Assembly (NCBI GenBank): GCA_965649215.1
Contig: CBFGJZ010000006.1
Coordinates: forward strand, 3,108 to 67,107
Direction: 5' to 3'
DNA length: 64,000 nucleotides
Source: a candidate division WOR-3 bacterium
GTDB lineage: Bacteria; Hydrothermota; Tepidihabitantia; Tepidihabitantales; CAIPLT01
The notes under the pieces were generated by a model. The model made no database searches. It worked only from the letters and a program-made list of their open reading frames with translations, and had not been told where the DNA came from. Positions 1-64,000 of the stretch are shown here, in pieces (positions within the stretch are counted from its first letter, which is position 1; the number at the start of each line of letters is the position of its first letter). A program made the translations under genes and the position numbers.

Positions 1-85
1 TTTTTAATGATAAAAATCAAATTGATTATGTAATGTTTTTAATAAAACAAGCATATGATAAACAGTCTGATGAACAAATTGAATA

Positions 86-3000
86 ATGCCTAAAATCATT
101 ACTGAATCTGAAGTTGAAATCGCAGTTCTGGATATTCTAAAGGATTTAGGATATTCGGTTTTTTATGGTCCAGATATTTCTGAAGGCGGTCTGTTTGCGG
201 AACGAAATTATAATGAAGTGGTTTTGACCAGAAGGTTAAGAGATGCTTTAGAAAATATTAATCCTGATATTCCTAGTTTAGCAATCGACGAAGCAATTAA
301 AAAGATTATAAGAACCGACAGCCAAAATTTAACTCTTAATAATCAGTCTTTTCATAAGATGGTTACAAACGGCGTAGCGGTTGAATACCGACGGAAAGAT
401 GGCAGTATTAAGCATGATATTGTTTGGCTCTTTGACTTTAATAACATTGAAAATAATGAGTTTTTGGCAGTTAATCAATTTACTGTAGTTGAAGAGCGTA
501 ATACCCGAAGACCAGATATTGTTTTGTTTGTTAATGGCCTGCCAATTGTGCTGATTGAGTTAAAGAACCCAACTGATGAGAATGCGACAATTTGGTCCGC
601 ATATAATCAGTTTGAGACCTATAAACAGCAGATTCCATCTTTGTTTAGATTTAATGAAGTTTTGGTTATCAGCGATGGTTGGGAAGCAAGGGCAGGAACT
701 TTGACATCTAACAAAGAGCGATTTTCGCCCTGGAAAACGATTAATGGACAAAAGATGCCCGAATATTTTTCACAACTGGAAGTGCTTTTAAGAGGAATGT
801 TAAACAAAGAAGTTTTATTGGATTTAATCCGACATTTTATCGTGTTTGAGATTGATAAAGATAAGAAAGACGGAAACCTAAAAATTTCTAAGAAACTGGC
901 GATTTATCATCAGTATAATGCGGTAAATAACGCGATTAAATCAACAATCCGAGCATTGGCATTAGATAATTTAAAAGTCAGTGAATCACCTGAACGATAT
1001 GGTCTGCCATCAGTACAAGAACAACCAAAAGGCGATAAAAGGGGAGGTGTGGTCTGGCATACTCAAGGTTCAGGTAAAAGTTTGATAATGGTATTTTTTG
1101 TTGGCAAACTGATTTTACAACCAGAACTGGAAAATCCTACTATCATACTTCTAACTGACCGAAATGATTTAGATGACCAGTTATTCGAAACATTTAACCG
1201 ATGTCAGGAACTTATAAGACAAGAGCCCAAACAGGCAGAATCCCGAGAAGATATTCAGGAACTTTTGAAAGTCTCATCTGGTGGGATTATATTTACCACA
1301 ATTCAAAAATTCTTACCAGAAATTAAAGGAACAAGATATCCATTGTTATCTGACCGAAGAAATATTATTGTGATTGCGGATGAAGCACACCGAAGCCAGT
1401 ATGATTTTATTGATGGTTTTGCCCGTCATATTAGAGATGCACTACCGAACGCAACTTTTATCGGATTTACGGGTACTCCAATTGAAAAAGCAGACCGAAG
1501 TACACCAGCAGTATTCGGTAATTATGTTGATATTTATGATATCCAACAAGCGATCAATGATAAAGTTACGGTGCCAATTTTTTATGAAAGTAGACTTGCG
1601 AAACTGGAACTAAAACCCGAAGAACGACCGCATATTGATGAAGATTTTGAAGAGGTTACTGAAGGTGAAGAGATTGAACATAAAGAACGATTGAAAACTA
1701 AATGGGCAAGATTAGAGAAGATTGTCGGGGCAGAAAATCGAATCAAAAGAATTGCCGATGACATTGTCAAACATTGGGAAAATAGATTGTCTGTGATTGA
1801 TGGTAAAGCAATGATTGTTTGTATGAGCCGAAGAATATGTATTGATTTGCACAATGAAATAGTGAAATTAAGACCCCAATGGTATCATAAAGATGATGAT
1901 AAAGGCATTATCAAAGTCGTAATGACTGGTTCAGCAACTGACCCCCTTGAATGGCAAGAACATATTCGAAATAAAGAAAGGCGGAGGGCAATTGGTGAAA
2001 GGATGAAAGACCCATCTGACCCAATGAAAATTGCGATTGTGCGGGATATGTGGCTAACTGGATTTGATGCCCCAAGTTTGCATACAATGTATATTGATAA
2101 ACCAATGCGCGGGCATGGATTAATGCAAGCCATTGCACGAGTAAATCGGGTTTTTAAAGATAAAAACGGCGGTTTAATTGTTGATTATATCGGTATTGCG
2201 GTTGATTTGCAAAAAGCAGTTGTCCAGTATACTGAAAGCGGTGGCAAAGGTAAACCAGTTTTTTACCAAGAAGAAGCAGTGAAAATATTACTTGAACAAT
2301 ATGAAATAATTAAAGAGATGTTTTATGGCTTTGATTATACCAAATTTTTCAAACTAGACACAAACGAGAAAATTCTCTTTCTACGGGAAGCAATGGAACA
2401 TTTACTACAACAACCCGATGGTAAAGAACGGTTCTTAAGAAATGTCAAGAAATTATTGTCGGCATTTGCGCTGGCAGTTCCCAATGAAGAAGCATTGGCA
2501 ATAAAAGACGATGTTGGTTTGTTTCAAGCGATAAAATCAATGATTGCAAAATCAACCCCAACATCAGAAAAAGAGCAAGAAGATATTGAGTCGGCAATCA
2601 AGCAAATATTATCGAGAGCAATTGTTTCAGACCGAGTGATTGATATATTTGCGGCAGCAGGACTACAAAAACCTGACTTATCAATTTTATCGGATGAATT
2701 TTTAGCCGAAATAAAGGGTATGCCCCAGAAAAATCTAGCATTTGAAATGCTGAAAAAATTATTGAATGATGAAATAAAAATAAAATTCCGGAAAAATATC
2801 GTTGAGGCAAAGAGATTTTCTGAGTTGTTAGAAGAAGCAATTAAAAAATATATTAACCGAACAATTGAAACCGCCCAAATTATTGAAGAGTTGATTAACC
2901 TTGCCAAAGAAATGAAAGCAGCCCACCAAAGAGGTGAACAATTAAATCTATCTGAAGATGAATTGGCATTTTATGATGCATTGGAAGTTAATGATAGTGC

Positions 3001-3235
3001 GGTGAAAATTCTTGGAGATGAAGTGTTACGAACAATCGCAAGAGAGTTATTTGAAACCGTGAGAAGAAATATTACCATTGATTGGACATTGAGAGAAAAT
3101 GTTCAGGCAAAATTAAGGGTGATGGTCAAAAGAATATTAAAGAAATTCGGTTATCCGCCAGATAAACAGCAAAAAGCAACTGATTTGGTATTAGAACAAG
3201 CCAAAGTGATTTGTAAAGATTTAGTTGCCGCTTAA
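86..3235 (+). CDS. hsdR: Type I restriction-modification system endonuclease R subunit (HsdR); start ATG overlaps the stop of an upstream same-strand gene (probably hsdS or hsdM, outside window)
   Basis: 1049 aa; N-terminal HsdR-N-like region, DEAH helicase motif (IADEAHRSQ), motif VI-like QAIARVNR, typical length for type I R subunits. Confidence 0.85.
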
Positions 3236-3444
3236 TTTTTATTTCTGTTAAAATTTATCTCTTCTCCCATTTTTTCTTAAACTTCTTTTTATTTATTTTT
3301 TTTTATTTTTTTTGTCCAAAAAATCGCGGTGAGTCCGTCATAGATAGATGGTGAGAGTAAATAGTTATCAAAGCCGACGATTTTTTATCTTTGGCAATAT
3401 GGCTTATTTATTCTTGCCTAAATCAGTTCTCAGAAAGGACTTCT

Positions 3445-3852
3445 ATGAAAGACTCACTTTTTGCGAAAAAGATTGAGTACCAACGGGCCATTGCCCGCTT
3501 AAACCAACGCATTAAAGAACTCCAAGATAAAGTCCGACAATTTAAAGCTAAAGAGAAAGTTGTTGACTCACGCATTCATTTGGATATGCTTAATAATAAT
3601 ATCACTGCTTATCAAACCCTCAATTATCAATTTGAATTGAGTCGTGATGTTATCAGCCAAATCATTGAAAGTGAACGCGAAACGGCAATGAAATATGATA
3701 AACGCTATCAGATTGGCTTATTTCATACTGTGATTAATGGCATGCGACTGAAACAATGGGTGCGTAAGACTTTAGAGCAGAACCAGAAACCACCGAATTT
3801 TGTGAAATATGACGAGTTTGTAAAAATTATCGCAAGACCGCTTAACGAATAG
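3445..3852 (+). CDS. Hypothetical coiled-coil protein; the ORF track starts at 3391, but AAAGGA 6 nt upstream of the ATG at 3445 favours the shorter form
   Basis: Intact ORF, RBS-like AAAGGA upstream of MKDSLF, local GC about 45 % versus about 35 % flanking; no recognisable family. Confidence 0.5.
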   Translation: MKDSLFAKKIEYQRAIARLNQRIKELQDKVRQFKAKEKVVDSRIHLDMLNNNITAYQTLNYQFELSRDVISQIIESERETAMKYDKRYQIGLFHTVINGMRLKQWVRKTLEQNQKPPNFVKYDEFVKIIARPLNE

Positions 3853-3871
3853 GGCAGGCCTGACTACTACT

Positions 3872-3894
3872 CGGGGTCTTGCCCCGGGGTTTTG
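3872..3894 (+). terminator. GC-rich hairpin (cgggg-tcttg-ccccg) followed by a short T-run; putative intrinsic terminator or attenuator between the two small genes
   Basis: Perfect 5-bp GC stem, overlapping palindrome ccccgggg, then gtttt. Confidence 0.4.
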
Positions 3895-3955
3895 GGTATT
3901 ACAGCCAAAAATTAATTTTGGATATCACTTTTATAAAGAAAGGAGGTGATATTTA

Positions 3956-4327
3956 ATGGGTGTTAGACCAGCATCAAGACGATTAGAAAAATGGGATAAT
4001 AACTTTTCGGGTGATGTTTTATCAGAACGAATGAAGAATTATAAAGATAAGATGCGCGAACAACTCTCTAATATCTTTCCCTTGCAAGAGACCTTAGAAA
4101 ATGAAGTTAAGACCATTCTTGCTGAAGCCGGTACTTCCACAGTCTTAAATCCTGCGTACTTGAATTTTGGGCGAGAAGTGTTAAAACTCTGCCAAAAGTT
4201 TTCGGGTGGCCAGTTGATTAATGCTGTGGATGTCGTGTTGAATAAATGGGTGGCACGAGCATTAGACCGTGATATTTTAGAGCGCATTCGTAATACGGTC
4301 TTTGCGTTAGTTGGACCATCGCCATAA
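3956..4327 (+). CDS. Hypothetical protein (123 aa) with strong Shine-Dalgarno AAAGGAGGTGA
   Basis: Intact ORF, canonical RBS 8 nt upstream, GC-elevated; no recognisable domain. Confidence 0.55.
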   Translation: MGVRPASRRLEKWDNNFSGDVLSERMKNYKDKMREQLSNIFPLQETLENEVKTILAEAGTSTVLNPAYLNFGREVLKLCQKFSGGQLINAVDVVLNKWVARALDRDILERIRNTVFALVGPSP

Positions 4328-4349
4328 GAATTTAATAAATATAATACTA

Positions 4350-4671
4350 CTGTCGGTAAGATTGCTTCAGTCGCTTCACTCCTTCGCAATGACAAAAACG
4401 GGACTGTATGTAAGATTGCTTCAGTCGCTTTGCTCCTTCGCAATGACTAAAGGGTAAATGTCATTGCGAGCGAATGTAATGAGCGTGGCAATCTTGCCGA
4501 CAGTGAGAAAAAGAGAATACAAAGACACTATGATGATTAAGGGATTTTTACCGGCTGTAAGATTGCTTCAGTCGCTTTGCTCCTTCGCAATGACAAAAAC
4601 GGGACTGTATGTAAGATTGCTTCAGTCGCTTTGCTCCTTCGCACTGACGAGACTTGGAGTCTTGCCGACAG
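4350..4671. repeat. Cluster of palindromic repeat units. Four direct copies of a 38-nt unit (gtaagattgcttcagtcgctttgctccttcgcaatgac) lie at 4356-4393, 4410-4447, 4557-4594 and 4611-4648. The first two and the last two are each separated by an identical 16-nt spacer. An inverted, diverged copy lies at 4460-4505, and the cluster is bounded by ctgtcgg / ccgacag terminal inverted sequences.
   Basis: Read directly from the sequence. The spacer aaaaacgggactgtat is identical at 4394-4409 and 4595-4610. The same unit recurs at 8945-8982. Confidence 0.85.
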
Positions 4672-4684
4672 TAAAGATTAAATA

Positions 4685-5314
4685 ATGCGTAATAGTTATA
4701 AGAATTTTATTGTGCTTTGCGAAAGGGATATTCGCAAGCATTTTGAAATCTCGTATAATTCTGTATTAGTCCTACGCCAAATCTTTTTCTACCAACAAGG
4801 CAACTTAAAGAAGTGTATTGCATCAAAACCGACCTTATGTAAGCATGCGCAGATTTCCAAACGCTCGTTATATTATTGCTTAAAAGAACTGCAACTTAAA
4901 AATCTTATTCATCGCCAGCGCCGAAGTATTATCGTCAGCAATACTTTTTTACGCTATCTCAAGTATCTTTACGAACTATACGAACGCTGTTTAACTTGGG
5001 CCGAATTTCATAAAATTAAACTCCAATGGTTCTGGAAGAGATGCGGCCAAAGTATGGAAAAGTTATTCTGTTATCTTCGGGGTAATAGTGAGACTTGCAC
5101 TTATCAGTTAAAAAAATTGCACCCTAACAGTAGATTAAACTCTTCTCATGAGTTTAATATGAACAGTAGAAGCCGTCTTCGTTTGCGGTTATTAATCCAA
5201 CAAGAATTAGAGCGCTTATCCGCTCATGAATTAAAGCAATTATATTTAGATAAACTGAATAATACCCGAAGTTTACAAAAGATTAGTATTAATAGTTTAT
5301 CGGTATTGAGATGA
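4685..5314 (+). CDS. Hypothetical protein with a predicted helix-turn-helix (…CKHAQISKRSLYYCLKELQLKNLI…); start uncertain and no clear RBS
   Basis: Intact 209-aa ORF directly 5' of the ECF sigma gene; HTH-like segment; basic, Cys/Tyr-rich. Confidence 0.4.
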   Translation: MRNSYKNFIVLCERDIRKHFEISYNSVLVLRQIFFYQQGNLKKCIASKPTLCKHAQISKRSLYYCLKELQLKNLIHRQRRSIIVSNTFLRYLKYLYELYERCLTWAEFHKIKLQWFWKRCGQSMEKLFCYLRGNSETCTYQLKKLHPNSRLNSSHEFNMNSRSRLRLRLLIQQELERLSAHELKQLYLDKLNNTRSLQKISINSLSVLR

Positions 5315-5327
5315 TTCTCTTCTTCAT

Positions 5328-5816
5328 TTGCCTGATTATAATCTCCTACGCGAATGGTATCAGCAATATCGCTTTGCGTTATGGCACTATATTAAAAAAC
5401 GGATTAAGAATTATGACGATGCCCAAGATTTATTGAGTGAAGTTTTTAAGCGAATGATTACCCATGCCGACAGTCTAAAAGATATCAAAAAGGTTAAAAG
5501 CTGGCTCTGGCAAATTGCTCATCATTTAATTGTTGACTATTATCACCGCCAACACTACCAACGCAATCAGGTAGTTTCGTTAAGTGAAGACAATGAAAAT
5601 AATCTTATCGCAAAAAGTGAGAATCTGCTCTTAAATAGTGCGGTTCAAAAGACGCTTAATAAACTACCCAAAGCCCAAGCCCAACTTTTGATTTTACGAC
5701 ACTTTGAAAATCGGGATATTGCCGAAATCGCACAAATTACTAATAAAACTCAAAGTGCGACTTATAAAGCACTGCGCCGCGCCGAAGCGCATTTTAAGAA
5801 AATATATCATCCTTGA
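5328..5816 (+). CDS. RNA polymerase ECF-type sigma-70 factor (orphan; no anti-sigma gene follows)
   Basis: Sigma-70 region 2 (DAQDLLSEVF…WLWQIAHHLIVDYY) and region 4 (RDIAEIAQITNKTQSATYKALRRA) signatures. Confidence 0.75.
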   Translation: MPDYNLLREWYQQYRFALWHYIKKRIKNYDDAQDLLSEVFKRMITHADSLKDIKKVKSWLWQIAHHLIVDYYHRQHYQRNQVVSLSEDNENNLIAKSENLLLNSAVQKTLNKLPKAQAQLLILRHFENRDIAEIAQITNKTQSATYKALRRAEAHFKKIYHP

Positions 5817-5923
5817 CATCAGCGTATTTTAAGGTATAGTTATATATTATAATTATTTGGGCAATCTAATTGAGTTAAGATTCCCCACATAATTGTAAAG
5901 TTAATAAATACAAAGGAGCGAAT

Positions 5924-6946
5924 ATGAAAAACATAATAATCGCCATAAGTCTCATTATGGTATCGGTTTTGCCAATGCGAGCCCAAGAAAGCGAACCGTT
6001 ATTTTTAGTTATGCAAGACGGTCTCTATGGTTATATTAATAAAAAGGGTGAAATTAAAATTGAGCCCCAATTTGAACTTGCGCGGGATTTTTCCGAAGGA
6101 TTAGCAGTGGTCGGCATTGATGATCGGTTTGGATTTATTGATATGACCGGCAAATTAGTCATTCCTGCTGAATTTGACGAAGTTAAGGATTTTTCCGAAG
6201 GATTGGCGGCCGTAAGTACTACTACCCGCACCGGCTTTATCAATAAAAAGGGTGAATGGGTGATTGATAAATATTTTTATATGCCTTTATCTGACCTTCG
6301 CTTTAAAGAAGGACTGTGTGCTATCAGAGTCAGTGATAAATACGGCTATTGGGATAAGACCGGCAAGACGGTTATTGATTATAAATATGATTATGCTGCC
6401 AATTTTAATGAAGGCTTGGCAAAAGTGCGAATTAAAAAAACATATGAAGAAAAAGACGGCTTTATTGATAAAAAGGGTAAAGTCGTTGTGCCGATTGAAT
6501 ATGATATGGTCTTAGATTTTTCTGAAGGGCGGGCTGCCGTCAAAAAAGACCGCGAGTGGAGTTATATTGATAAAAATAATAAGACCGTCTTAACTACTGA
6601 GTATGAAGATGTCGGCAGTTTTCACGAAGGATTGGCAAAGTTTAAAGACTCAGATGAAAAATACGGCTTTATCAATACCAAAGGCGAAGTCGTAATTGAA
6701 GCACAGTTTGACCATGTTGATGACTTTTCTGAAGGACTGGCAGGATTCTGGAATGAAGAGTGGAATGATGAGCTCTATGACTATGAATACCTATATGGCT
6801 ATATCAATACCAAAGGCGAAGTCGTAATTGAACCTAATTATGAGATTGCCTATAAATTTAAACACGGCATTGCCAAAGTAGAAGTTGATGGCAAAATCGG
6901 ATATATTGATAAAAACGGCAAATATATCTGGCCCCCAAGCGAATAA
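5924..6946 (+). CDS. Secreted WG-repeat (KWG/Leptospira-type) protein with N-terminal signal peptide
   Basis: About ten tandem ~30-aa repeats of the form YG(Y/F)I(N/D)KKGEVVIEPQF…DFSEGLA(A/V)V; hydrophobic N-terminus. Confidence 0.75.
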   Translation: MKNIIIAISLIMVSVLPMRAQESEPLFLVMQDGLYGYINKKGEIKIEPQFELARDFSEGLAVVGIDDRFGFIDMTGKLVIPAEFDEVKDFSEGLAAVSTTTRTGFINKKGEWVIDKYFYMPLSDLRFKEGLCAIRVSDKYGYWDKTGKTVIDYKYDYAANFNEGLAKVRIKKTYEEKDGFIDKKGKVVVPIEYDMVLDFSEGRAAVKKDREWSYIDKNNKTVLTTEYEDVGSFHEGLAKFKDSDEKYGFINTKGEVVIEAQFDHVDDFSEGLAGFWNEEWNDELYDYEYLYGYINTKGEVVIEPNYEIAYKFKHGIAKVEVDGKIGYIDKNGKYIWPPSE

Positions 6947-7039
6947 TTAGCCAATAGGATAGATTTCTTATAACCCTTTAATAGATAATAACTTAAACAT
7001 TATTGACTTATACCTTATTCTTAGGTATAATGATTAGTT

Positions 7040-8659
7040 ATGTGGGCTTTAAAGCCGATTGATTCAGAAGAACGGGCATTAGCATTAGCAAACGAACTTA
7101 AAATTCATCCTGCGTTGGCACGGGTTCTCTATGTGCGGGATATTAAGACAGTTGAGCAAGCCAATAAGTTTTTTAATGCAACCTTAAATGACCTTTACCC
7201 GTATCATGCATTACCTGATATTGATAAGGCAATTGAACGGATTATTTCTGCCATTAAGCGCAAAGAGAAGATTGTTATCTGGGGTCATGAGGATTTAGAC
7301 GGCATAACTTCAGTAGTAATCTTATATGAGACCATCAAGGCATTACAAGGCCAACCAATGTACCATATTCCATCCAAAGGTAAGGATAAGCACGGGTTAA
7401 GTGTGGAAAAAGCCCAAGAATTTGCTCAAAATGGTGTCAAATTGATTATTACGGTTGATTGTGGTATTACTAATCTTAAAGAGATTGATGAGATTAATAA
7501 ATTGGGGATAGATGTGATTATCACTGACCATCATGAAATATTAGATAGGCTACCTAATGCGATTGCCAATATTGACCCAAAACGACCAGATTCTCCTTAT
7601 CCCTTCCAATTTTTAGCCGGTTGTGGCATTGCGTTTAAGTTAGCAGTCGGTTTAGTTGATAAATGCTTAAATGTTAATATTAACGAATTACTTGCCTTAA
7701 AACCTGATTTTTTAGCCTATCTGGCATTAGGTACAATTAGTGATCGGGTGCCATTGGTTGATGAGAATCGAATTTTAGCAAAATATGGTTGGCAACAATT
7801 CCAAAAGGTTAAAAATCCTGCGATTTTAGCAATTTTAGAGATTAGTAAGATTAATCCATCAAAAATGACTTATGAGCAGTTTTTTTCAGATATCGTACCA
7901 ATCTTTTCATCTGCTAATGGTAATTTGGCATGCGAATACTTTTTACATAAAGATTATCAAGACTGTTTGAACTGGGTAAGTGAATTATTAGCCCAAAGCC
8001 AAGCCTGGCAAAAAGAAGCCCGTGAAAATTTAGCATTAGCCGAAGAGATTGCTGATATCACACCGGGTATTATCTTTGTCCGAGACGAACGGCTATCTTT
8101 ACGGGTTTTAGGCCATATTGCCGGTAAGTTAAAAGACCGCTATCAATTGCCAACCTTGGTCTTAGGTTATAAAAATGGCGATTGGGTAGGCGAATGTCGG
8201 GGCATAAATGGGGTTGATTTAATTGCGCTTCTTAAAGCCCATAGTAATTATTTTAGTGCTTATGGCGGACATAAAAAAGCCTGTGGCTTTACAATTGCTG
8301 ATAAAGATGTCCAGAAATTTATTAAAAGTGCGAAAAAATATGCCAAAGAGCATTTTGTCGGTAATATTATCTCAGAGAATAAAGTCGCACCTGAAGCAAT
8401 CCTTCCCTTAAATGAACTTAAAGAAGACTTCTTATCTTTAATGCCTTTTGGAGAAAATAATCCCACCCCGATTTTAATCAGTCCTAACACAACCATTATC
8501 AGCACAAATTATCGTTTTATCCTACCCGAACGGAATGATTTAGAGATCATTAATAATACGGAACAGTCGTTTAATCATGATAAGATTAATGGCAATCTGC
8601 TCTATACTTTTAATGAGCAATTGGTCGTCTCAGTACTTAAGATAGAAAAGAATAATTAA
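7040..8659 (+). CDS. recJ: Single-stranded-DNA-specific exonuclease RecJ (DHH/DHHA1 phosphoesterase)
   Basis: DHH motifs (GHEDLDGITS, ITDHHE), DHHA1 GGHKKACG, length 539 aa. Confidence 0.8.
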   Translation: MWALKPIDSEERALALANELKIHPALARVLYVRDIKTVEQANKFFNATLNDLYPYHALPDIDKAIERIISAIKRKEKIVIWGHEDLDGITSVVILYETIKALQGQPMYHIPSKGKDKHGLSVEKAQEFAQNGVKLIITVDCGITNLKEIDEINKLGIDVIITDHHEILDRLPNAIANIDPKRPDSPYPFQFLAGCGIAFKLAVGLVDKCLNVNINELLALKPDFLAYLALGTISDRVPLVDENRILAKYGWQQFQKVKNPAILAILEISKINPSKMTYEQFFSDIVPIFSSANGNLACEYFLHKDYQDCLNWVSELLAQSQAWQKEARENLALAEEIADITPGIIFVRDERLSLRVLGHIAGKLKDRYQLPTLVLGYKNGDWVGECRGINGVDLIALLKAHSNYFSAYGGHKKACGFTIADKDVQKFIKSAKKYAKEHFVGNIISENKVAPEAILPLNELKEDFLSLMPFGENNPTPILISPNTTIISTNYRFILPERNDLEIINNTEQSFNHDKINGNLLYTFNEQLVVSVLKIEKNN

Positions 8660-8681
8660 ATATCTCCTGTAAAAATACTAG

Positions 8682-8988
8682 GCAAAGACATTATGCAAGG
8701 TAACCTATGTCATGCTGAATTTATTTCAGCATCTCAAGGCCATAGACCTTGAAACAAGTTCAGGGCGACAGTTAAGTATAGCAAATTCAGGGTGACAGTT
8801 AGGAAGACAACAAATAATAAAAGACACGAAGATACAAAGTAATATGTCATTGCGCTGTTGCCGAAAGGCAACCCTGGCAATCTTGCCGACAGTGAAAATC
8901 AGATAACATAAAGACACTAAGATGATTAAGGGACTTTTACCGGCTGTAAGATTGCTTCAGTCGTTTCACTCCTTCGCAAAGACATTAT
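8682..8988. repeat. Second locus of the palindromic repeat family. A complete ~137-nt element sits at 8846-8982: an inverted arm gtcattgcg…ggcaatcttgccgacagtg, a conserved core …aagacactaagatgattaagggacttttaccggct, then the 38-nt unit. The 14-bp direct repeat gcaaagacattatg at 8682-8695 and 8975-8988 flanks a region containing related fragments.
   Basis: The core and arms align with 4460-4594. The 14-mer duplication is read directly from the sequence. A local hairpin lies at 8709-8730 (atgctgaa-tttat-ttcagcat). Confidence 0.8.
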
Positions 8989-9045
8989 GTTTTAGATTGA
9001 ATTTGACATTTATTTGGATTATGATTATCATTTTATTGAGAAATT

Positions 9046-10203
9046 ATGGATAAGATTTACACCGTCCGCAAGAAAACCCGACGCAATCATTTCTGGGTCT
9101 TTTCCAATGAAATTAAGAGAATTGAAGGTAATCCTCAAAGTGGGGATACGGTTTTAGTTTATGACCACGATAAGTTTATTGGTTCCGGTATTTATAATCC
9201 GCATTCTTTAATTAGCATCCGTCTCTATGACCGCCAAGAACGATTGTTGGATAAAGCATTTTTTATTGAAAAGATTCAAAAAGCCCTTACTTATCGTAAA
9301 GCAGTCCTACCTAATGAAACTGATTATCGGTTAGTATATGGTGAAAGTGATGGGCTCCCCGGCGTTGTTCTTGACCGCTATCAAAATAGTTTTGCTTTAC
9401 AAACTTATTCTATTGGGATGGAGAAAAGACATGATTTGATTATTCAAGCCCTAACTGAATTATTGCCGGTTGATTGTGTCGTGGCTAAAAATGACTTTCG
9501 CCTGCGTGATGCCGAAGGACTGGATCGATACGAAAGAGTTATTTATGGTCAAGCCACATCAGTCATTATCTCTGAAAATAAGGTTAAATATTATGTGGAT
9601 TTAATGCAAGGCCAAAAGACCGGCTTTTATTATGACCAACGCATTACCCGTGCTAAAGTCCGCGCTTTAAGTGAAAATAAAGATGTTTTAGATGTCTTCT
9701 GCTATACCGGTGGTTTTGCGATCAATGCTGCGTTAGGAAATGCGAAGTCGGTTTTAGCAATTGATGCTTCGCAATCGGCTATTGAGTTAGCAATAGCAAA
9801 TGCAAAATTGAATGGCGTCGATAAAAAGATTAAATTTTTAGTTAGCGATGCTTTTATCGGTTTACGACAATTAGTTAAAGAAAGACAGCGATTTGATTTA
9901 ATCAACCTTGACCCACCACCATTCTTTAAATCCCAAAAAGAGAAAAAACAGGGTCTGCGTGGTTATAAAGATATTAACTTACAAGCAATGAAACTCTTAA
10001 AAGACGGGGGTATTTTAGTTAGTTCGACCTGTTCCCATTATCTCTTTTGGCAGGATTTATTAGATGTCTTAAGCCAAGCCGCAGCCGATGTCAATAAGAC
10101 TTTTCGCATTATTGACCGCACGACCCAAGGACCTGACCACCCTGTTTTATTGAGTATGCCCGAGAGTGAATATCTGAGATGTTATTTTTTAGAAGTCCAT
10201 TAA
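9046..10203 (+). CDS. rlmI: Class I SAM-dependent 23S rRNA (m5C) methyltransferase, RlmI/RlmK-like (PUA + MTase)
   Basis: N-terminal PUA-like region; SAM-binding motif (VLDVFCYTGGF); LDPPPF motif IV. Confidence 0.7.
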   Translation: MDKIYTVRKKTRRNHFWVFSNEIKRIEGNPQSGDTVLVYDHDKFIGSGIYNPHSLISIRLYDRQERLLDKAFFIEKIQKALTYRKAVLPNETDYRLVYGESDGLPGVVLDRYQNSFALQTYSIGMEKRHDLIIQALTELLPVDCVVAKNDFRLRDAEGLDRYERVIYGQATSVIISENKVKYYVDLMQGQKTGFYYDQRITRAKVRALSENKDVLDVFCYTGGFAINAALGNAKSVLAIDASQSAIELAIANAKLNGVDKKIKFLVSDAFIGLRQLVKERQRFDLINLDPPPFFKSQKEKKQGLRGYKDINLQAMKLLKDGGILVSSTCSHYLFWQDLLDVLSQAAADVNKTFRIIDRTTQGPDHPVLLSMPESEYLRCYFLEVH

Positions 10204-10258
10204 AAGTATAACCTGCCTTCCTAACACTAATAAAAAGGCAGGTTGTAAGTTTATTTTA

Positions 10259-10450
10259 TTATTCTAATTCAACGCGGATTGCTGTGGTGGGACAATCATC
10301 CGCAGCTTGCTGAACGCTTTCTTCAGCACCCGGCGGTACTATTTCAACAATGACTCGAGCAACATCGCCATCCATCTCAAACACATCCGGACAAGTCTGC
10401 ACACATAATTCGCATCCGCTACACAATTCTTTATCTATTGATACTCTCAT
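10259..10450 (-). CDS. 4Fe-4S ferredoxin (small, single cluster)
   Basis: 63 aa; CSGCELCVQTCP…DDCP Cys pattern typical of small ferredoxins. Confidence 0.8.
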   Translation of the reverse strand: MRVSIDKELCSGCELCVQTCPDVFEMDGDVARVIVEIVPPGAEESVQQAADDCPTTAIRVELE

Positions 10451-10519
10451 TGTTTTGCTCCTTTCTAAAAAAATAGAAAGATACTTAATTTTAATTAATT
10501 ATCATTTTAATGTCAAGCC

Positions 10520-10547
10520 TTGTCAATCGTTAGAAAATGGGTATAAT
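10520..10547 (+). promoter_or_regulatory. Sigma-70-like promoter (-35 TTGTCA, 16-nt spacer, -10 TATAAT) upstream of the UPF0016 gene
   Basis: Consensus hexamers read directly; about 30 nt upstream of the ATG at 10576. Confidence 0.5.
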
Positions 10548-10575
10548 CAAATAAATTATTTTTAGGGGAGAGAAT

Positions 10576-10854
10576 ATGGACTGGAAATTATTTATAACCG
10601 CATTTATTACTCTGTTTTTAGCCGAACTGGGCGATAAAACACAATTAGTGATTGTCGCAATGTCTGGTTCAGGTAAATCGCCCTGGATTGTCTTTTTAGG
10701 TGCAAGTTTGGCTTTGACCGCAACCACTCTAGTCGCTGTTTTAGTAGGTGCGGGACTTCAAAAAATCTTACCTGCAAAAACCATTCATATCATTGCCGGC
10801 TCTTTGTTTATGCTCATCGGTTTGTTGTTAATCGTTAAAACCCTCCGTACTTAA
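10576..10854 (+). CDS. UPF0016 (GDT1/TMEM165) family membrane protein, single-repeat form
   Basis: Conserved E-L-G-D-K-T motif (LAELGDKTQLV) in a hydrophobic 92-aa protein. Confidence 0.75.
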   Translation: MDWKLFITAFITLFLAELGDKTQLVIVAMSGSGKSPWIVFLGASLALTATTLVAVLVGAGLQKILPAKTIHIIAGSLFMLIGLLLIVKTLRT

Positions 10855-12014
10855 TGAAAATTAAAGTCAAACCCCAGGATTTTATCGTTGAAGAAATCTG
10901 TGATTACCAGTTAACTAACAGGGGAGAGTACGCAATTTATCAATTAAATAAAGAAAGTTGGGATACCTTTGACCTACTCGATTATCTGAGCCGAAAATAT
11001 CACTTAAAAAATATCGGTCGCGCCGGTATTAAAGACCGCTACAGCCATTCAATCCAATATCTCTCAATCAAACACGGTCCCAAACGAGATATTCAAGAAA
11101 AGAATTTTACTTTAAGTTATTTAGGTCAAAGCCAAGCGCCAATTACACTTAACAATTTATTAGGTAATAAGTTTACTATCACCATTCGCGATTTAGCTAA
11201 ACCCGAGATTGAATATCTTAAAGTAAATTTAGAACAAGTTAAAAAGTATGGGATCATTAATTATTATGATGAACAACGCATGGGTTCGGCCAGAGCCCAC
11301 AAGGGATTTATTGCTGAAAAGTTAGTTAAAAAACATTATAATGGTGCGCTAAAATTGTATCTGGCAACCCCCTCAAAATATGACGACAGTAAAATGCGAA
11401 AGCTTAAAAAACATATCCTAAATAATTGGGGAAATTGGCAAAAATGTCTACTAACTGATTTTGATTATAGTCAATTACGCTATCCACTCTTATATCTCAA
11501 CAATCATCCCAAAAACTTCAAAGGTGCAATTAAAACAATTCGTAAAGACTTATTAGAAATGTTTATTAATGCCTATCAGGCATATCTGTGGAATGAAACG
11601 GTCAAAGAACTCGTCAAATCAAGAAAGATTGATTATTTTAAGGTTAATTATGGTTTTGGCGAACTCTATTTTTATGAAGAAATTGACCAAACTGATTATG
11701 ATTATTTATCATCATTAGATATTCAAGCACCAAGTTATAAAGCTAAGTTTACGGATCATAAAATTAAAGAATTAATGGATGCCGTCTTACAACGGGATAA
11801 CTTATCCTTGTCTAAGCTAAAATTAGATTTAAGGATTAAAGGACTATTTTTTAAGCCCTATGCTCGTAAAGTGTTAATGCACATTCAAGACTTAAAGCTC
11901 TTAACAATTGACCAAGATGATTTATATCCCAACCAATATAAATTTACCCTTTCCTTTATTTTAGATAAAGGCAGTTATGCGACAATATTATTGAAAAGAA
12001 TTAGCCATTTATGA
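10854..12014 (+). CDS. truD: tRNA pseudouridine(13) synthase TruD
   Basis: GIKDRYS catalytic-Asp motif, overall TruD architecture, 386 aa. Confidence 0.75.
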   Translation: MKIKVKPQDFIVEEICDYQLTNRGEYAIYQLNKESWDTFDLLDYLSRKYHLKNIGRAGIKDRYSHSIQYLSIKHGPKRDIQEKNFTLSYLGQSQAPITLNNLLGNKFTITIRDLAKPEIEYLKVNLEQVKKYGIINYYDEQRMGSARAHKGFIAEKLVKKHYNGALKLYLATPSKYDDSKMRKLKKHILNNWGNWQKCLLTDFDYSQLRYPLLYLNNHPKNFKGAIKTIRKDLLEMFINAYQAYLWNETVKELVKSRKIDYFKVNYGFGELYFYEEIDQTDYDYLSSLDIQAPSYKAKFTDHKIKELMDAVLQRDNLSLSKLKLDLRIKGLFFKPYARKVLMHIQDLKLLTIDQDDLYPNQYKFTLSFILDKGSYATILLKRISHL

Positions 12015-14797
12015 AAAAGATTATCTTATCATTAATCTGTTTTATCATACCCCTTGCTTATGCCCAGTTTTCACCAATGGGTAAATTAGACCCGAAGTTA
12101 AGGTGGTGGACTTTAGAATCCGAACATTTTGCTGTCCATTTCTCTGAGCAGGACTCTCAAGAAACACAACAAGAATTAGCTCGAGCGATTGTTTGGTATT
12201 GCGAAGATGCCCATCGTAAACTAAGTTCGTTTATGAACTGGCAAGTAAAACAAAAGACTAATGTTGTATTAGGCGATTTTTACGATTATGTCTCGGGTTG
12301 GGCAACGCCGTTCCCTAATAATACCATCTTTATCTGTCCAACTTTTGATAGAGATATGCGTGTTAATTTTTATGATTGGTTATCTCAACTTATTATTCAC
12401 GAATACACCCATATTCTGAATATGGATATGGGCTATGGGTTAGCAGGTTTCTTTAGAAAAATCTTTGGCCGCATTATAATTCCCAATACCTTAATGCCCC
12501 TTTTTATGCACGAAGGATTTACGGTCTATAATGAAACCAAGTTCACCGGCATGGGTCGAAGTAAATCCAGTTATTATAAAATGATGATGCGTGCTAATGT
12601 GTTAGATAATAACTTCTTTCCGATTGATAAATGCGTGACTTATAATTTAGCCCAATTTCCAAGTGGCGAGACCCCGTATTTTTATGGCAGTCAGTTTTAT
12701 GAGTATTTAGCTAAAAAGTATGGCGATACAATGTTAAGTAAATATGTAAACTATTTAAGCGGTGGGCTGCCGTTATTTTATAATAGCCAAGCAAAACGAG
12801 TATTTAAGAAAAGTCTGTATCAACTGTGGCAAGATTATAAGCAATATGCATCGGATCAGTATCAAAACCAAATTTGGGAAATTCAAACCAAACCAATTAC
12901 GCAAAGTATTCAAATTACCAAAGATGGATTTTATCATCAATCACCAATTTTTTCTAAAGATGCTCATAAAATATATTTTATTAAAAAAACTAATTATCAA
13001 GAACCAGTTATAATAGAATCCGACTTAATTAGCAAGAAAAGCCAAAGTATCCTAAAAAAGCATATCAGTACACCAATCCGTCTCTCTGCACAAGGCGATA
13101 AACTAATCTTTAGTATCCGCGACTATTATCAGAATTATTATTATTTTGACGATATCTATCTCTTTGATTTAAATGCACATAAATTACAAAGAGTAAGTAA
13201 AGGTTTACGAGCCAGTGATGCTGATATCAGTCCGGACAACCGTCAAATTGTCTTTGTAGCGAATCAATCAGGCCAGACCAATCTCTGTTTAATGGAATTA
13301 GAAACGAAAAAGATTAGTTTTTTAACTCATAGTGAAGATTTAACTCAATATGCACAACCCCGATTTTCCAACGATGGCTCAAAAATTGCTTTTGCCGAAT
13401 GGAAAAAAGGTGGCTATCAAGATATTTATATTTATGACTTACAGACGGAATGGATAAGACCCGTAATCCAAGACCAATATTTAGATCTAGAACCAATTTG
13501 GTCTAAAGATGATCGCTATATTATATTTGTTTCGGACCGAAGCGGGGTCTTTAATATTTATGCCTATGATTTGAAAACCGAAAGATTATATCAAATTACT
13601 AATGTATTAACCGCTGCGTTTTCACCCGCTTTATCATCTGATAATAAAAAACTCGCTTTTCAATTATATTCAAGTAAAGGATTTGATATTCATATCACTG
13701 ACTTCGTGATTGACACCTTAAATCAAGTTAGCTCAAGTATTGATGACTTTCCTTTTTTAAGTTTTAGCGAGATAGATAAATCAGATACGCTTTATAGCAA
13801 ACTATTTGCTTATAATCCCTTTCCGTCCCTTTATCCAAAATTTTGGCTACCTTGTTTCAAATATGATACTCAAAATAAGTGGTCTTATGGTCTTTTTACT
13901 TATGGAGCAGATGCTCTGTTTCACCACCAATATGCTTTACAGACGCTATATAATGTTAAAATTAAACAACCGATAATCTCTTTTAGTTATATCTATGACC
14001 GATTGTATCCGACTTTATTAGTTGATGCTAATTATGAAAATCAACGATTAGATGCCAATCTTGGTGCTCGGTTTTCATTTCTGAAAAATGATTATCAGCA
14101 GTATCTAACTATCTCATATTTATTCGATAAGTATGAGCAATATTATGACCATGGGTTAGGTGTCTTTTATCAATTTAATAATGCAAAGTATTTTCCCTAT
14201 TCTATCAGTTATGAACAAGGTAGTTATTTAGGTGTGTTAGGTGAGATTTTTGATAAAAGACTATTAAGCGATCATAATAAAGCCGATGCTTCGTTAGTCT
14301 ATGCTCAATTTATCAATTTACCAATGAAAAATCATATTCTAATGTTTAATTGTAATATTGGTTTTACTTGGGGTGATTACTTTTATACGGTGGGTAGCCC
14401 AAATGCATCATTTGTCATTCGGGGTAGTAAGCAACGCATAAGTGCGCATCATGGTATTTCTTTAATTACTGAATATCGTTTGCCAATTTTATGGATTGAA
14501 CGGGGCTTAGGTACCTTACCCTTATTCTTTCAAAATATTAGTGGTAAAGTATTCTTTGATATTGGAACGGCTTATAATTCGTTCGCGCAATTACAGAATG
14601 CCGAAATCCTGAAAGGTGCAGGTCTTGAATTGTCATTACAAACCTTATGTTTTTATCAAATACCCGTAAAATTTAGTATTGGTTTCGCTTCAGATTTACA
14701 GAAAGCCAAGATCACCGAAATCTATTTTAAGATAAATCCCACTTTGCCTTTATTTAATAACTTCATTTTTAAAATTCCTCAGGCAGTACTAAATTGA
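12011..14797 (+). CDS. Large secreted protein: N-terminal HEXXH (gluzincin-like, IIHEYTHILN … MHEGFTVYNE) metallopeptidase-like domain, central PD40/TolB-like beta-propeller repeats, C-terminal beta-rich domain
   Basis: Signal peptide; HEXXH+E motif; repeated …D.SPD/SND…I.F….G… PD40-like segments; 4-nt overlap with truD stop. Confidence 0.55.
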   Translation: MKKIILSLICFIIPLAYAQFSPMGKLDPKLRWWTLESEHFAVHFSEQDSQETQQELARAIVWYCEDAHRKLSSFMNWQVKQKTNVVLGDFYDYVSGWATPFPNNTIFICPTFDRDMRVNFYDWLSQLIIHEYTHILNMDMGYGLAGFFRKIFGRIIIPNTLMPLFMHEGFTVYNETKFTGMGRSKSSYYKMMMRANVLDNNFFPIDKCVTYNLAQFPSGETPYFYGSQFYEYLAKKYGDTMLSKYVNYLSGGLPLFYNSQAKRVFKKSLYQLWQDYKQYASDQYQNQIWEIQTKPITQSIQITKDGFYHQSPIFSKDAHKIYFIKKTNYQEPVIIESDLISKKSQSILKKHISTPIRLSAQGDKLIFSIRDYYQNYYYFDDIYLFDLNAHKLQRVSKGLRASDADISPDNRQIVFVANQSGQTNLCLMELETKKISFLTHSEDLTQYAQPRFSNDGSKIAFAEWKKGGYQDIYIYDLQTEWIRPVIQDQYLDLEPIWSKDDRYIIFVSDRSGVFNIYAYDLKTERLYQITNVLTAAFSPALSSDNKKLAFQLYSSKGFDIHITDFVIDTLNQVSSSIDDFPFLSFSEIDKSDTLYSKLFAYNPFPSLYPKFWLPCFKYDTQNKWSYGLFTYGADALFHHQYALQTLYNVKIKQPIISFSYIYDRLYPTLLVDANYENQRLDANLGARFSFLKNDYQQYLTISYLFDKYEQYYDHGLGVFYQFNNAKYFPYSISYEQGSYLGVLGEIFDKRLLSDHNKADASLVYAQFINLPMKNHILMFNCNIGFTWGDYFYTVGSPNASFVIRGSKQRISAHHGISLITEYRLPILWIERGLGTLPLFFQNISGKVFFDIGTAYNSFAQLQNAEILKGAGLELSLQTLCFYQIPVKFSIGFASDLQKAKITEIYFKINPTLPLFNNFIFKIPQAVLN

Positions 14798-14835
14798 TGT
14801 TGACATTTTTAAGAAAATAAATTATCCTTAATTTT

Positions 14836-15489
14836 ATGATTAAGCAATTACAAAAGCCCACGGTGCATCCTGCCCTTCCTCCCGCTGACTCTGAATTAGT
14901 TAAACGAGCACAACATGGAGATAATCAAGCTTTTGAAGAGTTAGTGCGGCGTTATGAACAGAAAATTTATAATACCGCATTTCGGATGTTGGGTAATCAC
15001 GAAGAAGCCAAAGATGCGATGCAAGATGCTTTTTTACGGGCTTATCGTTTTCTTAAAAAATTTAAAGGGGATTCATCATTTTACACTTGGTTGTATCGTA
15101 TTACCACAAATGTCTGTTTAACCCGTCTTAAACAACGCCAGAATAAAGAAGCCAAAACCGAATCGTTAGATGCCCCTCTAAGCGAAAATGAAGATTTGCA
15201 ATGGGAAATTCCTGATTATAAATATAATCCTGAGTTATTATATGAACGCCAGCAGATGCAAAAAGCCCTGCAAGATGCGATTAATGAATTGCCATCTGAC
15301 TATCGTTCCGTAGTAATTTTACGAGACCTGCAAGGGCTTTCTAATAAAGAAGTGAGTAAAGCACTACGATTGTCTGTCGCATCAGTCAAATCTCGCTTAC
15401 ATCGAGGCCGAGTCTTTTTACGACATCGGTTGTCTAAATATATAGATAAAAAAGTTATTAGTAATGAGAAATTGAAAGGCTATTTATGA
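14836..15489 (+). CDS. ECF sigma factor (RpoE-like)
   Basis: Region 2 (FEELVRRYEQKIYNTAFRMLGNHEEAKDAMQDAFLRAY) and region 4 motifs. Confidence 0.85.
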   Translation: MIKQLQKPTVHPALPPADSELVKRAQHGDNQAFEELVRRYEQKIYNTAFRMLGNHEEAKDAMQDAFLRAYRFLKKFKGDSSFYTWLYRITTNVCLTRLKQRQNKEAKTESLDAPLSENEDLQWEIPDYKYNPELLYERQQMQKALQDAINELPSDYRSVVILRDLQGLSNKEVSKALRLSVASVKSRLHRGRVFLRHRLSKYIDKKVISNEKLKGYL

Positions 15490-15752
15490 TAAATTGTGAA
15501 AAGTTTGACTATTATCTTTCTGCCTATTTTGATGGCGAATTATCAAAAGATTTGTGTATTGAAATAATTGAACATATTGAAATTTGTCCGAATTGTCGAA
15601 ACACTCATTATGCTTATTCTCGCCTGTTGACCTTCTGCCATCATTGCTGTGAAATTAAAGTACCCGAAAATGCCCATCAAGAATTATGGCAAACCTTAAC
15701 TAATATTTTACAACATCCCAAAATAAAACCAAAACGCAAATCCCGTCGCTAA
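15486..15752 (+). CDS. Anti-sigma factor, ZAS-type putative zinc finger
   Basis: 4-nt overlap with the sigma gene; H-x3-C-x2-C motif (HIEICPNCR) typical of ZAS anti-sigma N-termini. Confidence 0.65.
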   Translation: MINCEKFDYYLSAYFDGELSKDLCIEIIEHIEICPNCRNTHYAYSRLLTFCHHCCEIKVPENAHQELWQTLTNILQHPKIKPKRKSRR

Positions 15753-15888
15753 ACATTAAAAGTTGTAATCAAGTATCTAATCTCATAAGATAAATTGAAA
15801 AAGAGCTAATAAAATCAGCATTTTTTGAATCTCTTCACCACCCTGTGAGTCTAAATAATTGAGAGAAAATAAAAAGAAAGGGGTGATG

Positions 15889-16341
15889 AATATGAAAAAA
15901 TGGTTAACACCTTGGGAACCTTTAAAAGAATTAGAAGAAATTCGTCGAGAAATCGACGACATCTTCGAAATGAGACCTTTTCGCTTTGGCTTAAAACCGC
16001 TCTTGGCGCGCTCTTTCTCACCGGCGATCGATATCATTGATAAGAAAGATAAAATCGTAGTTAAAGCCGAAGTTCCTGGGGTTGATAAAAAGGATATGAC
16101 AATTTCTATCTCAGACGATGAATTGGTAATTAAAGGTGAGGTGAAACGCGAACAAGAAGTCAACGAAAAAGACTACTACCACAGCGAACGATTCTATGGC
16201 ACTTTCTCCCGTTCGATTGCGCTACCGGCAATGGTTGATAAATCCAAAGCCAAAGCATCCTACAAAGATGGTATCTTAGAAATTACGCTTCCGAAAGCCG
16301 AATCCGAGAAGTCGAAAGAAGTCAAACTCGAAATCGAATAA
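15889..16341 (+). CDS. Hsp20/alpha-crystallin family small heat-shock protein (ORF track start 15859; the ATG at 15889 follows the RBS AAAGGGGTGA)
   Basis: Alpha-crystallin domain signature (…ASYKDGILEITLPK…); RBS placement. Confidence 0.8.
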   Translation, partial: NMKKWLTPWEPLKELEEIRREIDDIFEMRPFRFGLKPLLARSFSPAIDIIDKKDKIVVKAEVPGVDKKDMTISISDDELVIKGEVKREQEVNEKDYYHSERFYGTFSRSIALPAMVDKSKAKASYKDGILEITLPKAESEKSKEVKLEIE

Positions 16342-16358
16342 CCATACAGTACAACATA

Positions 16359-16395
16359 AGGCTGGGCTTAAGAAACAGTCCAGCCTTTTTCTTTT
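16359..16395 (+). terminator. Rho-independent terminator after the Hsp20 gene
   Basis: aggctgg…ccagcct 7-bp stem followed by TTTTTCTTTT. Confidence 0.65.
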
Positions 16396-16451
16396 ATTTA
16401 GGTAACTAATTATCAATTGACTAAATATTAGGAATAGTTTATGATTATGTC

Positions 16452-17513
16452 ATGACTAAACGCGTATTAGTCGCATTAAGTGGCGGCGTTGATTCCGCAG
16501 TCGCTGCTTTTTTATTAAAAGAAATGGGTTATCAAGTCATTGGTATCCATTTTAATGTTATTCCGCAATCAAAGTATTTTCATAACCTTAAAAAAAATGA
16601 AAATGATCTGAAAAGCATCTGTGAGAAACTTGATATCCCATTACAGATTATCGATCTTCAAACTGAATTTCAAAGTCAAATAATTGATAATTTTTGTGCT
16701 GAATATATCGCCGGCCGAACACCCAATCCTTGTGTTTTATGTAATCGGATTATTAAATTTAAAAGTTTGCTTGAATACGCCATAAAATATGATGCTCAAA
16801 AGATTGCAACTGGTCATTATGCGATCATTGATTATGATAAAAGTAAAAACCAATGGCTATTACGACAAGCCGTGGATAAACAAAAAGATCAGTCCTATGT
16901 ACTTTATAAATTAAATCAAGAAATACTTACTAAGACCTATTTACCATTAGGGAAACTGACTAAATCCGAAGTTCGCAGTATCGCTCAAAAATTACACTTA
17001 ACAGTTGCTGATAAACCTGATAGTCAAGAAGTCTGTTTTATACCAGATCGTAATTATATCAAGTTTATAACATCCGCTCAAAGTTATCAACCGCAAACCG
17101 GTAATATTATTAATCTCCAAGGTAAAGTGATTGGTAAACATCCCGGCATAATTTACTATACAATCGGTCAGCGTAAACGAATTGGCATTGCTTCTAAAAA
17201 GCCCTATTATGTTGTTAAGATTGATGTAAAGAACAATCAGATAATAGTAGGCGAAGAAAAAGATGTGTATCAGAAGCGATTTCAAGTAAAAGATCTCAAT
17301 TATATCAATTTTAAGCGATTAACCAAAACAATAAATGCTCAAGTAAAAATTAGATATACCCATCAGCCTGCCTTAGCTTTAATTAAACCCATTAATGATC
17401 GAGTAGAAGTTGAATTTCAAGAAGCACAATGGGCTATTACTCCGGGTCAAGCTGCAGTTTTTTATGACCATGACATTGTGATTGGGGGAGGCACAATTGA
17501 ATATGTTTTATGA
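16452..17513 (+). CDS. mnmA: tRNA-specific 2-thiouridylase MnmA
   Basis: PP-loop SGGVDS, RTPNPCVLCN motif, 353 aa. Confidence 0.85.
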   Translation: MTKRVLVALSGGVDSAVAAFLLKEMGYQVIGIHFNVIPQSKYFHNLKKNENDLKSICEKLDIPLQIIDLQTEFQSQIIDNFCAEYIAGRTPNPCVLCNRIIKFKSLLEYAIKYDAQKIATGHYAIIDYDKSKNQWLLRQAVDKQKDQSYVLYKLNQEILTKTYLPLGKLTKSEVRSIAQKLHLTVADKPDSQEVCFIPDRNYIKFITSAQSYQPQTGNIINLQGKVIGKHPGIIYYTIGQRKRIGIASKKPYYVVKIDVKNNQIIVGEEKDVYQKRFQVKDLNYINFKRLTKTINAQVKIRYTHQPALALIKPINDRVEVEFQEAQWAITPGQAAVFYDHDIVIGGGTIEYVL

Positions 17514-17562
17514 AATTGTGACTTAAAAGTTGACAGAAAGAAATTTTTTAATATACTACATT

Positions 17563-18411
17563 ATGTTTAAAATACTAAAAACGCAAATTTTAGCACCAAA
17601 TATAAAATTATTTGAATTTGATGCACCACTAATTGCCCGTAAAGCTAAGCCTGGTCAGTTTGTCGTCATTCGAATTAACGAACCCGGTGAACGCATTCCC
17701 CTGACTATTGCTGATGCTAAAAAAGAAGAAGGCATTTTAGTAATCGTCTTTCAAGAAGTTGGTAAATCAACTAAATTGTTAGGGACTCTTAAAGCAGGTG
17801 ATGCAGTATTAGATTTAATTGGACCATTAGGAAAACCATCGGAAATTGAAAAATATGGCACCGTTGTTTGTGTTGCTGGTGGGGTTGGCACTCCAGAAAT
17901 CTTTCCCGTTGCCCGCGCCTTAAAAGAGACTGGCAATAAAGTAATTTCCATAATTGGTGCTCGCAGTAAAGAACTTTTAATTATGGAAGCAGAGATGAAG
18001 TCAGTTTCTGATGAGCTCTATCTTACCACTGATGATGGAAGTTATGGACATAAAGGATTAGTCACTGATGAACTAAAACGCCTGATTGAGCAAGGTGTCA
18101 AAATTAATATGGTTTTTGCAGTCGGACCGGTGATCATGATGAAAGCAGTAAGCGAATTGACCAAGCCATATCAAATACCCACCATTGTCAGTTTAAATCC
18201 AATTATGCTTGATGCGACCGGTATGTGTGGTGTTTGTCGAGTTGAAGTTGGTAAGGAAACCAAATTTGCTTGTGTTGATGGTCCGGAATTTGATGGTCAC
18301 CAAGTAAATTTTGAAACTTTGATGGCACGATTGAAAACTTATCTGAAAGAAGAAAAAGAATCATTAGAACTATTTATGAAAAAATCGCAATGTTGTTGTG
18401 GAGGTAAATAA
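17563..18411 (+). CDS. NfnA-like / sulfide dehydrogenase beta-like FAD/NAD(P)-binding, 2Fe-2S-containing oxidoreductase subunit (PyrK family). The ORF track starts at TTG 17530, but a consensus promoter at 17530-17557 argues for the ATG at 17563.
   Basis: PyrK-like fold motifs; C-terminal Cys cluster (CGVCRVEVG…CCCGG); -35 TTGACA / -10 TATACT upstream. Confidence 0.7.
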   Translation: MFKILKTQILAPNIKLFEFDAPLIARKAKPGQFVVIRINEPGERIPLTIADAKKEEGILVIVFQEVGKSTKLLGTLKAGDAVLDLIGPLGKPSEIEKYGTVVCVAGGVGTPEIFPVARALKETGNKVISIIGARSKELLIMEAEMKSVSDELYLTTDDGSYGHKGLVTDELKRLIEQGVKINMVFAVGPVIMMKAVSELTKPYQIPTIVSLNPIMLDATGMCGVCRVEVGKETKFACVDGPEFDGHQVNFETLMARLKTYLKEEKESLELFMKKSQCCCGGK

Positions 18412-18413
18412 CT

Positions 18414-19811
18414 ATGCCCAAACCTGCTGAAAAGAAAACTCCAATGCGAGAACAACCACCCCAAGAACGTATCAAGAATTTTAAAGAAGTACCTTATGGA
18501 TATTCAGAACAAGAAGCAATTTTAGAAGCGCAACGATGCTTACAATGTAAAAAACCATCTTGTGTGAAAGGCTGTCCGGTGGAAATTGATATTCCCGGAT
18601 TTATCAGTCGAATTGCCGAAAAAGACTTTAAGGGTGCTATAACAATTTTAAAGAAAAAGAATGTTTTACCAGCAATTTGTGGTCGAGTTTGTCCACAAGA
18701 AGATCAATGTGAAAAAGAATGTGTGCTGCGTAAGAAAATGGAACCTGTTGGCATCGGACGTTTAGAAAGATTTGCTGCGGATTGGGAAGCTCAAAGTGGT
18801 GTTACTGAAATTCCCCCGAAAATGCCACCGACCGGTAAAAAAGTAGCAGTAGTAGGTTCTGGACCAGCCGGTTTGGTTTTTGCGGGTGATCTTGTTCAAT
18901 TAGGACATGAGGTTACGATTTTTGAAGCATTACATAAAGCTGGTGGAGTATTAGTCTATGGCATTCCAGAATTTCGTCTGCCCAAAGCAATTGTGCAAAG
19001 AGAAGTTGAATACGTCCAAAATTTAGGTGTCAAACTGATAACCAGTTTTGTAGTTGGTAATACAAAAACCGTGGATGAATTGTTAGCCGATTTCGATGCG
19101 GTCTTTATTGGAACTGGTGCTGGATTACCTTGGTTTATGAATATCCCAGGTGAAAATCTTAATGGTATTTACTCTGCTAATGAATATCTGGTTCGGTCTA
19201 ATTTAATGAAAGCATATCTGTTTCCAGAATACGACACCCCGATTGTGCGTGGTCGTAGGGTAGCAACTATCGGCGGTGGTAATGTTGCAATGGACGCAGC
19301 TCGCACTGCCCTAAGATTGGGTGCAGAAAAATCAATGATTATTTATCGACGTAGTAAAACCGAAATGCCTGCTCGAATTGAAGAGATTCATCACGCTGAA
19401 GAAGAAGGTGTTGAGTTTGAATTCTTAACCCTACCCGTTAGATACTATGGTGATGCAAACGGTTGGGTTAAAGAAATGGAATGTTTACGAATGGAATTAG
19501 GTGAGCCCGATGCTTCGGGACGCCGAAAACCAATTGCGATACCGAACTCTGAATTTCGTATTCCAGTTGATACAGTTGTTGTTGCTATTGGTCAAAGTCC
19601 TAATCCTTTAATACCCCAAACCACACCGGATTTAGCAGTTGGTAAACACGGAAATATCATTGCTGATGAAAGAACCGGGAGAACTACCAAAAAGGGTGTT
19701 TTTGCTGGCGGTGATATTGTGACCGGTGCTGCAACTGTCATTTTGGCAATGGGCGCAGGACGAATTGCTGCCCGCTCTTGTGACGAATATCTTCGAACTG
19801 GTATTTGGTGA
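18414..19811 (+). CDS. NfnB / GltD-like NAD(P)H-dependent oxidoreductase (glutamate synthase small-chain family)
   Basis: Two N-terminal Fe-S Cys clusters, FAD and NAD(P) Rossmann motifs (VAVVGSGPAG; ATIGGGNVAMD); 465 aa. Confidence 0.8.
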   Translation: MPKPAEKKTPMREQPPQERIKNFKEVPYGYSEQEAILEAQRCLQCKKPSCVKGCPVEIDIPGFISRIAEKDFKGAITILKKKNVLPAICGRVCPQEDQCEKECVLRKKMEPVGIGRLERFAADWEAQSGVTEIPPKMPPTGKKVAVVGSGPAGLVFAGDLVQLGHEVTIFEALHKAGGVLVYGIPEFRLPKAIVQREVEYVQNLGVKLITSFVVGNTKTVDELLADFDAVFIGTGAGLPWFMNIPGENLNGIYSANEYLVRSNLMKAYLFPEYDTPIVRGRRVATIGGGNVAMDAARTALRLGAEKSMIIYRRSKTEMPARIEEIHHAEEEGVEFEFLTLPVRYYGDANGWVKEMECLRMELGEPDASGRRKPIAIPNSEFRIPVDTVVVAIGQSPNPLIPQTTPDLAVGKHGNIIADERTGRTTKKGVFAGGDIVTGAATVILAMGAGRIAARSCDEYLRTGIW

Positions 19812-19854
19812 TATAAAAGTTTTAAGCTAATCTCTAATATTTAAGGAGGAAATT

Positions 19855-20097
19855 ATGAATGCAACAGCTTATATCTTAATAACTGTTGCTCATGGTACTG
19901 CTAAAAAAGTATATGAGCAATTATCCAAAATTAAAGAAATTACCCATGTTCATGCTATCTCTGGACCATATGATCTTATTGCAATGATTCAAGCCAGTGA
20001 TTTTAATACCATTGGGAATATCATTGTTGACAAAATCCAACCTATTGATGGTATCGAACGAACGTTAACTTGTAATGTGATCCAATTTGAACAATAA
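19855..20097 (+). CDS. Stand-alone Lrp/AsnC-type ligand-binding (RAM) domain protein
   Basis: 80 aa; βαββαβ-type RAM-domain-like sequence (ILITVAHG…VHAISGPYDLIAMIQA); strong RBS AAGGAGGA. Confidence 0.55.
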   Translation: MNATAYILITVAHGTAKKVYEQLSKIKEITHVHAISGPYDLIAMIQASDFNTIGNIIVDKIQPIDGIERTLTCNVIQFEQ

Positions 20098-20148
20098 CAC
20101 ATTATTTTGAGGTCAAATACTTCATAATACAACATTTAGTAGTAAATG

Positions 20149-20177
20149 TTGACTAATTAGCTTATTTATGGTAATAT
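20149..20177 (+). promoter_or_regulatory. Sigma-70-like promoter for gdhA (-35 TTGACT, 17-nt spacer, -10 TAATAT)
   Basis: Read directly; 66 nt upstream of the gdhA ATG. Confidence 0.5.
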
Positions 20178-20243
20178 TTTATTTAATTTAGAGGCGAGGA
20201 AAATTATTTATATTAAATTCGAAATAGAGAGAAGGAGTAAAAT

Positions 20244-21584
20244 ATGAGTGATAAAATAAACGCCTTTATGGAATATGTTAAGGCAAAAAACCCAAATGAA
20301 CCGGAATTTCATCAAGCCGTGTTTGAAGTAGTATCATCAATAATGCCTTTTGTCGAAAAGCATCCAAAATACGAAAAGGCTAAAATCCTACAAAGAATGG
20401 TTGAACCTGAGCGAGTAATAATCTTTCGAGTACCGTGGATTGATGATAAAGGAGAAATACAAGTAAATCGTGGTTATCGTATTCAAATGAACAGTGCAAT
20501 CGGTCCTTACAAAGGTGGTTTACGTTTTCATAAATCAGTCAATCTCAGTATCTTAAAGTTCCTTGCTTTTGAACAAGTCTTTAAGAATGCCCTAACAACC
20601 TTACCGATGGGGGGAGGCAAAGGGGGAAGTGATTTTGACCCAACCGGCAAATCAGAAAATGAAATTATGCGATTCTGTCAATCCTTTATGAATGAACTAT
20701 TCCGACATATTGGCGCCGACACTGATGTTCCCGCAGGTGATATTGGGGTCGGTACTCGAGAAATCGGATACCTCTTTGGACAATATAAGAAACTTCGTAA
20801 TGAGTTTACCGGTGTTTTAACCGGTAAAAGTCCTTATTGGGGCGGTAGTTTAATTCGTCCTGAAGCAACTGGTTATGGTTTAGTCTATTTTGCTCAAGAA
20901 ATGCTCAAAACTAAAGGAATGAGTTTCGAAGGTAAAACTGTTGCAGTCTCAGGATTTGGTAATGTTGCCTGGGGTGCAGTTCAAAAAGTAAATGATTTAG
21001 GTGGTAAAGTAGTTACTTTATCAGGACCGGACGGCTTTATCTATGACCCCGATGGCGTTAAAGGTGAAAAAGTAGATTTTATGTTAGAAATGAGAGCGAG
21101 TAATCGAGACCAAGTTAAAGATTATGCGGATAAATTCAAGGTTAAGTTTTTCCCAGGCAAGAAAGCATGGAGTGTTAAATGTGATATTGCTCTTCCATGT
21201 GCGACCCAGAATGAAATTTATGAAGAAGATGCCTTAGAATTAGTTAAAAATGGCTGTATTTGTGTTGCCGAAGGCGCCAATATGCCAAGTCGCCCTGAAG
21301 CGATCGATGTTTTCTTAAAAGCAAAAATTCTTTTTGCACCTGGTAAAGCTGCTAATGCTGGTGGGGTATCAGTGAGTGGTTTAGAAATGACCCAAAACAG
21401 TATGCGTCTAAATTGGAGTCGGGAAGAAGTTGATAAAAAATTACAAACGATAATGAAAGATATTCATGAACAGTGCGTTAAATATGGTAAACAAGCTGAT
21501 GGTTTTGTTAATTATGTGGAAGGTGCAAATATCAGTGGCTTCATCAAAGTTGCAGAAGCAATGTTAGCACAAGGTGTAGTATAA
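20244..21584 (+). CDS. gdhA: NADP-specific glutamate dehydrogenase
   Basis: KGGLRFH, GGGKGG and GFGNVAWG motifs; 446 aa. Confidence 0.9.
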   Translation: MSDKINAFMEYVKAKNPNEPEFHQAVFEVVSSIMPFVEKHPKYEKAKILQRMVEPERVIIFRVPWIDDKGEIQVNRGYRIQMNSAIGPYKGGLRFHKSVNLSILKFLAFEQVFKNALTTLPMGGGKGGSDFDPTGKSENEIMRFCQSFMNELFRHIGADTDVPAGDIGVGTREIGYLFGQYKKLRNEFTGVLTGKSPYWGGSLIRPEATGYGLVYFAQEMLKTKGMSFEGKTVAVSGFGNVAWGAVQKVNDLGGKVVTLSGPDGFIYDPDGVKGEKVDFMLEMRASNRDQVKDYADKFKVKFFPGKKAWSVKCDIALPCATQNEIYEEDALELVKNGCICVAEGANMPSRPEAIDVFLKAKILFAPGKAANAGGVSVSGLEMTQNSMRLNWSREEVDKKLQTIMKDIHEQCVKYGKQADGFVNYVEGANISGFIKVAEAMLAQGVV

Positions 21585-21607
21585 TAACTATTAATCTCTT
21601 AATATGC

Positions 21608-21638
21608 AGGGCATCTTAACGAGATGCCCTTTTATTTA
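21608..21638 (+). terminator. Rho-independent terminator after gdhA
   Basis: agggcatct-taacg-agatgccct 9-bp stem followed by TTTATTTACTT. Confidence 0.7.
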
Positions 21639-21670
21639 CTTAGAAAGGAAAATCTTTTATAATATCTTAG

Positions 21671-22636
21671 ATGGTAAAAGCAATTGGATTAATTTCTGGC
21701 GGTTTAGATAGCATTCTAGCCGTAAGAATGATTTTAGAGCAAAATATCCAAGTGATTGGAGTGTGCTTTACCTCGCCATTTTTTGATAATTCTCAAACCG
21801 TACAAGAAATCTGTAAAAAGTTACAAATCAAATTAAAAATTATTAAATGTGGAACAGACTATATTGAAATAATCAAACATCCCCGTTACGGTTATGGAAA
21901 AAACTTAAATCCTTGTATTGATTGTCATGCTTATATGCTAAAAAAAGCTCGACAAGTAATGACACAAGAAAATGCAGATTTTGTTTTTACTGGTGAAGTT
22001 CTTAATGAACGTCCGATGTCGCAAAATCGGCAAGCTCTCTCTAACATTGAACGATTAGCCGGTTTAACTGGTCGCCTATTAAGACCTTTATCTGCAAAAT
22101 TATTAGAGATAACTATTCCTGAACAAATGAATTTAGTTGATCGATCAAAGCTTGGCCAAATCAGTGGTCGCTCTCGCAAACCCCAATTATTATTAGCAAA
22201 ATATTATAGCATTGAGGAAATACCCCAGCCGGCTGGCGGATGTTTACTTACTGATCCTAATTACAGTAAACGCCTAAAAGATGCTTTATCTCATCATGAA
22301 GAAACTTTTGATGATTTTGAATTATTAAAAATTGGACGCCATTTCCGCTTGCCGGATGGTGCAAAAATCATTGTTGGTCGTAATCAATCAGAAAATGAGC
22401 GGTTACTAAAATTAACTAATAAAGCAGATCTGATAATTGAACCAAGTGAAACTACTGGGCCGCTGGTATTGGTTTTTAATAGTAAAGATCGTGAACAAGC
22501 GAAAAATTTTGCAGTTGGCTTATGTTCCTATTATAGTGATAAAAATAACACAAATCTTGTCAAAGTCAAAGTTAACAGTATAATAATTGAAGCACACCCA
22601 ATAAGTAAGAAACTTATTGAGCAAATGCGAATTTAA
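21671..22636 (+). CDS. PP-loop superfamily ATPase, MnmA/ThiI-like probable tRNA/sulfur-transfer enzyme (paralogue of mnmA)
   Basis: SGGLDS PP-loop at N-terminus; NPCIDCH motif analogous to MnmA NPCxxCN; 321 aa. Confidence 0.5.
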   Translation: MVKAIGLISGGLDSILAVRMILEQNIQVIGVCFTSPFFDNSQTVQEICKKLQIKLKIIKCGTDYIEIIKHPRYGYGKNLNPCIDCHAYMLKKARQVMTQENADFVFTGEVLNERPMSQNRQALSNIERLAGLTGRLLRPLSAKLLEITIPEQMNLVDRSKLGQISGRSRKPQLLLAKYYSIEEIPQPAGGCLLTDPNYSKRLKDALSHHEETFDDFELLKIGRHFRLPDGAKIIVGRNQSENERLLKLTNKADLIIEPSETTGPLVLVFNSKDREQAKNFAVGLCSYYSDKNNTNLVKVKVNSIIIEAHPISKKLIEQMRI

Positions 22637-22651
22637 TTAGAAGGAGCAATC

Positions 22652-22891
22652 ATGACCGAAGAAATAAAACAAAAAGTCAAAGAAATTATTGATAACACCA
22701 TCCGGTCCAGTCTTAAAGCAGATGGTGGTAATATTGAACTAGTGGAAATAACGGACAGTGGAATTGTTCGGGTTAAATTACAAGGTGCCTGCGCTACTTG
22801 CCCTTTTTCTCAATTAACGATGGCAATGGGAGTTGAACGAACCATTAAAGAGGCAATTCCTGAAATTGAACGAGTTGAATTAGCAGAATAA
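22652..22891 (+). CDS. NifU/Nfu C-terminal-domain Fe-S cluster carrier protein
   Basis: 79 aa; CxxC (GACATCP) motif characteristic of the Nfu domain. Confidence 0.75.
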   Translation: MTEEIKQKVKEIIDNTIRSSLKADGGNIELVEITDSGIVRVKLQGACATCPFSQLTMAMGVERTIKEAIPEIERVELAE

Positions 22892-22902
22892 TTGATAAGG
22901 CT

Positions 22903-23916
22903 ATGTCGAAAAAAGTTATTACCAGTGGTATGAGACCAACCGGTAGTTTACATTTAGGTAATCTACACGGAGCTTTAGAAAATTGGATAAAGTTACAAGA
23001 TCAATATAATTGTTTTTATTTTATTGTTGATTGGCATTCGTTGACAACACCTGGTTCAATAAATTCAGCTGGTTATCAATATCCCGAACATTTGGCAAAT
23101 AATGTCTATCAAATGGCATTGGATTGGTTAAGTGCGGGGCTTGATCCACAAAAAGCTACTATTTTTGTTCAATCTCATGTTCCCCAAGTTGCTGAGTTAT
23201 TTTTACTATTAAGTATGATTACCCCCCTTGGTTGGTTAGAACGAAATCCGACTTATCGAGAAATGCTTGAAGATTATAAAATTGAATACCCAAGTTTTGG
23301 CCTTTTAGGTTATCCGACCCTACAAGCAGCCGATATTTTAATTTATAAAGGTGAATTAGTACCTGTTGGTAAAGATCAAGAATCCCATGTTAATCTCTCT
23401 CGTGATATTGCCGGTCGTTTTAATAATCTCTATGGCAAAAATGTCTTTCCTTTACCAGAACCTTTACTAACTGAAACCCCGAAAATACCCCGTTTAGATG
23501 ATGTTAATAAAAAGATGAGTAAAAGTGGTGGTAACTATATCGCAATCGCTCATAGTGAAGAAGAAACAGTCAATCGAATTAAAAATATGTTTACCGACCC
23601 GGTTAAAATTCGTAAAAACGATAAAGGACACCCTGATGGATGCGTTGTTTTTGCTTTTCATAAAATTTACAATAAGGCGGAAATCAATGTTGTTCGTACA
23701 GAATGTGAAGCAGGCGAACGAGGCTGTGTTGATTGTAAAATGGAACTTGCTGGAAAAATGAATAATGCTTTGCTACCAATTCGAAATCGCCGTAAAGAAT
23801 TAGCTGCCCAACCGCAAACAATAAAGGAAATCTTAAATAATGGAGCGCAGAAAGCACGGTTAGTTGCTCAAAATACACTTGAAGAAGTAAAAGAAATTAT
23901 GAAGCTCAATTATTAA
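22903..23916 (+). CDS. trpS: Tryptophan--tRNA ligase
   Basis: Class I HIGH-like (GSLHLGN) and KMSKS motifs; 337 aa. Confidence 0.9.
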   Translation: MSKKVITSGMRPTGSLHLGNLHGALENWIKLQDQYNCFYFIVDWHSLTTPGSINSAGYQYPEHLANNVYQMALDWLSAGLDPQKATIFVQSHVPQVAELFLLLSMITPLGWLERNPTYREMLEDYKIEYPSFGLLGYPTLQAADILIYKGELVPVGKDQESHVNLSRDIAGRFNNLYGKNVFPLPEPLLTETPKIPRLDDVNKKMSKSGGNYIAIAHSEEETVNRIKNMFTDPVKIRKNDKGHPDGCVVFAFHKIYNKAEINVVRTECEAGERGCVDCKMELAGKMNNALLPIRNRRKELAAQPQTIKEILNNGAQKARLVAQNTLEEVKEIMKLNY

Positions 23917-23920
23917 GAGC

Positions 23921-25468
23921 ATGTTAGATGTTTATACTTTTTTTATTAAAGAATTTAGAAAGCTATTAGACTTTAAATCTCCTTCGAATCGCTATTTTTT
24001 ACCTCGTCCTTATCGAAATAGTGCGGTGCAATTCCGAAAGTGTCGGATTGAAGATTACGAAGAACGAGTAGAAATTTTAGAATCAGTTGGTCTTAATGCA
24101 TTCTTTTTCCCTGCGCAAAAAATTCCCGGCTGTGATTTATTATCTGATTCAGGAACTACAACTATGACTATTGAGCAATGGTCTCAACTGTTATTAGGTG
24201 ATGAAGCTTATGGTGCCAATGAGGGTTATTTTGAACTCAAAGAACAAATTGTTAAGACTTTTGGACAAGATTGGCGTCAATCTGTACCTCAAATCGAAAA
24301 TATGTTTATCTTTCATCAAGGTCGTGCTGCTGAATATGCTCTTTTTTCACAACTTGCTTATCTATTGAAACAACAAGGACATAATTTAACAGAAATAATC
24401 ATTCCTAGTAACTCCCATTTTGATACAACACAAGCAAACATTGAAAATCAACAAATGATCGCACTTAACCTGCCCTGTCAAGAGCACCTTACTAACAACG
24501 AACAATATCCCTTTCGTGGTAACATCGATCTGAAACGACTTGAAGAGTACTTAGAACAAAAAAGTTCCCAGATTCCGCTTGTTTATCTTACTATCACCAA
24601 TAATACTGTTGGTGGTCAACCTGTCTCAATGGCTAATATTCGACAGACACGAGAAATCACCCAGCGTTACCAAATTCCATTGTTCTTAGATGCAAGCCGT
24701 TTTGCTGAAAATGCTTGGTTTATTAAGCATAAAGAAGCAGGATACCACTTAAAGACTATTCAAGAAATTATTTATGAGATGTTTCAATATTGCGATGGTT
24801 TTCATGCTAGTTTTAAAAAAGATGGTTTAGTGAATATCGGGGGTATGTTAGTCATAAAACCTGATGGATTATTCTCCCAAAAATATCCTCACTTTTGGCA
24901 AAGACTAATCGACCATCAAATTCTTATTGAAGGTAATCCTTCGTATGGTGGTTTAGCAGGACGGGATCTCAAAGCATTAGTACAAGGTTTAAAAACAGTA
25001 GTTAATGAAGATTATTTGACATATCGAATTAGACAAGTAGAAAAATTTGGCAATAAATTAATTGAATACAATATTCCAATTATCCGACCAATCGGTGGTC
25101 ATGCAATTTATATTGATGTCGATAAATTTTTTAATACAAAACGGGCAGATGAAGATTTTTTAGGTATTAGTTTAACCGCCCTGATGTTAATTGCTGGTCA
25201 TCGATTATGTGAACTTGGGTTATATGCTTTTGGAAAGTATCGAAATGGTCAAGAAATTTTGCCGACGCCAAGAGTTAATTATGTTCGCGCTGCAATACCA
25301 CGCTTAGTCTATGAAGATCAGGATTTATTAGCAGTTGCTGAAGCAATCAAAATTTTATATAACAATCAAGATAATATCCCTGGTGTAGAAGTTATTTATG
25401 GTCGTGAATTACCTCTTCGCCATTTCAAATCAAGATTTAAATTTAAAGCAATCTTTTGCCTTTTTTGA
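23921..25468 (+). CDS. tnaA: Tryptophanase / beta-eliminating lyase family (TnaA/tyrosine phenol-lyase-like), PLP-dependent, with ~45-aa N-terminal extension
   Basis: DLLSDSGTT and GDEAY motifs matching the tryptophanase family; 515 aa. Confidence 0.65.
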   Translation: MLDVYTFFIKEFRKLLDFKSPSNRYFLPRPYRNSAVQFRKCRIEDYEERVEILESVGLNAFFFPAQKIPGCDLLSDSGTTTMTIEQWSQLLLGDEAYGANEGYFELKEQIVKTFGQDWRQSVPQIENMFIFHQGRAAEYALFSQLAYLLKQQGHNLTEIIIPSNSHFDTTQANIENQQMIALNLPCQEHLTNNEQYPFRGNIDLKRLEEYLEQKSSQIPLVYLTITNNTVGGQPVSMANIRQTREITQRYQIPLFLDASRFAENAWFIKHKEAGYHLKTIQEIIYEMFQYCDGFHASFKKDGLVNIGGMLVIKPDGLFSQKYPHFWQRLIDHQILIEGNPSYGGLAGRDLKALVQGLKTVVNEDYLTYRIRQVEKFGNKLIEYNIPIIRPIGGHAIYIDVDKFFNTKRADEDFLGISLTALMLIAGHRLCELGLYAFGKYRNGQEILPTPRVNYVRAAIPRLVYEDQDLLAVAEAIKILYNNQDNIPGVEVIYGRELPLRHFKSRFKFKAIFCLF

Positions 25469-26933
25469 AGACTGCAATAATTTTATTATCTGTTGTAGCA
25501 AGGGGATCTTTTTCTAAAACAATAAAATCAGCATCTGCGCCGATTGATAATGACCCGATCCGATTTTCTGCTTGAATTGCATAAGCACCATTACAAGTAA
25601 ACATTTTTAGTGCTTCTTGTAAAGTTATACTGTGTTCAGGATTAGGCATGTTCGCCGCAGTGCTAATACCTAACAAAGGATTAATCGGAGTAATTGGAGC
25701 ATCTGAACCACCAGCGATTATTATACCCTTTTCAATTAATTTTCGGTAGGGATTAGTATTCTGCCATCTTTGTCCTAATCGTTCTGCATACATTTTATTA
25801 GGGCCACCCCAATAAAATTCAAATGCGGGTTGCACACAGATTATTAAATTCAGTTTGCTTATTTCATCAATTAAAGCATCGGTTAGTAATTCACAATGCT
25901 CAATACGATGACGATTATGATTATCTTTAAGACAATGTTTTACAACTTTGATAACTTGTTTAATTGCTCGATCACCAATTGCATGAACCGCAGTCTGTAA
26001 ATTATTCGTATCAGCGTTTAGATAAAATTCTTCTAATTCCTGATCAGAATAATATAAGATACCATAATGATTGGGTTTGTCAGCATAAGGTTCATTAAGT
26101 GCTGCAGTATGAGAACCAAACGAACCGTCAATAAGAATACACCCACCAATTCTAGGCAAATTTAATCTTTGCACTCTTTGGATATCTCGAGTTTGATAAA
26201 AGGGAATTACTTCAATCGGTAATCTTGATGAATTAGCGACTAAAAGCTCGCAGGTAAGATTGTCAAGTTCTGAACCTACCATTGTCACCATCGTAGTAAC
26301 TCCCTGTTGAATTGCCAATTCTGAAGCCTTAAAAAATGATTCAATTCTTAATGCTGGATCAATTTTTTTTATAAAGATGCGGCTTGCTAATTCAAATACT
26401 TCACCACGTAAAACACCGGTCGGCTCTTTATATTGATCAACTTCAATGCCACTTTGAGAAGAATCACCATAATTTGTTAAAACTTCATTTAAGCCAGAGC
26501 TATTAAGTACTGCAGAATGCCCATCAATACGATATATTAAAATGGGATATTTTTTGAGAATTTTATCTAATTCCTTTTTTGTTGGATACCGTTTTTCTTT
26601 AATATTATCAGGGTCAAAATTATACACAATAAGATATTTAAGTTCTTGTGCTAAATTGTAGGCAGCAAAAACTCTGTCAAATAATTCTTCTAAAGATTGA
26701 ATATCAGAGACTTCGGGAAATATTTTTTGTAACCCAACTCCTAAAATATGAGTGTGTGAATCAATAAAACCCGGCATTATATAATTATCAGAAAAGGATA
26801 TTTTATCTAATAAAGAGGGGAGAGCTGTTGATGAAAGTTCTTTAATCATGCCATCATCAATTAGCATCCAATGATACACATCATTATTTTTGTTAATACT
26901 ATATATTTTTTTAGCAGTTACTAAATATTTCAT
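25443..26933 (-). CDS. Amidohydrolase-family metal-dependent hydrolase
   Basis: N-terminal PGFIDSHTH metal-binding motif; 496 aa; 3' end overlaps tnaA convergently. Confidence 0.7.
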   Translation of the reverse strand: MKYLVTAKKIYSINKNNDVYHWMLIDDGMIKELSSTALPSLLDKISFSDNYIMPGFIDSHTHILGVGLQKIFPEVSDIQSLEELFDRVFAAYNLAQELKYLIVYNFDPDNIKEKRYPTKKELDKILKKYPILIYRIDGHSAVLNSSGLNEVLTNYGDSSQSGIEVDQYKEPTGVLRGEVFELASRIFIKKIDPALRIESFFKASELAIQQGVTTMVTMVGSELDNLTCELLVANSSRLPIEVIPFYQTRDIQRVQRLNLPRIGGCILIDGSFGSHTAALNEPYADKPNHYGILYYSDQELEEFYLNADTNNLQTAVHAIGDRAIKQVIKVVKHCLKDNHNRHRIEHCELLTDALIDEISKLNLIICVQPAFEFYWGGPNKMYAERLGQRWQNTNPYRKLIEKGIIIAGGSDAPITPINPLLGISTAANMPNPEHSITLQEALKMFTCNGAYAIQAENRIGSLSIGADADFIVLEKDPLATTDNKIIAVFKKGKRLL

Positions 26934-26940
26934 ATATTAT

Positions 26941-28287
26941 TTATTGTGCGACTATTTTAGCAATTGATTCAACATGATAAGTTTGTGGAAACATATCAAT
27001 GAGATGGTACTTATCTAATCGATATCGATATTTTTGAAATATTACTAGATCACGAGCAAAAGTTGCTGGATTACATGAAATATAAATAATTTTTTCTGGT
27101 CTCATTCTAATTATGTTGGTGAGTAACTTTTCCGAACAACCTTTACGAGGTGGATCAAGGATTATCGTGTCGATATCTTTGTAGTCTTGTATGACATTTT
27201 CTACTGATGAAGCAATAAATTCAATATTATTAATATTATTCAACTGAGCATTTTTTTGAGCATCATGAATTGCATCTGCATTTATCTCAATTCCGATTAC
27301 CTTTTTAGCTAATTCGCTTAACATAATCGCAAAAAAGCCAACTCCACAATACAAATCTAATAATCGATGCGCTGAAACTAAATATTCTTTAATGATATTG
27401 ACCATTTTTTTAGCCTGATCGACATTGACTTGAAAGAATGCCGAAGCTGAAATATTAAAAGTCTTGTCAAGAATCTTTTCTTGATAATAATTTTTGCCAT
27501 ATAAAATAATATTTTCTTTACCTAAAATACGATTCGTCCGTTCAGGATTAACATTTTGAATAATACTGACAATATTAGGAAATAAATTAGGTAAAAACTT
27601 ATATAAAAGAGGATTAATTGAATGAGTTCGGGTTACAAAAATTACTAAAACTTGATTGGTATTCATTCCTTGTCTAATTATAATATGTCGTAAATTGCCT
27701 TTATGTTTTTTTTCATTATAAATTGATTCCTTAATCTTATTAAGTTGTTTTCTTAAAGATTCTCGTATTTTATCAAATAAAGGTGGATGTAGTAAACATT
27801 GATCAATATTTATAACATTATGGCTAAATTTTTGATAAAAACCTATTCTCAGTGGCCGTTCACTCAGGGGATATTGGGTTTTATTACGATAGTGAAAAGG
27901 TTGTGACGATGATAGTGCTGGTAAATCTTTTAGATTCAGTTTACTAATTCGTTGGAGTGATTCAATGAAAAATTCTTGTTTAATTCTTAACTGATTTTCA
28001 TATTTAATATGTTGTAAGTCACATCCTCCGCAAACAGTAAAATATTGACAGGGGGGAGTTGTGCGGAAAGGGGACGGTTCGATTAGTTTATGAATGGTTG
28101 CTTTGTAGTATGTTTTTTTGCGCTCTTTAATTTTTAATTGGACATAATCAAGGGGTACGCCATATGGGACAAAGACTTTTATCCCATTATAATTACATAA
28201 ACCATACCCACCATAGACGATTTTATCAATTCTCGTTGTGAATGTGTTTGATGGATAGAGTTTTGCTTTTTGGGGGTGGTTTACCAA
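26941..28287 (-). CDS. rlmD: 23S rRNA (uracil-5)-methyltransferase RlmD/RumA family (TRAM + Fe-S + MTase)
   Basis: TRAM-like N-terminus, Cys cluster (CxxxxxxCGGC), SAM-MTase motifs (LDLYCGVG; DPPRKG). Confidence 0.75.
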   Translation of the reverse strand: MVNHPQKAKLYPSNTFTTRIDKIVYGGYGLCNYNGIKVFVPYGVPLDYVQLKIKERKKTYYKATIHKLIEPSPFRTTPPCQYFTVCGGCDLQHIKYENQLRIKQEFFIESLQRISKLNLKDLPALSSSQPFHYRNKTQYPLSERPLRIGFYQKFSHNVINIDQCLLHPPLFDKIRESLRKQLNKIKESIYNEKKHKGNLRHIIIRQGMNTNQVLVIFVTRTHSINPLLYKFLPNLFPNIVSIIQNVNPERTNRILGKENIILYGKNYYQEKILDKTFNISASAFFQVNVDQAKKMVNIIKEYLVSAHRLLDLYCGVGFFAIMLSELAKKVIGIEINADAIHDAQKNAQLNNINNIEFIASSVENVIQDYKDIDTIILDPPRKGCSEKLLTNIIRMRPEKIIYISCNPATFARDLVIFQKYRYRLDKYHLIDMFPQTYHVESIAKIVAQ

Positions 28288-28796
28288 GCGGTAAGAACTT
28301 TTCTTAAAATTTCTAAAGATAATTTTTTGATTACTTTATTGATACCGTCGTCTTCACTTTCTTGTGAAACATCATATGTAATCCAACTAGAAACTTCACC
28401 ACGATATAAAGATTCATTACTAAATTTAGTTTTATCAATTATATCAATAAAAGCACTCATTGTTATACGATAATTAATAACTTCTTGATTTGCCGTATAC
28501 GATTGAGGAGACCGCTCATAATTTATAATACGACATTCTAAAATAAGATTTGCCCGCTCATTGGGTACAATTACGAGAGTTCGATCATTTGTAAAATCAT
28601 CAATTAATTGATTTGTTAAAAGTTCACCTAAATTAGGCTTGACCGTTTGATTACCTACTAAGGGAATAGCAATAGATTTATACTGAGGTGGTAAAGTTGA
28701 GCGAGTACTGTAGCCACAACAACTTAAAAATAAAACTATAAAATATAATAATTTATTCATTAATTTACTATAATCAGAGAAGACTAGGGTTGTCAA
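28281..28796 (-). CDS. LptE-like LPS-assembly lipoprotein
   Basis: Lipoprotein signal with Cys (FLSCCGY); size and position typical of LptE; weak similarity only. Confidence 0.4.
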   Translation of the reverse strand: MTTLVFSDYSKLMNKLLYFIVLFLSCCGYSTRSTLPPQYKSIAIPLVGNQTVKPNLGELLTNQLIDDFTNDRTLVIVPNERANLILECRIINYERSPQSYTANQEVINYRITMSAFIDIIDKTKFSNESLYRGEVSSWITYDVSQESEDDGINKVIKKLSLEILRKVLTAW

Positions 28797-29070
28797 TAGT
28801 TTTAGATTTATTAACAGAATTAACTAAATAATAACTTTAGGGCAAACGAATTCTTAATTACCATAATAGATATAAACATTAGTTAGTATATTAAACAAAT
28901 ATAAATATGACGCAAGGGGCGGAACGGCTCTCGGGCTTGCCTTTAAATTAATTAATGTTGTATATAAGTGAAGATATTTTGTAAGAAATTACTCATATCT
29001 ATTCCTGAATATTATATCAAAATAAAAAATCTTTTGTTGACATTCAAGAAATTTTATTTATATTAAATAT

Positions 29071-29445
29071 ATGGAAAATGAACGCAATAAGATTTTAGCA
29101 GCAGTTGGCTATATTCCTTTTTTATGTTTTATACCAATTTTCGCAGCACGAGATGATGAATATTGCCAGTTTCATGGTAAACAGAGCTTAGTGCTATTTA
29201 TAGCATATATAATAATTTCATTATTTTTATGGGTGATTAGTCTTATTTTAAGAGGATTGTTAGGTCATATTCCGATAATTGGATTAGTTTTTAAGTTTTT
29301 TGGATGGATTAGCCATAATTTCATTGGAACGATTATTGGAATTGCCTATTTAATTTTGATTATATTAAGTATCATATATGTAATTCTAGGACATAAATGG
29401 GAAATTCCGATTATTTCTAAATACGCAAAATCCCTTAATATCTAA
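29071..29445 (+). CDS. DUF4870-family small membrane protein
   Basis: N-terminal …NKILAAVGYIPFLCFIPI… motif and 3 TM segments typical of DUF4870. Confidence 0.55.
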   Translation: MENERNKILAAVGYIPFLCFIPIFAARDDEYCQFHGKQSLVLFIAYIIISLFLWVISLILRGLLGHIPIIGLVFKFFGWISHNFIGTIIGIAYLILIILSIIYVILGHKWEIPIISKYAKSLNI

Positions 29446-29536
29446 TAAAAAAAATATTATTTATTGTTCTGATAATTTATCTTATGTAAACAATGATTTT
29501 TTATTAAATCTTTTCTTCTTCTCCTCTTTTTAATAT

Positions 29537-31024
29537 CTACTTGTCTATTTTTTCGTAATTCGGTGCTTCTTTGGTGATTACAATATCGTGTGGATGACTT
29601 TCTTTTAAACCAGCATTACTTAAGCTGATAAATTTTGCTTTAGTTTGCAATTCTTTTATATTTTTTGTTCCACAATACCCCATTCCTGCTTTGAGTCCAC
29701 CAATTAATTGATAGATAACTTCACTAACTTTACCACGATATGGGACTCTCCCTTCAATTCCTTCAGGAACAAATTTTTTAACTCCCTCCTGAAAATACCG
29801 ATCTGCTGAACCACTCTTCATAGCGTCAATTGAACCCATAGCTCGGTAGATTTTATATTTTCTACCTTCTAATAAAACTTCTTCGCCAGGACTTTCTTCC
29901 GTACCGGCAAATAAATTGCCAATCATTACTGAACTTGCCCCTGCGGCTATTGCCTTTACGATATCTCCTGAATATCTGATTCCACCATCAGCAATTAATG
30001 GTATTTTATATTTACGCGCAAGGGTAACACAATTCATTATTGCAGAAAACTGAGGAACACCAATCCCAGCAATGACTCGTGTTGTACAAATCGAACCAGG
30101 ACCAATGCCAACTTTAATAGCATCAATGTCTAATTTAATTAAATCTCTTACTGCTTCAGTAGTTGCCACATTACCAACAACTAATTGAATATTGGGAAAC
30201 TTCTGACGAATAATTTTCGTTACTTTCATAACATTTAATGAATGACCATGCGCAGTATCAATAACTAAAGCGTCAACTTCGGCTTCAATTAAAGCGCTCG
30301 CTCTTTCTAAAAATTCACTACTCGTGCCTATTGCTGCAGCTACCCGCAATCGCCCTAATTTATCAACTGTAGAATGTTTATATTCTTGCTTTTTTATAAT
30401 ATCTTTTATAGTTATTAATCCTTTGATATGACCCTTTTTATCAATAATTGGTAATTTTTCAATCTTATATTTCTTTAAAATCAATTGGGCTTGTTTAAAG
30501 GTAGTTCCGACCGGAGCTGTAATTAAATTATCTTTTGTCATTACTTGCGATACTTTTTTAGATAAGTTATTTTCAAAAATGACATCGCGTTTTGTCAGCA
30601 TGCCAATTAATTTTCCAAAATTATCAATTACCGGTAAACCTGAAATCTGATATTTATTCATCAAATTATGAGCTTCTTGAATAGTTTGATTAGGTTTTAT
30701 TGTAATTGGATTTATTATCATTCCACTTTCTGCACGTTTTACTTTAATAACTTCTTTGGTTTGTTCATCAATGGATAAGTTTTTATGAATAACACCGATC
30801 CCACCGCACTGAGCTAAGGCAATCGCCATTTTTGCCTCGGTAACCGTATCCATTGCAGCACTAACTAATGGTATTGATAAGCTAATTTTACGAGTAAAAT
30901 AGGTTTGGGTATCAACATCTTTAGGAAGAATTGATGATTTTTGGGGAATTAATAAAATATCATCAAAAGCAAAAGCTTGTTTTATGTTCATAAAATTAAC
31001 TTCTCCCTGTTTAAGTTCGTTCAA
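29537..31024 (-). CDS. guaB: Inosine-5'-monophosphate dehydrogenase
   Basis: IMPDH catalytic loop ([11 protein letters not shown]), tandem CBS domains, 495 aa. Confidence 0.9.
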
Positions 31025-31421
31025 AGGAAAAAGTTATTTCAGGGGGATTTTTTAATGTCCAAAATACTGAACAATAACGATCACGTGATAGTTCAAACAC
31101 TTTTTGTAAATCAGCATCCGCAATTTCAGAATTCGTTTTAAATATCAAATTAATTTTTATAAATCGCTTGGGATGTTCTGTCGCTCTCTCACCAATTACA
31201 GTTACTGAAAAATTTTTAAGGTCTACCCTCATCTTTTTCAGGATTGACACCATATCAAATGCCATACACCCAGCTAAAGAAACTAATAGTAAATCAACCG
31301 GTTGAAACCCCATTTCAGTACCACCAACTTCCTTTTTCGTATCGATAATAAAACTATGTCCTGCTTCATCATCAACAACAAATCTTAAATTATCAATCCA
31401 CTTTAATGTTACCTTTTGCAT
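31011..31421 (-). CDS. OsmC/Ohr-family peroxiredoxin-like protein
   Basis: 136 aa; OsmC fold motifs (LVSLAGCMAFD); overlaps guaB start by 14 nt. Confidence 0.7.
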   Translation of the reverse strand: MQKVTLKWIDNLRFVVDDEAGHSFIIDTKKEVGGTEMGFQPVDLLLVSLAGCMAFDMVSILKKMRVDLKNFSVTVIGERATEHPKRFIKINLIFKTNSEIADADLQKVFELSRDRYCSVFWTLKNPPEITFSFERT

Positions 31422-31426
31422 ATTCT

Positions 31427-31915
31427 CTATTGTTCTAATAGCTCTTTTATTTTAATTTCAAGTTGTGATTTGCTTTTTTCACTAAAACCAACTTCTTTAT
31501 AAACGATATTACCACTTCGATCAAAAACAAAAAATGTTGGAATGCCTTGAATTTGGTACTTTTTGGCAACTTCTTGATTACCAAGAAGAATTGGGTAATT
31601 TATCTTGTATTCATTGATAAAGGGTGGTATTGCTTCTTTATTCTGATCTAAAGAAATACCTAATATTGCTAATCCTTTATCTTTGTATTTATCATATAAA
31701 TCTACTAAATGAGGAATCGCTTCCTGACAAGGTGGACACCAAGTTGCCCAAAAATCAATTAATATAACTTTTTTCTTTAATTGTGATAAAGTGATTGTTC
31801 CGCCATCAATCTTTTCTAAAGTAAAATCGGTATCTTTAAAAACCGCCGGTGATTTTGTTTTAACACAACTTATTATTAAAAATATGGTACTGATGATTAT
31901 AATGATATATTTCAC
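31427..31915 (-). CDS. TlpA/redoxin-family thiol:disulfide oxidoreductase (secreted/anchored)
   Basis: Signal/anchor N-terminus; WATWCPPC active site. Confidence 0.8.
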   Translation of the reverse strand: MKYIIIIISTIFLIISCVKTKSPAVFKDTDFTLEKIDGGTITLSQLKKKVILIDFWATWCPPCQEAIPHLVDLYDKYKDKGLAILGISLDQNKEAIPPFINEYKINYPILLGNQEVAKKYQIQGIPTFFVFDRSGNIVYKEVGFSEKSKSQLEIKIKELLEQ

Positions 31916-31931
31916 TTTTACCTCTTATTTT

Positions 31932-32252
31932 TTATTGGATAATTTTATTAATTCGGTCAATTAAAAAACCTTTTGGTACAGCGCCGATAATAGAATCAAT
32001 AACTTTACCATCTTTAAAAAATAATAATGCAGGAATACTCATGATTTGATATTTTTGTGCCAACTCACTTTCATTATCAACATTCACTTTTGCAACTTTA
32101 ATTTTTCCTTCGTATTCTTGAGCAACCTGATCAATTACGGGAATCATCATTTGACACGGCATACACCAACTTGCCCAAAAATCTACTATGACTGGTATTT
32201 CTGAATCAATTACTTCTTTTTGAAAATTTGTGTTATTTAATTCTATTGGCAT
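31932..32252 (-). CDS. trxA: Thioredoxin
   Basis: 106 aa, WASWCMPC active site. Confidence 0.85.
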   Translation of the reverse strand: MPIELNNTNFQKEVIDSEIPVIVDFWASWCMPCQMMIPVIDQVAQEYEGKIKVAKVNVDNESELAQKYQIMSIPALLFFKDGKVIDSIIGAVPKGFLIDRINKIIQ

Positions 32253-32274
32253 TAGATATTATACTGTGAATCAA

Positions 32275-33138
32275 TCATCTGTCAAGTTGATTCAATAATT
32301 CGGAAATATTATTTATTGTCACTGCCCCCAGTGAGATTATTTTCTCATTCATAATTGAATTAATCCCTTTCAAAATAAACACTTTTTTATTATATTGAGT
32401 CGCATATTCAACAGTACTTAAAGTTCCACCGCTATCACCGGCTTCAATTACTAAGAGGTAATCAGAAAGCATTGCAGTAATTCGATTTCTTAATAACGCA
32501 TTTGCTAATGACCATTCACTTAAAGGGAAAAATTCGGATAATAATATCGCTTGGCTAGAAAATTCATCGGCTGATTGCTTGAGCTCTTCATGTAATCGGA
32601 ACTTTAAAATTCCTGTCGGTAAGACTGCAATCGTTAACTGATTATTATCGACTGCACCGTGATGGGCAGCCGTATCAATTCCCTTAGCATAACCACTTAC
32701 AATTATAAATCCATTGCGGGCAAGTTCTGAAGCAAACTTATAAGCCTGTTCTTTACCGTATTGCGAGGCATCGCGAGTTCCGATTATACCAAAAGTTTTA
32801 CCGTTTGGTAAATAGCGAGAAAGATATAATAGTGACGGTGCATTACTAATTTTATTTAGAACAAAAGGATATGATTTATCGTGTTTAGTAATAACTTTAA
32901 TATTACGATTATATAATTGTTGTAAAATTTTCTCCATTTCATCAAGTTTATCTTTTGCTCGAAGTATCTCATTAATAATTCTTTGATTAAGGCGAGGAAT
33001 CTTTTCTAATTCATCGAATGTCGCTTCAAATACTGCTTTTGGATTTTTATAATTTTCTAAAAGATTCTGAAAAGTTGCAGGTCCGATTCCTTCGATACTC
33101 TGTAATAATAAATAATATTTTAAATTATTTGCATCCAT
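32275..33138 (-). CDS. dprA: DNA-processing protein DprA (Smf)
   Basis: Rossmann-like DprA core (GIIGTRDASQYG…SGYAKGIDTAAH…GGTLSTVEYA), 287 aa. Confidence 0.8.
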   Translation of the reverse strand: MDANNLKYYLLLQSIEGIGPATFQNLLENYKNPKAVFEATFDELEKIPRLNQRIINEILRAKDKLDEMEKILQQLYNRNIKVITKHDKSYPFVLNKISNAPSLLYLSRYLPNGKTFGIIGTRDASQYGKEQAYKFASELARNGFIIVSGYAKGIDTAAHHGAVDNNQLTIAVLPTGILKFRLHEELKQSADEFSSQAILLSEFFPLSEWSLANALLRNRITAMLSDYLLVIEAGDSGGTLSTVEYATQYNKKVFILKGINSIMNEKIISLGAVTINNISELLNQLDR

Positions 33139-33164
33139 TAAAATTAATTATCAATAACTTGTAT

Positions 33165-33848
33165 TTAAAATTTTTGGATTTTATTTTTCATAGCAAGAAC
33201 ATAAGCAAGCTCAGATTTTGCTTGTTCAGCATTTTCCCCGGGCGGCAATTCTTTAATCGCTAATTGGTAAATTTTTTCGGCATTATTAAGGTCATTAAGC
33301 GTTCGATATGCACGACCCGCAGCAAGTAAAGCATCCGCGGCTAAAGGAAATTTTTTATATTTGTGATAAACTTGTTCATATATTAGTGCCGCTTTACGAT
33401 AATTCTGTTGTTCTTCATAGCAATTACCAATAGCAAATAACGATGCTGGTCCTAACACATCATTATTTTTTAGTCTGCTATAGGCTTTTTCATAAAAACT
33501 GCGTGCTTTTGTAAAATCCTGGTTTTGATATGCAATATTACCTAAATAAAAAAATGCTTTTGCAGATAAGTAATGACGACCGAAACGGCGTGTAAATTCA
33601 ATAAATTTCTCATTTGCCGCATCTAATTGGTCAGGACTTTGCGCTACTGAATAAATACCTAATGCTTCGGTGAAACGTAATTGTACTTCCGGATTTTCTT
33701 TTCCCCGACCGGATAGACTAATAATAATTGCAACAATAATAACGATAATTACACCAATACCAATAAAAAACTTTTGTCTCTGATGATAATATAAAGAAAC
33801 AATTTTTGTTATAAATTCTTGAAACTTATCTTCCGTCGTATGTGCCAT
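33165..33848 (-). CDS. Membrane-anchored tetratricopeptide-repeat protein
   Basis: N-terminal TM helix then multiple TPR-like 34-aa repeats. Confidence 0.7.
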   Translation of the reverse strand: MAHTTEDKFQEFITKIVSLYYHQRQKFFIGIGVIIVIIVAIIISLSGRGKENPEVQLRFTEALGIYSVAQSPDQLDAANEKFIEFTRRFGRHYLSAKAFFYLGNIAYQNQDFTKARSFYEKAYSRLKNNDVLGPASLFAIGNCYEEQQNYRKAALIYEQVYHKYKKFPLAADALLAAGRAYRTLNDLNNAEKIYQLAIKELPPGENAEQAKSELAYVLAMKNKIQKF

Positions 33849-33879
33849 AAAAAACCTTTCTTTGTATTAATTCCTAAAC

Positions 33880-33952
33880 TACCCCTGGTGAGATTCGAAC
33901 TCACGACCTACGGTTTAGGAAACCGTCACTCTTTCCAACTGAGCTACAGGGG
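33880..33952 (-). tRNA. tRNA-Arg (anticodon CCT)
   Basis: Manually folded cloverleaf on the minus strand: acceptor GCCCCTG/CAGGGGT; D-arm GCTC…GAGT; anticodon stem ACGGT/ACCGT with loop TTCCTAA; T-arm GTGAG-TTCGAAT-CTCAC; discriminator A; CCA not encoded. Confidence 0.85.
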
Positions 33953-34000
33953 CTAATCATATCATTATATTAGATTAATAAATTCTGTCAATCAATTATC

Positions 34001-34363
34001 TTACAAACCTTGACAACTTTCTGCCTCATATTTTTCTTTGATCATATCTTCGATTGTTTTAGTAGTTTCTTCGCTTATTAATGACTTTACATGTTCAAAA
34101 TCGGCTTCAATGTTGCGTGAATATTCTTCTAATTCTCTAAGTGCTTTTTTCCCACTCGCATATTCTAAACATTTTAAACGTCTCAATAGTACTTCATAAG
34201 GTTTATCCGAGGTATAGGTTAATAGCGTATATCTAGCAACAAAACTATGACAATTAGCACATTCGATGTAAACTCTGATATGTTCACCGGTTTTAACATG
34301 AACATAATTAATTAATGTTGTGCTATTGCACTTCGGGCATGCTTCTTTTTTAGCATTTTCCAT
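34001..34363 (-). CDS. Hypothetical zinc-ribbon protein (CxxC…CxxC)
   Basis: CPKCN…CANCH pair; 120 aa; no family recognised. Confidence 0.45.
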   Translation of the reverse strand: MENAKKEACPKCNSTTLINYVHVKTGEHIRVYIECANCHSFVARYTLLTYTSDKPYEVLLRRLKCLEYASGKKALRELEEYSRNIEADFEHVKSLISEETTKTIEDMIKEKYEAESCQGL

Positions 34364-34384
34364 TATTATAACTCCTTTAAGACT

Positions 34385-35737
34385 TTATTTGAAAAATAAA
34401 ATTGTTATTAGTTTTATATAAAATATAATAACGATCGCTGATATTATTGCAATAATACTACCATATTTAATCATATTCCTAATTTTTATTAAACCTGAAC
34501 CATAAGCAATTGCATTTGGTGGCGTACTAACTGGTAAAATCATCGCAATTGATGCTGCAATACTAACAATTAATGCAGTATCTATTGATTTAGCAGTAAG
34601 GCCGACTGCGATCGGCAATAAAATTGCAGCAGTACTAGTATTGGAAATAAAACTAGTTAATATTATAGTTATAATAGATAGCCCAGCTAAGAGTAATAAA
34701 CTCGGAAATGCTTGAAAATTTAATAAATTAACAAACCAATTGGAAAGGCCACTTTTTTCGATCGACATTCCCAGTGATAATCCACCACCCATTAATATTA
34801 AAGTATCCCAACCTAAATTACCAAAATGCTCTTCTTTTAATAAACCAAAACCACTAAAAATTATTACTGGAATTAACGAAACAATACTCGTTGGAATTTT
34901 ATGCAATTCTGCTGTTAACCATAATAAAAATGTAAGCCCAAATACTCCTAATACTAACTTTTGTTCAGATGTAAATCCTTGTGTCTTATTTTCAATTAAT
35001 TGAACATTTTTTATCTTGGATTTAAAGCCCATCTTTAATATCAAATAAATAATGATAAAAAGTAAAATTGTTAATGGGACAGCAAATGCCATCCAACCGA
35101 TAAAAGATAAATTAATATTTTTAGAACGCAATATGCTAATTGCTAATGCATTTGGTGGTGTTCCAATGGGAGTAGCAATTCCACCGATATTAGCGGCAAA
35201 AGGAATGCCTAAAGCAAGGGCGGGTATTAGCGGGTCTTCGGGAGGGATATTTTGCTTTAAGACTAATACTAAGCCAATCATTAAAGCGGTTGTTGCTGTA
35301 TTAGACATCCACATTGAAAGAAATGCAGTAACTGCCATTAATCCAATTAGAACCCGATTAGAATCGTTACCAATGCGTTTTAGAATTAAGAATACAAACC
35401 ATTCATCTAAATCATATTTTTTTAAAGCTTGAGCTAATACTAAACCACCTAAGAACAATACAATAACTGAATCAAAAAAAGGTACAAGAAATATTCGAAA
35501 ATTATCACCCATGGGCGGAATATGAGTGAGAAATACTGCTTGTAAAAATAAGATAATAAACGAGGTAACATACAAAGGAACAACTTCACTAATCCAGAAT
35601 AAAGAAGCGATAATCAAAATGCAAAGAGTCCTTTTACTTGCTTCGGTTAATCCATGAATAGGAAGTAAATAAATAATTAATGTAATTAGGGTAAATAATA
35701 AAATTAAGATTATTTTTTTTATTGTTTCTTTTTTCAC
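34385..35737 (-). CDS. Anion permease of the ArsB/NhaD-DASS (SLC13-like citrate/di-carboxylate transporter) superfamily
   Basis: 450 aa, 10+ TM segments, duplicated GGxxTxxGTPPN-type hairpin motifs (IGTPPNALAI; VSTPPNAIAY). Confidence 0.65.
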   Translation of the reverse strand: MKKETIKKIILILLFTLITLIIYLLPIHGLTEASKRTLCILIIASLFWISEVVPLYVTSFIILFLQAVFLTHIPPMGDNFRIFLVPFFDSVIVLFLGGLVLAQALKKYDLDEWFVFLILKRIGNDSNRVLIGLMAVTAFLSMWMSNTATTALMIGLVLVLKQNIPPEDPLIPALALGIPFAANIGGIATPIGTPPNALAISILRSKNINLSFIGWMAFAVPLTILLFIIIYLILKMGFKSKIKNVQLIENKTQGFTSEQKLVLGVFGLTFLLWLTAELHKIPTSIVSLIPVIIFSGFGLLKEEHFGNLGWDTLILMGGGLSLGMSIEKSGLSNWFVNLLNFQAFPSLLLLAGLSIITIILTSFISNTSTAAILLPIAVGLTAKSIDTALIVSIAASIAMILPVSTPPNAIAYGSGLIKIRNMIKYGSIIAIISAIVIIFYIKLITILFFK

Positions 35738-35755
35738 AGGATAGTTTAATGTATC

Positions 35756-37867
35756 TTATAAGAGGAATCGGGCATCAATTGCTACTGCTCCTTTTCCCTC
35801 TTCATATACAACAAATGGGTTTATGTCTATTTCATTAAACTCAGGAAAGTCGGTTGTTAATTGGGATAATCTTTGTAAAGATTCTTCAATTATTTTTATA
35901 TCCGCTGGCCCTTTACCTCTAAATCCCTTAAGAATTCGATAACTCTTTATTTCTTGAATCATATGGAGTGCTGATAAAGCTTTAATTGGACAAATTCGAA
36001 AACTGACATCGCGCAGTACTTCCACATAAATACCACCTAAGCCAAACATAATAAGCGAACCAAATTGAGGATCTTTTTTAATACCCATAATTGTTTCAAT
36101 ACCGCGTGCTGCCATTTTTTGTATGAGAAATCCTTCAATTCGTGTGGTTGGTTTTAGAGCTTTAATTTTATTTTGCATTTCTTTGTATTTGCTTATTAAT
36201 TCGTCATCATTGTTGATATCAATTGCAACACCACCAACATCGGTTTTATGCAGGATATCTGGTGAAACTACTTTCATAACTAGCGGATAACCGATTTCCT
36301 TTGCTTTTGTTATTAATTCATCAGGAGTTTTAACTAAAGTATTTGGTAAAATAGGAATCTTATAAGCATTGAGAATTTGGTAACCTTCATTTTCAAGAAG
36401 TGCCTTGGGAGAACGATTTTGAACATTTTTAATAATCATTGCTACTGTTTCTTTGTCGACATCATCAAAATATCTTACTTCGCTTTTTGGTAGTTGAGTC
36501 CAATCATAAAATGAACACATGTTGGCTAAAGCTTTTGCCGCAGTTTCAGGAAAAGGATAATATGGTATTTTAGCTTGCCATAATGTTTGAATTACTTCTT
36601 TTGTATTTTCTAACGATAAAAGACAACCCATAATTGGTTTAGCATAATTGGGAGCAATTTTGATGATTTCTTGAGCAATCGTTTTTGTCTCAGCCATTAA
36701 AGTTGGTGTCCAGATCGCGATGATGCCATCCACATTATCATCTTCTAATAATAATTTAAGCGCTTGGGAATATCTCTTTTCGTCCGCATCTCCAATTACA
36801 TCAAGAGGATTGTTAATACTCGCTGAAGAAGGTAAGAAGTTTCTAAGACTCTGTTTTGTTGTTTCGGTGAAAGTAGATAATTGTAATTCATTTCTAATTA
36901 CAGAATCCGTTGCCATAATACCCATTCCACCCGCATTGGTAATAATTGCCATCTTACGAGATTTTGGAATTGGTTGTCCAGAGAATGCTTTAGCATAATC
37001 AAATAACTCACTTACTGTATCGACTCGGATAATACCACATTGATGTAAAAATGCGTTATATGCCTCATCAGAACCAGCTAAAGCACCAGTATGAGAAGAT
37101 GCCGCCTTTGCACCTTCTGTAGTCCGGCCTGACTTAATTGCCAAAATTGGTTTACCAATATTTGCTGTGACATCATACGCTACATCCATAAATTTTTTAG
37201 GATACACTAAATCCTCTAAATAAAGGATAATTACAGTTGTTTGTTCGTCGTCTCGAAGATATTCCAATAAATCATTTTCATTGATATCAGCTTTATTACC
37301 AATTGAAATAAACTTTGATAATCCAATTCCCTCTGCTTCTGCATATTCTAATGCAGTTACCCCAACTGCACCACTCTGAGAAACAAAAGCAATATTACCA
37401 CTCGGTGGCAATGCTTTACCAAAAGTTGCATTAAGCCGAACCCGATGATCAGAATTTATCATACCAAAACAATTAGGACCGATTAAAGAAAGATTGTGTT
37501 TCTGGGCAATTTCTTTAATTCGTTTTTCTAACTTAAGACCGCTCTCCCCTATTTCTTTAAACCCCGCAGTAATAATTATGGCACCTTTTACATTTTTTTG
37601 ACCGCATTCTTCAATTATTTCTGGAACTGCCGGAGCAGGAACAATTATAACCGCTAAATCAACCTCGTCAGGAATATGCAAAACCGATGGAAATGCTTTT
37701 ACTCCGAGCACGCTCCGAACATTAGGATTAACCGGATAAACAATACCTGTAAATCCGTTCATTAGGATATTAGCAAAAGTTGCTTGCCCAACACTGCCGG
37801 CTCGAGTTGAAGCCCCAATTACGGCAATTGAGCGCGGCCAGAAGATAAACTTTAAATTCGGATTCAT
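35756..37867 (-). CDS. Acetate--CoA ligase (ADP-forming) / NDP-forming acyl-CoA synthetase, fused alpha+beta
   Basis: N-terminal CoA-binding (VIGASTRAGSVG) and succinyl-CoA-synthetase-like domains plus C-terminal ATP-grasp; 703 aa. Confidence 0.8.
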   Translation of the reverse strand: MNPNLKFIFWPRSIAVIGASTRAGSVGQATFANILMNGFTGIVYPVNPNVRSVLGVKAFPSVLHIPDEVDLAVIIVPAPAVPEIIEECGQKNVKGAIIITAGFKEIGESGLKLEKRIKEIAQKHNLSLIGPNCFGMINSDHRVRLNATFGKALPPSGNIAFVSQSGAVGVTALEYAEAEGIGLSKFISIGNKADINENDLLEYLRDDEQTTVIILYLEDLVYPKKFMDVAYDVTANIGKPILAIKSGRTTEGAKAASSHTGALAGSDEAYNAFLHQCGIIRVDTVSELFDYAKAFSGQPIPKSRKMAIITNAGGMGIMATDSVIRNELQLSTFTETTKQSLRNFLPSSASINNPLDVIGDADEKRYSQALKLLLEDDNVDGIIAIWTPTLMAETKTIAQEIIKIAPNYAKPIMGCLLSLENTKEVIQTLWQAKIPYYPFPETAAKALANMCSFYDWTQLPKSEVRYFDDVDKETVAMIIKNVQNRSPKALLENEGYQILNAYKIPILPNTLVKTPDELITKAKEIGYPLVMKVVSPDILHKTDVGGVAIDINNDDELISKYKEMQNKIKALKPTTRIEGFLIQKMAARGIETIMGIKKDPQFGSLIMFGLGGIYVEVLRDVSFRICPIKALSALHMIQEIKSYRILKGFRGKGPADIKIIEESLQRLSQLTTDFPEFNEIDINPFVVYEEGKGAVAIDARFLL

Positions 37868-37869
37868 AT

Positions 37870-39708
37870 TTATTCTTGAAAATTAATAATTAATGTATAT
37901 ACACCATCTGACCATTTACTTTTAACTGGATAACCCATTTTATGAGTTAAACGATAAGCTGCAACATTCGTATCTAATACATATCCGATAAATCCTTTGA
38001 TTTGTTTCATTTTGGCAATTTTTATCAAATCTGCAAAAAGCACCGTTCCGATGCCTTTATTTTGCCATTCATCTGCTATTGCAAAAGCAAATTCAGCAAA
38101 ACCACTTGCTTTATCTAAACTATATCCGGCCATCCCGATAATTTTTTCTTCACCGGCTTGTTTTAACACTACTACTAATACTAATTCATTATCATAATCG
38201 ACATTAACGAATTTAGATAGCCGATCATGAGGTAAGGCATTAAGATAAGAAAAAAAGCGATAGTAAATAGTTTGGCTTGAAAACTTATAAAAAAGTTCTC
38301 TCACTAATGGTTCATCAGTCGGACGTACTGGCCGAATAAAGACTTTTAATCCATTTTTTGTTTCAGCCCATGTCTCGAGTTCTTCGGGATAACGAGCATG
38401 AACTAATGGTAATTCCGGCTGGTCTTGATAAACGTAATTTAATTCTTTTGCTTTCTTGAGTAGTTCAGCACGGAATTTGGGATGCGCAATCGATATCAAA
38501 GAAAGTGCTCGTTCCCGGATAGTTTTACCATAGAGATTAGCCACGCCCCATTCGGTTACAACATAATGAACATCACCTCTCGTTGTTACTACTCCAGCGC
38601 CTTCGGAAAGAGCTGGTACGATTCTTGATTTACTTTCATCTGAGCGAATTGATGGGACAACAATAATTGCTTTGCCATCTTTTGCTCGAGCTGCACCCCG
38701 TACAAAATCAAGTTGTCCCCCAATCCCCGAATAGAATTTATATCCGATTGAATCCGCACAAACTTGTCCAGTGAGATCTATTTCAATTGCGGAATTAATC
38801 GAAACCATTTTTTCATTTTGAGCAATTACAAAAGGATCGTTAGTATAACTTACGGGATGAAATTCAAAAAAGGGATTATTATCAAGATAGCGGTACAATC
38901 TTTTAGTACCCATTGCAAAAGCAGCTATACATTTACCTTTATGAAGCGATTTTTTTCGGTTGGTAATAACACCTTTATCAATTAAATCAATTAAATTATC
39001 AGAAAAGACTTCGGTATGAATACCGATATCTTTTTTATTCTCTAAGAAATCAAGTAGTGCGGTTGGTACACCCCCATAGCCAACTTGAATTGTTGAACCA
39101 TCTTCAATTAAATCAGATACATTTTTAGCAATGCGTTTAACGATTTCTGGTTGTGCTTTAACCGTATATTCAAGAATTGGTTCTTCTGAGTATACTACAT
39201 AATCAATTTCATTAAGATGAATAAATGAATCGCCAAGAGTTCTAGGCATATTTGGATTAATCTCGGCAATAACAATTCTTGCCGCTTCTGTCGCAGGTTT
39301 AGTAATATCTACAGAGATACCGTAACTACAATAACCATGTTCGTCAGGTAATGATACGGTTATCAACGCAACATCAATTGGCAATCTTCCTGATAAAAAT
39401 AACTTGGGAATTTCGGATAAGAATATCGGTGTATAATCAGCGCCACCTTGTTGAACTCGTTCTCGTAAATCTCTACCGATAAAAAAAGTATTGGTCCGAA
39501 ACTTATCTTTTAGAGTTTCTTGTGCATAATCAACAATACCCAGATTTAAAATTTGTGTTATTTCAACATCTTCGGCAGGTGCTAAAGTTAATGCTTTAAC
39601 CAAAGACTGTGGTGCTCCACAAGCCGAACCAATAAAAACGCGAAACCCAGATTTTATAGCTTTTACTGCTTGTTCAGGTTTAATTATTCTTTTTTTCCAA
39701 TCAATCAT
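37870..39708 (-). CDS. Bifunctional acetyl-CoA hydrolase/transferase-family protein fused to a C-terminal GNAT N-acetyltransferase domain
   Basis: N-terminal ~430 aa with CoA-transferase family I features; C-terminal ~170 aa with GNAT motif A (QNKGIGTVLF). Confidence 0.7.
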   Translation of the reverse strand: MIDWKKRIIKPEQAVKAIKSGFRVFIGSACGAPQSLVKALTLAPAEDVEITQILNLGIVDYAQETLKDKFRTNTFFIGRDLRERVQQGGADYTPIFLSEIPKLFLSGRLPIDVALITVSLPDEHGYCSYGISVDITKPATEAARIVIAEINPNMPRTLGDSFIHLNEIDYVVYSEEPILEYTVKAQPEIVKRIAKNVSDLIEDGSTIQVGYGGVPTALLDFLENKKDIGIHTEVFSDNLIDLIDKGVITNRKKSLHKGKCIAAFAMGTKRLYRYLDNNPFFEFHPVSYTNDPFVIAQNEKMVSINSAIEIDLTGQVCADSIGYKFYSGIGGQLDFVRGAARAKDGKAIIVVPSIRSDESKSRIVPALSEGAGVVTTRGDVHYVVTEWGVANLYGKTIRERALSLISIAHPKFRAELLKKAKELNYVYQDQPELPLVHARYPEELETWAETKNGLKVFIRPVRPTDEPLVRELFYKFSSQTIYYRFFSYLNALPHDRLSKFVNVDYDNELVLVVVLKQAGEEKIIGMAGYSLDKASGFAEFAFAIADEWQNKGIGTVLFADLIKIAKMKQIKGFIGYVLDTNVAAYRLTHKMGYPVKSKWSDGVYTLIINFQE

Positions 39709-39866
39709 ATTACCTTCTTTTAAATTACATCAAAATAACCATGCTTACTAAGTAAGTATAAAATATTATTTTATGTTACATTAATTAAAGTAAGTATAAA
39801 TTATAATTTAGTATTTGTCAATAATAGTTCTTGACTTAAGTATAATATTAAGTAAAATTAACAACT

Positions 39867-40658
39867 ATGAAATTAAATAATAAACAAATTTTAGACGAAA
39901 CTATTATAACCAAGGCAATTATTGATTGTTATTTAAGGGAGTTTATTGATAATTTATCAGTCGATGTTATTATTGCTGGTGCCGGTCCTTCAGGATTAAC
40001 TGCGGCATATTATTTAGCTAAAAATGGAGTAAAAACAATTGTCTTTGAAAAAACACTTAGACCTGGTGGTGGTATTGCTGGTGGTGGTATGATGTTTAAT
40101 AAAATTGTTGTTCAAGAAAGTTGTTTAGCTATTTTAAAAGAATTAGATATTAGTTATCAGCGGTATCAAAAGAATTATTATGTTGCTGAAGCTTTAGAAG
40201 CATTAGGGCAACTTTTAGCCAAAACGATCAAAAAAGGTGTCAAATTATATAATGCAATAACCGTTGAAGATGTTATGATTCGCGCCGAACATATTACTGG
40301 CGTTGTCATTAACTGGAGTGCCGTGATAACCGCACAATTACACGTTGACCCATTAACCATAAAGAGTAATTTTGTGATTGATGCCACAGGTCATGCTGCT
40401 GAAATAGTAAGAATTGTTGAAAAGAAAATTGGCGCCACACTCTATACTGAAACTGGGTATGTTATCGGTGAAAAACCAATGTGGGCTGATGTTGGCGAAC
40501 AACTAATTATGAATAATACCAAAGAAGTATATCATAATCTATATGTCACTGGTATGGCAGCAAATGCAGTTTTCGGTGCTCCGCGCATGGGACCAATCTT
40601 TGGCGGTATGTTTTTATCTGGCAAAAAAGTAGCAGAATTAATTCTAAAAAAACTGTAA
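39867..40658 (+). CDS. thi4: Thi4-family thiazole synthase (ribose-1,5-bisphosphate isomerase-like)
   Basis: FAD/NAD Rossmann (VIIAGAGPSGLTAAYYLA) and Thi4 family motifs; 263 aa. Confidence 0.75.
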   Translation: MKLNNKQILDETIITKAIIDCYLREFIDNLSVDVIIAGAGPSGLTAAYYLAKNGVKTIVFEKTLRPGGGIAGGGMMFNKIVVQESCLAILKELDISYQRYQKNYYVAEALEALGQLLAKTIKKGVKLYNAITVEDVMIRAEHITGVVINWSAVITAQLHVDPLTIKSNFVIDATGHAAEIVRIVEKKIGATLYTETGYVIGEKPMWADVGEQLIMNNTKEVYHNLYVTGMAANAVFGAPRMGPIFGGMFLSGKKVAELILKKL

Positions 40659-41141
40659 TCGCTGTTTAAGCCGTGATTATCTGTGGCAAAAACAAAAATA
40701 TTATCTAAACCATAATTTTAACAATTAACAATATAACTTTATTAAATAAGTATTATTTGCGTGTATGATAATTTTATTTTTAAATAGAATAAAAAATAAA
40801 TATATATTAGATATAACATACTAAATTTCAAATAGATAAACCACTTTCGCTTAAAGTATGAGTATAGTGCCCTCGTAAGTCTATTTATATTCGATTGAAT
40901 TCAATTTATAAAGCTACTTGGCGACTAAACGAATTATCTTTTCATCATTTACAATATCAATATCTTAATAACTTAATCAATTCTCACGTTTGTATTTTTT
41001 CTTCTTGATAGTCTTTATTTTAATTTTTTAATATACTTCAGAATTAAAACACTTAATTATATGTCTTATTATTAATGGATCAATATAATAATTTACTTAC
41101 CTTTATATATCAGATATAGAGAACTTTGGAAATTAGAGATT

Positions 41142-43502
41142 TTACTTTTTTATCTTTTTTGAATTGAATATAACTGAGTGTACATCTTTTATGGTTTTGA
41201 CAAACTTAAAGACTAACCGTTTTTTAACTTTATCTGGTATTTCAATTAAATCTTTTTTATTTTCACTGGGCATAATTACAGTTTTGATTCCTGCCCGATT
41301 GGCCGCAATAATTTTTTCTTTAATACCACCAACTGGTAGTACACGCCCTGTTAAAGTGATTTCACCTGTCATTGCGATACGAGGATTTAGTGGTTTATTC
41401 TTTAAAAGAGATAGAAGTGCTGCCGAAATTGCAACGCCTGCTGATGGACCATCTTTAGGTGTTGCTCCCGCAGGAATATGAATATGGACATCAGAATTAG
41501 TAAAGAAATTTTCATCGATTCCAAATTCTTTACTATGGCTACGAATATAAGACAACGCAGCTTGAGCTGATTCTTTCATTACATCGCCCAATGAACCAGT
41601 TAGTAAAAGACCTTTTTGTCCTTTCATCTTTGTTGCTTCAATAAATAAGATTTCGCCGCCAAATGGAGTTACAGCCAAACCTGTAGAAACACCGATTGTT
41701 CCTTGCCGCGACGCAACTTCAGAAATATATTTAACAGGACCTAAATATTTATTTAAATTTTTATCAGTGATTACAACCTTCCTTTTATCCCCTTCAGCAT
41801 AGGCTCGGGCGACTTTTCTGATAATCGAACCAATTTCTCTTTCTAAATTTCTTACGCCAGCTTCTCGGGTATATTCACGAATTATCTTTTGAATAGCTTT
41901 GTCCGTAAAACTTATATTTTTTTCTGTTAGACCGGCTTCCTTTAATTGTCTGGCAATTAAGAATTTCTTAGCAATCAACAATTTTTCATCATCAATATAA
42001 CCAGGTATTTCAATAATTTCCATACGATCCCGTAAGGCAGGGATAATTGTATCAGTCATATTTGCAGTAGTTATAAACATAACTTTAGATAAGTCAAATG
42101 GTACTTCTAAATAATGGTCTGAAAAAGAAAAATTTTGTTCTGGGTCTAATACTTCTAATAATGCTGAAGATGGATCTCCTCGAAAATCACTACCCACTTT
42201 ATCAATTTCATCCAGCATAAAAACAGGATTATTTGTTCCAGCATTACGAATTCCCTGGATAATGCGACCTGGTAGAGCACCAACATATGTTCGTCGATGA
42301 CCACGAATTTCCGCTTCATCACGAATACCACCTAATGAAAAACGCACAAATTTTCGTCCCATTGCACGAGCAATTGAACGACCTAAACTTGTTTTGCCAA
42401 CCCCTGGTGGCCCAACAAAACACAAAATCGGACCCTTTGAATCTTTACGTAATTTTTTAACTGCTAAATATTCTAAAATTCGTTCTTTTACTTTAGTTAA
42501 ATTATAATGATCTTCATCTAAAATTATCTTTACATTTTTAATATCTAAATTATCTTCTGAGCTAACTGACCACGGGAGATTAATGAGCCAATCAATGTAA
42601 GTTCGAACAACGATATATTCCGCTACTTGTGGAGACATTCGAGAAAGTCGAGAAATCTCTTTCATAGTAATCTCATAAACATTTTGCGGCATGTTGGCTT
42701 TCGTTGCTTTTTCTTTGAGCTCATTAATTTCTTTAGTCAAATCATCACTCTCACCTAATTCTTTTTGAATTGCTTTAAGTTGTTCTCGTAATACATAATC
42801 ACGTTGATTTTTATCAATTTCGCCTTTTACTTGTTCACGTATTTTTTCACTTAATTCTAAAATTGCAATTTCTTTATTCATTAGTGGAACTAATTGGGAT
42901 AAACGTTCAATTGGATCCACTATTTCTAATAATTTTTGCTTTTCTTCAAGTGAAATATTTAGATAATTCGCAATAAAATCAGCAAGTTTTGACGGTGATT
43001 CTATATTCAGAATAACCGTAGTTAGTTCATCAGGAATATATTGAGCTAACTCAGCTAATTTCTGGAACATATTTACAATATTACGCATGAGGGCTTCAGT
43101 TGAAATATCTTTAACTTCTGATTCATTAATTGTGGTTATAACTGCTTTTAAATAAGGTTCAGTCTGAACATAATTTTCTATCCGAGCACGTTTAATACCT
43201 TGTAACAGAATTCGCATAGTCCCATCAGGAAAACGAAACATTTTAATAATATAAGAGACAGTTCCTACCGTATAAAGATCGGTTGGTCCTGCTTCTTCGA
43301 TATCTTGATTTTTCTGCATAACAGCACAAACGATTTTATTTCCAATCAACGCATCATCAACTAATTTTGATGCCCGTGATGTCGAAACTATTAATGGGGT
43401 TATAACACCAGGAAAGATAATTCCGCCTCTTATCGCTAAAACGGGTAATTGATCAGGAATGTTTAAACTTTTCTGTTCTTCGTCTAATTTAACTTCGGGC
43501 AT
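41142..43502 (-). CDS. lon: ATP-dependent Lon protease (endopeptidase La)
   Basis: LON N-domain, Walker A GPPGVGKTS, catalytic-Ser region (PKDGPSAGVAISAALLS); 786 aa. Confidence 0.9.
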   Translation of the reverse strand: MPEVKLDEEQKSLNIPDQLPVLAIRGGIIFPGVITPLIVSTSRASKLVDDALIGNKIVCAVMQKNQDIEEAGPTDLYTVGTVSYIIKMFRFPDGTMRILLQGIKRARIENYVQTEPYLKAVITTINESEVKDISTEALMRNIVNMFQKLAELAQYIPDELTTVILNIESPSKLADFIANYLNISLEEKQKLLEIVDPIERLSQLVPLMNKEIAILELSEKIREQVKGEIDKNQRDYVLREQLKAIQKELGESDDLTKEINELKEKATKANMPQNVYEITMKEISRLSRMSPQVAEYIVVRTYIDWLINLPWSVSSEDNLDIKNVKIILDEDHYNLTKVKERILEYLAVKKLRKDSKGPILCFVGPPGVGKTSLGRSIARAMGRKFVRFSLGGIRDEAEIRGHRRTYVGALPGRIIQGIRNAGTNNPVFMLDEIDKVGSDFRGDPSSALLEVLDPEQNFSFSDHYLEVPFDLSKVMFITTANMTDTIIPALRDRMEIIEIPGYIDDEKLLIAKKFLIARQLKEAGLTEKNISFTDKAIQKIIREYTREAGVRNLEREIGSIIRKVARAYAEGDKRKVVITDKNLNKYLGPVKYISEVASRQGTIGVSTGLAVTPFGGEILFIEATKMKGQKGLLLTGSLGDVMKESAQAALSYIRSHSKEFGIDENFFTNSDVHIHIPAGATPKDGPSAGVAISAALLSLLKNKPLNPRIAMTGEITLTGRVLPVGGIKEKIIAANRAGIKTVIMPSENKKDLIEIPDKVKKRLVFKFVKTIKDVHSVIFNSKKIKK

Positions 43503-43508
43503 TTTCTT

Positions 43509-43940
43509 TTATTCAATCTTTAAGATTTTTATATTCTTTTTATCTTTATTAAATGACAAAGTTAAAATTCCATTTTTAAGATTTATCATGACTGACTTCG
43601 TGGATATTCGAAATGGTAAAAACAAACGTCGTTTAAAATGTCCATACGGGATTTCCATGTTATAAAAGGTTACACCGGCTCGAAGAATTTCAGGATCTCG
43701 CCTGATACCTTTAACTATAACCATATTGGGACCAATTGCAATTGATAAATCTTTTTTTTCAACACCCGGTAGTTCCATAATTAAAAATATCTTGTCATCA
43801 AATTCAAATATATCAACCGCAGGTTCGTAATATGTCTGATTAGAAATTATTTCACATTCTTCGTTAAAAATTTCATCAATAAAACCTGAAACATCATCAA
43901 AGAACTTTATTATACTTTTAAATGATGCTCTACTCTTCAC
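43509..43940 (-). CDS. Hsp20/alpha-crystallin family protein
   Basis: Alpha-crystallin domain-like segment (…IFLIMELPGVEKKDLSIA…); immediately upstream of lon in the same orientation. Confidence 0.65.
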   Translation of the reverse strand: MKSRASFKSIIKFFDDVSGFIDEIFNEECEIISNQTYYEPAVDIFEFDDKIFLIMELPGVEKKDLSIAIGPNMVIVKGIRRDPEILRAGVTFYNMEIPYGHFKRRLFLPFRISTKSVMINLKNGILTLSFNKDKKNIKILKIE

Positions 43941-43962
43941 TTTAAATTATTAGACTCAATAT

Positions 43963-44784
43963 TTACTTTTCAGATTCAATAATAGCTTTATCATATCGTT
44001 TAATAAGTTGAGCTTTGCCCGTTGACTGGTCAATCGAAAGAATTACCCCTTGCAGATGAATGTTTTTATTCGCCGGTTCTAGTTTTAAAGGAATATTATA
44101 CATTATTTTTTTAATAGATAAATCAATTCGCATACCTAATACTGAGTCCATGGCACCACACATCCCCATATCTGTAATATAAGCAGTGCCATTGGGTAAA
44201 ATTCGTTCATCTGCCGTTTGCACATGAGTATGAGTTCCAACTACAGCCGATACACTACCATCTAAAAACCACCCTAAAGCTTGTTTTTCAGCAGTTGCTT
44301 CAGCATGAAAATCAATTATAATATTTGGAGTTTGCGTAATAATTTCATTTAGTAAATTATGTACTGCTCTAAAAGGACAATCGATTGGTTTTAGATAAAC
44401 CCTTCCTAACAGACTAATAACTGCGATTTTAGTATTATTTTTGGTATAAATATAAGATCCAATACCAGGTACTTCGTTAGGGAAATTAACAGGTCTTAAA
44501 ATACGATTATCTGAAATTAACATTGTAACGATATCTTTTCGATCCAAAAAATGATCGCCTAAAGTTATACAATCAATACCTGCTGAAAAAAGTTCATTGG
44601 CAAGTTTTGGCGTGATTCCATATCCATTAGCAACATTTTCAGCTTCCGCAATAGTAAAAAAAATATTCTCTTCTTGTTGAATTTTAGGCAGGTATTTAAT
44701 TACTGCTTCTCGCCCACTTACAGAACATATATCGCCTAATAATAGAATATTTATTGAATTACTGATTTCTATTTGTTCGTTCAA
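43963..44784 (-). CDS. ymdB: YmdB-like TIGR00282 metallophosphoesterase (2',3'-cyclic nucleotide phosphodiesterase)
   Basis: Calcineurin-like motifs (LLGDICS; GDH; GTHTHVQTAD); conserved rny-ymdB gene order. Confidence 0.7.
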   Translation of the reverse strand: MNEQIEISNSINILLLGDICSVSGREAVIKYLPKIQQEENIFFTIAEAENVANGYGITPKLANELFSAGIDCITLGDHFLDRKDIVTMLISDNRILRPVNFPNEVPGIGSYIYTKNNTKIAVISLLGRVYLKPIDCPFRAVHNLLNEIITQTPNIIIDFHAEATAEKQALGWFLDGSVSAVVGTHTHVQTADERILPNGTAYITDMGMCGAMDSVLGMRIDLSIKKIMYNIPLKLEPANKNIHLQGVILSIDQSTGKAQLIKRYDKAIIESEK

Positions 44785-44804
44785 TTTTGTTTTCCAATTA
44801 TAAA

Positions 44805-46373
44805 TTATTTTGCATATTCAATGGCTCGAATTTCACGAATAACAACAACTTTAATCTGTCCGGGATATTTCAATTCAGTCTGTATTTGCTGCGAAATTTT
44901 ACGAGATAACTCTTCAGCCTGAGCATCTGAAATTTTCTCGGGTTTTACCATAACGCGAATCTCCCGACCGGCTTGAATCGCAAAGGCTTTTTCTACGCCA
45001 TCAAATGAAACGGCAATATTTTCAAGTGCTTGTAAACGATTTATATACGATTCAAAATTATCTCTTCGCGCACCAGCTCGAGAACCCGATATTGCATCAG
45101 CTGCAGCGGTTAAGAAAGCGTACGGCGACCGTGGTTCCACTTCTTCATGATGGGCAGCAATGGCATTTACAATAATTTCGTTTTCACCATAACGTTCAGC
45201 TAAATCAGCACCGATTTTAGCATGAGGACCTTCAAAATGAATATCTGCTGCCTTACCAATATCATGAAGTAATCCCGCTCGTTTTGCCATCATTGGATCA
45301 AGATTTAATTCTTGTGCCATTGCGTTTGCTAATATCGCAACTTCTTTAGAATGTAATAAAACATTTTGTCCATAACTGGTTCGATATTTGAGTCGACCTA
45401 AATGTTTTATAAGTTCAGGGTCAATATTACTAATTCCGAATTCAAGAACTGTTGTTTCCCCGATATTCATAATGATACTTTCCATTTCATTCTTTGTTTT
45501 TTCAACAATCTCTTCAATTCGAGTTTGATGAATTCTACCATCCGCAATTAACTTTTCCATAGCTAATCGAGCAATTTCTCTACGAATTGGATCAAACGCG
45601 GATAAGATTATAGCATTTGGTGTGTCATCTATAATTACTTCAACACCAGTTAGTGTTTCAAACGCACGTATATTCCGTCCTTCCCGACCAATTATTCGGC
45701 CCTTCAACTCATCAGAAGGAATATTAATAACTGATATTGTCGTATCAGAAACTTGTGAAAGAGCACACCTTTGTATTGCATTCAAAATAATCTCCATAGC
45801 TTGTTTATCGGCTTCACGTTTTGCTTTTTCACGAATATCTCGGATCATTTGAGCAGCTTCTAATTGTACTTGAGCTTCTAGATTCTGCAGTAATTCTTTC
45901 TTCGCATCTTGGATACCCAAATTTGCAATACGTTCTAACCGTTGGTTCTGCATATTAATCAACTGGTCTAATCTTTCAGTCTTCGCTTTAATTATTTTCT
46001 CTTTCGTTGTAATTTCTCGTTGATTTTTAAGTAACTCGCTTTCCCGAGTTGCTAAATTAATATCCTTGATATTTAGTAATTCCTCTTTCTCACGAAGTCG
46101 TTTTTCAAGTTTTTCTAGATCTTTTTTAGTTTCCAATAATTGTTGTTCTAATTTTATTTTTTCTTGATGTATTTTTTCGTTAACTTCCAGCTGGGCTTGT
46201 CGTTTAATATTTTCCGCTTCCGTTTTTGCATCTTCAATAATTCTAAATGCCGAACGACGTGTTGTGTTAAGATAATTTTTATTTATTATCCGAATAATAA
46301 AATATGCTAAAAGTATGCAAATAAATAATAATAATACAGGCATTATAAACTTTAAAATTTCAAAAGATAACAT
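44805..46373 (-). CDS. rny: Ribonuclease Y (ORF track starts at TTG 46388; the ATG at 46373 is preceded by a GGGGGGAAG RBS)
   Basis: N-terminal TM + coiled coil, KH domain, HD domain (HSKEVA…LLHDIGKA); 522-527 aa. Confidence 0.85.
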   Translation of the reverse strand: MLSFEILKFIMPVLLLFICILLAYFIIRIINKNYLNTTRRSAFRIIEDAKTEAENIKRQAQLEVNEKIHQEKIKLEQQLLETKKDLEKLEKRLREKEELLNIKDINLATRESELLKNQREITTKEKIIKAKTERLDQLINMQNQRLERIANLGIQDAKKELLQNLEAQVQLEAAQMIRDIREKAKREADKQAMEIILNAIQRCALSQVSDTTISVINIPSDELKGRIIGREGRNIRAFETLTGVEVIIDDTPNAIILSAFDPIRREIARLAMEKLIADGRIHQTRIEEIVEKTKNEMESIIMNIGETTVLEFGISNIDPELIKHLGRLKYRTSYGQNVLLHSKEVAILANAMAQELNLDPMMAKRAGLLHDIGKAADIHFEGPHAKIGADLAERYGENEIIVNAIAAHHEEVEPRSPYAFLTAAADAISGSRAGARRDNFESYINRLQALENIAVSFDGVEKAFAIQAGREIRVMVKPEKISDAQAEELSRKISQQIQTELKYPGQIKVVVIREIRAIEYAK

Positions 46374-46389
46374 AATTCTTCCCCCCAAT

Positions 46390-46643
46390 TTTAATATCCT
46401 AAGACTTTTAAATAATAAAAATCCCCGCTACAATTCGTGTAAGCAGGAGTCTTTGAACCCTAAAAACAAGTGGGCGTCATCGCTAATATTTTCTGTACGC
46501 AATAAAAGCTTACATCGACATCAGCATCAGACACCCAAACAATGGGTGTTAGCTCAAGACTTCATGGCTTATCACGAAGCGAGCAGGGAGTTAATCTCTA
46601 ATTCAAATAACAATTTACAAAAAGGTATTACTGTTATTTGAAT
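46390..46643 (-). ncRNA. Candidate structured non-coding RNA or leader in a GC-enriched intergenic region between zapA and rny (6S-RNA-like position by analogy with zapA-ssrS synteny; unverified)
   Basis: Local GC is clearly above the AT-rich intergenic norm. A 9-bp perfect hairpin lies at 46602-46638 (caaataaca…tgttatttg). No ORF is present. Confidence 0.25.
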
Positions 46644-46910
46644 CTAAACAATTCTTTCCAATTTTTCAATGAGCAAACCGATACGACGATTTATTTGATC
46701 ACTTTCATTCTCTTGAGCAGTTAAAAAATCATCAACTAAATTTATACATGATACAATTGCAGTTTTTGCTAAAGAACCTTGTGGATATTGTGTATTTATC
46801 ATTTTCATTTTTTCATCAACAATTTTTCCAATTTTATAAATATAATCACCGTTACGATCGGTTTTTATTTTGTATTCACTACCAAAAACATTTAAACTGT
46901 AAGTTTTCAT
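46644..46910 (-). CDS. zapA: Cell-division protein ZapA
   Basis: 88 aa, ZapA family pattern (…V.I.G..Y.I……L…A..VD……). Confidence 0.6.
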   Translation of the reverse strand: MKTYSLNVFGSEYKIKTDRNGDYIYKIGKIVDEKMKMINTQYPQGSLAKTAIVSCINLVDDFLTAQENESDQINRRIGLLIEKLERIV

Positions 46911-46933
46911 ACAACTCCCTACTAAAATATATC

Positions 46934-47122
46934 TTATAACATTTTAGATAAATTGTCAAGCATAATATTAATTTTTTCAATTAATTGGTTATCGCGATGT
47001 TTCAAGGACTCAAGGATATTTTTCAGACATCTGTTCTCTTCTTGTAAAACATTAATCAGATTTATTGCTTTATCAATTTTATCTTCTAAGTATCTTAAAT
47101 TAGCATCAACTTTTTCGTTCAT
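46934..47122 (-). CDS. Small coiled-coil protein, ZapB-like (cell-division associated)
   Basis: 62 aa, continuous heptad coiled coil, immediately upstream of zapA. Confidence 0.45.
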   Translation of the reverse strand: MNEKVDANLRYLEDKIDKAINLINVLQEENRCLKNILESLKHRDNQLIEKINIMLDNLSKML

Positions 47123-47161
47123 AAAATATAATTTACGACTTTTTTGAATTTTTCTTCAAAT

Positions 47162-49453
47162 TTAACTTCTAATTTTAATATTGAATTTGTCTTTTAAATA
47201 CTTAATAAGATATTCACAAATTCTATCAACTTCCATTTGATTTAAAGTTTTTTCATTCGATTGGAGTGTTATTCTAATCCCTAAATTCCTTGTTCCATTC
47301 GGTAAAGATGGTCCTTGAAAATAATCAAAAACTTCAATATTTTTTAGTAAATCACCAATTATGTGTTTAATATTCATTTTTAATTCTTGTACGGAATGCT
47401 CTTCTTTTATTAAGAAAGCAAAATCACGCGTAATTGCCGGAAATCGAGAAAGTTCACAATAGTAAAAATTAGCGGGTATTAGTTTTAATAATTCATTTAG
47501 GTTGTAACTTAATACATAAATATTTGTATTCAGATCAAATTTTTGTAAAATTGTTCTTTTTATTTCACCTAAAAAACCAATGCTATTACCTTTATATTTC
47601 AAACTTAGTGAATTCCCTGTCAAAAAATTGATATTTTCTTTAATATATTCTATATCGTTAAGCTTTAAATATTCAAAAAAAGAATCTGAAATTCCTTTGA
47701 TATCAAAGAAATCGTAATACACTGTTTTTATATTATCCCAGAATAATGGTGCTCTATTACCAGCAATAAGCGCTGTAAGGTTTAAACTTTCCTTAGCTTT
47801 ATCATTAACGAAAATATTGCCAATTTCAAATAATCTGATATCTATATTGCTCCGAAAGTAATTAAATTTGACGGTTTCTAATAAAGTTACTAAAAGATTT
47901 GGTCGTAATGCTGAATATCTTTCATTTAACGGATGTGGCAAATAGATGATATTTTGCTCAGTAAATAATTTTGCATTATTAGGATCGCAAAAACTAATTG
48001 TATAACATTCGTAAAAACCGAGTCCGACAAAGAAATTTTTTATTAAATGAACAATTTTATTTAACTGATCGATATGCCCAATATTTCTACAATGTAAAAC
48101 ATATTCTGAAGGAATTTTATCGTAGCCGTATAACCTTGCAATTTCTTCAATAAGATCGATATCCCTTATTAGATCAAAACGATAAGAAGGTATTTTTATA
48201 GAAAAATAATTTTTTTTCTCTTCTGATTCACAATTTAATTTATCAATAATTCGTTTAATTTGTTTTGTTCTTAAATTAGTTTTTAGTAATCGGTTTACTT
48301 TTGAGATATTAAAATTAATAGTTTTTTCATATTGTTTACTTCGGCATTCAATTTTATCTTGAATAACTATTCCGTTTCCTAAGAAAGCAATTAAATTTGT
48401 GGCTTCCTGTGATGCTCTATCTAAAATATTCGTATCAATACCCATTTCAAATCTTTGAGAAGCATCTGTCATCAATTGAATACTTTTGGCACTAATTCTA
48501 ATTGTTTGAGGATTAAAACGAGCGCATTCTAACAAGACTTTTTTTGTTTTATAAGTAATTTCAGTATCTTTTCCACCAATAATTCCAGCTAGAGCAATAG
48601 GTGACAGTTTGTCAGAAATTAATAAAACTTGCTCATTTAATAAATATTCTTTTCCATCAAGTGCGATGATTTTTTCTCCTTTTTTTGCAAATCGTACATT
48701 AATAGTACTTTCTTGAATTCTATCGAAATCGAATGCATGAAGTGGAGTACCATATTTAAGCATAATATAGTTAGTCGCGTCCACCACATTATTGATTGGT
48801 CTCAAACCAGACGCAATCAGTCTCCATTGTAAAGGAAATGGAGAATTTTGAATCTTTACATTATAAATTAAACGGGCAATATAATCAAAACATGCACTTT
48901 TATCACTAATAACTAATTGTACTTTTCTATCCAGAAAATTTATTATATTTTGGTTAATTTCAGGCTCCTTTGGTATATTTAATGATTCAGTAATTTCCTC
49001 ATAGGTAGAAAGTTCTCTCGCAATTCCTAAGATTGACAGTAAATCTCCACGGTTGGGTAATATTTCTAATTCTATAATATCGTCATCGAGATAATTTAAT
49101 ACATTAGAACCTGTTTCATATTGATTTGGTAATATATAAGGTAATGTATCTTCACTTAGACCAATTAAAGAGGGATTCAACCAGCTATTTTTTTGTGGTT
49201 TAAAAGCAATTTTGTCATTAATTCTTAAGTGATATGTGATTGTTGAAATGTTATAAGATCTCAAACCATCGAAAATAGTAACTTCATTTTTATTAATATC
49301 TTTGATTTCACAAACTACATATCCTTCTAAAATATTACCAATTCTATACCTGCTTTTTACTTCGATACCCTTTTGCGTAAACAAATTAACTATTTCTTCT
49401 GTTGTTTTTGATGTTGGAATAAATTCTTTTAACCATTTAATTGATAATTTCAT
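47162..49453 (-). CDS. pheT: Phenylalanine--tRNA ligase beta subunit
   Basis: MKLSIKWLKEF N-terminus, B3/4 and B5 regions, 763 aa. Confidence 0.85.
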   Translation of the reverse strand: MKLSIKWLKEFIPTSKTTEEIVNLFTQKGIEVKSRYRIGNILEGYVVCEIKDINKNEVTIFDGLRSYNISTITYHLRINDKIAFKPQKNSWLNPSLIGLSEDTLPYILPNQYETGSNVLNYLDDDIIELEILPNRGDLLSILGIARELSTYEEITESLNIPKEPEINQNIINFLDRKVQLVISDKSACFDYIARLIYNVKIQNSPFPLQWRLIASGLRPINNVVDATNYIMLKYGTPLHAFDFDRIQESTINVRFAKKGEKIIALDGKEYLLNEQVLLISDKLSPIALAGIIGGKDTEITYKTKKVLLECARFNPQTIRISAKSIQLMTDASQRFEMGIDTNILDRASQEATNLIAFLGNGIVIQDKIECRSKQYEKTINFNISKVNRLLKTNLRTKQIKRIIDKLNCESEEKKNYFSIKIPSYRFDLIRDIDLIEEIARLYGYDKIPSEYVLHCRNIGHIDQLNKIVHLIKNFFVGLGFYECYTISFCDPNNAKLFTEQNIIYLPHPLNERYSALRPNLLVTLLETVKFNYFRSNIDIRLFEIGNIFVNDKAKESLNLTALIAGNRAPLFWDNIKTVYYDFFDIKGISDSFFEYLKLNDIEYIKENINFLTGNSLSLKYKGNSIGFLGEIKRTILQKFDLNTNIYVLSYNLNELLKLIPANFYYCELSRFPAITRDFAFLIKEEHSVQELKMNIKHIIGDLLKNIEVFDYFQGPSLPNGTRNLGIRITLQSNEKTLNQMEVDRICEYLIKYLKDKFNIKIRS

Positions 49454-49509
49454 TTGTTTAGATTAAATATTATATTTATATTTGTCAAGATATGTTAAAG
49501 TAAAAAATC

Positions 49510-50004
49510 TTATTCTTCTGTTTGCAAAATAATTAATTTTTGATTTTTTTCAACAGTTTGGCCTATTTTTGTTAATATTTCTAAAACTTTACCATTTATA
49601 GGGCTTTTGATTTCATTTTGCATTTTCATTGCTTCTAAGATCAGTAATTGACTATTTTTACTTACTAAATCACCAACTTTTATAGGTAATTTTATTACTA
49701 ATCCTGACATTGGTGAAAAAACCGTAAAAATTTTTGGATTCTCTTTAAGAGTAATATTTTCAATTTTATCTTGATTTATTAAAACAGTTATTGGTTTTTC
49801 AAAAATACTGATTTGATATGAATTTTTTAACTTTCCTATTTTAACACTATATTTTTTGTCATTAATTATAATTGCATTTAATTCCCCATTATTATTAAAC
49901 TCAGGCATGATATCAAATGATTCATTATTTATTGATGCGCGATATCGTTTATTTGATTCCATAATCACTATATTATATTCTTTATTATCAACAGTTATTT
50001 TCAT
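49510..50004 (-). CDS. Biotin carboxyl-carrier (biotinyl-domain) protein
   Basis: C-terminal biotinylation motif EAMKMQNEI. Confidence 0.75.
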   Translation of the reverse strand: MKITVDNKEYNIVIMESNKRYRASINNESFDIMPEFNNNGELNAIIINDKKYSVKIGKLKNSYQISIFEKPITVLINQDKIENITLKENPKIFTVFSPMSGLVIKLPIKVGDLVSKNSQLLILEAMKMQNEIKSPINGKVLEILTKIGQTVEKNQKLIILQTEE

Positions 50005-50048
50005 AAGAGTTATAATTTACACTATAAATTTTAATATTTGCCTATTTA

Positions 50049-51584
50049 TTAATGAAGCCTTTCTTGCCGAGCCTGAATTTTCCATTTCGATGTGTATGAT
50101 GAATTTAATCTAATACTTTTAGGTAATTTATGATTTTCCTCAAGATAATTATATAATGCTATAGTTATCGCAGCTATTTTATTAAAATCATTACTTTCTT
50201 GGTTATAAGTATTTCTTTCTGTTTCGATGTTCTCTTCTACAATTTCACCTTTTAAAAATTTAATTGCTATTTGAGGAAATAATGTATAAGTCATTAAATC
50301 TTCTTCTTCATGTCCTCTTCGTAGGAGATGTAAAGTTTCTACCTCTTGTTTTTTTACAGATAATTCCGGTTTTAATAAGTCAGCGGGTCGACAATCTATT
50401 GGTTTTTCATTACCAATGATTATTTTTAATATGTCTTTTTTAATTGTTGCCGGAGGTCTGCCATATAAACCCAAACAATAATCTTTAACTTCTTTACTAA
50501 TTTGTGAATATCGTTTACCTGATAATACATTCAATACGGCTTGAATACCTACAATTTGACTTGTTGGAGTAACTAAAGGTGGATATCCTAAATCTTCTCT
50601 TACTCTTGGTGTTTCCGCTAATACTTCTTGGTATTTATCTAGCGCATTTTGTTCTTTTAATTGTGCATGTAAATTTGAAAGCATTCCTCCCGGAATTTGA
50701 TGAACTGCTACTGATGCATCAGTCATTTCCGCAATTGGACTAATATATTTTGAATATTTCTTCTTCATGTCTAAAAAATAATAACCAACATTGATAATCT
50801 TTTTTATGTCGAGTTTCGTATCATAAGGACTATCTTGAAGACTCACGACAATATTTTCTAATGAGGGTTGCGAACTACCACCACTAAAAACTGATACTGC
50901 AGTATCAACAATGTCCACTCCCGCTTGAATGGCAGAATAATAACTTATCAATCCCATTCCACTGGTACAATGAGTGTGTAAATTAATTGGTACTTTTATA
51001 ATTTGTTTTAAAGCTTTCACTAATTCATAAGCTATGTGTGGTGAAATCAAACCAGCCATATCCTTTATACAGATATAATCACAACCCATCAATTCTAATT
51101 GATGACCCATTTCAACAAATTTTTCAATAGTGTGAACTGGACTTGTAGTATAACAAATCGTTCCTTGTACTTCGCTACCAAGATCTTTAGCGGTTTTAAT
51201 TGCTTTTTCCATATTCCGAATATCATTTAAAGCATCAAAAATTCTAAAAATATCAATCCCATGTTTTTTAGCTAACTTTATGAAATTTTCAACGACATCA
51301 TCAGCATAATGTCGATAACCCACAAGATTTTGGCCTCTGAGTAACATTAATAATTTTGTATTAGGTAAGTGTTCCCTTAATTTATCTAATCGAAACCAAG
51401 GATCTTCTGCTAAATAACGAATACAGACATCAAAAGTTGCGCCGCCCCAAACTTCCATTGCAAAAAATCCAATTTTATCCATTTGGTCACATATTGGTAT
51501 CATATCAGAAATTCTCATCCGGGTAGCCATCAATGATTGATGCGCATCACGAAAAGTAGTATCAATAATCTTTACGGTATTCAT
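50049..51584 (-). CDS. Oxaloacetate decarboxylase alpha / pyruvate carboxylase subunit B-type carboxyltransferase (5S) without fused biotin domain
   Basis: TIM-barrel carboxyltransferase N-terminus (IIDTTFRDAHQS) and conserved core; 511 aa. Confidence 0.8.
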   Translation of the reverse strand: MNTVKIIDTTFRDAHQSLMATRMRISDMIPICDQMDKIGFFAMEVWGGATFDVCIRYLAEDPWFRLDKLREHLPNTKLLMLLRGQNLVGYRHYADDVVENFIKLAKKHGIDIFRIFDALNDIRNMEKAIKTAKDLGSEVQGTICYTTSPVHTIEKFVEMGHQLELMGCDYICIKDMAGLISPHIAYELVKALKQIIKVPINLHTHCTSGMGLISYYSAIQAGVDIVDTAVSVFSGGSSQPSLENIVVSLQDSPYDTKLDIKKIINVGYYFLDMKKKYSKYISPIAEMTDASVAVHQIPGGMLSNLHAQLKEQNALDKYQEVLAETPRVREDLGYPPLVTPTSQIVGIQAVLNVLSGKRYSQISKEVKDYCLGLYGRPPATIKKDILKIIIGNEKPIDCRPADLLKPELSVKKQEVETLHLLRRGHEEEDLMTYTLFPQIAIKFLKGEIVEENIETERNTYNQESNDFNKIAAITIALYNYLEENHKLPKSIRLNSSYTSKWKIQARQERLH

Positions 51585-51604
51585 AATTTTGTAGCTGTGA
51601 TTTT

Positions 51605-53482
51605 TTAAACCATAGGTTCTACTGTAAACAAAGGTTGTCCATATTCAACTGTTTGGCCATCTTTCGCTAATATTTCAACAATTCGACATTTTTTTTCAGC
51701 TTCAATTTCATTCATAAGTTTCATTGCTTCAATAATACATAACGTTGAACCTGCTTCTATAACATCATTAATATTAACAAAAGGTGGGGCATCGGGACGA
51801 GGGCGAGAATAAAAAGTTCCCACCATTGGTGATTTAATTTGTTCTAATGTATGTTTAGAGGAAGGAGTTTGAATTTCATTGATAACATCTGACTGTGGCT
51901 GAGATGGTGTATTAATTTTAGTAATTATTTGTGGTTCATTTGATATTTGTTGAGTAGGAACAGCATAGGTTTGATTAATTTTACGAATTTTAATTTTGTG
52001 ACCAGAGCATTCCCATTCTAATTCAGCTAAATTATGTTTCGCTGCTAATTCAATTAATTCTCTTATAACCTCCATATCATCTTTATTTTCTTGTTTCATA
52101 ATATTTTTCCCCTCATCTTGTTTTATAATTTCTAGTTTTTCTGGGTTATCTCTTGTTTCAAAAAAATTTATAGCAATTTCTGGAAATAATGCAAAAGTAA
52201 TAAAATCTTCTTCTTTTTTAATATATTTTGAATTAACTTCTTTTTTTATTTTATTTAATACTGGTTCCAATAAATTTGCTGGTCGTTGAGATATAGGCCG
52301 TTCATTACCAAGAATTTTACGTCGTATTGTATCTTTTATAGGAACTGGTGGTTTCCCATATAATCCTCGTACATAATCTTTAACTTCATTAGGAATTATT
52401 TTATATCTTTCATTAGTGAGAACATTGAATACTGCTTGTACACCAACTATTTGGCTAGTCGGAGTTACTAACGGTGGATACCCTAAGTCTTTTCGTACTT
52501 TAGGAACTTCTTCTAATACTTCTCTCAGACGATGTTCTGCATTTTGCTGTTTTAATTGAACTATAAGATTCGAAACCATTCCTCCTGGTATTTGATGAAT
52601 TGTAACCATTTCATCAATAATTTTATCATATTTTATATCACGTTTATTTTTGATTTGTTCTAAATAATTTGAGACCTCTTCGATTAAATTTTTATTCAGT
52701 TGTAATGTGTATTGGGTATTATCTAACATTGCAATTAAAGTTTCAATTGCTGGTTGAGAAGTTCCGAATGATAATGGTCCATGTGCCGTATCAACAATAT
52801 CTACTCCTGCTTCAATCGCTTTTAGATAACTAGCAACTGCCATTCCACTTGATGCATGAGTATGAAGTTGTACTGGTAATCTTATGTCCTCTTTTAAACG
52901 TTTAATCAATTCAAAAGAAATATGCGGGGCAAGAATTCCCGCCATATCTTTAATACAGATACTGTCTATTCCCAGATCAAGTTGTTTTTTAGCTATCTCT
53001 AAATAATATTCTATAGTATGAATAGGACTTATCGTGTAACATAAGGTACCTTGAGCATGCTTTTTATATTTTCTTACAAACTCTATTGCCTTTTCAATAT
53101 TACGAATGTCGTTTAAAGCATCAAAGATTCGAAAAATATCTATACCGCGTTCCACACTCTTTTCAATAAATGCTTCTAATAAATCATCAGGATAGTTCCG
53201 ATAACCGACAATATTTTGGCCACGCAACAACATCTGTAATTTCGTCTTTTTTACATATTTCTTTATTAAAGATAAACGTTCCCATGGATCTTCATATAAA
53301 TATCGCAAACACACATCAAATGTAGCTCCACCCCACATTTCCAATGACCAATAACCGATCTCGTCAATTTTTGATAAAATTGGTAATATTTCTTCTGTTT
53401 TCATTCGTGTTGCCCATAATGATTGATGAGCATCACGAAAGGTTGTATCGGTAATTTTAATTTGTTTTGATTTTGCAAGCAT
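51605..53482 (-). CDS. Paralogous carboxyltransferase (OadA/PycB-type) with fused C-terminal biotinyl domain
   Basis: ITDTTFRDAHQS N-terminus; C-terminal IEAMKLMNEI biotin motif; 625 aa. Confidence 0.8.
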   Translation of the reverse strand: MLAKSKQIKITDTTFRDAHQSLWATRMKTEEILPILSKIDEIGYWSLEMWGGATFDVCLRYLYEDPWERLSLIKKYVKKTKLQMLLRGQNIVGYRNYPDDLLEAFIEKSVERGIDIFRIFDALNDIRNIEKAIEFVRKYKKHAQGTLCYTISPIHTIEYYLEIAKKQLDLGIDSICIKDMAGILAPHISFELIKRLKEDIRLPVQLHTHASSGMAVASYLKAIEAGVDIVDTAHGPLSFGTSQPAIETLIAMLDNTQYTLQLNKNLIEEVSNYLEQIKNKRDIKYDKIIDEMVTIHQIPGGMVSNLIVQLKQQNAEHRLREVLEEVPKVRKDLGYPPLVTPTSQIVGVQAVFNVLTNERYKIIPNEVKDYVRGLYGKPPVPIKDTIRRKILGNERPISQRPANLLEPVLNKIKKEVNSKYIKKEEDFITFALFPEIAINFFETRDNPEKLEIIKQDEGKNIMKQENKDDMEVIRELIELAAKHNLAELEWECSGHKIKIRKINQTYAVPTQQISNEPQIITKINTPSQPQSDVINEIQTPSSKHTLEQIKSPMVGTFYSRPRPDAPPFVNINDVIEAGSTLCIIEAMKLMNEIEAEKKCRIVEILAKDGQTVEYGQPLFTVEPMV

Positions 53483-54848
53483 AATATTTTTGTAAATTGT
53501 AAATAATTTCTTCCATTTTTAAAGCTCGAGAGCCTTTGATAAGTATTTTATCACTTTTACATGTAATGTCAACCAATTTATTAACAATATCAGAAATAGA
53601 ATCTAATAAAAAAGTGTCTTTAACTTTATTATTTAATTTTGCTTGTTCTGCTATATAATGTGCATATTGACCAAAGGTGATAATTATATCAATACCATTA
53701 GGGAAAGTTTCACCAACTTTCTTATGTAATTCTACGCTTTTCTCTCCTAATTCAAGCATATCACCTAATACAACTATTTTCTTACCTTTAGCAGAAAAAT
53801 TGGCAAATGTTTGAAGTGCCGCAATCATCGATTGCGGGTTAGCATTATATGCATCATTAAAAATTTCAATACCATTAATATCAATCTTTTGCATTCTCAT
53901 ATCTAATAATTTAAATGATTTTAAATCATCAATGATCTTCTCCCAACTAATATTAAATATTTGAGCAACACTGATTGCGGCTAATGCATTATAAATGTTA
54001 TAGCGACCAGGAAAATTCAATCTGATTTTGTATTTATTAGATAACAAAAATTCACAGCCATTTTCACCAAAATCTTTTATATCAGTGGCATAAATATCAG
54101 CTGTATTATTAATACCGTAAGTTATTTTTTTTCTGAATTGAAAGATTTCACCGATTTCCATAACTAATGGATCATCTTTATTTAAAACTGCAATCCCTCT
54201 TGATGCAATCGATTCCAACAATTCCGCCTTTTCTTTCTGAACTCCTTGACGATTAGTTAAGTATAACAAATGACTATCACCAATGTTCGTCAAAACCCCA
54301 ATATCTGGCAAGGAAATATCACATAATCGTTTAATACCACCATACTCATTCATTTCCATCTCTAAAATCAATACTTCTGTTTTTTTATCTATTTTAAGAA
54401 CAGTTAAAGGAACACCAATATTATTATTATAACTATTTGGAACCTTAACAATATTATAACGATTCTGTAATAAGTGACTTATCATTTCTTTGGTAGTAGA
54501 TTTACCATTGCTACCTGTTATGGCAATTACCTGTGGAGAAAATTTTCTACGATAATATGCTGCTATATCACCTAATGCTTTCGTTGTATCCTGAACTAAA
54601 ATTATATTAGCTAAAGTCTGACTGGTAGAAAATAATTTACTAACTATTAACGCTTTGGCACCATTTTTAATGGCATCAACACAATAATCATGACCATCTA
54701 ATCTTTGTCCTTTAATAGCAATGAAACAATCACCATCTTTTATTTTTCTCGAATCAATTTCAATATTATTAATAATATCTTGTTTTTTACCATCTATTAA
54801 TTTTCCTTCACAAGCTTTTATTATTTCTTCTATCTTTAGTTTTTCCAT
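53457..54848 (-). CDS. murF: UDP-N-acetylmuramoyl-tripeptide--D-alanyl-D-alanine ligase MurF (start ambiguous among GTG 54872, ATG 54869 and ATG 54848)
   Basis: Mur ligase P-loop (ITGSNGKSTTKEM), central and C-terminal Mur domains. Confidence 0.8.
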   Translation of the reverse strand: MEKLKIEEIIKACEGKLIDGKKQDIINNIEIDSRKIKDGDCFIAIKGQRLDGHDYCVDAIKNGAKALIVSKLFSTSQTLANIILVQDTTKALGDIAAYYRRKFSPQVIAITGSNGKSTTKEMISHLLQNRYNIVKVPNSYNNNIGVPLTVLKIDKKTEVLILEMEMNEYGGIKRLCDISLPDIGVLTNIGDSHLLYLTNRQGVQKEKAELLESIASRGIAVLNKDDPLVMEIGEIFQFRKKITYGINNTADIYATDIKDFGENGCEFLLSNKYKIRLNFPGRYNIYNALAAISVAQIFNISWEKIIDDLKSFKLLDMRMQKIDINGIEIFNDAYNANPQSMIAALQTFANFSAKGKKIVVLGDMLELGEKSVELHKKVGETFPNGIDIIITFGQYAHYIAEQAKLNNKVKDTFLLDSISDIVNKLVDITCKSDKILIKGSRALKMEEIIYNLQKYYACKIKTN

Positions 54849-54849
54849 T

Positions 54850-55878
54850 TTAGTAGATAAACATAGCATCACCGAAACTATAAAAACGAAATTTATTTTT
54901 TATTGCATAATCATAAGCTTTGAAAATATATTCTTTCGTTGCAAAAGCTGATACTAGTAATAATAAAGTGGATTTCGGAAGATGAAAATTAGTAATTATC
55001 GCATCAACTATCTTAAATTGATAAGGAGGATATATAAATAATTTAGTATTAGTATGTGCTGGTTTAACTTGCCATACACCATCTCTTTGAATATTTGCTT
55101 GTGATTCTAATGCTCTGACAACAGTTGTACCAACTGCAATTACTCTTCTTTTATCTTTTTTAGCCATATTAATTGCTTGACTGGCTTGTACACTAATTTC
55201 AAATTCTTCTGAATACATCTTATGTTCTTCGACAATTTCAGTTAAAATTGGTCGAAAAGTACCCAAGCTCGCATGTAAAGTAATCATTTCAACAAATATT
55301 CCTTTTGCTTTGATTTTTTCAAGTAGTTTTTCTGTAAAATGTAATCCTGCTGTAGGAGATGCGATCGCACCAGGTGTCTGCGCATAGACGGTTTGATAGC
55401 GATCTAAATCAGGTATTTTTGTTTTAATATACGGAGGTAAAGCAATTTCACCCTGCTCGTTCATGATCTCAAAAGCATTTTTTCCGAAAAACTCAATAAT
55501 TCTTAGACCTGTTTCTTTATACTCGACAACTTTTGCAAAAGCGCCATTAAATTTTATGGTAGATCCCACTTTTAGTTTTTTAGCTGGTTTTGAAAGAGCT
55601 TCCCATGTGTTTTTTTTTATACTCTTTATTAAAAGTATTTCAATTTCTTGATTAGTATCTTCTAATTTACCTAAAATACGCGCAGGAATAACCTTTGTTT
55701 GATTTAGAACTAATAAATCACCAGGAATCAAATAATTAACAATATTTTCAAATATAGTTTCTAAAATCTCGCCGCTTTTTCTATTAAGTAATAACAATCT
55801 TGATTCGTCACGCTTTTCTAAAGGATATTGAGCAATTAATTCTTTAGGAAGAAAATAATCAAAGTCTTTAACTAACAT
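54850..55878 (-). CDS. queA: S-adenosylmethionine:tRNA ribosyltransferase-isomerase QueA
   Basis: N-terminal FDYFLPKELIAQYP motif, 342 aa. Confidence 0.85.
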   Translation of the reverse strand: MLVKDFDYFLPKELIAQYPLEKRDESRLLLLNRKSGEILETIFENIVNYLIPGDLLVLNQTKVIPARILGKLEDTNQEIEILLIKSIKKNTWEALSKPAKKLKVGSTIKFNGAFAKVVEYKETGLRIIEFFGKNAFEIMNEQGEIALPPYIKTKIPDLDRYQTVYAQTPGAIASPTAGLHFTEKLLEKIKAKGIFVEMITLHASLGTFRPILTEIVEEHKMYSEEFEISVQASQAINMAKKDKRRVIAVGTTVVRALESQANIQRDGVWQVKPAHTNTKLFIYPPYQFKIVDAIITNFHLPKSTLLLLVSAFATKEYIFKAYDYAIKNKFRFYSFGDAMFIY

Positions 55879-56737
55879 TATAAATAGAATAAAATTAAAA
55901 AACTAGATAGTCAAGTATATTCTATAATCGCTTTATAATTTATTTATTTTTTATTCAATTCTTAATGATTTACCGTACCCAAAACCATAATTGCCATCAT
56001 CAACATCTTGGGTGCTCCATAATAAATCATTGCGATAACTTGGGGAAAACGTATAACTAGATCATGATAAAAAAGTATTTAAATAATTTATTTTTAGATC
56101 CAACACTATAATTTCTTAATCTCTTTCTCCCCTAATAACAAAAAAATATTTATCTGACGTATTGATACCTTTTACAAATCTGTGCTCTTTAGTGTAAATT
56201 ATTATTTTATTTATTTTTCTTGCCAACCATTTTTAAAATTTATAAATCGGATATATTTCTTTTTGATTAGTTAGTAAGCATATTTTTTGGAAAAAACTGA
56301 ATTGTTATCATAAAGAAATATATTTGAATAGAGTAATATTTTATTTCATTGATAAATTCTGTTTGTATAAATCTGGATAATAAATCTTTGACAATTTATT
56401 TGTTTTGTAATTATAAAAAATTGTAAGATTATCAATATTAAAATCATAATCGGTCATCATGTCATCATATTCATAACAAGTATTGATTAAACAATAACCC
56501 TCGTTGTCGCCATTTATAGTAATTATAACTGTCACAATTAATTGCTATATTATAATAAAAGACCTATCTTCTATTACAATTTCTTCAGTAGGTGTAATTA
56601 TTACTTTTTGTGATTTTCTGCAAGTGGCATTAAGTTTTATTTATAGTAATTAAAGCCTTTATTTTAATTTAATTATAATTTTATTATTAATAAATACTAA
56701 TTGACTTTAAGATATCTCTTAAATATAATAATGAATT

Positions 56738-57397
56738 GTGAATACTGCAATTATTCTTGCGGCCGGGCAAGGTCAACGTTTTGGACGACTAAAGCAATTT
56801 ATTATCCTTAATGGAAAACCAGTTGTATATTATAGTTTATATAAATTTAGCCGTTCCTCCTGTGTTGATAATATTATTGTAGTAACTCTCAAATCAAAAA
56901 TATCTTATTTGAACAAATTAATAAAAAAATATAATTTCCCTAAAATATCAAATATTGTCTTTGGTGGTAAAACACGTCAAGACTCTGTGGCTAATGCTTT
57001 AAAACTAATATTATCAAAAGGCTATGTTGCTATTCACGACGCAGCGCGGCCTAACTTTCCCGAAGGATTTATTCAAGTCGGTTTTAAATTAGTAAAAAAG
57101 TTTAAAGCAATTATTCCAGTTATACCAATTACTGATACCATTAAAATGATTAATCATAATCAAGTGATTCAAACAATTGATCGTAAGTCATTATATTATG
57201 TTCAAACACCTCAGTTTTTTGAACTCGATTTAATAAAAAAAGCCTATGATGTTGCGGCACAAAAAAAGTACAATACAACAGACGATGCATCTTTAATTGA
57301 AAAATTAGGTTTTAAAGTATATACATTTAAAGGTACCAAATCTAATATTAAATTAACAGATTATGAAGATTTTATTTTATTAAAAAAAATTATATGA
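56738..57397 (+). CDS. ispD: 2-C-methyl-D-erythritol 4-phosphate cytidylyltransferase
   Basis: AIILAAGQGQRF P-loop-like motif, 219 aa. Confidence 0.85.
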   Translation: MNTAIILAAGQGQRFGRLKQFIILNGKPVVYYSLYKFSRSSCVDNIIVVTLKSKISYLNKLIKKYNFPKISNIVFGGKTRQDSVANALKLILSKGYVAIHDAARPNFPEGFIQVGFKLVKKFKAIIPVIPITDTIKMINHNQVIQTIDRKSLYYVQTPQFFELDLIKKAYDVAAQKKYNTTDDASLIEKLGFKVYTFKGTKSNIKLTDYEDFILLKKII

Positions 57398-58536
57398 AAA
57401 AAATAGCAATTGTGGGTTCAACGGGTTCGATTGGAAAAGCATCAATAAAAGTAATTCGACATTTGAAATCAAAATTCTTAATTTATGCTTTAGCAGCAAA
57501 AGAAAATTATCGTATATTAGCTGAACAAATATTAGCTCTTAAGCCCAAAATAATTGTTGTTGGTGATAGTCAAATAAGAGAAAAATTATATAAATTAATT
57601 TCTCGTCATACCACAAACATTCAAATTTTAACAGGTGAAGATGGTTTAAATACAATTGCCACTGATCATAAGATTGATATAATTGTTTTTGCAATGACAG
57701 GCACTTCTGGAATTATACCCTTAATTAATGCTATAAAGCATCGTAAGCAAATTGCTTTGGCAACAAAAGAGCTTTTAGTAAGTTTTGGAAAAATAATAAT
57801 GCATTATGCACAGCAATATAATATTAAAATAGTACCCATCGATTCTGAACTGGTTGGTCTTCATCAATGTTTTACTGGACATAGTATTAACCAAGTTAAA
57901 AGAATAATAATCACTGCTTCTGGTGGTCCTTTTTACCAAAGAACAAATCTAAAAAATATCTCAATAAATGAAGCACTCAGGCATCCAATTTGGCAAATGG
58001 GGAAAAAAAATACTATTGATTCTGCCACCTTAGCAAATAAAGGGTTGGAAATAATTGAGGCTGCTCATCTTTTTTCAATTCCCTCAGAAAAAATTCAAGT
58101 CGTTATTCATCCTCAAAGTATTATTCATGCACTAATTGAGTTAAATGATAATTCTGTTATTGCTCAATTGGCTATGCCGGACATGAAAATTTGCATTCAA
58201 TATGCTTTGACTTATCCTGAGCGACTTCCATCGATGATAAAACCAATTGATTTTTCAAATTTACAATTAACATTCTTAAAACCTAATTTTAAAAAATTTC
58301 CTGCATTACAATTAGCGTATCAAGCATTAAGAATAAACGGTATTGCACCCTGTGTTTATAATTCTGCTAATGAAGTTGCCGTAAACTATTTTTTAGAGGG
58401 AAAGATCGACTTTACAATGATACCGAAAATAATCAAAAAAACACTACAAAACATGCCAATTATTAAAAATCCATCATTAACGCAATTATTAAAATATCAA
58501 TCATTAAGTAAAAAATATGCACAGAGTTTAATATGA
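57394..58536 (+). CDS. dxr: 1-deoxy-D-xylulose 5-phosphate reductoisomerase
   Basis: N-terminal NADPH motif (IAIVGSTGSIG), 380 aa, 4-nt overlap with ispD. Confidence 0.85.
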   Translation: MKKIAIVGSTGSIGKASIKVIRHLKSKFLIYALAAKENYRILAEQILALKPKIIVVGDSQIREKLYKLISRHTTNIQILTGEDGLNTIATDHKIDIIVFAMTGTSGIIPLINAIKHRKQIALATKELLVSFGKIIMHYAQQYNIKIVPIDSELVGLHQCFTGHSINQVKRIIITASGGPFYQRTNLKNISINEALRHPIWQMGKKNTIDSATLANKGLEIIEAAHLFSIPSEKIQVVIHPQSIIHALIELNDNSVIAQLAMPDMKICIQYALTYPERLPSMIKPIDFSNLQLTFLKPNFKKFPALQLAYQALRINGIAPCVYNSANEVAVNYFLEGKIDFTMIPKIIKKTLQNMPIIKNPSLTQLLKYQSLSKKYAQSLI

Positions 58537-59789
58537 TATCATCAATTTTTTTAGTGGCTATCGTAATTGGATCGTTAGTAATTATCCATGAATTTGGACA
58601 TTTGTTTTCAGCAAAATTATTAAAAATACCAGTCGAAATTTTTTCAGTTGGTTTTGGTCCTGTTATAGTTAAAAGACGTTTTGGCTCAACTGAATATCGC
58701 TTATCAATCATCCCATTAGGAGGTTATATTAAGCTAACCGGTGATGAACCTGATGCGAATATAGGTTTTAATACTGTACCATTTATTAAAAAGGCATTAG
58801 TTATAATTTCTGGACCAATCGCTAATTTTATCTTAGGAATTATTTTAACTATTATCCTTTATAGCAGTTTTGGTGTTTCTATAATCGAACCCAAAATCAT
58901 CATCGATGATGCAAACCTTACTACTTATTTACAAACCGGCGATGAAATTATCAAAATCAATGCTGATACTATAAAAAGCTGGGACGATGTTGAAAAACAT
59001 TATCAATCTAACATTGGCCAAAAAGTTATATTGACATTAAAACGAAAAGAACAATTATTAAGAATTGAATATTTAATTAATAGTGAAAGCATTCCGTTCC
59101 GCCCCCTGGTAAAACCAATTATTGAAAGAGTAAAAAAATCGAGTCCTGCGGATAAAATTGGAATTAAAAAAGATGATTTAATTCTACAAATTGATACGGT
59201 ACCAATATATGAATGGAGTCAATTTGTAAATCTTATTCAAGATATTAATACAAAAAAGCATTATCTAAAATGGCAAAGAGCAAATCGTATTTTTGAAGAT
59301 AGCATTACTGTTTTAATCACCCAAGATGACTTAAGTAAGACGAAAATCGGAACAATCGGAGTCTGGGTCAAATTACCAGAAAAAAAATTGCCAATTTTAC
59401 AATCAATTCTAACGGCTACTAAACGTTCAGTTTATGTTGCGATTCAAACAGTTGTAATATTATATAAAATCATTATTGGCGAAATCTCCAAATCAGCAAT
59501 TGGAGGCCCAGTTATGGTTGGTAAACTTACTTATGAAGGTGCTCAATGGGGTATTAAATATCTTTTAGGTTTGTGGGCAATCCTCTCGATTAATTTATGT
59601 GTCATAAATCTCTTTCCAATACCAATTTTAGATGGCGGACGAGTTTTACTCTTTGCAATTGAAAGTAGCATAAGGAAAAAATTTACAAAAAAGCAATGGG
59701 AATTTGCATTCTATATCGGTTATGCTTTAATTGCCATCTTGCTGATTTTTGCTTTATCGAATGATTTAACTCGTTTAATAAAAAAATAA
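58533..59789 (+). CDS. rseP: RIP (site-2) zinc metalloprotease RseP with PDZ domain
   Basis: HEFGHL zinc motif in the first TM helix, PDZ region, C-terminal LDGG motif; 4-nt overlap with dxr. Confidence 0.8.
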   Translation: MISSIFLVAIVIGSLVIIHEFGHLFSAKLLKIPVEIFSVGFGPVIVKRRFGSTEYRLSIIPLGGYIKLTGDEPDANIGFNTVPFIKKALVIISGPIANFILGIILTIILYSSFGVSIIEPKIIIDDANLTTYLQTGDEIIKINADTIKSWDDVEKHYQSNIGQKVILTLKRKEQLLRIEYLINSESIPFRPLVKPIIERVKKSSPADKIGIKKDDLILQIDTVPIYEWSQFVNLIQDINTKKHYLKWQRANRIFEDSITVLITQDDLSKTKIGTIGVWVKLPEKKLPILQSILTATKRSVYVAIQTVVILYKIIIGEISKSAIGGPVMVGKLTYEGAQWGIKYLLGLWAILSINLCVINLFPIPILDGGRVLLFAIESSIRKKFTKKQWEFAFYIGYALIAILLIFALSNDLTRLIKK

Positions 59790-60147
59790 ATATTTATGCC
59801 AATCGTTTTATATTCACCATGTTGTAAAGTTTTTCGACTTTAATATACTAGATCACCATACCTATTATTAATTATTGAAATCATAAATTCAAAGATGTGA
59901 ACTAATTAGTTAATTATTTTGTTGTGTTTTTTTATATAATATATTCATAATCAATAACTAACAATAAAAATCTGTATTTTAGGGGTATAGTGCTCTACTT
60001 TAAATTTTGATATTAATAGGATTGAATGATGTAAATTAGTTTTGTAGATTTAGTATTTATCAGGAAATTTAGATATCAAAGTTCTTCTAAAGATATTTAT
60101 TATTTATGATCTATGATTCAGTTTTATAATTAAATAATTTATCTCTG

Positions 60148-60360
60148 TTAATTTGTCTCTTTAGATTTTGATTTATTTATCATACTTACTAAAACTCCAA
60201 TTACAAATCCTATAGCTGTAGTGATTATTAGTAATAATATTAAGGGCATTTGTATTGAGATAAAAAGAATATGCGCTTGGACAGGTGCTCGATTCTGAAT
60301 GATTACAATGACAAGAATAATGACTAATATAATTATACTAATCAACTTCTTAATGTTCAT
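60148..60360 (-). CDS. LapA/YciS (DUF1049)-like small inner-membrane protein
   Basis: 70 aa, two TM segments with an interhelical QNR…V motif. Confidence 0.45.
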   Translation of the reverse strand: MNIKKLISIIILVIILVIVIIQNRAPVQAHILFISIQMPLILLLIITTAIGFVIGVLVSMINKSKSKETN

Positions 60361-60515
60361 ATTATCCTATCTCCTTTTTTAGAATAAATAATCTCAATAA
60401 ATGTTAATTTAATAATCAATAATGTCAATATTAAATATATCTAAATGCAGTGAATTATAATGTTAACATTACCTATTGACAAAAGTATTTTTTTTGTTAA
60501 AGTTTTATTCAAATA

Positions 60516-61556
60516 ATGGCTATTTTATATTTAAGTCGATATAACTTAAATAAGTGGTTAGAAAAAATTGCCGTTAAATATTTAGTATACATACCCACAT
60601 ATCAAGAAAATAAACTACATTATAAAAAAATAACAACTATTAATGAATTGCCGGAAGAACAATTATTCAACAAGGCATTACAACAAATTCGGGTAACTGA
60701 ATCATTAAAAGGCTTTTTCTTTAGTCCTAAAGTCTTAGTCGCTGGTTTAAACAAAACGGTTCAAATAGATATTAATATTGATAAAAGTCCACGTATTATT
60801 TTTGGTGCTAAAAATTGTGATTTACATCCACTACAGGTTCATCAGAAAATGTATCTAGAAAATGAATATTGTGACAATTTATATAAATCAGAATTAGAAC
60901 GAACATTAATCATTGCTGCTGACTGTCCTTATCCCCAAGAAACTTGCTTTTGTAATTTAGTTGGATTAAATCCGTATCCTGAAAAAGGAGCAGATATTAT
61001 CATTAGTGTTCTTGAAACAGGTTATCTTTTTGAAACTATAACTGTCAAAGGTAATGAACTTATTCATAGTACCAATCACTTCTTTCAAGAAGCATCCCTG
61101 GAAGACATTAAACAACGAGATTTATTGCGAGAACAAGCAATAAAAAAGTTGCATAGTACAAATGATTTAGTACTCAAAAAAGAAATACCTCTTTTAATTG
61201 AACAAAAACATGATGAAAAATTTTGGCAACATCATGCTGATAAGTGTGTTGAATGTTTTGGTTGTTTAATGGTGTGTCCAACCTGTTTTTGTTTTCTTTT
61301 ATATGATACGCCTATTAACGATGAAGGATTTAAAAGATATAAAATTTGGGATGCCTGTTATTTTAGTGCTTATGCTCGAGTTGGTGGAGGCATGAATACA
61401 CGCCCTGAATTTTGGAAACGTTTTCGCAATCGATTCCATTGTAAATTTATGAATTTTAAAAATGACTATAATTTTTTTGCTTGTTCCGGATGTAATCGAT
61501 GTTATTTAGTATGTATGGGTAAAATTGATATCAGAAACATACTTAAATCACTATGA
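60516..61556 (+). CDS. AsrA/HydB-like 4Fe-4S cluster electron-transfer subunit
   Basis: 346 aa; Cys clusters (CPYPQETCFC; CVECFGCLMVCPTCFC; CSGCNRCYLVC) typical of anaerobic sulfite reductase subunit A / sulfhydrogenase beta. Confidence 0.6.
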   Translation: MAILYLSRYNLNKWLEKIAVKYLVYIPTYQENKLHYKKITTINELPEEQLFNKALQQIRVTESLKGFFFSPKVLVAGLNKTVQIDINIDKSPRIIFGAKNCDLHPLQVHQKMYLENEYCDNLYKSELERTLIIAADCPYPQETCFCNLVGLNPYPEKGADIIISVLETGYLFETITVKGNELIHSTNHFFQEASLEDIKQRDLLREQAIKKLHSTNDLVLKKEIPLLIEQKHDEKFWQHHADKCVECFGCLMVCPTCFCFLLYDTPINDEGFKRYKIWDACYFSAYARVGGGMNTRPEFWKRFRNRFHCKFMNFKNDYNFFACSGCNRCYLVCMGKIDIRNILKSL

Positions 61557-62371
61557 TGAATCCATTTCAACCATTTGCAGTAAAAATAACTAAAATTATT
61601 GATGAAACCCCAACAATAAAAACATTTGTTTTAGATCTATTAGGGAATAAATTTTCATTTGATGCGGGTCAATTTATTGAATTAACTGTTCCTGGTGTTG
61701 GTGAAGCTCCTTTTACTCCTTCATCTTCACCATATATTAAAGATACCTTAGAAATGACAATTATGAAAGTCGGACGTGTTACTTCTGCACTTTTTGAAAA
61801 GAAAGTCGGTGATATTTTAGCAATTCGAGGTCCTTTTGGAAAACGATATCCTATTGAAAAGTTCGAAAAGAAAGAAGTTTTAATTCTTGGTGGTGGTGTT
61901 GGATTAGCGCCGTTACGCTCTCTATTTTTAGCATTAGCAGAAAATATTAAAAAATATGGAAAAATTTATATAAAATACGGGGCTAGAACTCCTCAAGATA
62001 TTGTATATAAATATCAAATTCCAGAATGGCAAACATGGAAAGGTGTAGATGTTGATTTATCCGTTGATGTTGGCAACAATGCATGGAAGGGTAAAATTGG
62101 AGTTGTAACTATACTACTAGAAAACTCTTTACCAAATCCACAAGAGATGGTCGCAGTTGTCTGTGGCCCCCCAATTATGATGAAATTTGGAACTATTAAA
62201 CTTCTTGAAAAAGGATTTAAGGGAAGTAATATTTATCTTTCTATGGAAAAGAATATGTCATGCGGAATCGGTCAGTGCGGACATTGTCGCTGTGGTAGAT
62301 ATTTCGTTTGTAAAGATGGTCCAGTTTTAACTTGGGACCAAATTAAAGACATTGAAGATCCTTTCCTATGA
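61553..62371 (+). CDS. AsrB/HydG/PyrK-like FAD/NAD(P)-binding 2Fe-2S oxidoreductase subunit
   Basis: 272 aa; ferredoxin-reductase-type fold motifs; C-terminal C-x4-C-x2-C…C (CGIGQCGHCRC…C); 4-nt overlap with the upstream gene. Confidence 0.65.
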   Translation: MMNPFQPFAVKITKIIDETPTIKTFVLDLLGNKFSFDAGQFIELTVPGVGEAPFTPSSSPYIKDTLEMTIMKVGRVTSALFEKKVGDILAIRGPFGKRYPIEKFEKKEVLILGGGVGLAPLRSLFLALAENIKKYGKIYIKYGARTPQDIVYKYQIPEWQTWKGVDVDLSVDVGNNAWKGKIGVVTILLENSLPNPQEMVAVVCGPPIMMKFGTIKLLEKGFKGSNIYLSMEKNMSCGIGQCGHCRCGRYFVCKDGPVLTWDQIKDIEDPFL

Positions 62372-64000
62372 ACCCAAAATATAAAATTTTGACAACTATT
62401 TGCCCGTTCTGTAAATATGGGTGTGAACTAAGTATTCAAGAAATGAATCAAGGAAATTATAAATTGCATCAAATAGAATATTTAAAAAGTTCAGGAATAA
62501 ATCAAGGACGACTTTGCCCTCGTGGCAATTCTGCTAAAATACTGTTGAGTCATCCCAAACGATTAACTTATCCTCTATTTAATAATAAAATTTTAAAATG
62601 GAGCGATATCATTCAAGATATACAAAAATTGATCCAAAACAGTTCTCCAGAGAACATAGCAATTACATATGATTGCAATAATACACTTGAAGAATTTTCT
62701 GATATCTACAATTTTGCGCATGCCCTCAAAACTGAAAACATAAGCTGCGTTTATTTTCATCCCGAACAATTTTTTAATTATGCGGTTAGCGAAATCAAAC
62801 AAATTGATATAAAAGACTTAAATAATAGCAAATTTTTACTAGTAATTGGTGATATTTTTGCTAAATCACCAGTCATTTCTAAACATATTTTAGATATTAA
62901 ATATAGCGATCGAAATAACAAAATATTTTATTTTGATGTGATTAAATCAAAATTAGCAGGTTTTGCAGATAAATTTATTTGGCTAAATCCAAATACAGAA
63001 CCGTTGGTTTTATTAGCCCTAATTTTAGAATCAAGTCGAGCAGCAAAGAATATTATAAGCAATAAGTACTACAATGAATTAACAAAGTTATTACCAACAA
63101 TCTATGAATTTCTTAATGTCAAACAAAAAGATATTCAAGATATTTGTCAAACTTTATTGAACAATCCCCATAGTCTAGTGCTTGTTGCCACAGACTTCGG
63201 TAAGACTAAAGACCCTTTATTGCTATCTCTCTTAAGTCAATTGTTTGCATCAATAACTCCATCTAAAAAATATTGTAGTTTAGCTTTAGCATCGATTCCT
63301 TTATCGAACATTAAATTTAGCACTATCTTAAATAAGATTAGAGATAATAAGATTAAAATACTAATTCATTTTGGTGAAGAATTTCCATATTATTATCCAC
63401 AATTACATCAATTTTTAATTAATTTAGATGTATTTATTTACACTTCAATGCTACGCAGTAACAGAGATCTATTAGCTAAACGAAATTACATTTTACCTGT
63501 TACTTCAACAATAGAAAAACAAGGGACTATAAATACTTTATGGTCAAAAACAACTATAAAACCAGTTATAGCTCCGATTGATGGCGCAAAATCCGTATCA
63601 GAAATAATTACTTTGCTTCATCCACATTTAAACCGAAATGCAAAAGTCAATTTAAATTATAAATCTCCTATTGATATAGAACGATTAATAAATCGTTGTA
63701 TCGAATATTGTAAGAATTTCTCTATAAATACTAATTCTGATGACTTTCATTTAATTGGTGAAGAATCAGCATATAATTATCGTGGGTATTTTAACGATTG
63801 CTCAAAGGAAGTTAAAATTAATCCTATCACAGCTAAAAAAATTAATATTAAAAATAACGACAGAATCCTTCTTATTTCTAACAATTGTCAAAAAGTATTT
63901 ATTACAAAAATTGTTAACTACTTGCCTTTAGATACAGTCTCAGTATCAACCGATTTACCCGATAATCGTTTACTATTTCCGATACAATTTGATAATTTAA
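62368..64000 (+). CDS. Divergent molybdopterin (Mo/W-bisPGD) oxidoreductase catalytic subunit, 3'-truncated by the window end; cytoplasmic (no Tat signal)
   Basis: N-terminal CxxCxxxC…C 4Fe-4S Mo-bisPGD motif (CPFCKYGCEL…GRLCPRG). Open frame with no in-frame stop to 64000, per hand translation. ATGA overlap with the upstream gene. C-terminal molybdopterin-dinucleotide-binding-like segment. Confidence 0.5.
   Translation, partial: MNPKYKILTTICPFCKYGCELSIQEMNQGNYKLHQIEYLKSSGINQGRLCPRGNSAKILLSHPKRLTYPLFNNKILKWSDIIQDIQKLIQNSSPENIAITYDCNNTLEEFSDIYNFAHALKTENISCVYFHPEQFFNYAVSEIKQIDIKDLNNSKFLLVIGDIFAKSPVISKHILDIKYSDRNNKIFYFDVIKSKLAGFADKFIWLNPNTEPLVLLALILESSRAAKNIISNKYYNELTKLLPTIYEFLNVKQKDIQDICQTLLNNPHSLVLVATDFGKTKDPLLLSLLSQLFASITPSKKYCSLALASIPLSNIKFSTILNKIRDNKIKILIHFGEEFPYYYPQLHQFLINLDVFIYTSMLRSNRDLLAKRNYILPVTSTIEKQGTINTLWSKTTIKPVIAPIDGAKSVSEIITLLHPHLNRNAKVNLNYKSPIDIERLINRCIEYCKNFSINTNSDDFHLIGEESAYNYRGYFNDCSKEVKINPITAKKINIKNNDRILLISNNCQKVFITKIVNYLPLDTVSVSTDLPDNRLLFPIQFDNL

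Follow-up and report, generated by a model that had tools for sequence, protein, structure and literature searches.

The major capsid proteins (MCPs) of the SIRV2 type are built from two N-terminal and three C-terminal helices (10.1101/2025.08.23.671958; PMC7189273), and the literature searched presents this fold as specific to archaeal viruses. In lipothrixviruses and tristromaviruses the capsid is formed from MCP1/MCP2 heterodimers (PMC12282232). In adnaviral virions, MCP dimers wrap the dsDNA and keep it in the A-form inside a helical particle. The genomes of the Adnaviria were defined here as linear dsDNA of 17-42 kb with terminal inverted repeats, in which the MCP gene typically stands beside a glycosyltransferase gene. 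No description of a bacterial homologue of an adnaviral MCP was found in the literature searched. Such a homologue is very probably encoded by gene B of the locus described below, and the best reading of that locus is that B is a capsid-derived DNA-wrapping protein on a small mobile cassette.

The window, i.e., the whole stretch of DNA analysed, is 64 kb of bacterial (WOR-3) chromosomal DNA in which B has hsdR on one side and an ECF sigma gene on the other (Table 1). The identity of hsdR is clear from its Pfam matches to T1RH-like_C (3.8e-131), SWI2_SNF2 (5.6e-80) and HSDR_N (1.4e-50). The layout described in the original prediction was found to be correct: two intact genes, A then B, follow hsdR; a T-rich tract is present at 3236-3330; a GC hairpin separates the two genes; the second gene has a strong ribosome-binding site; and a repeat cluster comes after them. 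The prediction had also described the module as GC-elevated, at about 45 % against 33-38 % in neighbouring genes, and this did not hold for whole features, the values being 37.0 % for A, 40.6 % for B and 37.1 % for the whole finding, compared with 35.9 % for hsdR, 37.4 % for the sigma gene, 38.0 % for a WG-repeat gene and 32.8 % for the window. The compositional signal is weak because, among 400-nt windows, only B comes near the 95th percentile (0.40), and because A and B, with GC3 values of 0.36-0.38, do not differ in this respect from the genes downstream. In sum, the earlier observation was partly confirmed and its interpretation partly supported.

Table 1. Positions in the window of the module, its context genes and its non-coding features.
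Feature	Position	Strand	Remarks
hsdR, type I restriction enzyme R subunit	86..3235	+	Context gene, outside the module
AT-rich intergenic region with T-rich tract	3236..3444	+	28.7 % GC; presumed gene A promoter region
Gene A, 135 aa, basic (pI 9.8)	3445..3852	+	DUF7307 family
Terminator-like G+C hairpin and T-run, between A and B	3870..3898	+	8 pairs in the stem, 6 of them G-C
Gene B Shine-Dalgarno GAAAGGAGGTGAT	3938..3950	+	13-nt match
Gene B, 123 aa, pI 9.2	3956..4327	+	Very probable homologue of SIRV2-type (Adnaviria) major capsid protein
38-nt repeat cluster	4348..4673		4 direct copies, 1 diverged inverted, 1 partial
209-aa protein	4685..5314	+	Might belong to the module; N-terminus weakly like a winged helix or DnaD/replication initiator
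ECF-type sigma-70 factor	5328..5816	+	Pfam Sigma70_r2 and r4_2

The stem of the hairpin between A and B (3870-3888) has 8 pairs, 6 of them G-C, and is followed by the tail GTTTTGGG. A promoter-like site at 3225-3254 scored no better than chance, and Rfam and tRNA scans of the module region gave nothing relevant. Within the window the 38-nt repeat is confined to its cluster (chance matches expected, 0); it was absent from all related loci searched, and it stands where other members of the B family have a conserved 3' hairpin. The 209-aa protein matched PHROG 186 (E 0.0011) and PHROG 8102 (E 0.005) weakly.

The AF2 model of B (pLDDT 87, pTM 0.76) is all-alpha, with an N-terminal arm of two helices (residues 6-16 and 24-58) and a C-terminal bundle of three (66-81, 84-100 and 105-119), which is the architecture of the Adnaviria MCP fold. 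In a Foldseek search of the PDB the top seven matches were all adnaviral MCPs (3j9x, 6wq0, 5w7g, 3fbz, 3fbl, 3f2e), with a TM of 0.70 to SIRV2 (3j9x), and in BFVD the best matches were the SIRV and SSRV1 coat proteins; no counterpart outside the adnaviral MCPs appeared among the fold matches of B. The AlphaFold model and Foldseek search thus pointed to a viral capsid relationship that the earlier reader had missed. Sequence comparison agrees with the fold. A profile of alignment A1 searched against PDB sequences gave SIRV2 at 1.3e-5 and SSRV1 at 5.6e-5, in alignments that are full-length and include the N-terminal motif R..S.R..KW.AK. With the 100-sequence profile A7 the values were 2.1e-9 for SSRV1, 2.2e-8 for SIRV2, 1e-3 for 6d5f and 6e-3 for AFV1, and the eight best matches were all adnaviral MCPs; the 6d5f chain, which carries the tool label 'Fimbrial protein', is one that we take to be from the virus SFV1. 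Further, Pfam Sulf_coat_C (PF12193) was matched by 28 of 100 family members (best 4.6e-12), and the window's B alone matched it over its full length at E 0.0019, with 18.8 bits against a gathering threshold of 25.2. The profiles of the B family therefore place it by sequence similarity in the Adnaviria MCP superfamily, and we are highly confident that B is a homologue of the SIRV2-fold MCPs. The N-terminal half of B has a pI of 6.2 and is not strongly basic. The ribosome-binding site match of B is 13 nt long, compared with at most 7 nt for other ORFs (47 checked in the window), and the strong Shine-Dalgarno leader is conserved across the family.

Gene A could start at TTG 3391 (153 aa) or at ATG 3445 (135 aa); the latter follows an AAAGGA ribosome-binding site and, judged from the sequence, is the more likely start. 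Its model (AF2 pLDDT 83) has a long N-terminal helix of 50 residues, in keeping with the coiled coil predicted earlier, and then a small alpha/beta domain. The claim that neither protein matches a recognised family was overturned for A by Pfam DUF7307 (Pam3 gp33-like), which it matches with 28.0 bits (cut-off 27), residues 15-127 aligning with profile positions 8-124 of 129, as it was for B by the capsid superfamily. All nine gene A family members scanned (alignment A2) also matched DUF7307. Homologues of A, each of about 132 aa, number 41 in WOR-3 MAGs; at 9 loci (about 9 of 48) one stands a short way upstream of B, sometimes with an opposite-strand gene inserted between the two, and a weak relative was found in phage BUCT555, between the helicase and DNA polymerase I genes. 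The idea that A is a diverged paralogue of B was rejected (hhalign probability 0.1 %). A toxin-antitoxin, abortive-infection or anti-restriction role had been proposed for the pair, and neither protein matched any such family; PADLOC, NCBIfam and PHROGs returned nothing meaningful for either, and with PADLOC no model matched at E <= 1. A type II toxin-antitoxin pair was ruled out, there being no such family in Pfam, NCBIfam or PADLOC, a terminator-like hairpin between the genes, and A beside B in so few loci. A and B are neither a toxin-antitoxin pair nor a known defence system.

The B family is large, with 901 clusters at E <= 1e-3, and has no name. There are 3-5 copies per WOR-3 MAG, most of them solo genes flanked by cellular genes, and many copies lie among housekeeping genes, e.g., rimP-nusA-infB, GluRS and fumarase. 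In the window as elsewhere B thus stands among cellular genes and not in a genome of the adnaviral kind. The median dN/dS is about 0.12 over 95 pairs, indicating purifying selection. At some loci B is part of a fuller cassette with the order divergent ECF sigma gene, MCP-like paralogue of 115-116 aa, gene for a 250-300 aa protein, DUF7307 gene and 123-aa MCP-like gene. In three such cassettes (L077, L084, L085) the two paralogues have the same fold and have diverged to 35-40 % identity. The 250-300 aa protein (f92 family) had no match in Pfam, PHROG or the PDB, and homology between it and the window's 209-aa protein was not detected. The window copy has neither the second MCP-like paralogue nor the 250-300 aa gene. 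One genome has two copies, 90-99 % identical, of a 3.3-3.6 kb cassette that ends with the stop codon of B; no inverted repeats or target duplication could be recognised at the cassette ends. The syntenic sister genome L001 has an 8.3-kb block with genes for an ECF sigma factor and a B homologue as well as a type III restriction-modification (R-M) system; in the window just some 90 nt separate the two genes that flank this block. The absence of the block from the window's syntenic site and the duplication of cassettes within a genome support the view that the module is cargo of an island and moves horizontally. Hence the claim of horizontally acquired cargo stands on mobility and defence neighbours, not on its GC argument.

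The reading of B as a capsid-derived DNA-wrapping protein builds on what was observed of its fold, sequence homology, copy number, selection, mobility and gene neighbourhood. A, B and the nearby ECF sigma gene would be a reduced and rearranged copy of a virus- or plasmid-derived cassette of about 3.5 kb, which would duplicate in WOR-3 genomes and insert into variable regions rich in defence genes; such insertion would account for the position beside hsdR. By analogy with the SIRV2 MCP, dimers of B would wrap dsDNA with their N-terminal helical arms and without sequence specificity. The 13-nt ribosome-binding site suggests that B is produced in large amounts, and its expression is probably controlled by the ECF sigma factor. 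The biological role we infer is that B coats or protects DNA. That B binds DNA seems to us rather probable; the statement as a whole, an MCP homologue in a cassette-derived DNA-coating module, we put slightly below an even chance. Points against it are the weakly basic N-terminal half of B, the Pfam score below threshold for the window protein alone, the cassette ends that could not be recognised, and, for the window copy, the missing second paralogue and 250-300 aa gene, the unrelated 209-aa protein and the lack of accompanying virion, integrase or replication genes.

Defence-type genes adjoin B far more often than chance, and this enrichment, which might reflect a role in defence and not just a shared location, counts against that explanation. 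At least four types of R-M system have a B copy directly next to them, with types I, IIG and III and methyltransferase pairs represented (window, L001, L004, L006/L077, L028, L034, L032), and B copies also adjoin AbiEii (L084), HEPN (L037) and Fic (L019/L025) genes. N6_N4 DNA methylases account for 5 of the 133 nearest neighbours of B (48 unique loci), against an expectation, from our own rough estimate of gene frequency, of well under one. Further, an R-M operon in L004 is headed, in the position of a controller protein, by a protein that joins HTH_3 to a C-terminal bundle like that of B. These findings would suit a capsid homologue kept by the host for anti-virus defence or R-M housekeeping, acting either as a decoy subunit that poisons the assembly of adnavirus-like particles, as do capsid-derived restriction factors, or as a DNA coat or regulator tied to R-M. 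Another point in favour of this view is that similar environments have yielded virus-like contigs with two MCP paralogues and a bacterial-type endolysin. However, PADLOC gave no match, no effector-like partner is conserved, and a dN/dS of 0.12 reflects purifying rather than diversifying selection, which speaks against an arms-race decoy. R-M neighbours of B are frequent, but many copies lie among housekeeping genes, and a strict R-M partnership was rejected for that reason. Adjacency is itself weak evidence, since mobile elements integrate at the same hot-spots as defence genes. We regard a defence role as unlikely, though it is the most credible of the alternatives to the DNA-coating cassette.

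The same cassettes could also be viewed as a live or recently live virus-like element, with B, perhaps in a heterodimer with the second paralogue, as the working capsid of a small element or of a larger virus with its other genes located elsewhere. The two paralogues per cassette mirror the MCP1/MCP2 pairs of lipothrixviruses and tristromaviruses, near-identical cassette copies occur in one genome, some B family members carry C-terminal tail-fibre or LamG-like extensions, and DUF7307 is a phage-associated family. In addition, a 5,075-bp contig (L044) with a 127-nt terminal overlap encodes three B paralogues; it also holds a truncated carbamate kinase gene, however, and its circularity may be a chromosomal repeat artefact. 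Against a working capsid, the cassettes are only about 3.5 kb long and lack integrase, terminal inverted repeats, glycosyltransferase and lysis genes, and most B copies are solo between cellular genes. A pattern scan of IMG/VR with the close-family alignment gave no relative, and tblastn searches of 50,697 phage and 72,556 plasmid records, with B and a distant member as queries, gave no match. The window copy was ruled out as a provirus because viral genes are lacking nearby, there being no virion, integrase or replication genes alongside. A live element is thus quite improbable, clearly more so than a defence role.

Sigma genes are linked to B in the window, in L001, L023, L027, L028, L038 and L084, and in a lineage of 62 % GC (L060); the window's sigma factor is 30 % identical to those of L023, L027 and L084 (E about 1e-18). 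The helical bundle of B might act on the adjacent factor, in an anti-sigma-like or co-regulatory way, and not on DNA at all. Anti-sigma domains are likewise small helical bundles, and the same-strand order sigma then B is found in L001, L028, L038 and L060. But 200-300 nt separate the two genes there, and with a leader and a ribosome-binding site of its own B is not co-translated with the sigma factor; other loci have the sigma gene in divergent orientation or downstream, the majority of B copies lack a sigma neighbour, and anti-sigma structures were absent from the fold matches, all of which makes a sigma partner very unlikely. Least probable of all is that B is an ordinary small helical protein resembling capsids by chance or convergence, for although the Foldseek E-values are modest (7e-3 at best) and false structural matches are common for small bundles of helices, the full-length Pfam match, profile E-values down to 2e-9 and fold matches restricted to adnaviral proteins agree, and the A7 profile result brings this view close to refuted.

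A bacterial relative of an archaeal-virus coat protein is unexpected, and it bears on the origin of that virus group. Related contigs from metagenomes encode two MCP paralogues as well as an M15 endolysin and a tail-fibre-like protein. Taken together, and only tentatively, these data may mean that the SIRV2-type capsid fold extends beyond archaeal viruses, that WOR-3 and other phyla keep sigma-controlled DNA-coating proteins of the capsid type, and that a bacterial adnavirus-like branch exists. If so, B could be a chromatin-like or SASP-like protectant or an antiviral decoy, and the contigs could represent an unrecognised adnavirus-like branch that infects bacteria. A family that is partly chromosomal and partly in endolysin-bearing virus-like contigs would provide the missing outgroup and a possible ancestor of the fold, and would point to the occurrence in bacteria of filamentous viruses with A-form DNA or of proteins that descend from such viruses; descent from cell to virus, or from virus to domesticated gene, would revise the origin of the realm Adnaviria. 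Such a family would also offer a small and readily expressed protein for tests of DNA wrapping outside hyperthermophilic archaea, and the repeated adjacency of B to R-M, Abi and HEPN genes makes it a concrete candidate for a function in defence or DNA protection that derives from a capsid.

Among known systems, B is closest to the SIRV2 and SSRV1 MCPs (Rudiviridae; PF12193; 3j9x, 6wq0). It shares with them its size (123 aa vs 128-134 aa), the N-terminal helical arm with a C-terminal helix bundle, and detectable sequence homology that includes the N-terminal R..R..KW motif, although identity is only about 20 %. Unlike these proteins, B is encoded in a WOR-3 bacterial chromosome rather than a linear archaeal virus genome, as multi-copy solo genes or 3.5-kb cassettes, and without adjacent glycosyltransferase or virion genes. 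The fuller cassettes resemble the MCP1/MCP2 viruses (Lipothrixviridae, Tristromaviridae, SFV1; 5w7g, 6d5f) in carrying two paralogues; the viral genes are adjacent, whereas in the cassettes two other genes lie between the paralogues, and the window copy has one paralogue only. The likeness to R-M controller (C) proteins is limited to the fusion of HTH_3 and a B-like bundle in L004/L017, which in L004 precedes the restriction gene and is the one fitting feature; B itself has no HTH domain, lies downstream of hsdR, and is convergent to, or transcribed independently of, the R-M genes. Two further comparisons are functional analogies. The alpha/beta-type SASPs coat DNA, shift it towards the A-form and are protective; an entirely inferential comparison would liken B to them as small, abundant DNA-coating proteins with a dedicated alternative sigma factor, though their fold and sequence are unrelated to those of B, which has no sporulation context. 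Finally, the H-NS-like 'stealth' nucleoid proteins, unrelated to B in sequence or fold, are often encoded in horizontally acquired DNA such as islands and plasmids, and B may parallel them as a small, oligomerising DNA coater present as several paralogues.

The two intact genes predicted 3' of the type I hsdR gene, here called A and B, were both found whole. Upstream of B, GAAAGGAGGTGAT is a 13-nt Shine-Dalgarno match; among 47 further ORFs of the window that were checked, no match is longer than 7 nt. The elevated GC content claimed for the pair was overstated: A has 37.0 % and B 40.6 %, versus 35.9 % for hsdR and 32.8 % for the window; the downstream sigma and WG-repeat genes have 37-38 %. 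Only B, not A, reached about the 95th percentile of 400-nt windows. The original prediction's toxin-antitoxin pair was not supported, given the terminator-like hairpin between A and B and the family searches, nor did those searches support a known defence or anti-restriction family for either protein. The 38-nt repeat downstream of B, present as four direct copies (two 54-nt-spaced pairs), one diverged inverted copy and one partial copy, occurs nowhere else in the 64 kb window and was not found in any related locus. A CRISPR array was ruled out because the 16-nt 'spacers' are identical.

Coordinates of features in the window and in other contigs or loci with B or A homologues (L numbers)
Feature	Location	Remark
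hsdR, type I	window 86-3235	upstream of A and B
Gene A	window 3445-3852	135 aa; ATG 3445 the most plausible start, with AAAGGA ribosome-binding site
Terminator-like hairpin	window 3870-3888	between A and B; then GTTTTGGG
Gene B	window 3956-4327	123 aa
38-nt repeat cluster, GTAAGATTGCTTCAGTCGCTTTGCTCCTTCGCAATGAC	window 4348-4673	downstream of B
Second ECF sigma gene	window 14836-15489	27 % identical to sigma of L001 island
Empty site	window 34385-37867	
Filled site	L001 6654-18364	
Full cassettes	L077 3103-6375; L085 4144-7781; L084 4006-7021	
HTH_3/XRE + B-bundle fusions	L004 16210-16869 (-); L017 1126-1794 (-)	219-222 aa
3' hairpins of B homologues	L022 1200-1247; L006 452-499; L001 10402-10449	also 11 other loci
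T9SS genes by B	L005 1458-3167; L008 7854-9503; L023 8158-9534; L078 3458-4927; L080 1-5034; L082 782-3936	also others
Contig with terminal overlap	L044 1-5202	
Virus-like contigs	L070 4970-8422; L071 406-2672; L073 1115-3381; L074 186-2715; L075 4283-8589	

Searched against Pfam as a single sequence, B gave one weak full-length match, to Sulf_coat_C (PF12193; E 0.0019), the coat protein of Sulfolobus rod-shaped viruses; 28 of 100 diverse B-family members matched PF12193 individually (best E 4.6e-12). The 68 close homologues of B are nearly all exactly 123 aa and belong for the most part to MAGs of candidate division WOR-3; 34 of them were used to build a confident AlphaFold2 model (pLDDT 87, pTM 0.76). 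In a Foldseek search of the PDB, the best seven matches were all major capsid proteins (MCPs) of archaeal filamentous viruses, with SIRV2 3j9x (TM 0.70), SSRV1 6wq0, AFV1 5w7g/3fbz/3fbl and SIRV 3f2e among them, and rudivirus and lipothrixvirus coat proteins ranked top among predicted viral structures. The B-family profile matched the SIRV2 (E 1.3e-5) and SSRV1 (5.6e-5) coat proteins in full-length alignments, with the N-terminal motif R..S.R..KW.AK in common. A wider profile of 100 diverse members gave lower E values for the coat proteins of SSRV1 (2.1e-9) and SIRV2 (2.2e-8), and also matched AFV1 proteins and 6d5f, a chain labelled 'Fimbrial protein' that we take to be from virus SFV1. We regard homology of B to SIRV2-type capsid proteins as established, and its place as a bacterial member of that superfamily is well supported.

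The SIRV2 MCP forms dimers whose N-terminal arms wrap dsDNA (PMC12282232; PMC7189273). By analogy, B should dimerise, and its N-terminal arms would wrap dsDNA as in SIRV2. The very strong ribosome-binding site suggests that B is abundant, and the linkage to sigma genes suggests that it is conditionally expressed. A DNA-coating role for this capsid-derived cassette protein is ranked first, as a tentative choice a little short of an even chance.

Gene A, just upstream of B in nine unique loci, scored above the Pfam threshold for DUF7307 ('Pam3 gp33-like'), as did 9/9 relatives scanned. Its homologues (n=41, ~132 aa) come from the same kinds of MAGs as B, with A of the window diverging most. In the A model, a small alpha/beta domain follows a helix of 50 residues; a fold search with it gave no informative match. 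Kinship of A with B was rejected, as comparison showed no relationship. A weak tblastn match places a DUF7307-like gene in Stenotrophomonas phage BUCT555, with helicase and DNA polymerase I on either side. Annotated contigs reached via A homologues carry a fuller cassette, in the order divergent ECF sigma gene, second MCP-like paralogue (115-116 aa; identity to B 35-40 %, with profile E from 1e-23 to 1e-31), 248-314 aa protein ('MKYTITINQ...'; matches in no library searched), A and B. The L077 and L085 cassettes are in the same genome, GCA_965649255.1. Where duplicated in one genome, the cassette is a 3.3-3.6 kb unit of 90-99 % identity, with homology ending 3 nt past the B stop codon; the cassette has no recognisable ends, and terminal repeats were not seen. 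The window keeps A, B and a sigma gene (30 % identity to those of other cassettes), with no second MCP-like paralogue and no 250-300 aa cassette gene; its 209-aa neighbour was rejected as the latter, being unrelated. That B moves as part of a small cassette together with DUF7307, and often with an ECF sigma gene, is well supported.

The window and contig L001, from a sister genome, are syntenic over 29-40 kb at 72-79 % DNA identity. Only L001 has an 8.3-kb island (two small ORFs, an ECF sigma gene, a B homologue, and type III Res and Mod) between Na/sulfate symporter and CoA-ligase genes that lie ~90 nt apart in the window. Because the island is absent at the window site, the unit has been gained and lost, and the two sites form a clean empty-versus-filled pair for study of insertion. 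Among 133 nearest neighbours of B, from 48 unique loci in a modest, partly fragmentary contig set, nine were T9SS (type IX secretion system) cargo proteins, and N6_N4 DNA methylases, ECF sigma factors and DUF7307 proteins numbered five each. At many loci the divergent neighbour immediately upstream of B is a gene for a T9SS-sorted secreted protein (Por_Secre_tail, in many cases an SBBP beta-propeller), and such a gene on the opposite strand sometimes splits A from B. Defence-type genes directly beside B are type I R-M in the window, type III-like in L001 and L004, methylase pairs in L006/L077 and L028, Eco57I/MmeI-type with a RAMA protein in L034 and L032, AbiEii in L084, HEPN in L037 and Fic in L019/L025. 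In L004 and L017, an HTH_3/XRE domain is fused to a B-like bundle (profile E 3.5e-9 and 9e-11; the last 75 residues in L004), and the fusion gene leads a type III-like R-M operon, in the controller-protein position. The location of the cassette in variable regions rich in defence genes is well supported. Other copies of B, however, have rimP-nusA-infB, GluRS, fumarase or Rnf genes as neighbours. A defence-related role for B is ranked second, and we consider it unlikely; a functional virus-like element, ranked third, is less probable still.

An exhaustive profile search gave 901 B-family clusters (50 % identity) at E <= 1e-3 and 271 at E <= 1e-10, most members being 120-130 aa. A long subclass (230-480 aa) has an N-terminal MCP-like domain, then beta-rich, coiled-coil or LamG-like extensions; P0160, P0172, P0179, P0182, P0244 and P0256 (290-480 aa) are of this kind, the coiled-coil extensions being tail-fibre-like, and P0183 joins two MCP-like domains in tandem, all of these being on short metagenome contigs. 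In high-GC metagenome contigs (L070, L071, L073-L075), two SIRV2-like MCP paralogues in tandem accompany a GT2 glycosyltransferase, a tail-fibre-like protein (PHROG 13892, 2.8e-9) and an endolysin with a Peptidase_M15 domain, ~35 % identical to endolysins from phages that infect Vibrio, Proteus and E. coli. By appearance these contigs are pieces of adnavirus-like viruses that infect bacteria, which would be a novelty if true. Relatives of B were not found by pattern scan of IMG/VR or by tblastn of phage and plasmid records. With hosts assigned by MAG labels and bacterial neighbour genes, B is multi-copy in WOR-3 MAGs (five loci in SZTDM-2 bin 113, three each in CROMO_A_102 and AM-sed bin-250), frequently at contig ends. 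Purifying selection acts on the copies (median dN/dS 0.12; 95 pairs), which share the conserved leader GGATGG..GAAAGGAGGTG. Just 3' of B homologues, at least 14 loci have a hairpin preceded by an A-run, with covariation at 9/9 stem pairs and a constant ACTGCC loop (alignment A5), which may be a bidirectional terminator; this hairpin is missing from the window copy, where the repeat cluster lies instead. The ends of contig L044 (5,202 nt) overlap perfectly over 127 nt, giving an apparent 5,075-bp circle. On it are three B paralogues in tandem and a carbamate kinase gene truncated at its 5' end; the contig may be a small episome, or an artefact that arose when a repeat was assembled.

The linkage of sigma gene and B is present in a GC-62 % lineage too (L060); that B is a sigma regulator is ranked fourth and seems very improbable. 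Chance resemblance to capsid proteins, ranked last, can practically be set aside beside the profile and fold matches. B has no viral genome context and is therefore not filed as an adnavirus capsid gene. In the literature searched, whose coverage is incomplete, we found no report of bacterial homologues of SIRV2-type MCPs. B is placed within the SIRV2-type capsid-protein superfamily as a new variant, one that is bacterial and chromosomal. SIRV2-like capsid proteins consist of a helical arm and a C-terminal bundle (PMC7189273; 10.1101/2025.08.23.671958), and the B model is alike in layout, with N-terminal helices at residues 6-16 and 24-58 and C-terminal helices at 66-81, 84-100 and 105-119.

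What the first reader, a model, noticed from the sequence alone, without database searches (positions are those of the whole stretch)
4350..4671. Composite palindromic (MITE/REP-like) repeat cluster with internal duplication
Four direct copies of a 38-nt unit (gtaagattgcttcagtcgctttgctccttcgcaatgac) are arranged as two dimers. Each dimer carries an identical 16-nt spacer (aaaaacgggactgtat). An inverted diverged copy (gtcattgcgagcg…ggcaatcttgccgacag) lies between the dimers. The whole cluster is bounded by ctgtcgg…ccgacag. The arms can pair to give a long imperfect hairpin, with 9 bp of gtcattgcg / cgcaatgac. The same family recurs 4.3 kb away at 8846-8982. Identical spacers and inverted copies argue against a CRISPR array. 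The structure fits a miniature inverted-repeat element, a REP/BIME-like intergenic repeat, or a multi-copy structured small RNA. A spurious ORF (4458-4685) lies inside it.
Basis: seen in the sequence. Interest (0 to 1): 0.55.

Follow-up and report, generated by a model that had tools for sequence, protein, structure and literature searches.

The report
Cluster of Ssn-nuclease-type hairpin repeats
This intergenic repeat cluster in an uncultured WOR-3 bacterium is a mosaic of small oriented DNA hairpins of the kind that tiny GIY-YIG "Ssn" nucleases cut in single-stranded DNA, which makes it a new sequence type of a known repeat class.

Summary
Window 4350-4671 holds four direct 38-nt units, two identical 16-nt linkers, one inverted diverged unit and one truncated unit. 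A related 138-nt element lies at 8846-8983.

Read on the minus strand, the 38-nt unit is an oriented hairpin: YGTC tag, 5-bp stem ATTGC/GCAAT, a variable upper hairpin rich in G.A mismatches, then a C. The same frame occurs in at least 17 phyla.

In other genomes these modules abut genes for ~95-aa single-domain GIY-YIG proteins. Those proteins are 54% identical to the N. gonorrhoeae homologue of SsnA. SsnA-family enzymes are published site-specific ssDNA nucleases that bind such hairpins (NTS/dRS3, "Ssn-related motifs"; Chenal et al. 2025). The hairpins are also the "CGTC-tagged REPs" of Di Nocera et al. 2013.

The published search motif does not detect the window's type. I therefore read it as a divergent, undescribed member of that class, arranged like a BIME/NIME mosaic.

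A near-identical strain differs by one 51-nt module, and more distant relatives have a decayed or empty site.

The 64-kb window holds no ssn gene, transposase or Rfam match. Whether this genome has a partner nuclease is unknown.

MITE, sRNA and CRISPR readings are not supported. Interest is modest.

The parts
4350..4393 (-). Module A1 with its tail extension (CTGTCGG + 38-nt unit 4356-4393). Tag strand is minus: 5'-TGTC ATTGC GA AG GA GT GAA GC GA CT GAA GCAAT C TTACCGACAG
   Evidence: frame by comparison with 132-134 modules from other phyla
4394..4409 (.). 16-nt linker AAAAACGGGACTGTAT, copy 1. It forms part of a 54-nt tandem period A1+linker / A2+linker.
   Evidence: D1, spacing 54
4410..4447 (-). 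Module A2, exact consensus 38-mer
4448..4459 (.). 12-nt junction between the tag ends of A2 and B1. Arrays in other genomes have tag-to-tag junctions of 8-12 nt.
4459..4503 (+). Module B1, tag strand plus: TGTC ATTGC GAGCGAATGTAATGAGCGTG GCAAT C TTGCCGACAG
   Evidence: I1
4504..4556 (.). 53-nt centre between the tails of B1 and A3. Together B1 + centre + A3 (4460-4594, 135 nt) form a tail-to-tail module pair. In other genomes this position holds 10-50 nt of spacer or an ssn gene.
   Evidence: (D3)
4557..4594 (-). Module A3, exact consensus
4595..4610 (.). 16-nt linker, copy 2, identical to copy 1
4611..4648 (-). Module A4 (1 mismatch; basal stem damaged, GCACT instead of GCAAT; tag reads CGTC)
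4649..4671 (+). Truncated B-type module (3' half only, GAGACTTGGAGTCTTGCCGACAG), 79% identical to the end of B1. About 33 nt are missing compared with 4448-4480.
   Evidence: D2; direct reading
8845..8892 (+). Module B2: TGTC ATTGC GCT GTTGCC GAAA GGCAAC CCTG GCAAT C TTGCCGACAG. It has its own upper hairpin.
   Evidence: DNA fold -9.8 kcal/mol, z -2.4
8893..8945 (.). 53-nt centre of the second pair, homologous to 4504-4556
   Evidence: D3
8946..8984 (-). Module A5 (GTAAGATTGCTTCAGTCGTTTCACTCCTTCGCAAAGAC). The apical closing pair is T-A, where A2-A4 have C-G and A1 has T.G.
8708..8735 (+). Hairpin of a second type with the same frame: TGTC ATGCTGAA TTTA TTCAGCAT CTC (8-bp stem, 4-nt loop, 3-nt tail)
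   Evidence: (z -4.4)
8745..8797 (-). Two degenerate inverted relatives of that second type. On the minus strand they read TGTCGCCCTGAACTTGTTTCAAGGTC (8745-8770) and the half-unit TGTCACCCTGAATTTGCT (8780-8797).
   Evidence: direct reading

Best explanation
The cluster is a BIME/NIME-like mosaic of oriented DNA hairpin repeats. They belong to the class described as 'CGTC-tagged REPs' (Di Nocera et al. 2013) and as 'Ssn-related motifs' (SRM/NTS; Chenal et al. 2025).

Anatomy. Each module, read on its tag strand, has these parts:
- an unpaired YGTC tag;
- a 5-bp basal stem ATTGC/GCAAT;
- a GA/GAA internal loop;
- a freely variable upper hairpin.
- a C directly after the stem.

Mechanism, by analogy with the characterised Neisseria and Wolbachia systems. 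A ~95-aa single-domain GIY-YIG nuclease (Ssn) would bind the folded hairpin. It would bind only when that strand is single-stranded, as in incoming transforming DNA or in replication and repair intermediates. It would nick a few nucleotides 5' of the tag. This would modulate recombination around the flanking genes.

Why the repeats cluster. Modules multiply and are lost locally by slippage, unequal recombination and segmental duplication. The wider family spreads with, or is targeted by, ssn genes that sit between module pairs.

Shown here: the anatomy, the conserved frame, covariation in the stems, physical linkage of this module family to ssn genes in other genomes, and module-level gain and loss between close strains.

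Inferred: that a WOR-3 Ssn exists and cuts these sites, and any effect on transformation.
For: 1. Frame. In 134 modules that my search pattern did not select, the base before GTC is T in 50% and C in 36%. The tails are CTC, CTG or CCC, and the inner parts are diverse but self-complementary. When I anchored only on the inner core, 113 of 132 flanking 5-mers were fully complementary, including compensatory ATCGC/GCGAT (6) and GTTGC/GCAAC (1). An NGTC tag was present in 124 of 132, and the tail started with C in 128 of 132.

2. Apical pair. In the unconstrained N5-7 of the genome scan the closing pair is C..G in 83, T..A in 25 and mispaired in 15 of 123. The loops are GAA, GCA, GTA, GGA or AAA. 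Window copies show C-G, T.G and T-A at this pair.

3. Strand asymmetry. The tag strand folds 2.1 kcal/mol better than its complement (p = 1e-14), with 64 versus 37 G.U pairs.

4. Breadth.

5. Linkage to Ssn.
- GIY-YIG was the most frequent Pfam family among 150 ORFs lying within 200 nt of modules.
- Five copies occur in 4 loci, each abutted by modules. In L118 the order is tag-first module, 15 nt, ORF, 5 nt, tail-first module.
- In the reciprocal test, homologues were picked without regard to repeats: P0176/P0211, P0152, P0235 and P0199. All are flanked by ATTGC-type modules, 2-20 nt after the stop codon in most and about 70 nt in P0199.
- The proteins are 54% identical over 94 of 94 aa to the N. 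gonorrhoeae SsnA homologue. Y6, Y17 and E64, the residues mutated in the paper, are invariant.
- Neisseria, Sinorhizobium, Azospirillum and Planktothrix homologues are likewise flanked by YGTC hairpins.

6. Published biochemistry (PMC11893778). SsnA binds and cuts only ssDNA and only one strand. GTC is needed for cutting and the C after the palindrome for binding. The loop can be replaced or extended.

7. Turnover.
- L138 is 99.8% identical to the window over 6.9 kb and differs by one 51-nt module.
- The relative with 88% identical RecJ has only a decayed module, and the relative with 68% identical RecJ has a 19-nt empty spacer.
- The number of modules next to an identical Ssn protein varies between metagenome samples.
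Against: - No ssn homologue, or any nuclease or transposase candidate, lies in the 64-kb window or in 32 kb of related WOR-3 contigs. The modules here may be orphans or relics.
- The published SRM search motif finds none of the window's modules. Membership therefore rests on the shared frame and on gene linkage in other genomes, not on the published definition.
- The basal stem is only 5 bp, against 8-9 bp in described CGTC families. Standard nearest-neighbour folding gives single A units no stability. The G.A-based structure is my inference from known DNA mini-hairpin chemistry.
- The Ssn profile was built from module-adjacent genes, so the reciprocal test samples their close clade only.
- The 51-nt difference between two metagenome assemblies could be an assembly collapse.
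- The window has only two repeat loci in 64 kb.
Confidence: 0.72

Rival explanations
1. Classical MITE: a deletion derivative of a DDE-type insertion sequence, moved by cut-and-paste through its terminal inverted repeats GTCATTGCG...CGCAATGAC.
For: Elements of 135 and 138 nt with inverted termini occur twice in the window. Related relatives have an empty or partly filled site.
Against: - There is no target-site duplication at 8846/8983.
- No transposase lies in the window.
- No transposase recurs among 887 ORFs near 117 loci.
- Gain and loss occur at single ~50-nt modules flanked by direct repeats.
- The gene that does sit between module pairs is a 95-aa GIY-YIG nuclease.
Confidence: 0.06
2. 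REP/REPIN mobilised by a RAYT (HUH Y1 transposase), as in Pseudomonas and E. coli.
For: The layout is similar: inverted hairpin doublets, BIME-like clusters and strand-specific single-strand structure.
Against: - The tag is YGTC, not GTAG.
- No Y1 or HUH family appears among the neighbouring ORFs or in the window.
- Di Nocera et al. found no tyrosine transposase flanked by CGTC repeats (PMC3733652).
Confidence: 0.04
3. Structured small RNA or mRNA 3'-end element: the repeats act as RNA in termination, stabilisation or regulation.
For: The whole cluster folds better than shuffles on both strands (z -3.4 and -4.1). It lies between co-directional genes. REPs in E. coli can affect mRNA decay (established knowledge).
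Against: - No Rfam family matches at E<=10.
- There is no terminator-like site.
- On the mRNA-sense strand, four of the five full modules present the pyrimidine-rich complement, where the G.A pairs become C.U mismatches.
- SsnA does not bind RNA (PMC11893778).
- A secondary effect at the RNA level is not excluded.
Confidence: 0.08
4. Relic or orphan repeats: the modules were acquired with the neighbouring accessory DNA, or left by a lost ssn element. They now only drift and recombine, with no partner enzyme in this genome.
For: - No ssn lies in 64 kb.
- Only two loci occur in the window, and A4 and A5 have damaged basal stems.
- A decayed module sits in the 88% relative.
- Cluster 1 lies beside strain-specific genes: HsdR, and an orphan 209-aa ORF.
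Against: Three units are identical or nearly identical, and there is a module indel between 99.8%-identical strains. Both argue for recent activity or recent duplication. This reading is a sub-case of the best explanation (same kind of repeat, different present state) and is not a separate identity.
Confidence: 0.3

Closest known systems
Ssn-related motifs (SRM), including the Neisseria NTS/dRS3 repeat, with their SsnA GIY-YIG ssDNA nucleases (Chenal et al., Nat Commun 2025, PMC11893778)
   Same: - It is an oriented hairpin with an unpaired 5' (H)GTC, a stem starting with A-T, and a C directly after the stem.
- It is intergenic and clustered.
- Module pairs flank a ~95-aa single-domain GIY-YIG gene.
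- The neighbouring proteins are 54% identical to the N. gonorrhoeae SsnA homologue, with Y6, Y17 and E64 conserved.
- The variable upper part is consistent with the published finding that the loop is dispensable and extendable.
   Different: - The basal stem is 5 bp (ATTGC), not 8-9 bp rich in G+C.
- A GA/GAA internal loop and a long variable upper hairpin (12-60 nt) replace a 3-5-nt loop.
- The published search motif does not match it (0 hits).
- It is found here in phyla not named in the paper's main text, such as Chloroflexota, Bacteroidota, Patescibacteria, Omnitrophota and WOR-3.
- No ssn gene is seen in this window, and no biochemistry exists for this type.
CGTC-tagged REP super-family, families CGTC-1 to -4 (Di Nocera, De Gregorio & Rocco, BMC Genomics 2013, PMC3733652)
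   Same: - The tag is CGTC or TGTC.
- The stem begins with A-T and T-A pairs.
- There is a 3-nt tail.
- Units form inverted dimers with conserved spacers.
- The repeats occur in several phyla, and no transposase is associated.
- The window's hairpin at 8708-8735 has the CGTC-1 geometry exactly (8-bp stem, 4-nt loop).
   Different: The main family has a 5-bp stem and a 12-60-nt 'loop', outside the stated 8-9 bp and 4-5 nt. The tail is CTC, CTG or CCC rather than CCA. That paper knew of no partner enzyme.
BIMEs of enterobacteria and NIMEs of Neisseria (mosaic intergenic arrays of REP/dRS3 units with repeated linkers)
   Same: The cluster is a mosaic of units in alternating orientation with repeated linkers. 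Copy number varies between strains.
   Different: BIME units are GTAG-tagged REPs partnered by a RAYT. NIME units are dRS3/NTS. The sequence family here is different.
REPIN-RAYT systems (Bertels & Rainey 2011)
   Same: Hairpin doublets occur as short non-coding derivatives of a layout in which the doublet flanks a single small nuclease gene. Recognition is strand-specific and on single strands.
   Different: The enzyme is a GIY-YIG nuclease rather than a HUH-Y1 transposase, and the tag differs. REPIN families are lineage-specific and vertically inherited, whereas this module type is shared across many phyla.

Membership tests
Ssn-related motif (SRM/NTS) repeats | Oriented hairpin with an unpaired 5' GTC (needed for cleavage) and a C immediately 3' of the palindrome (most important for binding) | tested here: met
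   All seven full window modules read NGTC...stem...C on the tag strand (TGTC x5, CGTC x1, AGTC x1). In the family, NGTC occurs in 124 of 132 and a 3' C in 128 of 132 when only the inner core is used as anchor.
Ssn-related motif (SRM/NTS) repeats | Matches the published degenerate search sequence HGTCWYN(0-2)YYVSBRHN(0-5)WNVSBRGN(0-2)RNCYNB | tested here: not met
   There are 0 matches in the window and in the ATTGC-type loci. The positive controls match: Neisseria 7, Azospirillum 4, Sinorhizobium 1. This is an operational search pattern derived from 29 genomes of 4 phyla, not a functional definition.
Ssn-related motif (SRM/NTS) repeats | Repeats flank an ssnA-family (cd10448-type, ~94-aa single-domain GIY-YIG) gene in genomes that carry them | tested here: met
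   This holds for the module family in other genomes: L029 x2, L118, L066, L093, and reciprocally P0176/P0211, P0152, P0235 and P0199. The proteins are 54% identical to the N. gonorrhoeae homologue. For the WOR-3 genome itself it was not testable. The window has no ssn.
Ssn-related motif (SRM/NTS) repeats | Bound and cut by the cognate Ssn as ssDNA only, and on one strand only | not testable with these tools
   This needs purified enzyme. The only indirect support is strand asymmetry of folding and G.A-dependent structure on the tag strand.
CGTC-tagged REPs (Di Nocera 2013) | Unpaired CGTC (or TGTC/CCTC) tag at one end | tested here: met
   window modules
CGTC-tagged REPs (Di Nocera 2013) | Stem of 8-9 bp starting with complementary A-T and T-A, and a loop of 4-5 nt | tested here: not met
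   The main family has a 5-bp stem (it does start A-T, T-A) and an inner part of 12-60 nt. The feature is met by the second hairpin type at 8708-8735.
CGTC-tagged REPs (Di Nocera 2013) | Short unpaired 3' tail, inverted dimers, and no flanking transposase gene | tested here: met
   A 3-nt tail CYN is present. There are 94 inverted pairs of 60-135 nt. No transposase family recurs. I could not map the paper's head/tail naming onto my orientation because the figures are not held.
MITE | Terminal inverted repeats plus a target-site duplication, and a related autonomous IS encoding a transposase | tested here: not met
   Inverted termini are present, but there is no TSD and no transposase.
REP/REPIN-RAYT | GTAG tag and an associated Y1 (RAYT) gene flanked by the repeats | tested here: not met
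   The tag is YGTC, and no Y1_Tnp is found among the neighbours or in the window.
CRISPR array | Direct repeats separated by unique spacers of similar length, usually with cas genes | tested here: not met
   The 'spacers' are identical 16-nt linkers, units occur in both orientations, and the window has no cas genes.

The most novel reading that the evidence does not exclude
The ATTGC-type module together with its ssn gene is an autonomous selfish element that crosses phylum boundaries. The layout 'tag-first module - ssn - tail-first module' (about 380 nt, as in L118 and L029) would be the smallest known nuclease-bearing mobile unit. The 60-135-nt module pairs, including those in this window, would be its non-autonomous derivatives. 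The near-identity of a 34-38-nt non-coding sequence in about 17 phyla would then reflect recent inter-phylum spread rather than common descent. This would also name the 'missing enzyme' of CGTC-tagged REPs, and it would extend Ssn targets to two-tier hairpins built on G.A mismatches and GC-GNA-GC mini-hairpins.
Probability: 0.3. Interest if true: 0.6.

Novelty: new member of a known kind. Interest (0 to 1): 0.35.

Why it matters
For annotation, it explains a very common nuisance. These units generate spurious short ORFs (here 4458-4685) and break metagenome assemblies. Most Ssn homologues sit on ~1-kb contigs.

For biology, three points follow:
- The published SRM search motif misses a large, phylum-spanning class of Ssn-associated hairpins. 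The reported 71% association of ssn genes with SRMs is therefore probably an underestimate.
- The 2013 'CGTC REP' super-family, described as having no enzyme, and the 2025 Ssn/SRM system appear to be the same thing.
- The variable upper hairpin could interest those who develop Ssn enzymes as ssDNA tools, because it suggests natural tolerance of large insertions at the loop.

For this WOR-3 genome the cluster itself is an ordinary, probably neutral or selfish, intergenic feature.

Tried and rejected
- Viral-contig scan with AAGATTGCTTCAGTCG: 18 hits, all chance matches, none followed by CGCAATGAC.
- Metagenome scan with the WOR-3-specific junction TTTACCGGCTGTAAGATTGC: 2 chance hits. The copy number of the 137-nt composite outside this MAG stays unknown.
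- Exact-protein look-ups of the two genes flanking cluster 1 found nothing. The 209-aa downstream ORF has no homologue except itself. No orthologous empty-site test was therefore possible for cluster 1; it was possible only for the second locus.
- Rfam at gathering threshold and at E<=10, on the window and on seven foreign loci: only tRNA and 6S.
- Literature searches by nucleotide strings and by the peptide strings these repeats encode found only primers and chance matches.
- All-against-all clustering of 887 neighbouring ORFs gave only generic families such as ABC transporters, glycosyltransferases and methyltransferases. The GIY-YIG link emerged only from the Pfam scan of the 150 nearest ORFs.
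- A generic search for GTC-tagged perfect hairpins in the window is not enriched over shuffles (16 versus 14.3). The window has no hidden population of such hairpins beyond the two loci.
- The phage collection has no homologue of the Ssn protein.
- An attC/integron reading was rejected. There is no GTTRRRY core, no cassette-sized spacing and no intI in the window.
- I briefly took the GIY-YIG association for a new finding. The search 'dRS3 + GIY-YIG' showed it was published in 2025.
Full report
OBSERVATION.
- The 38-mer GTAAGATTGCTTCAGTCGCTTTGCTCCTTCGCAATGAC occurs at 4356-4393, 4410-4447, 4557-4594 and 4611-4648, with 2, 0, 0 and 1 mismatches. No match appeared in any of 100 shuffles.
- The two 16-nt linkers are identical.
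- An inverted, diverged unit lies at 4460-4503, and a truncated one at 4649-4671.
- The outer arms CTGTCGG/CCGACAG close the cluster.
- A second locus at 8846-8983 is 89% identical over 110 nt to 4486-4595.
- Nothing else in the 64 kb belongs to the family.

The cluster has an internal history. A1+linker and A2+linker form a 54-nt tandem period. The block A1-linker-A2 is duplicated as A3-linker-A4 at 94% identity (D1). The second copy's inverted partner lacks about 33 nt.

CONTEXT. The window is chromosomal DNA of an uncultured candidate-division WOR-3 bacterium of about 33% G+C. Its RecJ-like protein is 100% identical to one from MAG GCA_039801405.1.

It carries 6S RNA, a tRNA-Arg and housekeeping genes throughout.

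Cluster 1 lies between a 123-aa ORF and an orphan 209-aa winged-helix-like ORF. Nearby are a type I restriction R subunit and an ECF sigma factor. The second locus lies between the recJ-like gene and an RlmI-like methyltransferase gene.

The window holds no transposase, integrase, HUH, Cas or GIY-YIG protein. No Rfam family matches, even at E<=10. There is no terminator-like site.

THE UNIT IS PART OF A FAMILY SPREAD OVER MANY PHYLA. I scanned one genome per species with GATTGCTTCAGTCGN{5,7}CTCCTT. About 3 hits were expected by chance.

Nearly all hits continue with CGCAATGAC, which was not in the pattern.

By record titles, the hosts include Chloroflexota, Bacteroidota, Ignavibacteria, Desulfobacterota/Thermodesulfobacteriota, Gammaproteobacteria, Omnitrophota, Patescibacteria, Spirochaetota, Hydrogenedentota, Dadabacteria, Elusimicrobia, Planctomycetia, Aminicenantales, Methylomirabilota, Melainabacteria and others.

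The commonest arrangement is an inverted pair: GTCATTGCGAG-x-GCAATCTC, a 10-50-nt spacer, then GAGATTGC-y-CTCGCAATGAC. I found 94 such pairs of 60-135 nt. Window segments 4460-4594 and 8846-8983 have exactly this form.

ANATOMY OF A MODULE. I examined 134 modules that my search pattern had not selected.
- The base before GTC is T (50%) or C (36%).
- The tail is CTC, CTG or CCC.
- The inner segments are very diverse but self-complementary. Examples are GA-ATCCCGAC-TTGT-CGGGAT-GAA and GA-GACGCCT-CTC-AGGCGTC-GTG.

I then anchored only on the inner core, leaving the flanks free.
- 113 of 132 flanking 5-mers are fully complementary. They include ATCGC/GCGAT and GTTGC/GCAAC compensatory variants.
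- 124 of 132 carry NGTC.
- 128 of 132 have a C right after the stem.

In the unconstrained N5-7 of the genome scan the tip's closing pair is C..G in 83, T..A in 25 and mispaired in 15 of 123. The loops are GAA, GCA, GTA, GGA or AAA. GNA loops closed by C-G are the known, unusually stable d(GCGNAGC) DNA mini-hairpins (my knowledge of the Hirao/Yoshizawa work, not tested here). The window copies show the series C-G (A2-A4), T.G (A1) and T-A (A5).

Standard energy models do not credit G.A pairs. This is why single A units score no better than shuffles. Across 115 modules the tag strand folds 2.1 kcal/mol better than its complement (p = 1e-14), with 64 versus 37 wobble pairs. The structure therefore belongs to one strand.

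WHAT IT IS LINKED TO. Clustering all neighbouring ORFs showed no recurrent gene. A Pfam scan of the 150 ORFs nearest to modules put GIY-YIG on top.

Five copies of a 94-99-aa stand-alone GIY-YIG protein occur in four loci. The hosts are Christiangramia, a Melainabacteria MAG, an Anaerolineaceae MAG and a Chloroflexia MAG. The proteins are 47-53% identical between loci.

Each copy is abutted by modules. In L118 the ORF fills the 'spacer' of a module pair: 15 nt before the ATG and 5 nt after the stop codon.

For the reciprocal test I searched with a profile of these proteins. It found at least 7,999 relatives, which saturated the candidate limit. All are flanked by ATTGC-type modules.

At one gatB-ssn locus the number of downstream modules ranges from 1 to about 7 between samples that encode the identical protein.

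The same protein family in N. gonorrhoeae, S. meliloti, A. lipoferum and Planktothrix is flanked by YGTC-tagged hairpins of other sequence. In Neisseria these are the classical dRS3 units.

COMPARISON WITH THE LITERATURE. Di Nocera et al. 2013 defined a 'CGTC-tagged' REP super-family (PMC3733652).
- The tag is CGTC or TGTC.
- The stem is 8-9 bp and starts with A-T and T-A.
- The loop is 4-5 nt, followed by a 3-nt tail.
- Units form inverted dimers.
- The family was found in five phyla and includes Neisseria dRS3 and Rickettsia RPE-4/-6.
- No dedicated transposase was found.

Chenal et al. 2025 then showed the following (PMC11893778).
- The 94-aa GIY-YIG protein SsnA of N. meningitidis binds the oriented dRS3 variant NTS only as single-stranded DNA and only on one strand.
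- It cuts a few nucleotides 5' of the motif.
- GTC is needed for cutting, and the C after the palindrome is the most important base for binding.
- The loop can be removed or extended.
- SsnA lowers transformation by NTS-containing DNA.
- Homologues across bacteria are flanked by 'Ssn-related motifs' in an IS-like NTS-ssnA-NTS layout.

The proteins next to ATTGC modules are 54% identical over their full length to the N. gonorrhoeae SsnA homologue. They keep Y6, Y17 and E64.

The window's repeats therefore have the defining frame of SRMs, and the module family has the defining gene linkage. However, the published SRM search sequence finds none of them, while it finds the Neisseria, Azospirillum and Sinorhizobium controls. 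Their 5-bp stem and long variable upper part also fall outside the CGTC-1 to -4 geometry.

I therefore file them as a divergent, undescribed sequence type of a known kind. The small hairpin at 8708-8735 (TGTC ATGCTGAA TTTA TTCAGCAT CTC; z = -4.4) fits the CGTC-1 geometry. The SRM regex misses it too.

DYNAMICS. The orthologous recJ-methyltransferase spacer varies between relatives.
- It is 386 nt in the window.
- It is 437 nt in a strain that is 99.8% identical over 6.9 kb. The only indel is one extra 51-nt module, bounded by the direct repeat GGCAATCTTGCCGAC.
- It is 170 nt, with a single decayed module, in a relative whose RecJ is 88% identical.
- It is 19 nt and empty in a relative whose RecJ is 68% identical.

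Modules are thus gained and lost singly and quickly. Slippage or unequal exchange fits this better than cut-and-paste. There is no target-site duplication. Both near-identical sequences are metagenome assemblies, so a collapse artefact cannot be excluded.

MECHANISM AND ITS STATUS.
- Shown: the anatomy, conservation of the tag, stem and C frame, compensatory changes, strand asymmetry, linkage of this module family to ssn genes, and rapid module turnover.
- Taken from the literature: Ssn enzymes bind such hairpins in ssDNA and nick upstream.
- Inferred: a WOR-3 Ssn exists and recognises the ATTGC type. If so, five sites of cluster 1 would be cut, four on the minus strand and one on the plus strand. 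This would affect recombination of incoming or exposed single strands around the adjacent accessory genes.

The window encodes DprA (32275-33138). This is compatible with natural transformation but is not evidence for it. If the genome has no ssn, the cluster is an orphan relic.

VERDICT. The REP/BIME-like reading is right, and the MITE, sRNA and CRISPR readings are not supported. The cluster is a new member of a known kind, the Ssn-related or CGTC-tagged hairpin repeats. Interest is modest (0.35). The cluster itself is ordinary. The wider points could be worth a dedicated survey: a phylum-spanning SRM type missed by the published motif, and the identity of the 'CGTC REPs' with Ssn targets.

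Noticed in passing
window 8708-8797: A second hairpin repeat type sits directly upstream of the second locus. It comprises TGTC-ATGCTGAA-TTTA-TTCAGCAT-CTC and two degenerate inverted relatives. It shares the YGTC...C frame with the main family but has a different stem. The same co-occurrence is seen in a Melainabacteria MAG (L131). All of it is absent from the relative with 88% identical RecJ (L136).
   Followed up: partly
window 8893 versus L138 2396-2446: Two WOR-3 assemblies that are 99.8% identical over 6.9 kb differ by a single 51-nt module (GTCATTGTGAGCCGAAGGCGTGGCAATCTTGCCGACGG plus a 13-nt linker). A few substitutions lie just downstream of it. This is either real strain polymorphism, possibly with gene conversion, or an assembly collapse.
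   Followed up: partly
L141-L150 and L162-L170 (metagenome contigs of an unnamed low-GC bacterium): An ssn gene overlaps the stop codon of gatB as if in an operon. It has no module upstream but has a downstream array of 1 to about 7 modules. The array length differs between samples that encode the identical Ssn protein.
   Followed up: partly
L046, L053, L080, L083, L099, L105, L134 (Syntrophales-type loci); L041, L065, L108 (a Bacteroidales MAG): In these genomes the module pair is nested inside a larger, lineage-specific palindrome. Examples are CTGTGTCGCAAT...ATTATGACACAG and CCACTCCGAAAAGTCTACAA...GTTTGGACTTTTCGGAGTGG. This suggests insertion into, or co-option by, other palindromic elements.
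   Followed up: no
L172 (Sinorhizobium meliloti, CP090106.1 around 1705000): Upstream of an intact ssn gene lies the 3' fragment of a second ssn copy with its own trailing hairpin. Module-ssn-module units thus occur in tandem and decay.
   Followed up: no
window 4389-4416 and 4590-4617: Each unit-linker-unit junction creates a weak sigma-70-like match (ATGACA, 16 nt, TAAGAT; 9 of 12). A better match (TTCGCA, 17 nt, TATAAT; 10 of 12) lies at 4731-4759, inside the annotated start region of the 209-aa ORF.
   Followed up: no
window 1-5816: This looks like a strain-specific accessory segment. It holds the type I restriction R subunit (86-3235), a DUF7307 'Pam3 gp33-like' protein (3391-3852), a 123-aa ORF with no Pfam match and a 209-aa winged-helix-like ORF. 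That 209-aa ORF has only itself as a hit among 5.8 billion proteins. An ECF sigma factor follows. Synteny with the 68% relative (L137) starts only at recJ.
   Followed up: partly
window about 25000-28000: Cumulative GC skew peaks here, and gene orientation switches from plus (1-25.4 kb) to minus (25.4-56 kb). This may be a replication terminus or simply a convergent gene boundary.
   Followed up: no
window 50049-53482: Two adjacent paralogous carboxylase genes (HMGL-like + PYC_OADA) carry 82-84% identical DNA stretches (repeat families D5 and D7).
   Followed up: no
window 46418-46592 (-) and 33880-33953 (-): 6S RNA (61 bits) and tRNA-Arg(CCT). Both are ordinary and confirm a bacterial chromosome.
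   Followed up: yes
protein search: Most close Ssn homologues in the 5.8-billion-protein collection sit on contigs of about 1 kb. This is consistent with the flanking repeats breaking short-read assemblies.
   Followed up: no

Follow-up and report, generated by a model that had tools for sequence, protein, structure and literature searches.

The closest described counterparts of the repeats analyzed here are the REP/BIME elements and REPIN-RAYT systems of E. coli, Pseudomonas, and Stenotrophomonas, which consist of imperfect palindromes with compensatory stem changes, organized as inverted doublets and as tandem arrays with alternating linkers. These elements are extragenic, generate no target duplication, and combine a small nuclease gene bracketed by repeat units with many gene-less copies. 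The bracketed gene encodes a Y1 HUH transposase, the REP unit carries a GTAG or CGTC foot tag and REP/RAYT pairs are described as lineage-specific and mostly vertically inherited. MITEs derived from insertion sequences offer a second comparison, having inverted ends, a short non-coding spacer that matches an internally deleted gene-bearing element, and a presence/absence pattern between relatives. The ends of IS200/IS605 elements contain subterminal hairpins, show strand asymmetry in folding, and likewise leave no target duplication. In GIY-YIG homing endonucleases (I-TevI and the T4 seg genes), the GIY-YIG catalytic domain is encoded by a selfish gene that is present in multiple copies and spreads horizontally. 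Finally, the minimal version of this fold is found in stand-alone Slx1-like/UPF0213 proteins; a superfamily survey from 2006 regarded the Slx1-like proteins of prokaryotes as the minimal form of GIY-YIG protein, without a known role, and did not mention flanking repeats (Dunin-Horkawicz et al. 2006, PMC1564403), and their eukaryotic relative Slx1 is well established as a structure-specific nuclease (PMC1564403).

The repeats found between recJ and rlmI in the window (the whole 64-kb stretch of WOR-3 DNA that was analyzed) are classed here with the REP/REPIN-like repeats, with a different partner nuclease. They share with REPIN-RAYT systems all of the features of arrangement listed above but differ in the gene that their relatives bracket, which encodes a GIY-YIG protein of ~95 aa and is often multi-copy; in having a Y|GTCATTGCGA end in place of the REP foot tag; and in the conservation of the unit ends and one inner sequence over more than 10 phyla, unlike the lineage-specific REP/RAYT pairs. 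In contrast to MITEs, there is no DDE transposase and no target duplication, and the ends are autonomous hairpins that are also found singly. Longer relatives with the same ends do exist, and they encode a GIY-YIG nuclease, which is not a known transposase. Compared to IS200/IS605 elements, TnpA and TnpB are lacking, and the ends are inverted copies of one unit instead of distinct left and right structures. Spread by break-induced repair would be a plausible logic shared with the homing endonucleases, from which the protein described here differs in consisting of the catalytic domain and a short basic C-tail only, with no NUMOD or other DNA-binding domain, and in being located outside group I introns and phage gene clusters, bracketed by structured repeats. 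Those flanking repeats also define the clade among the Slx1-like/UPF0213 proteins.

In the window, the repeat block is located between a recJ-like ORF (7040-8659; DHH/DHHA1) and an rlmI-like ORF (9046-10203; PUA/SAM-methyltransferase); all features below are given on the plus strand. Its best-preserved part is an inverted pair of hairpin units spanning 138 nt (8846-8983), which matches to within one nucleotide the complete element of ~137 nt that an earlier examination based on the letters alone (hereafter, the sequence-only reading) had placed at 8846-8982. The pair starts with an R unit, GTCATTGCG-CT-GTTGCCGAAAGGCAAC-CCTG-GCAATC (8846-8882; inner arms GTTGCC and GGCAAC around GAAA), which is followed by a lineage-specific tail, TTGCCGACAGTG (unit and tail together, 8846-8894), and by a lineage-specific 51-nt spacer (8895-8945; ...CAAAGACACTATG... 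/ ...CCGGCTGTAA). It closes with an F unit in reverse-complement orientation, GATTGCTTCAGTCGTTTCACTCCTTCGCAAAGAC (8946-8983), in which a GTAA lead-in precedes the hairpin unit proper (8950-8983); the inner 24-mer of this unit occurs exactly in many phyla, and its first stem pair is broken (T.T). Upstream, at about 8696-8845, lie the degenerate fragments also recognized in the sequence-only reading, including its local hairpin, a perfect 8-bp stem (arms 8712-8719 and 8725-8732, within GTCATGCTGAATTTATTTCAGCATCTC). This stem belongs to what is, by inspection, a diverged unit, GTC-ATGCTGAA-TTTAT-TTCAGCAT-CTC (8709-8735), which keeps the family 5′ GTCAT and 3′ ATCTC around it. A small hairpin, AAGG-CCATAGA-CCTT, can be read directly from the sequence at 8736-8750, followed by two 20-nt direct repeats, CAA(G/A)TTCAGGG(C/T)GACAGTTA (8755-8801; copies at 8755-8774 and 8782-8801), that on inspection resemble decayed 3′ tails of R units (cf. 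GCAATCTTGCCGACAGTGA). The motif AAAGACACGAAGAT (8820-8833), upstream of the R unit, has a second occurrence at 8910, the form common to both positions being AAAGACAC(G/T)AAGAT. No intrinsic terminator (GC-rich stem plus T tract) was detected in 8560-9100. The locus is best explained as an accumulation of non-autonomous members of an interspersed family of hairpin repeats, among which one inverted pair is near-intact.

A search with a strict unit pattern over the 64 kb found seven units, all of them within 8846-8983 and a first locus at 4360-4648. The latter, with the organization F-F-R-spacer-F-F plus a partial R tail (4348-4685, plus strand; units at 4360-4393, 4414-4447, 4460-4493, 4561-4594, and 4615-4648), resembles the recJ-rlmI block closely: a 110-nt segment (8875-8984) is 89% identical to 4486-4595, in agreement with the conservation of a core between two loci noted in the sequence-only reading, and the tail-to-tail pairs 8846-8882/8950-8983 and 4460-4493/4561-4594 each enclose a 67-nt spacer. 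A CRISPR array was considered for these repeats and rejected, since the units are mostly inverted and the spacers are themselves repeated (identical 16-20-nt linkers at the first locus).

RecJ homologs identify the organism as a candidate division WOR-3 bacterium, and the recJ-rlmI gene pair was compared to that of relatives. The recJ-rlmI spacer is 19 nt long in contigs L321 and L322 (RecJ identity, 68%), 170 nt in L320 (88%), 386 nt in the window, and 437 nt in L001 (GCA_039801405.1), which has a RecJ identity of 100% and represents the same species. In L320, the spacer contains a single decayed R unit orthologous to 8846-8882 and shares the motif at 8820-8833. Because the orthologous spacer varies from 19 to 170, 386, and 437 nt across relatives, the block is inserted DNA and not a conserved recJ 3′-UTR. 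This comparison of strains had been proposed beforehand as the check on the sequence-only reading, and a conserved 3′-UTR with no other genomic copies is ruled out by the variable spacer together with the many genomic copies elsewhere. Over ~530 nt, L001 and the window are alike except for one extra 51-nt R unit in L001 (...TTTCCCTTTTTGTCATTGTGAGCCGAAGGCGTGGCAATCTTGCCGACG) and four substitutions, which cluster in the 20 nt following the extra unit; from the pattern of differences, patch-wise copying from another genomic copy would fit. Thus, the block is a recent insertion that is still changing by whole units between near-identical strains, and there is very little doubt that it represents an inserted, gene-less member of the hairpin-repeat family.

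The basic unit of this family is a 24-48-nt hairpin with the consensus Y|GTC-ATTGC-GA-[variable self-complementary inner hairpin]-G(A/T/C)(A/G)-GCAAT-C(T/C)(C), of which Y-GTCATTGCGA-variable hairpin-GCAATC-TC is the short form. Across loci, the unit can be written as (Y)GTCATTGCGA-inner-GCAATC(T/C)(C), and conservation drops sharply at positions -1 and +2. The inner part is either the widespread sequence AGGAGCGAAGCGACTGAA, which is the F type of the window, or an unrelated self-complementary stretch of 4-34 nt. A generic pattern applied to viral contigs produced matches of which approximately half were chance matches inside genes, and it served for derivation of the consensus only, not for statistics. 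A scan with the inner 24-mer of the F unit, restricted to one genome per species, identified at least 118 loci. Among the matches listed, exact copies of the 24-mer are present in cultured Christiangramia isolates and other Bacteroidota, Desulfobacterota/Syntrophales, Chloroflexota, Omnitrophota, Patescibacteria, Dadabacteria, Elusimicrobiota, Planctomycetota, Spirochaetota, Firmicutes, Atribacterota, Methylomirabilota, and Gammaproteobacteria. The family thus spans more than 10 bacterial phyla and is not species-specific.

Adjacent units are organized mostly as tail-to-tail inverted pairs, with the GTCATTGCGA heads facing outward and a short lineage-specific spacer in between, or as arrays of such pairs. 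RF arrangements account for 135 of 219 pairs of adjacent units, followed by FR (52), FF (18), and RR (14), with RF spacers typically of 15-29 nt. Arrays are present in L296 and L269, among others, and some are long, such as that of L206, which has ~20 pairs with a period of ~96 nt. The Rfam 15 covariance models gave no gathering-threshold match in the window or in 20 unit-rich loci, and at E <= 10 returned chance-level eukaryotic matches only; a literature search with unit sequence strings retrieved only primer coincidences. K-turns, group II intron domain V, attC sites, and hammerhead ribozymes were considered for the conserved internal loop and rejected, by inspection only, on the sequence that each requires.

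Several lines of evidence indicate that the unit hairpin is under selection, as judged from patterns of sequence change. Pairing holds for 93.3% of cells in the 26-nt size class, and five of the seven pairs are changed on both sides (30 cells); none of 500 shuffles reached the observed covariation score, and pairing in slid controls fell to 17-57%. Fully compensated variants of the outer stem include ATCGC/GCGAT (12 loci), ATTTC/GAAAT (8), ACTGC/GCAGT (7), and ATTAC/GTAAT (7). Inner sequences fold better in their native form than after shuffling (p = 4e-34). The purine-rich strand outfolds its complement in 293 vs 28 units with RNA parameters and in 291 vs 29 with DNA parameters. Most terminal loops are GNA triloops and some are GNRA tetraloops; tandem G.A pairs (GGAG/CGAC) are common.

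The gene that accompanies these hairpins encodes a small GIY-YIG nuclease. Clustering of ORFs in loci selected by their repeats yielded one small recurrent family, of 95-100 aa and containing the GIY-YIG domain (PF01541) only; the other recurrent neighbors were generic ABC ATPases only. All five GIY-YIG ORFs in these loci are flanked on both sides by units at a distance of 2-70 nt. An independent sample was composed of 80 metagenome loci picked solely by similarity to the ~95-aa GIY-YIG protein. In these protein-selected loci, units are located within 150 nt to the left of the gene in 60 of 80 cases and to its right in 63, with 54 loci having them on both sides; the background density, at more than 500 nt from the gene, is 0.29 units per kb. 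With the strict pattern, units were detected on both sides in 41 of 75 loci vs a density of 0.14 per kb (binomial p about 1e-109). Among 69 ORFs enclosed by units, 48 encode the GIY-YIG protein, which is the sole recurrent one, all others being singletons. The association of the hairpin family with a minimal GIY-YIG nuclease gene is both tight and specific.

The gene most often replaces the spacer between units, and in minimal loci (L244, L248, L266, L303, L305, and L310) the cassette is reduced to R-(10-50 nt)-gene-(0-25 nt)-F alone. In the arrays L296 and L269, the gene-less spacers have their first and last bases in common with the GIY-YIG gene flanks, and sequence comparison shows that gene-less and gene-bearing inverted pairs have ends in common. 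Unit-flanked GIY-YIG genes are also present in cultured isolates such as Algibacter agarivorans, in the cyanobacterium Hydrocoleum sp. CS-953, and in a 4.4-Mb contig. The unit type of the window is itself part of such cassettes: an F-type unit is located 1 nt from the stop codon of a GIY-YIG gene in L182, and the cassette of Christiangramia isolate L125 ends with a variant of this unit. In L125, two copies of the gene occur within 1 kb, in keeping with its frequently multi-copy status. The F-type inner sequence is rare next to GIY-YIG genes (6 of 343 units in the metagenome sample), and no GIY-YIG gene was identified in the 64-kb window, in L001 (a 7-kb contig), or in 37 kb from L320-L322. The orientation of the units around the gene varies (RF 28, FR 13, FF 6, RR 5).

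The unit-bracketed proteins are 90-108 aa long and comprise the GIY-YIG domain alone, with a basic C-terminal patch. Across 67 homologs, the catalytic Y, Y-x-G, R, H, and E residues show no variation or almost none. The protein family is very large, as 7999 of 8000 scored candidates passed E <= 1e-5, and its nearest solved relatives are UPF0213 proteins of unassigned function (PDB 1zg2 and 1ywl). A literature search whose reach ended short of most subscription journals returned no report that ties stand-alone GIY-YIG genes to REP-, REPIN-, or MITE-like prokaryotic repeats.

These observations are consistent with the following model. The purine-rich strand of each unit would fold into a hairpin, or the pair would extrude as a cruciform; by analogy with its structure-specific relative Slx1, the GIY-YIG nuclease would recognize the hairpin ends and nick or cleave there, and host recombination or repair would then copy or move the pair without target-site duplication. 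Gene-less pairs, including 8846-8983, would represent MITE-like or REPIN-like non-autonomous derivatives of the GIY-YIG cassette, a relationship that we infer from the gene-bearing loci; action of the nuclease on hairpin or cruciform ends, and mobilization by it, are inferred by analogy. In this WOR-3 lineage, recJ and rlmI, separated by 19 nt in relatives, have been split by such repeat insertions.

The components of this model deserve different degrees of confidence. That the GIY-YIG nuclease propagates the hairpin family is a proposition for which we consider the case evenly balanced, while the explanation as a whole, combining an inserted gene-less family member with nuclease-driven spread, is moderately favored. 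Speaking against it are the lack of a GIY-YIG gene in the window, L001, and the contigs of the three relatives, the varying orientation of the units around the gene, and the rarity of the F-type inner sequence next to it. A broader proposal is advanced tentatively, with belief in it slightly short of even: the units and their gene-bearing relatives may constitute an unrecognized class of prokaryotic mobile elements, with a minimal ~95-aa Slx1-like GIY-YIG nuclease as the sole protein, structured hairpin ends, no target duplication, and REP-like non-autonomous copies in more than 10 phyla. If this class is real, it would be the GIY-YIG counterpart of RAYT-REPIN and would provide a role for the large stand-alone bacterial GIY-YIG family. 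A causal link between nuclease and repeats would place a second partnership of this kind beside RAYT-REPIN, based on a different nuclease fold. It would also assign a testable function to the UPF0213/Slx1-like stand-alone GIY-YIG proteins of bacteria, whose role has been an open question since 2006 or earlier, and would yield a compact, structure-specific nuclease for which the DNA hairpin substrate is defined.

The main rival to nuclease-driven spread is that the GIY-YIG gene merely homes into pairs that are present for another reason. On this account, the hairpins are structural or regulatory elements selected by the host (mRNA 3′-end stabilizers, insulators, or sites bound by a protein of the nucleoid or topoisomerase type) that spread by recombination or horizontal transfer, and the gene is a separate parasite akin to a homing endonuclease. 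In favor of this account, the units are far more numerous than the gene, whose orientation relative to them varies; units are located between co-directional genes; and folding is asymmetric, one strand outfolding the other and forming RNA-like GNRA loops and G.A motifs. However, unit orientation with respect to flanking genes shows no transcription-related bias (90 vs 84), and terminator-like T tracts are absent. Moreover, selfish spread is a better fit than conserved host function to the near-identity over 24-34 nt in more than 10 phyla, to the different copy numbers of near-identical strains, and to the lack of the units in close relatives. We therefore consider the host-element account unlikely.

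A second alternative is that the units are classical REP/BIME or REPIN elements mobilized by a RAYT (Y1 HUH transposase). The anatomy is indeed REP-like: the units are short imperfect palindromes that lie outside genes as inverted doublets or tandem arrays and cause no target duplication. Yet the ~1.7 Mb of fetched loci contained only one Y1-transposase-like ORF, with no unit closer to it than 6 kb (the sensitivity of this search is uncertain); the gene flanked by units is instead GIY-YIG, and the conserved 5′ end, Y|GTCA, takes the place of a GTAG/CGTC tag. Mobilization by a RAYT is thus very unlikely.

The 14-mer GCAAAGACATTATG had suggested to the sequence-only reading either a tandem truncated copy or a target-site-like duplication, and it was taken as evidence of mobility. 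It has exactly two matches in the 64-kb window, at 8682-8695 (copy 1) and at 8976-8989 (copy 2, shifted by 1 nt from the previously given 8975-8988), both on the plus strand, and a count of two or more was obtained in 0 of 100 shuffles, confirming that a chance match is improbable. Flank alignments outside the 14-mer, on either side, were no better than those of shuffles; since similarity ends at the 14-mer on both sides, it does not mark a truncated tandem copy. The remaining option corresponds to a discrete MITE-like element (8696-8975) whose insertion would have produced a 14-bp target-site duplication. It would account for an exact 14-mer bracketing a 280-nt segment, far beyond chance, for the end of homology outside both copies, and for the location of copy 1 in flank sequence that is also present in L320. 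It conflicts, however, with the composition of copy 2, which consists of the last 8 nt of the F-unit stem, with the same T-to-A change relative to GCAATGAC, and of 6 flanking nt. Furthermore, the segment between the 14-mers was not inserted in one piece, because L320 already has its R unit in the same place. Perfect matches to CAAAGACAYTATG, the 13-nt core of the 14-mer, number exactly three in the 64 kb, namely the two 14-mer copies and a site at 4520 in the spacer of the first locus, with a two-mismatch version in the spacer of the second locus. Lastly, flanking duplication at 117 isolated pairs was not above that of a mismatched-flank control, showing that the hairpin family makes no target duplication. 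Insertion with a 14-bp duplication is consequently most improbable, and what holds of the sequence-only reading is that the block is inserted DNA, given the spacer lengths among relatives, and not that the 14-mer is its target-site signature.

The 14-mer is instead read as deriving from the lineage-specific spacer motif CAAAGACAYTATG, a fragment of which was reused and joined to the F-unit head in a local rearrangement. It resembles the unit head (CAAAGACA vs CAATGACA) and probably mediated that rearrangement. Copy 1 forms the left edge of a block of 137 nt (about 8683-8819) that is absent from L320 and is bounded by AAAGACA on both sides, which could be a 7-bp duplication or a recombination site.

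The proposal that the core of ~50 nt is the functional part, encoding a small RNA or short peptide, is scarcely credible: its two copies in the window are 85-89% identical (8895-8945 vs 4506-4556) and it reads ATG ATT AAG GGA... with a TAA directly before the F unit, but it is missing from the 321 fetched loci apart from the same-species contig L001, corresponds to no Rfam family even at E <= 10, gave nothing when a spurious ORF was used as protein query, and occupies the variable part of the hairpin family. Other lineages have a different and shorter spacer at this position. By sequence comparison, the core is a variable, lineage-specific spacer, the units being the part conserved across phyla; its start codon, few codons, and stop codon would fit a remnant of a deleted gene.

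Sequences of the GTCATTGCGAGGAGCGAAGCGACGAAGCAATC type are abundant in metagenome-assembled genomes, where they break assemblies, many contigs with the GIY-YIG gene being shorter than 2 kb, and yield spurious ORFs; their recognition as one family with defined ends aids annotation. One such spurious ORF extends across the first locus (4458-4685; 75 aa), and a protein search with it returned no match. At the recJ-rlmI site, insertions have parted two genes, and a strong promoter-like site, TTGACA-17-TATCAT (11/12 positions; 9003-9031, plus strand), now lies ahead of rlmI, just outside the element and 15 nt upstream of the rlmI start. This site is absent where the recJ-rlmI spacer is 19 nt long and is kept in L320.

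The recJ-rlmI spacer differs in unit number between the window and the contig of a strain whose RecJ is identical (L001, GCA_039801405.1). In the alignment of the two, L001 carries one additional R unit of 51 nt (L001:2404-2454) relative to the window junction 8892/8893, directly followed by a cluster of four substitutions; outside this unit and this cluster, only a single difference was found in ~480 aligned nt. The same unit as the additional one in L001 was also observed in a viral contig, L039. At the rlmI end of the spacer, a strong promoter-like site (TTGACA-17-TATCAT, 11/12 match) is located at 9003-9031 on the forward strand, 15 nt upstream of the rlmI start. This site is retained in the relative with 88% RecJ identity (L320) and is absent from the 68% relatives, in which rlmI begins 19 nt past recJ. 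The inserted DNA may have uncoupled recJ and rlmI.

In Christiangramia oceanisediminis GC03-9 (L125:5933-7470), two copies of the stand-alone GIY-YIG nuclease gene, 97% identical and 1 kb apart, sit within an array of gene-less pairs, and both occur in the same local context (R unit, 1 nt, gene, 49 nt, decayed R unit, 29 nt, F unit), which suggests recent copying within the array. In L324, a metagenome contig nearly identical to that of Algibacter agarivorans (L323), an R unit contains the final codons and stop of the GIY-YIG ORF; therefore, the unit supplies the protein C-terminus. In the list of homologous proteins, most contigs bearing GIY-YIG genes are shorter than 2 kb, as expected if flanking repeats break assemblies, and counts of both the gene and the units based on metagenome-assembled genomes are probably underestimates.

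Clear units of the family were also observed amid phage-like genes in IMG/VR viral contigs (e.g., L015, L056, L076, L014, and L039), and the GIY-YIG gene was not found in such unit-bearing viral loci. Phages may carry units from host to host. Among all fetched loci, a Y1 (IS200-like) transposase ORF was encountered only once (L156:3-770), with the nearest unit 6 kb away.

Two ORFs crossing repeat units in the window, of 75 aa (4458-4685, forward strand) and 134 aa (4039-4443, reverse strand), are almost certainly spurious, illustrating that this hairpin-repeat family can seed false hypothetical proteins; peptides read from them include RLLQSLCSFAMT.

Across the whole window, Rfam and ARAGORN matches were confined to a 6S RNA (46418-46592, reverse strand, 61 bits) and a tRNA-Arg(CCT) (33880-33953, reverse strand). 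In the WG_beta_rep ORF upstream of recJ (5924-6946), a 51-nt coding repeat occurs six times, spaced at multiples of ~102 nt. Finally, regions 50254-51265 and 52161-53151 have stretches of 55-67 nt in common, at 82-84% identity, and lie within adjacent reverse-strand ORFs (50049-51584 and 51605-53482) that are probably tandem paralogues.
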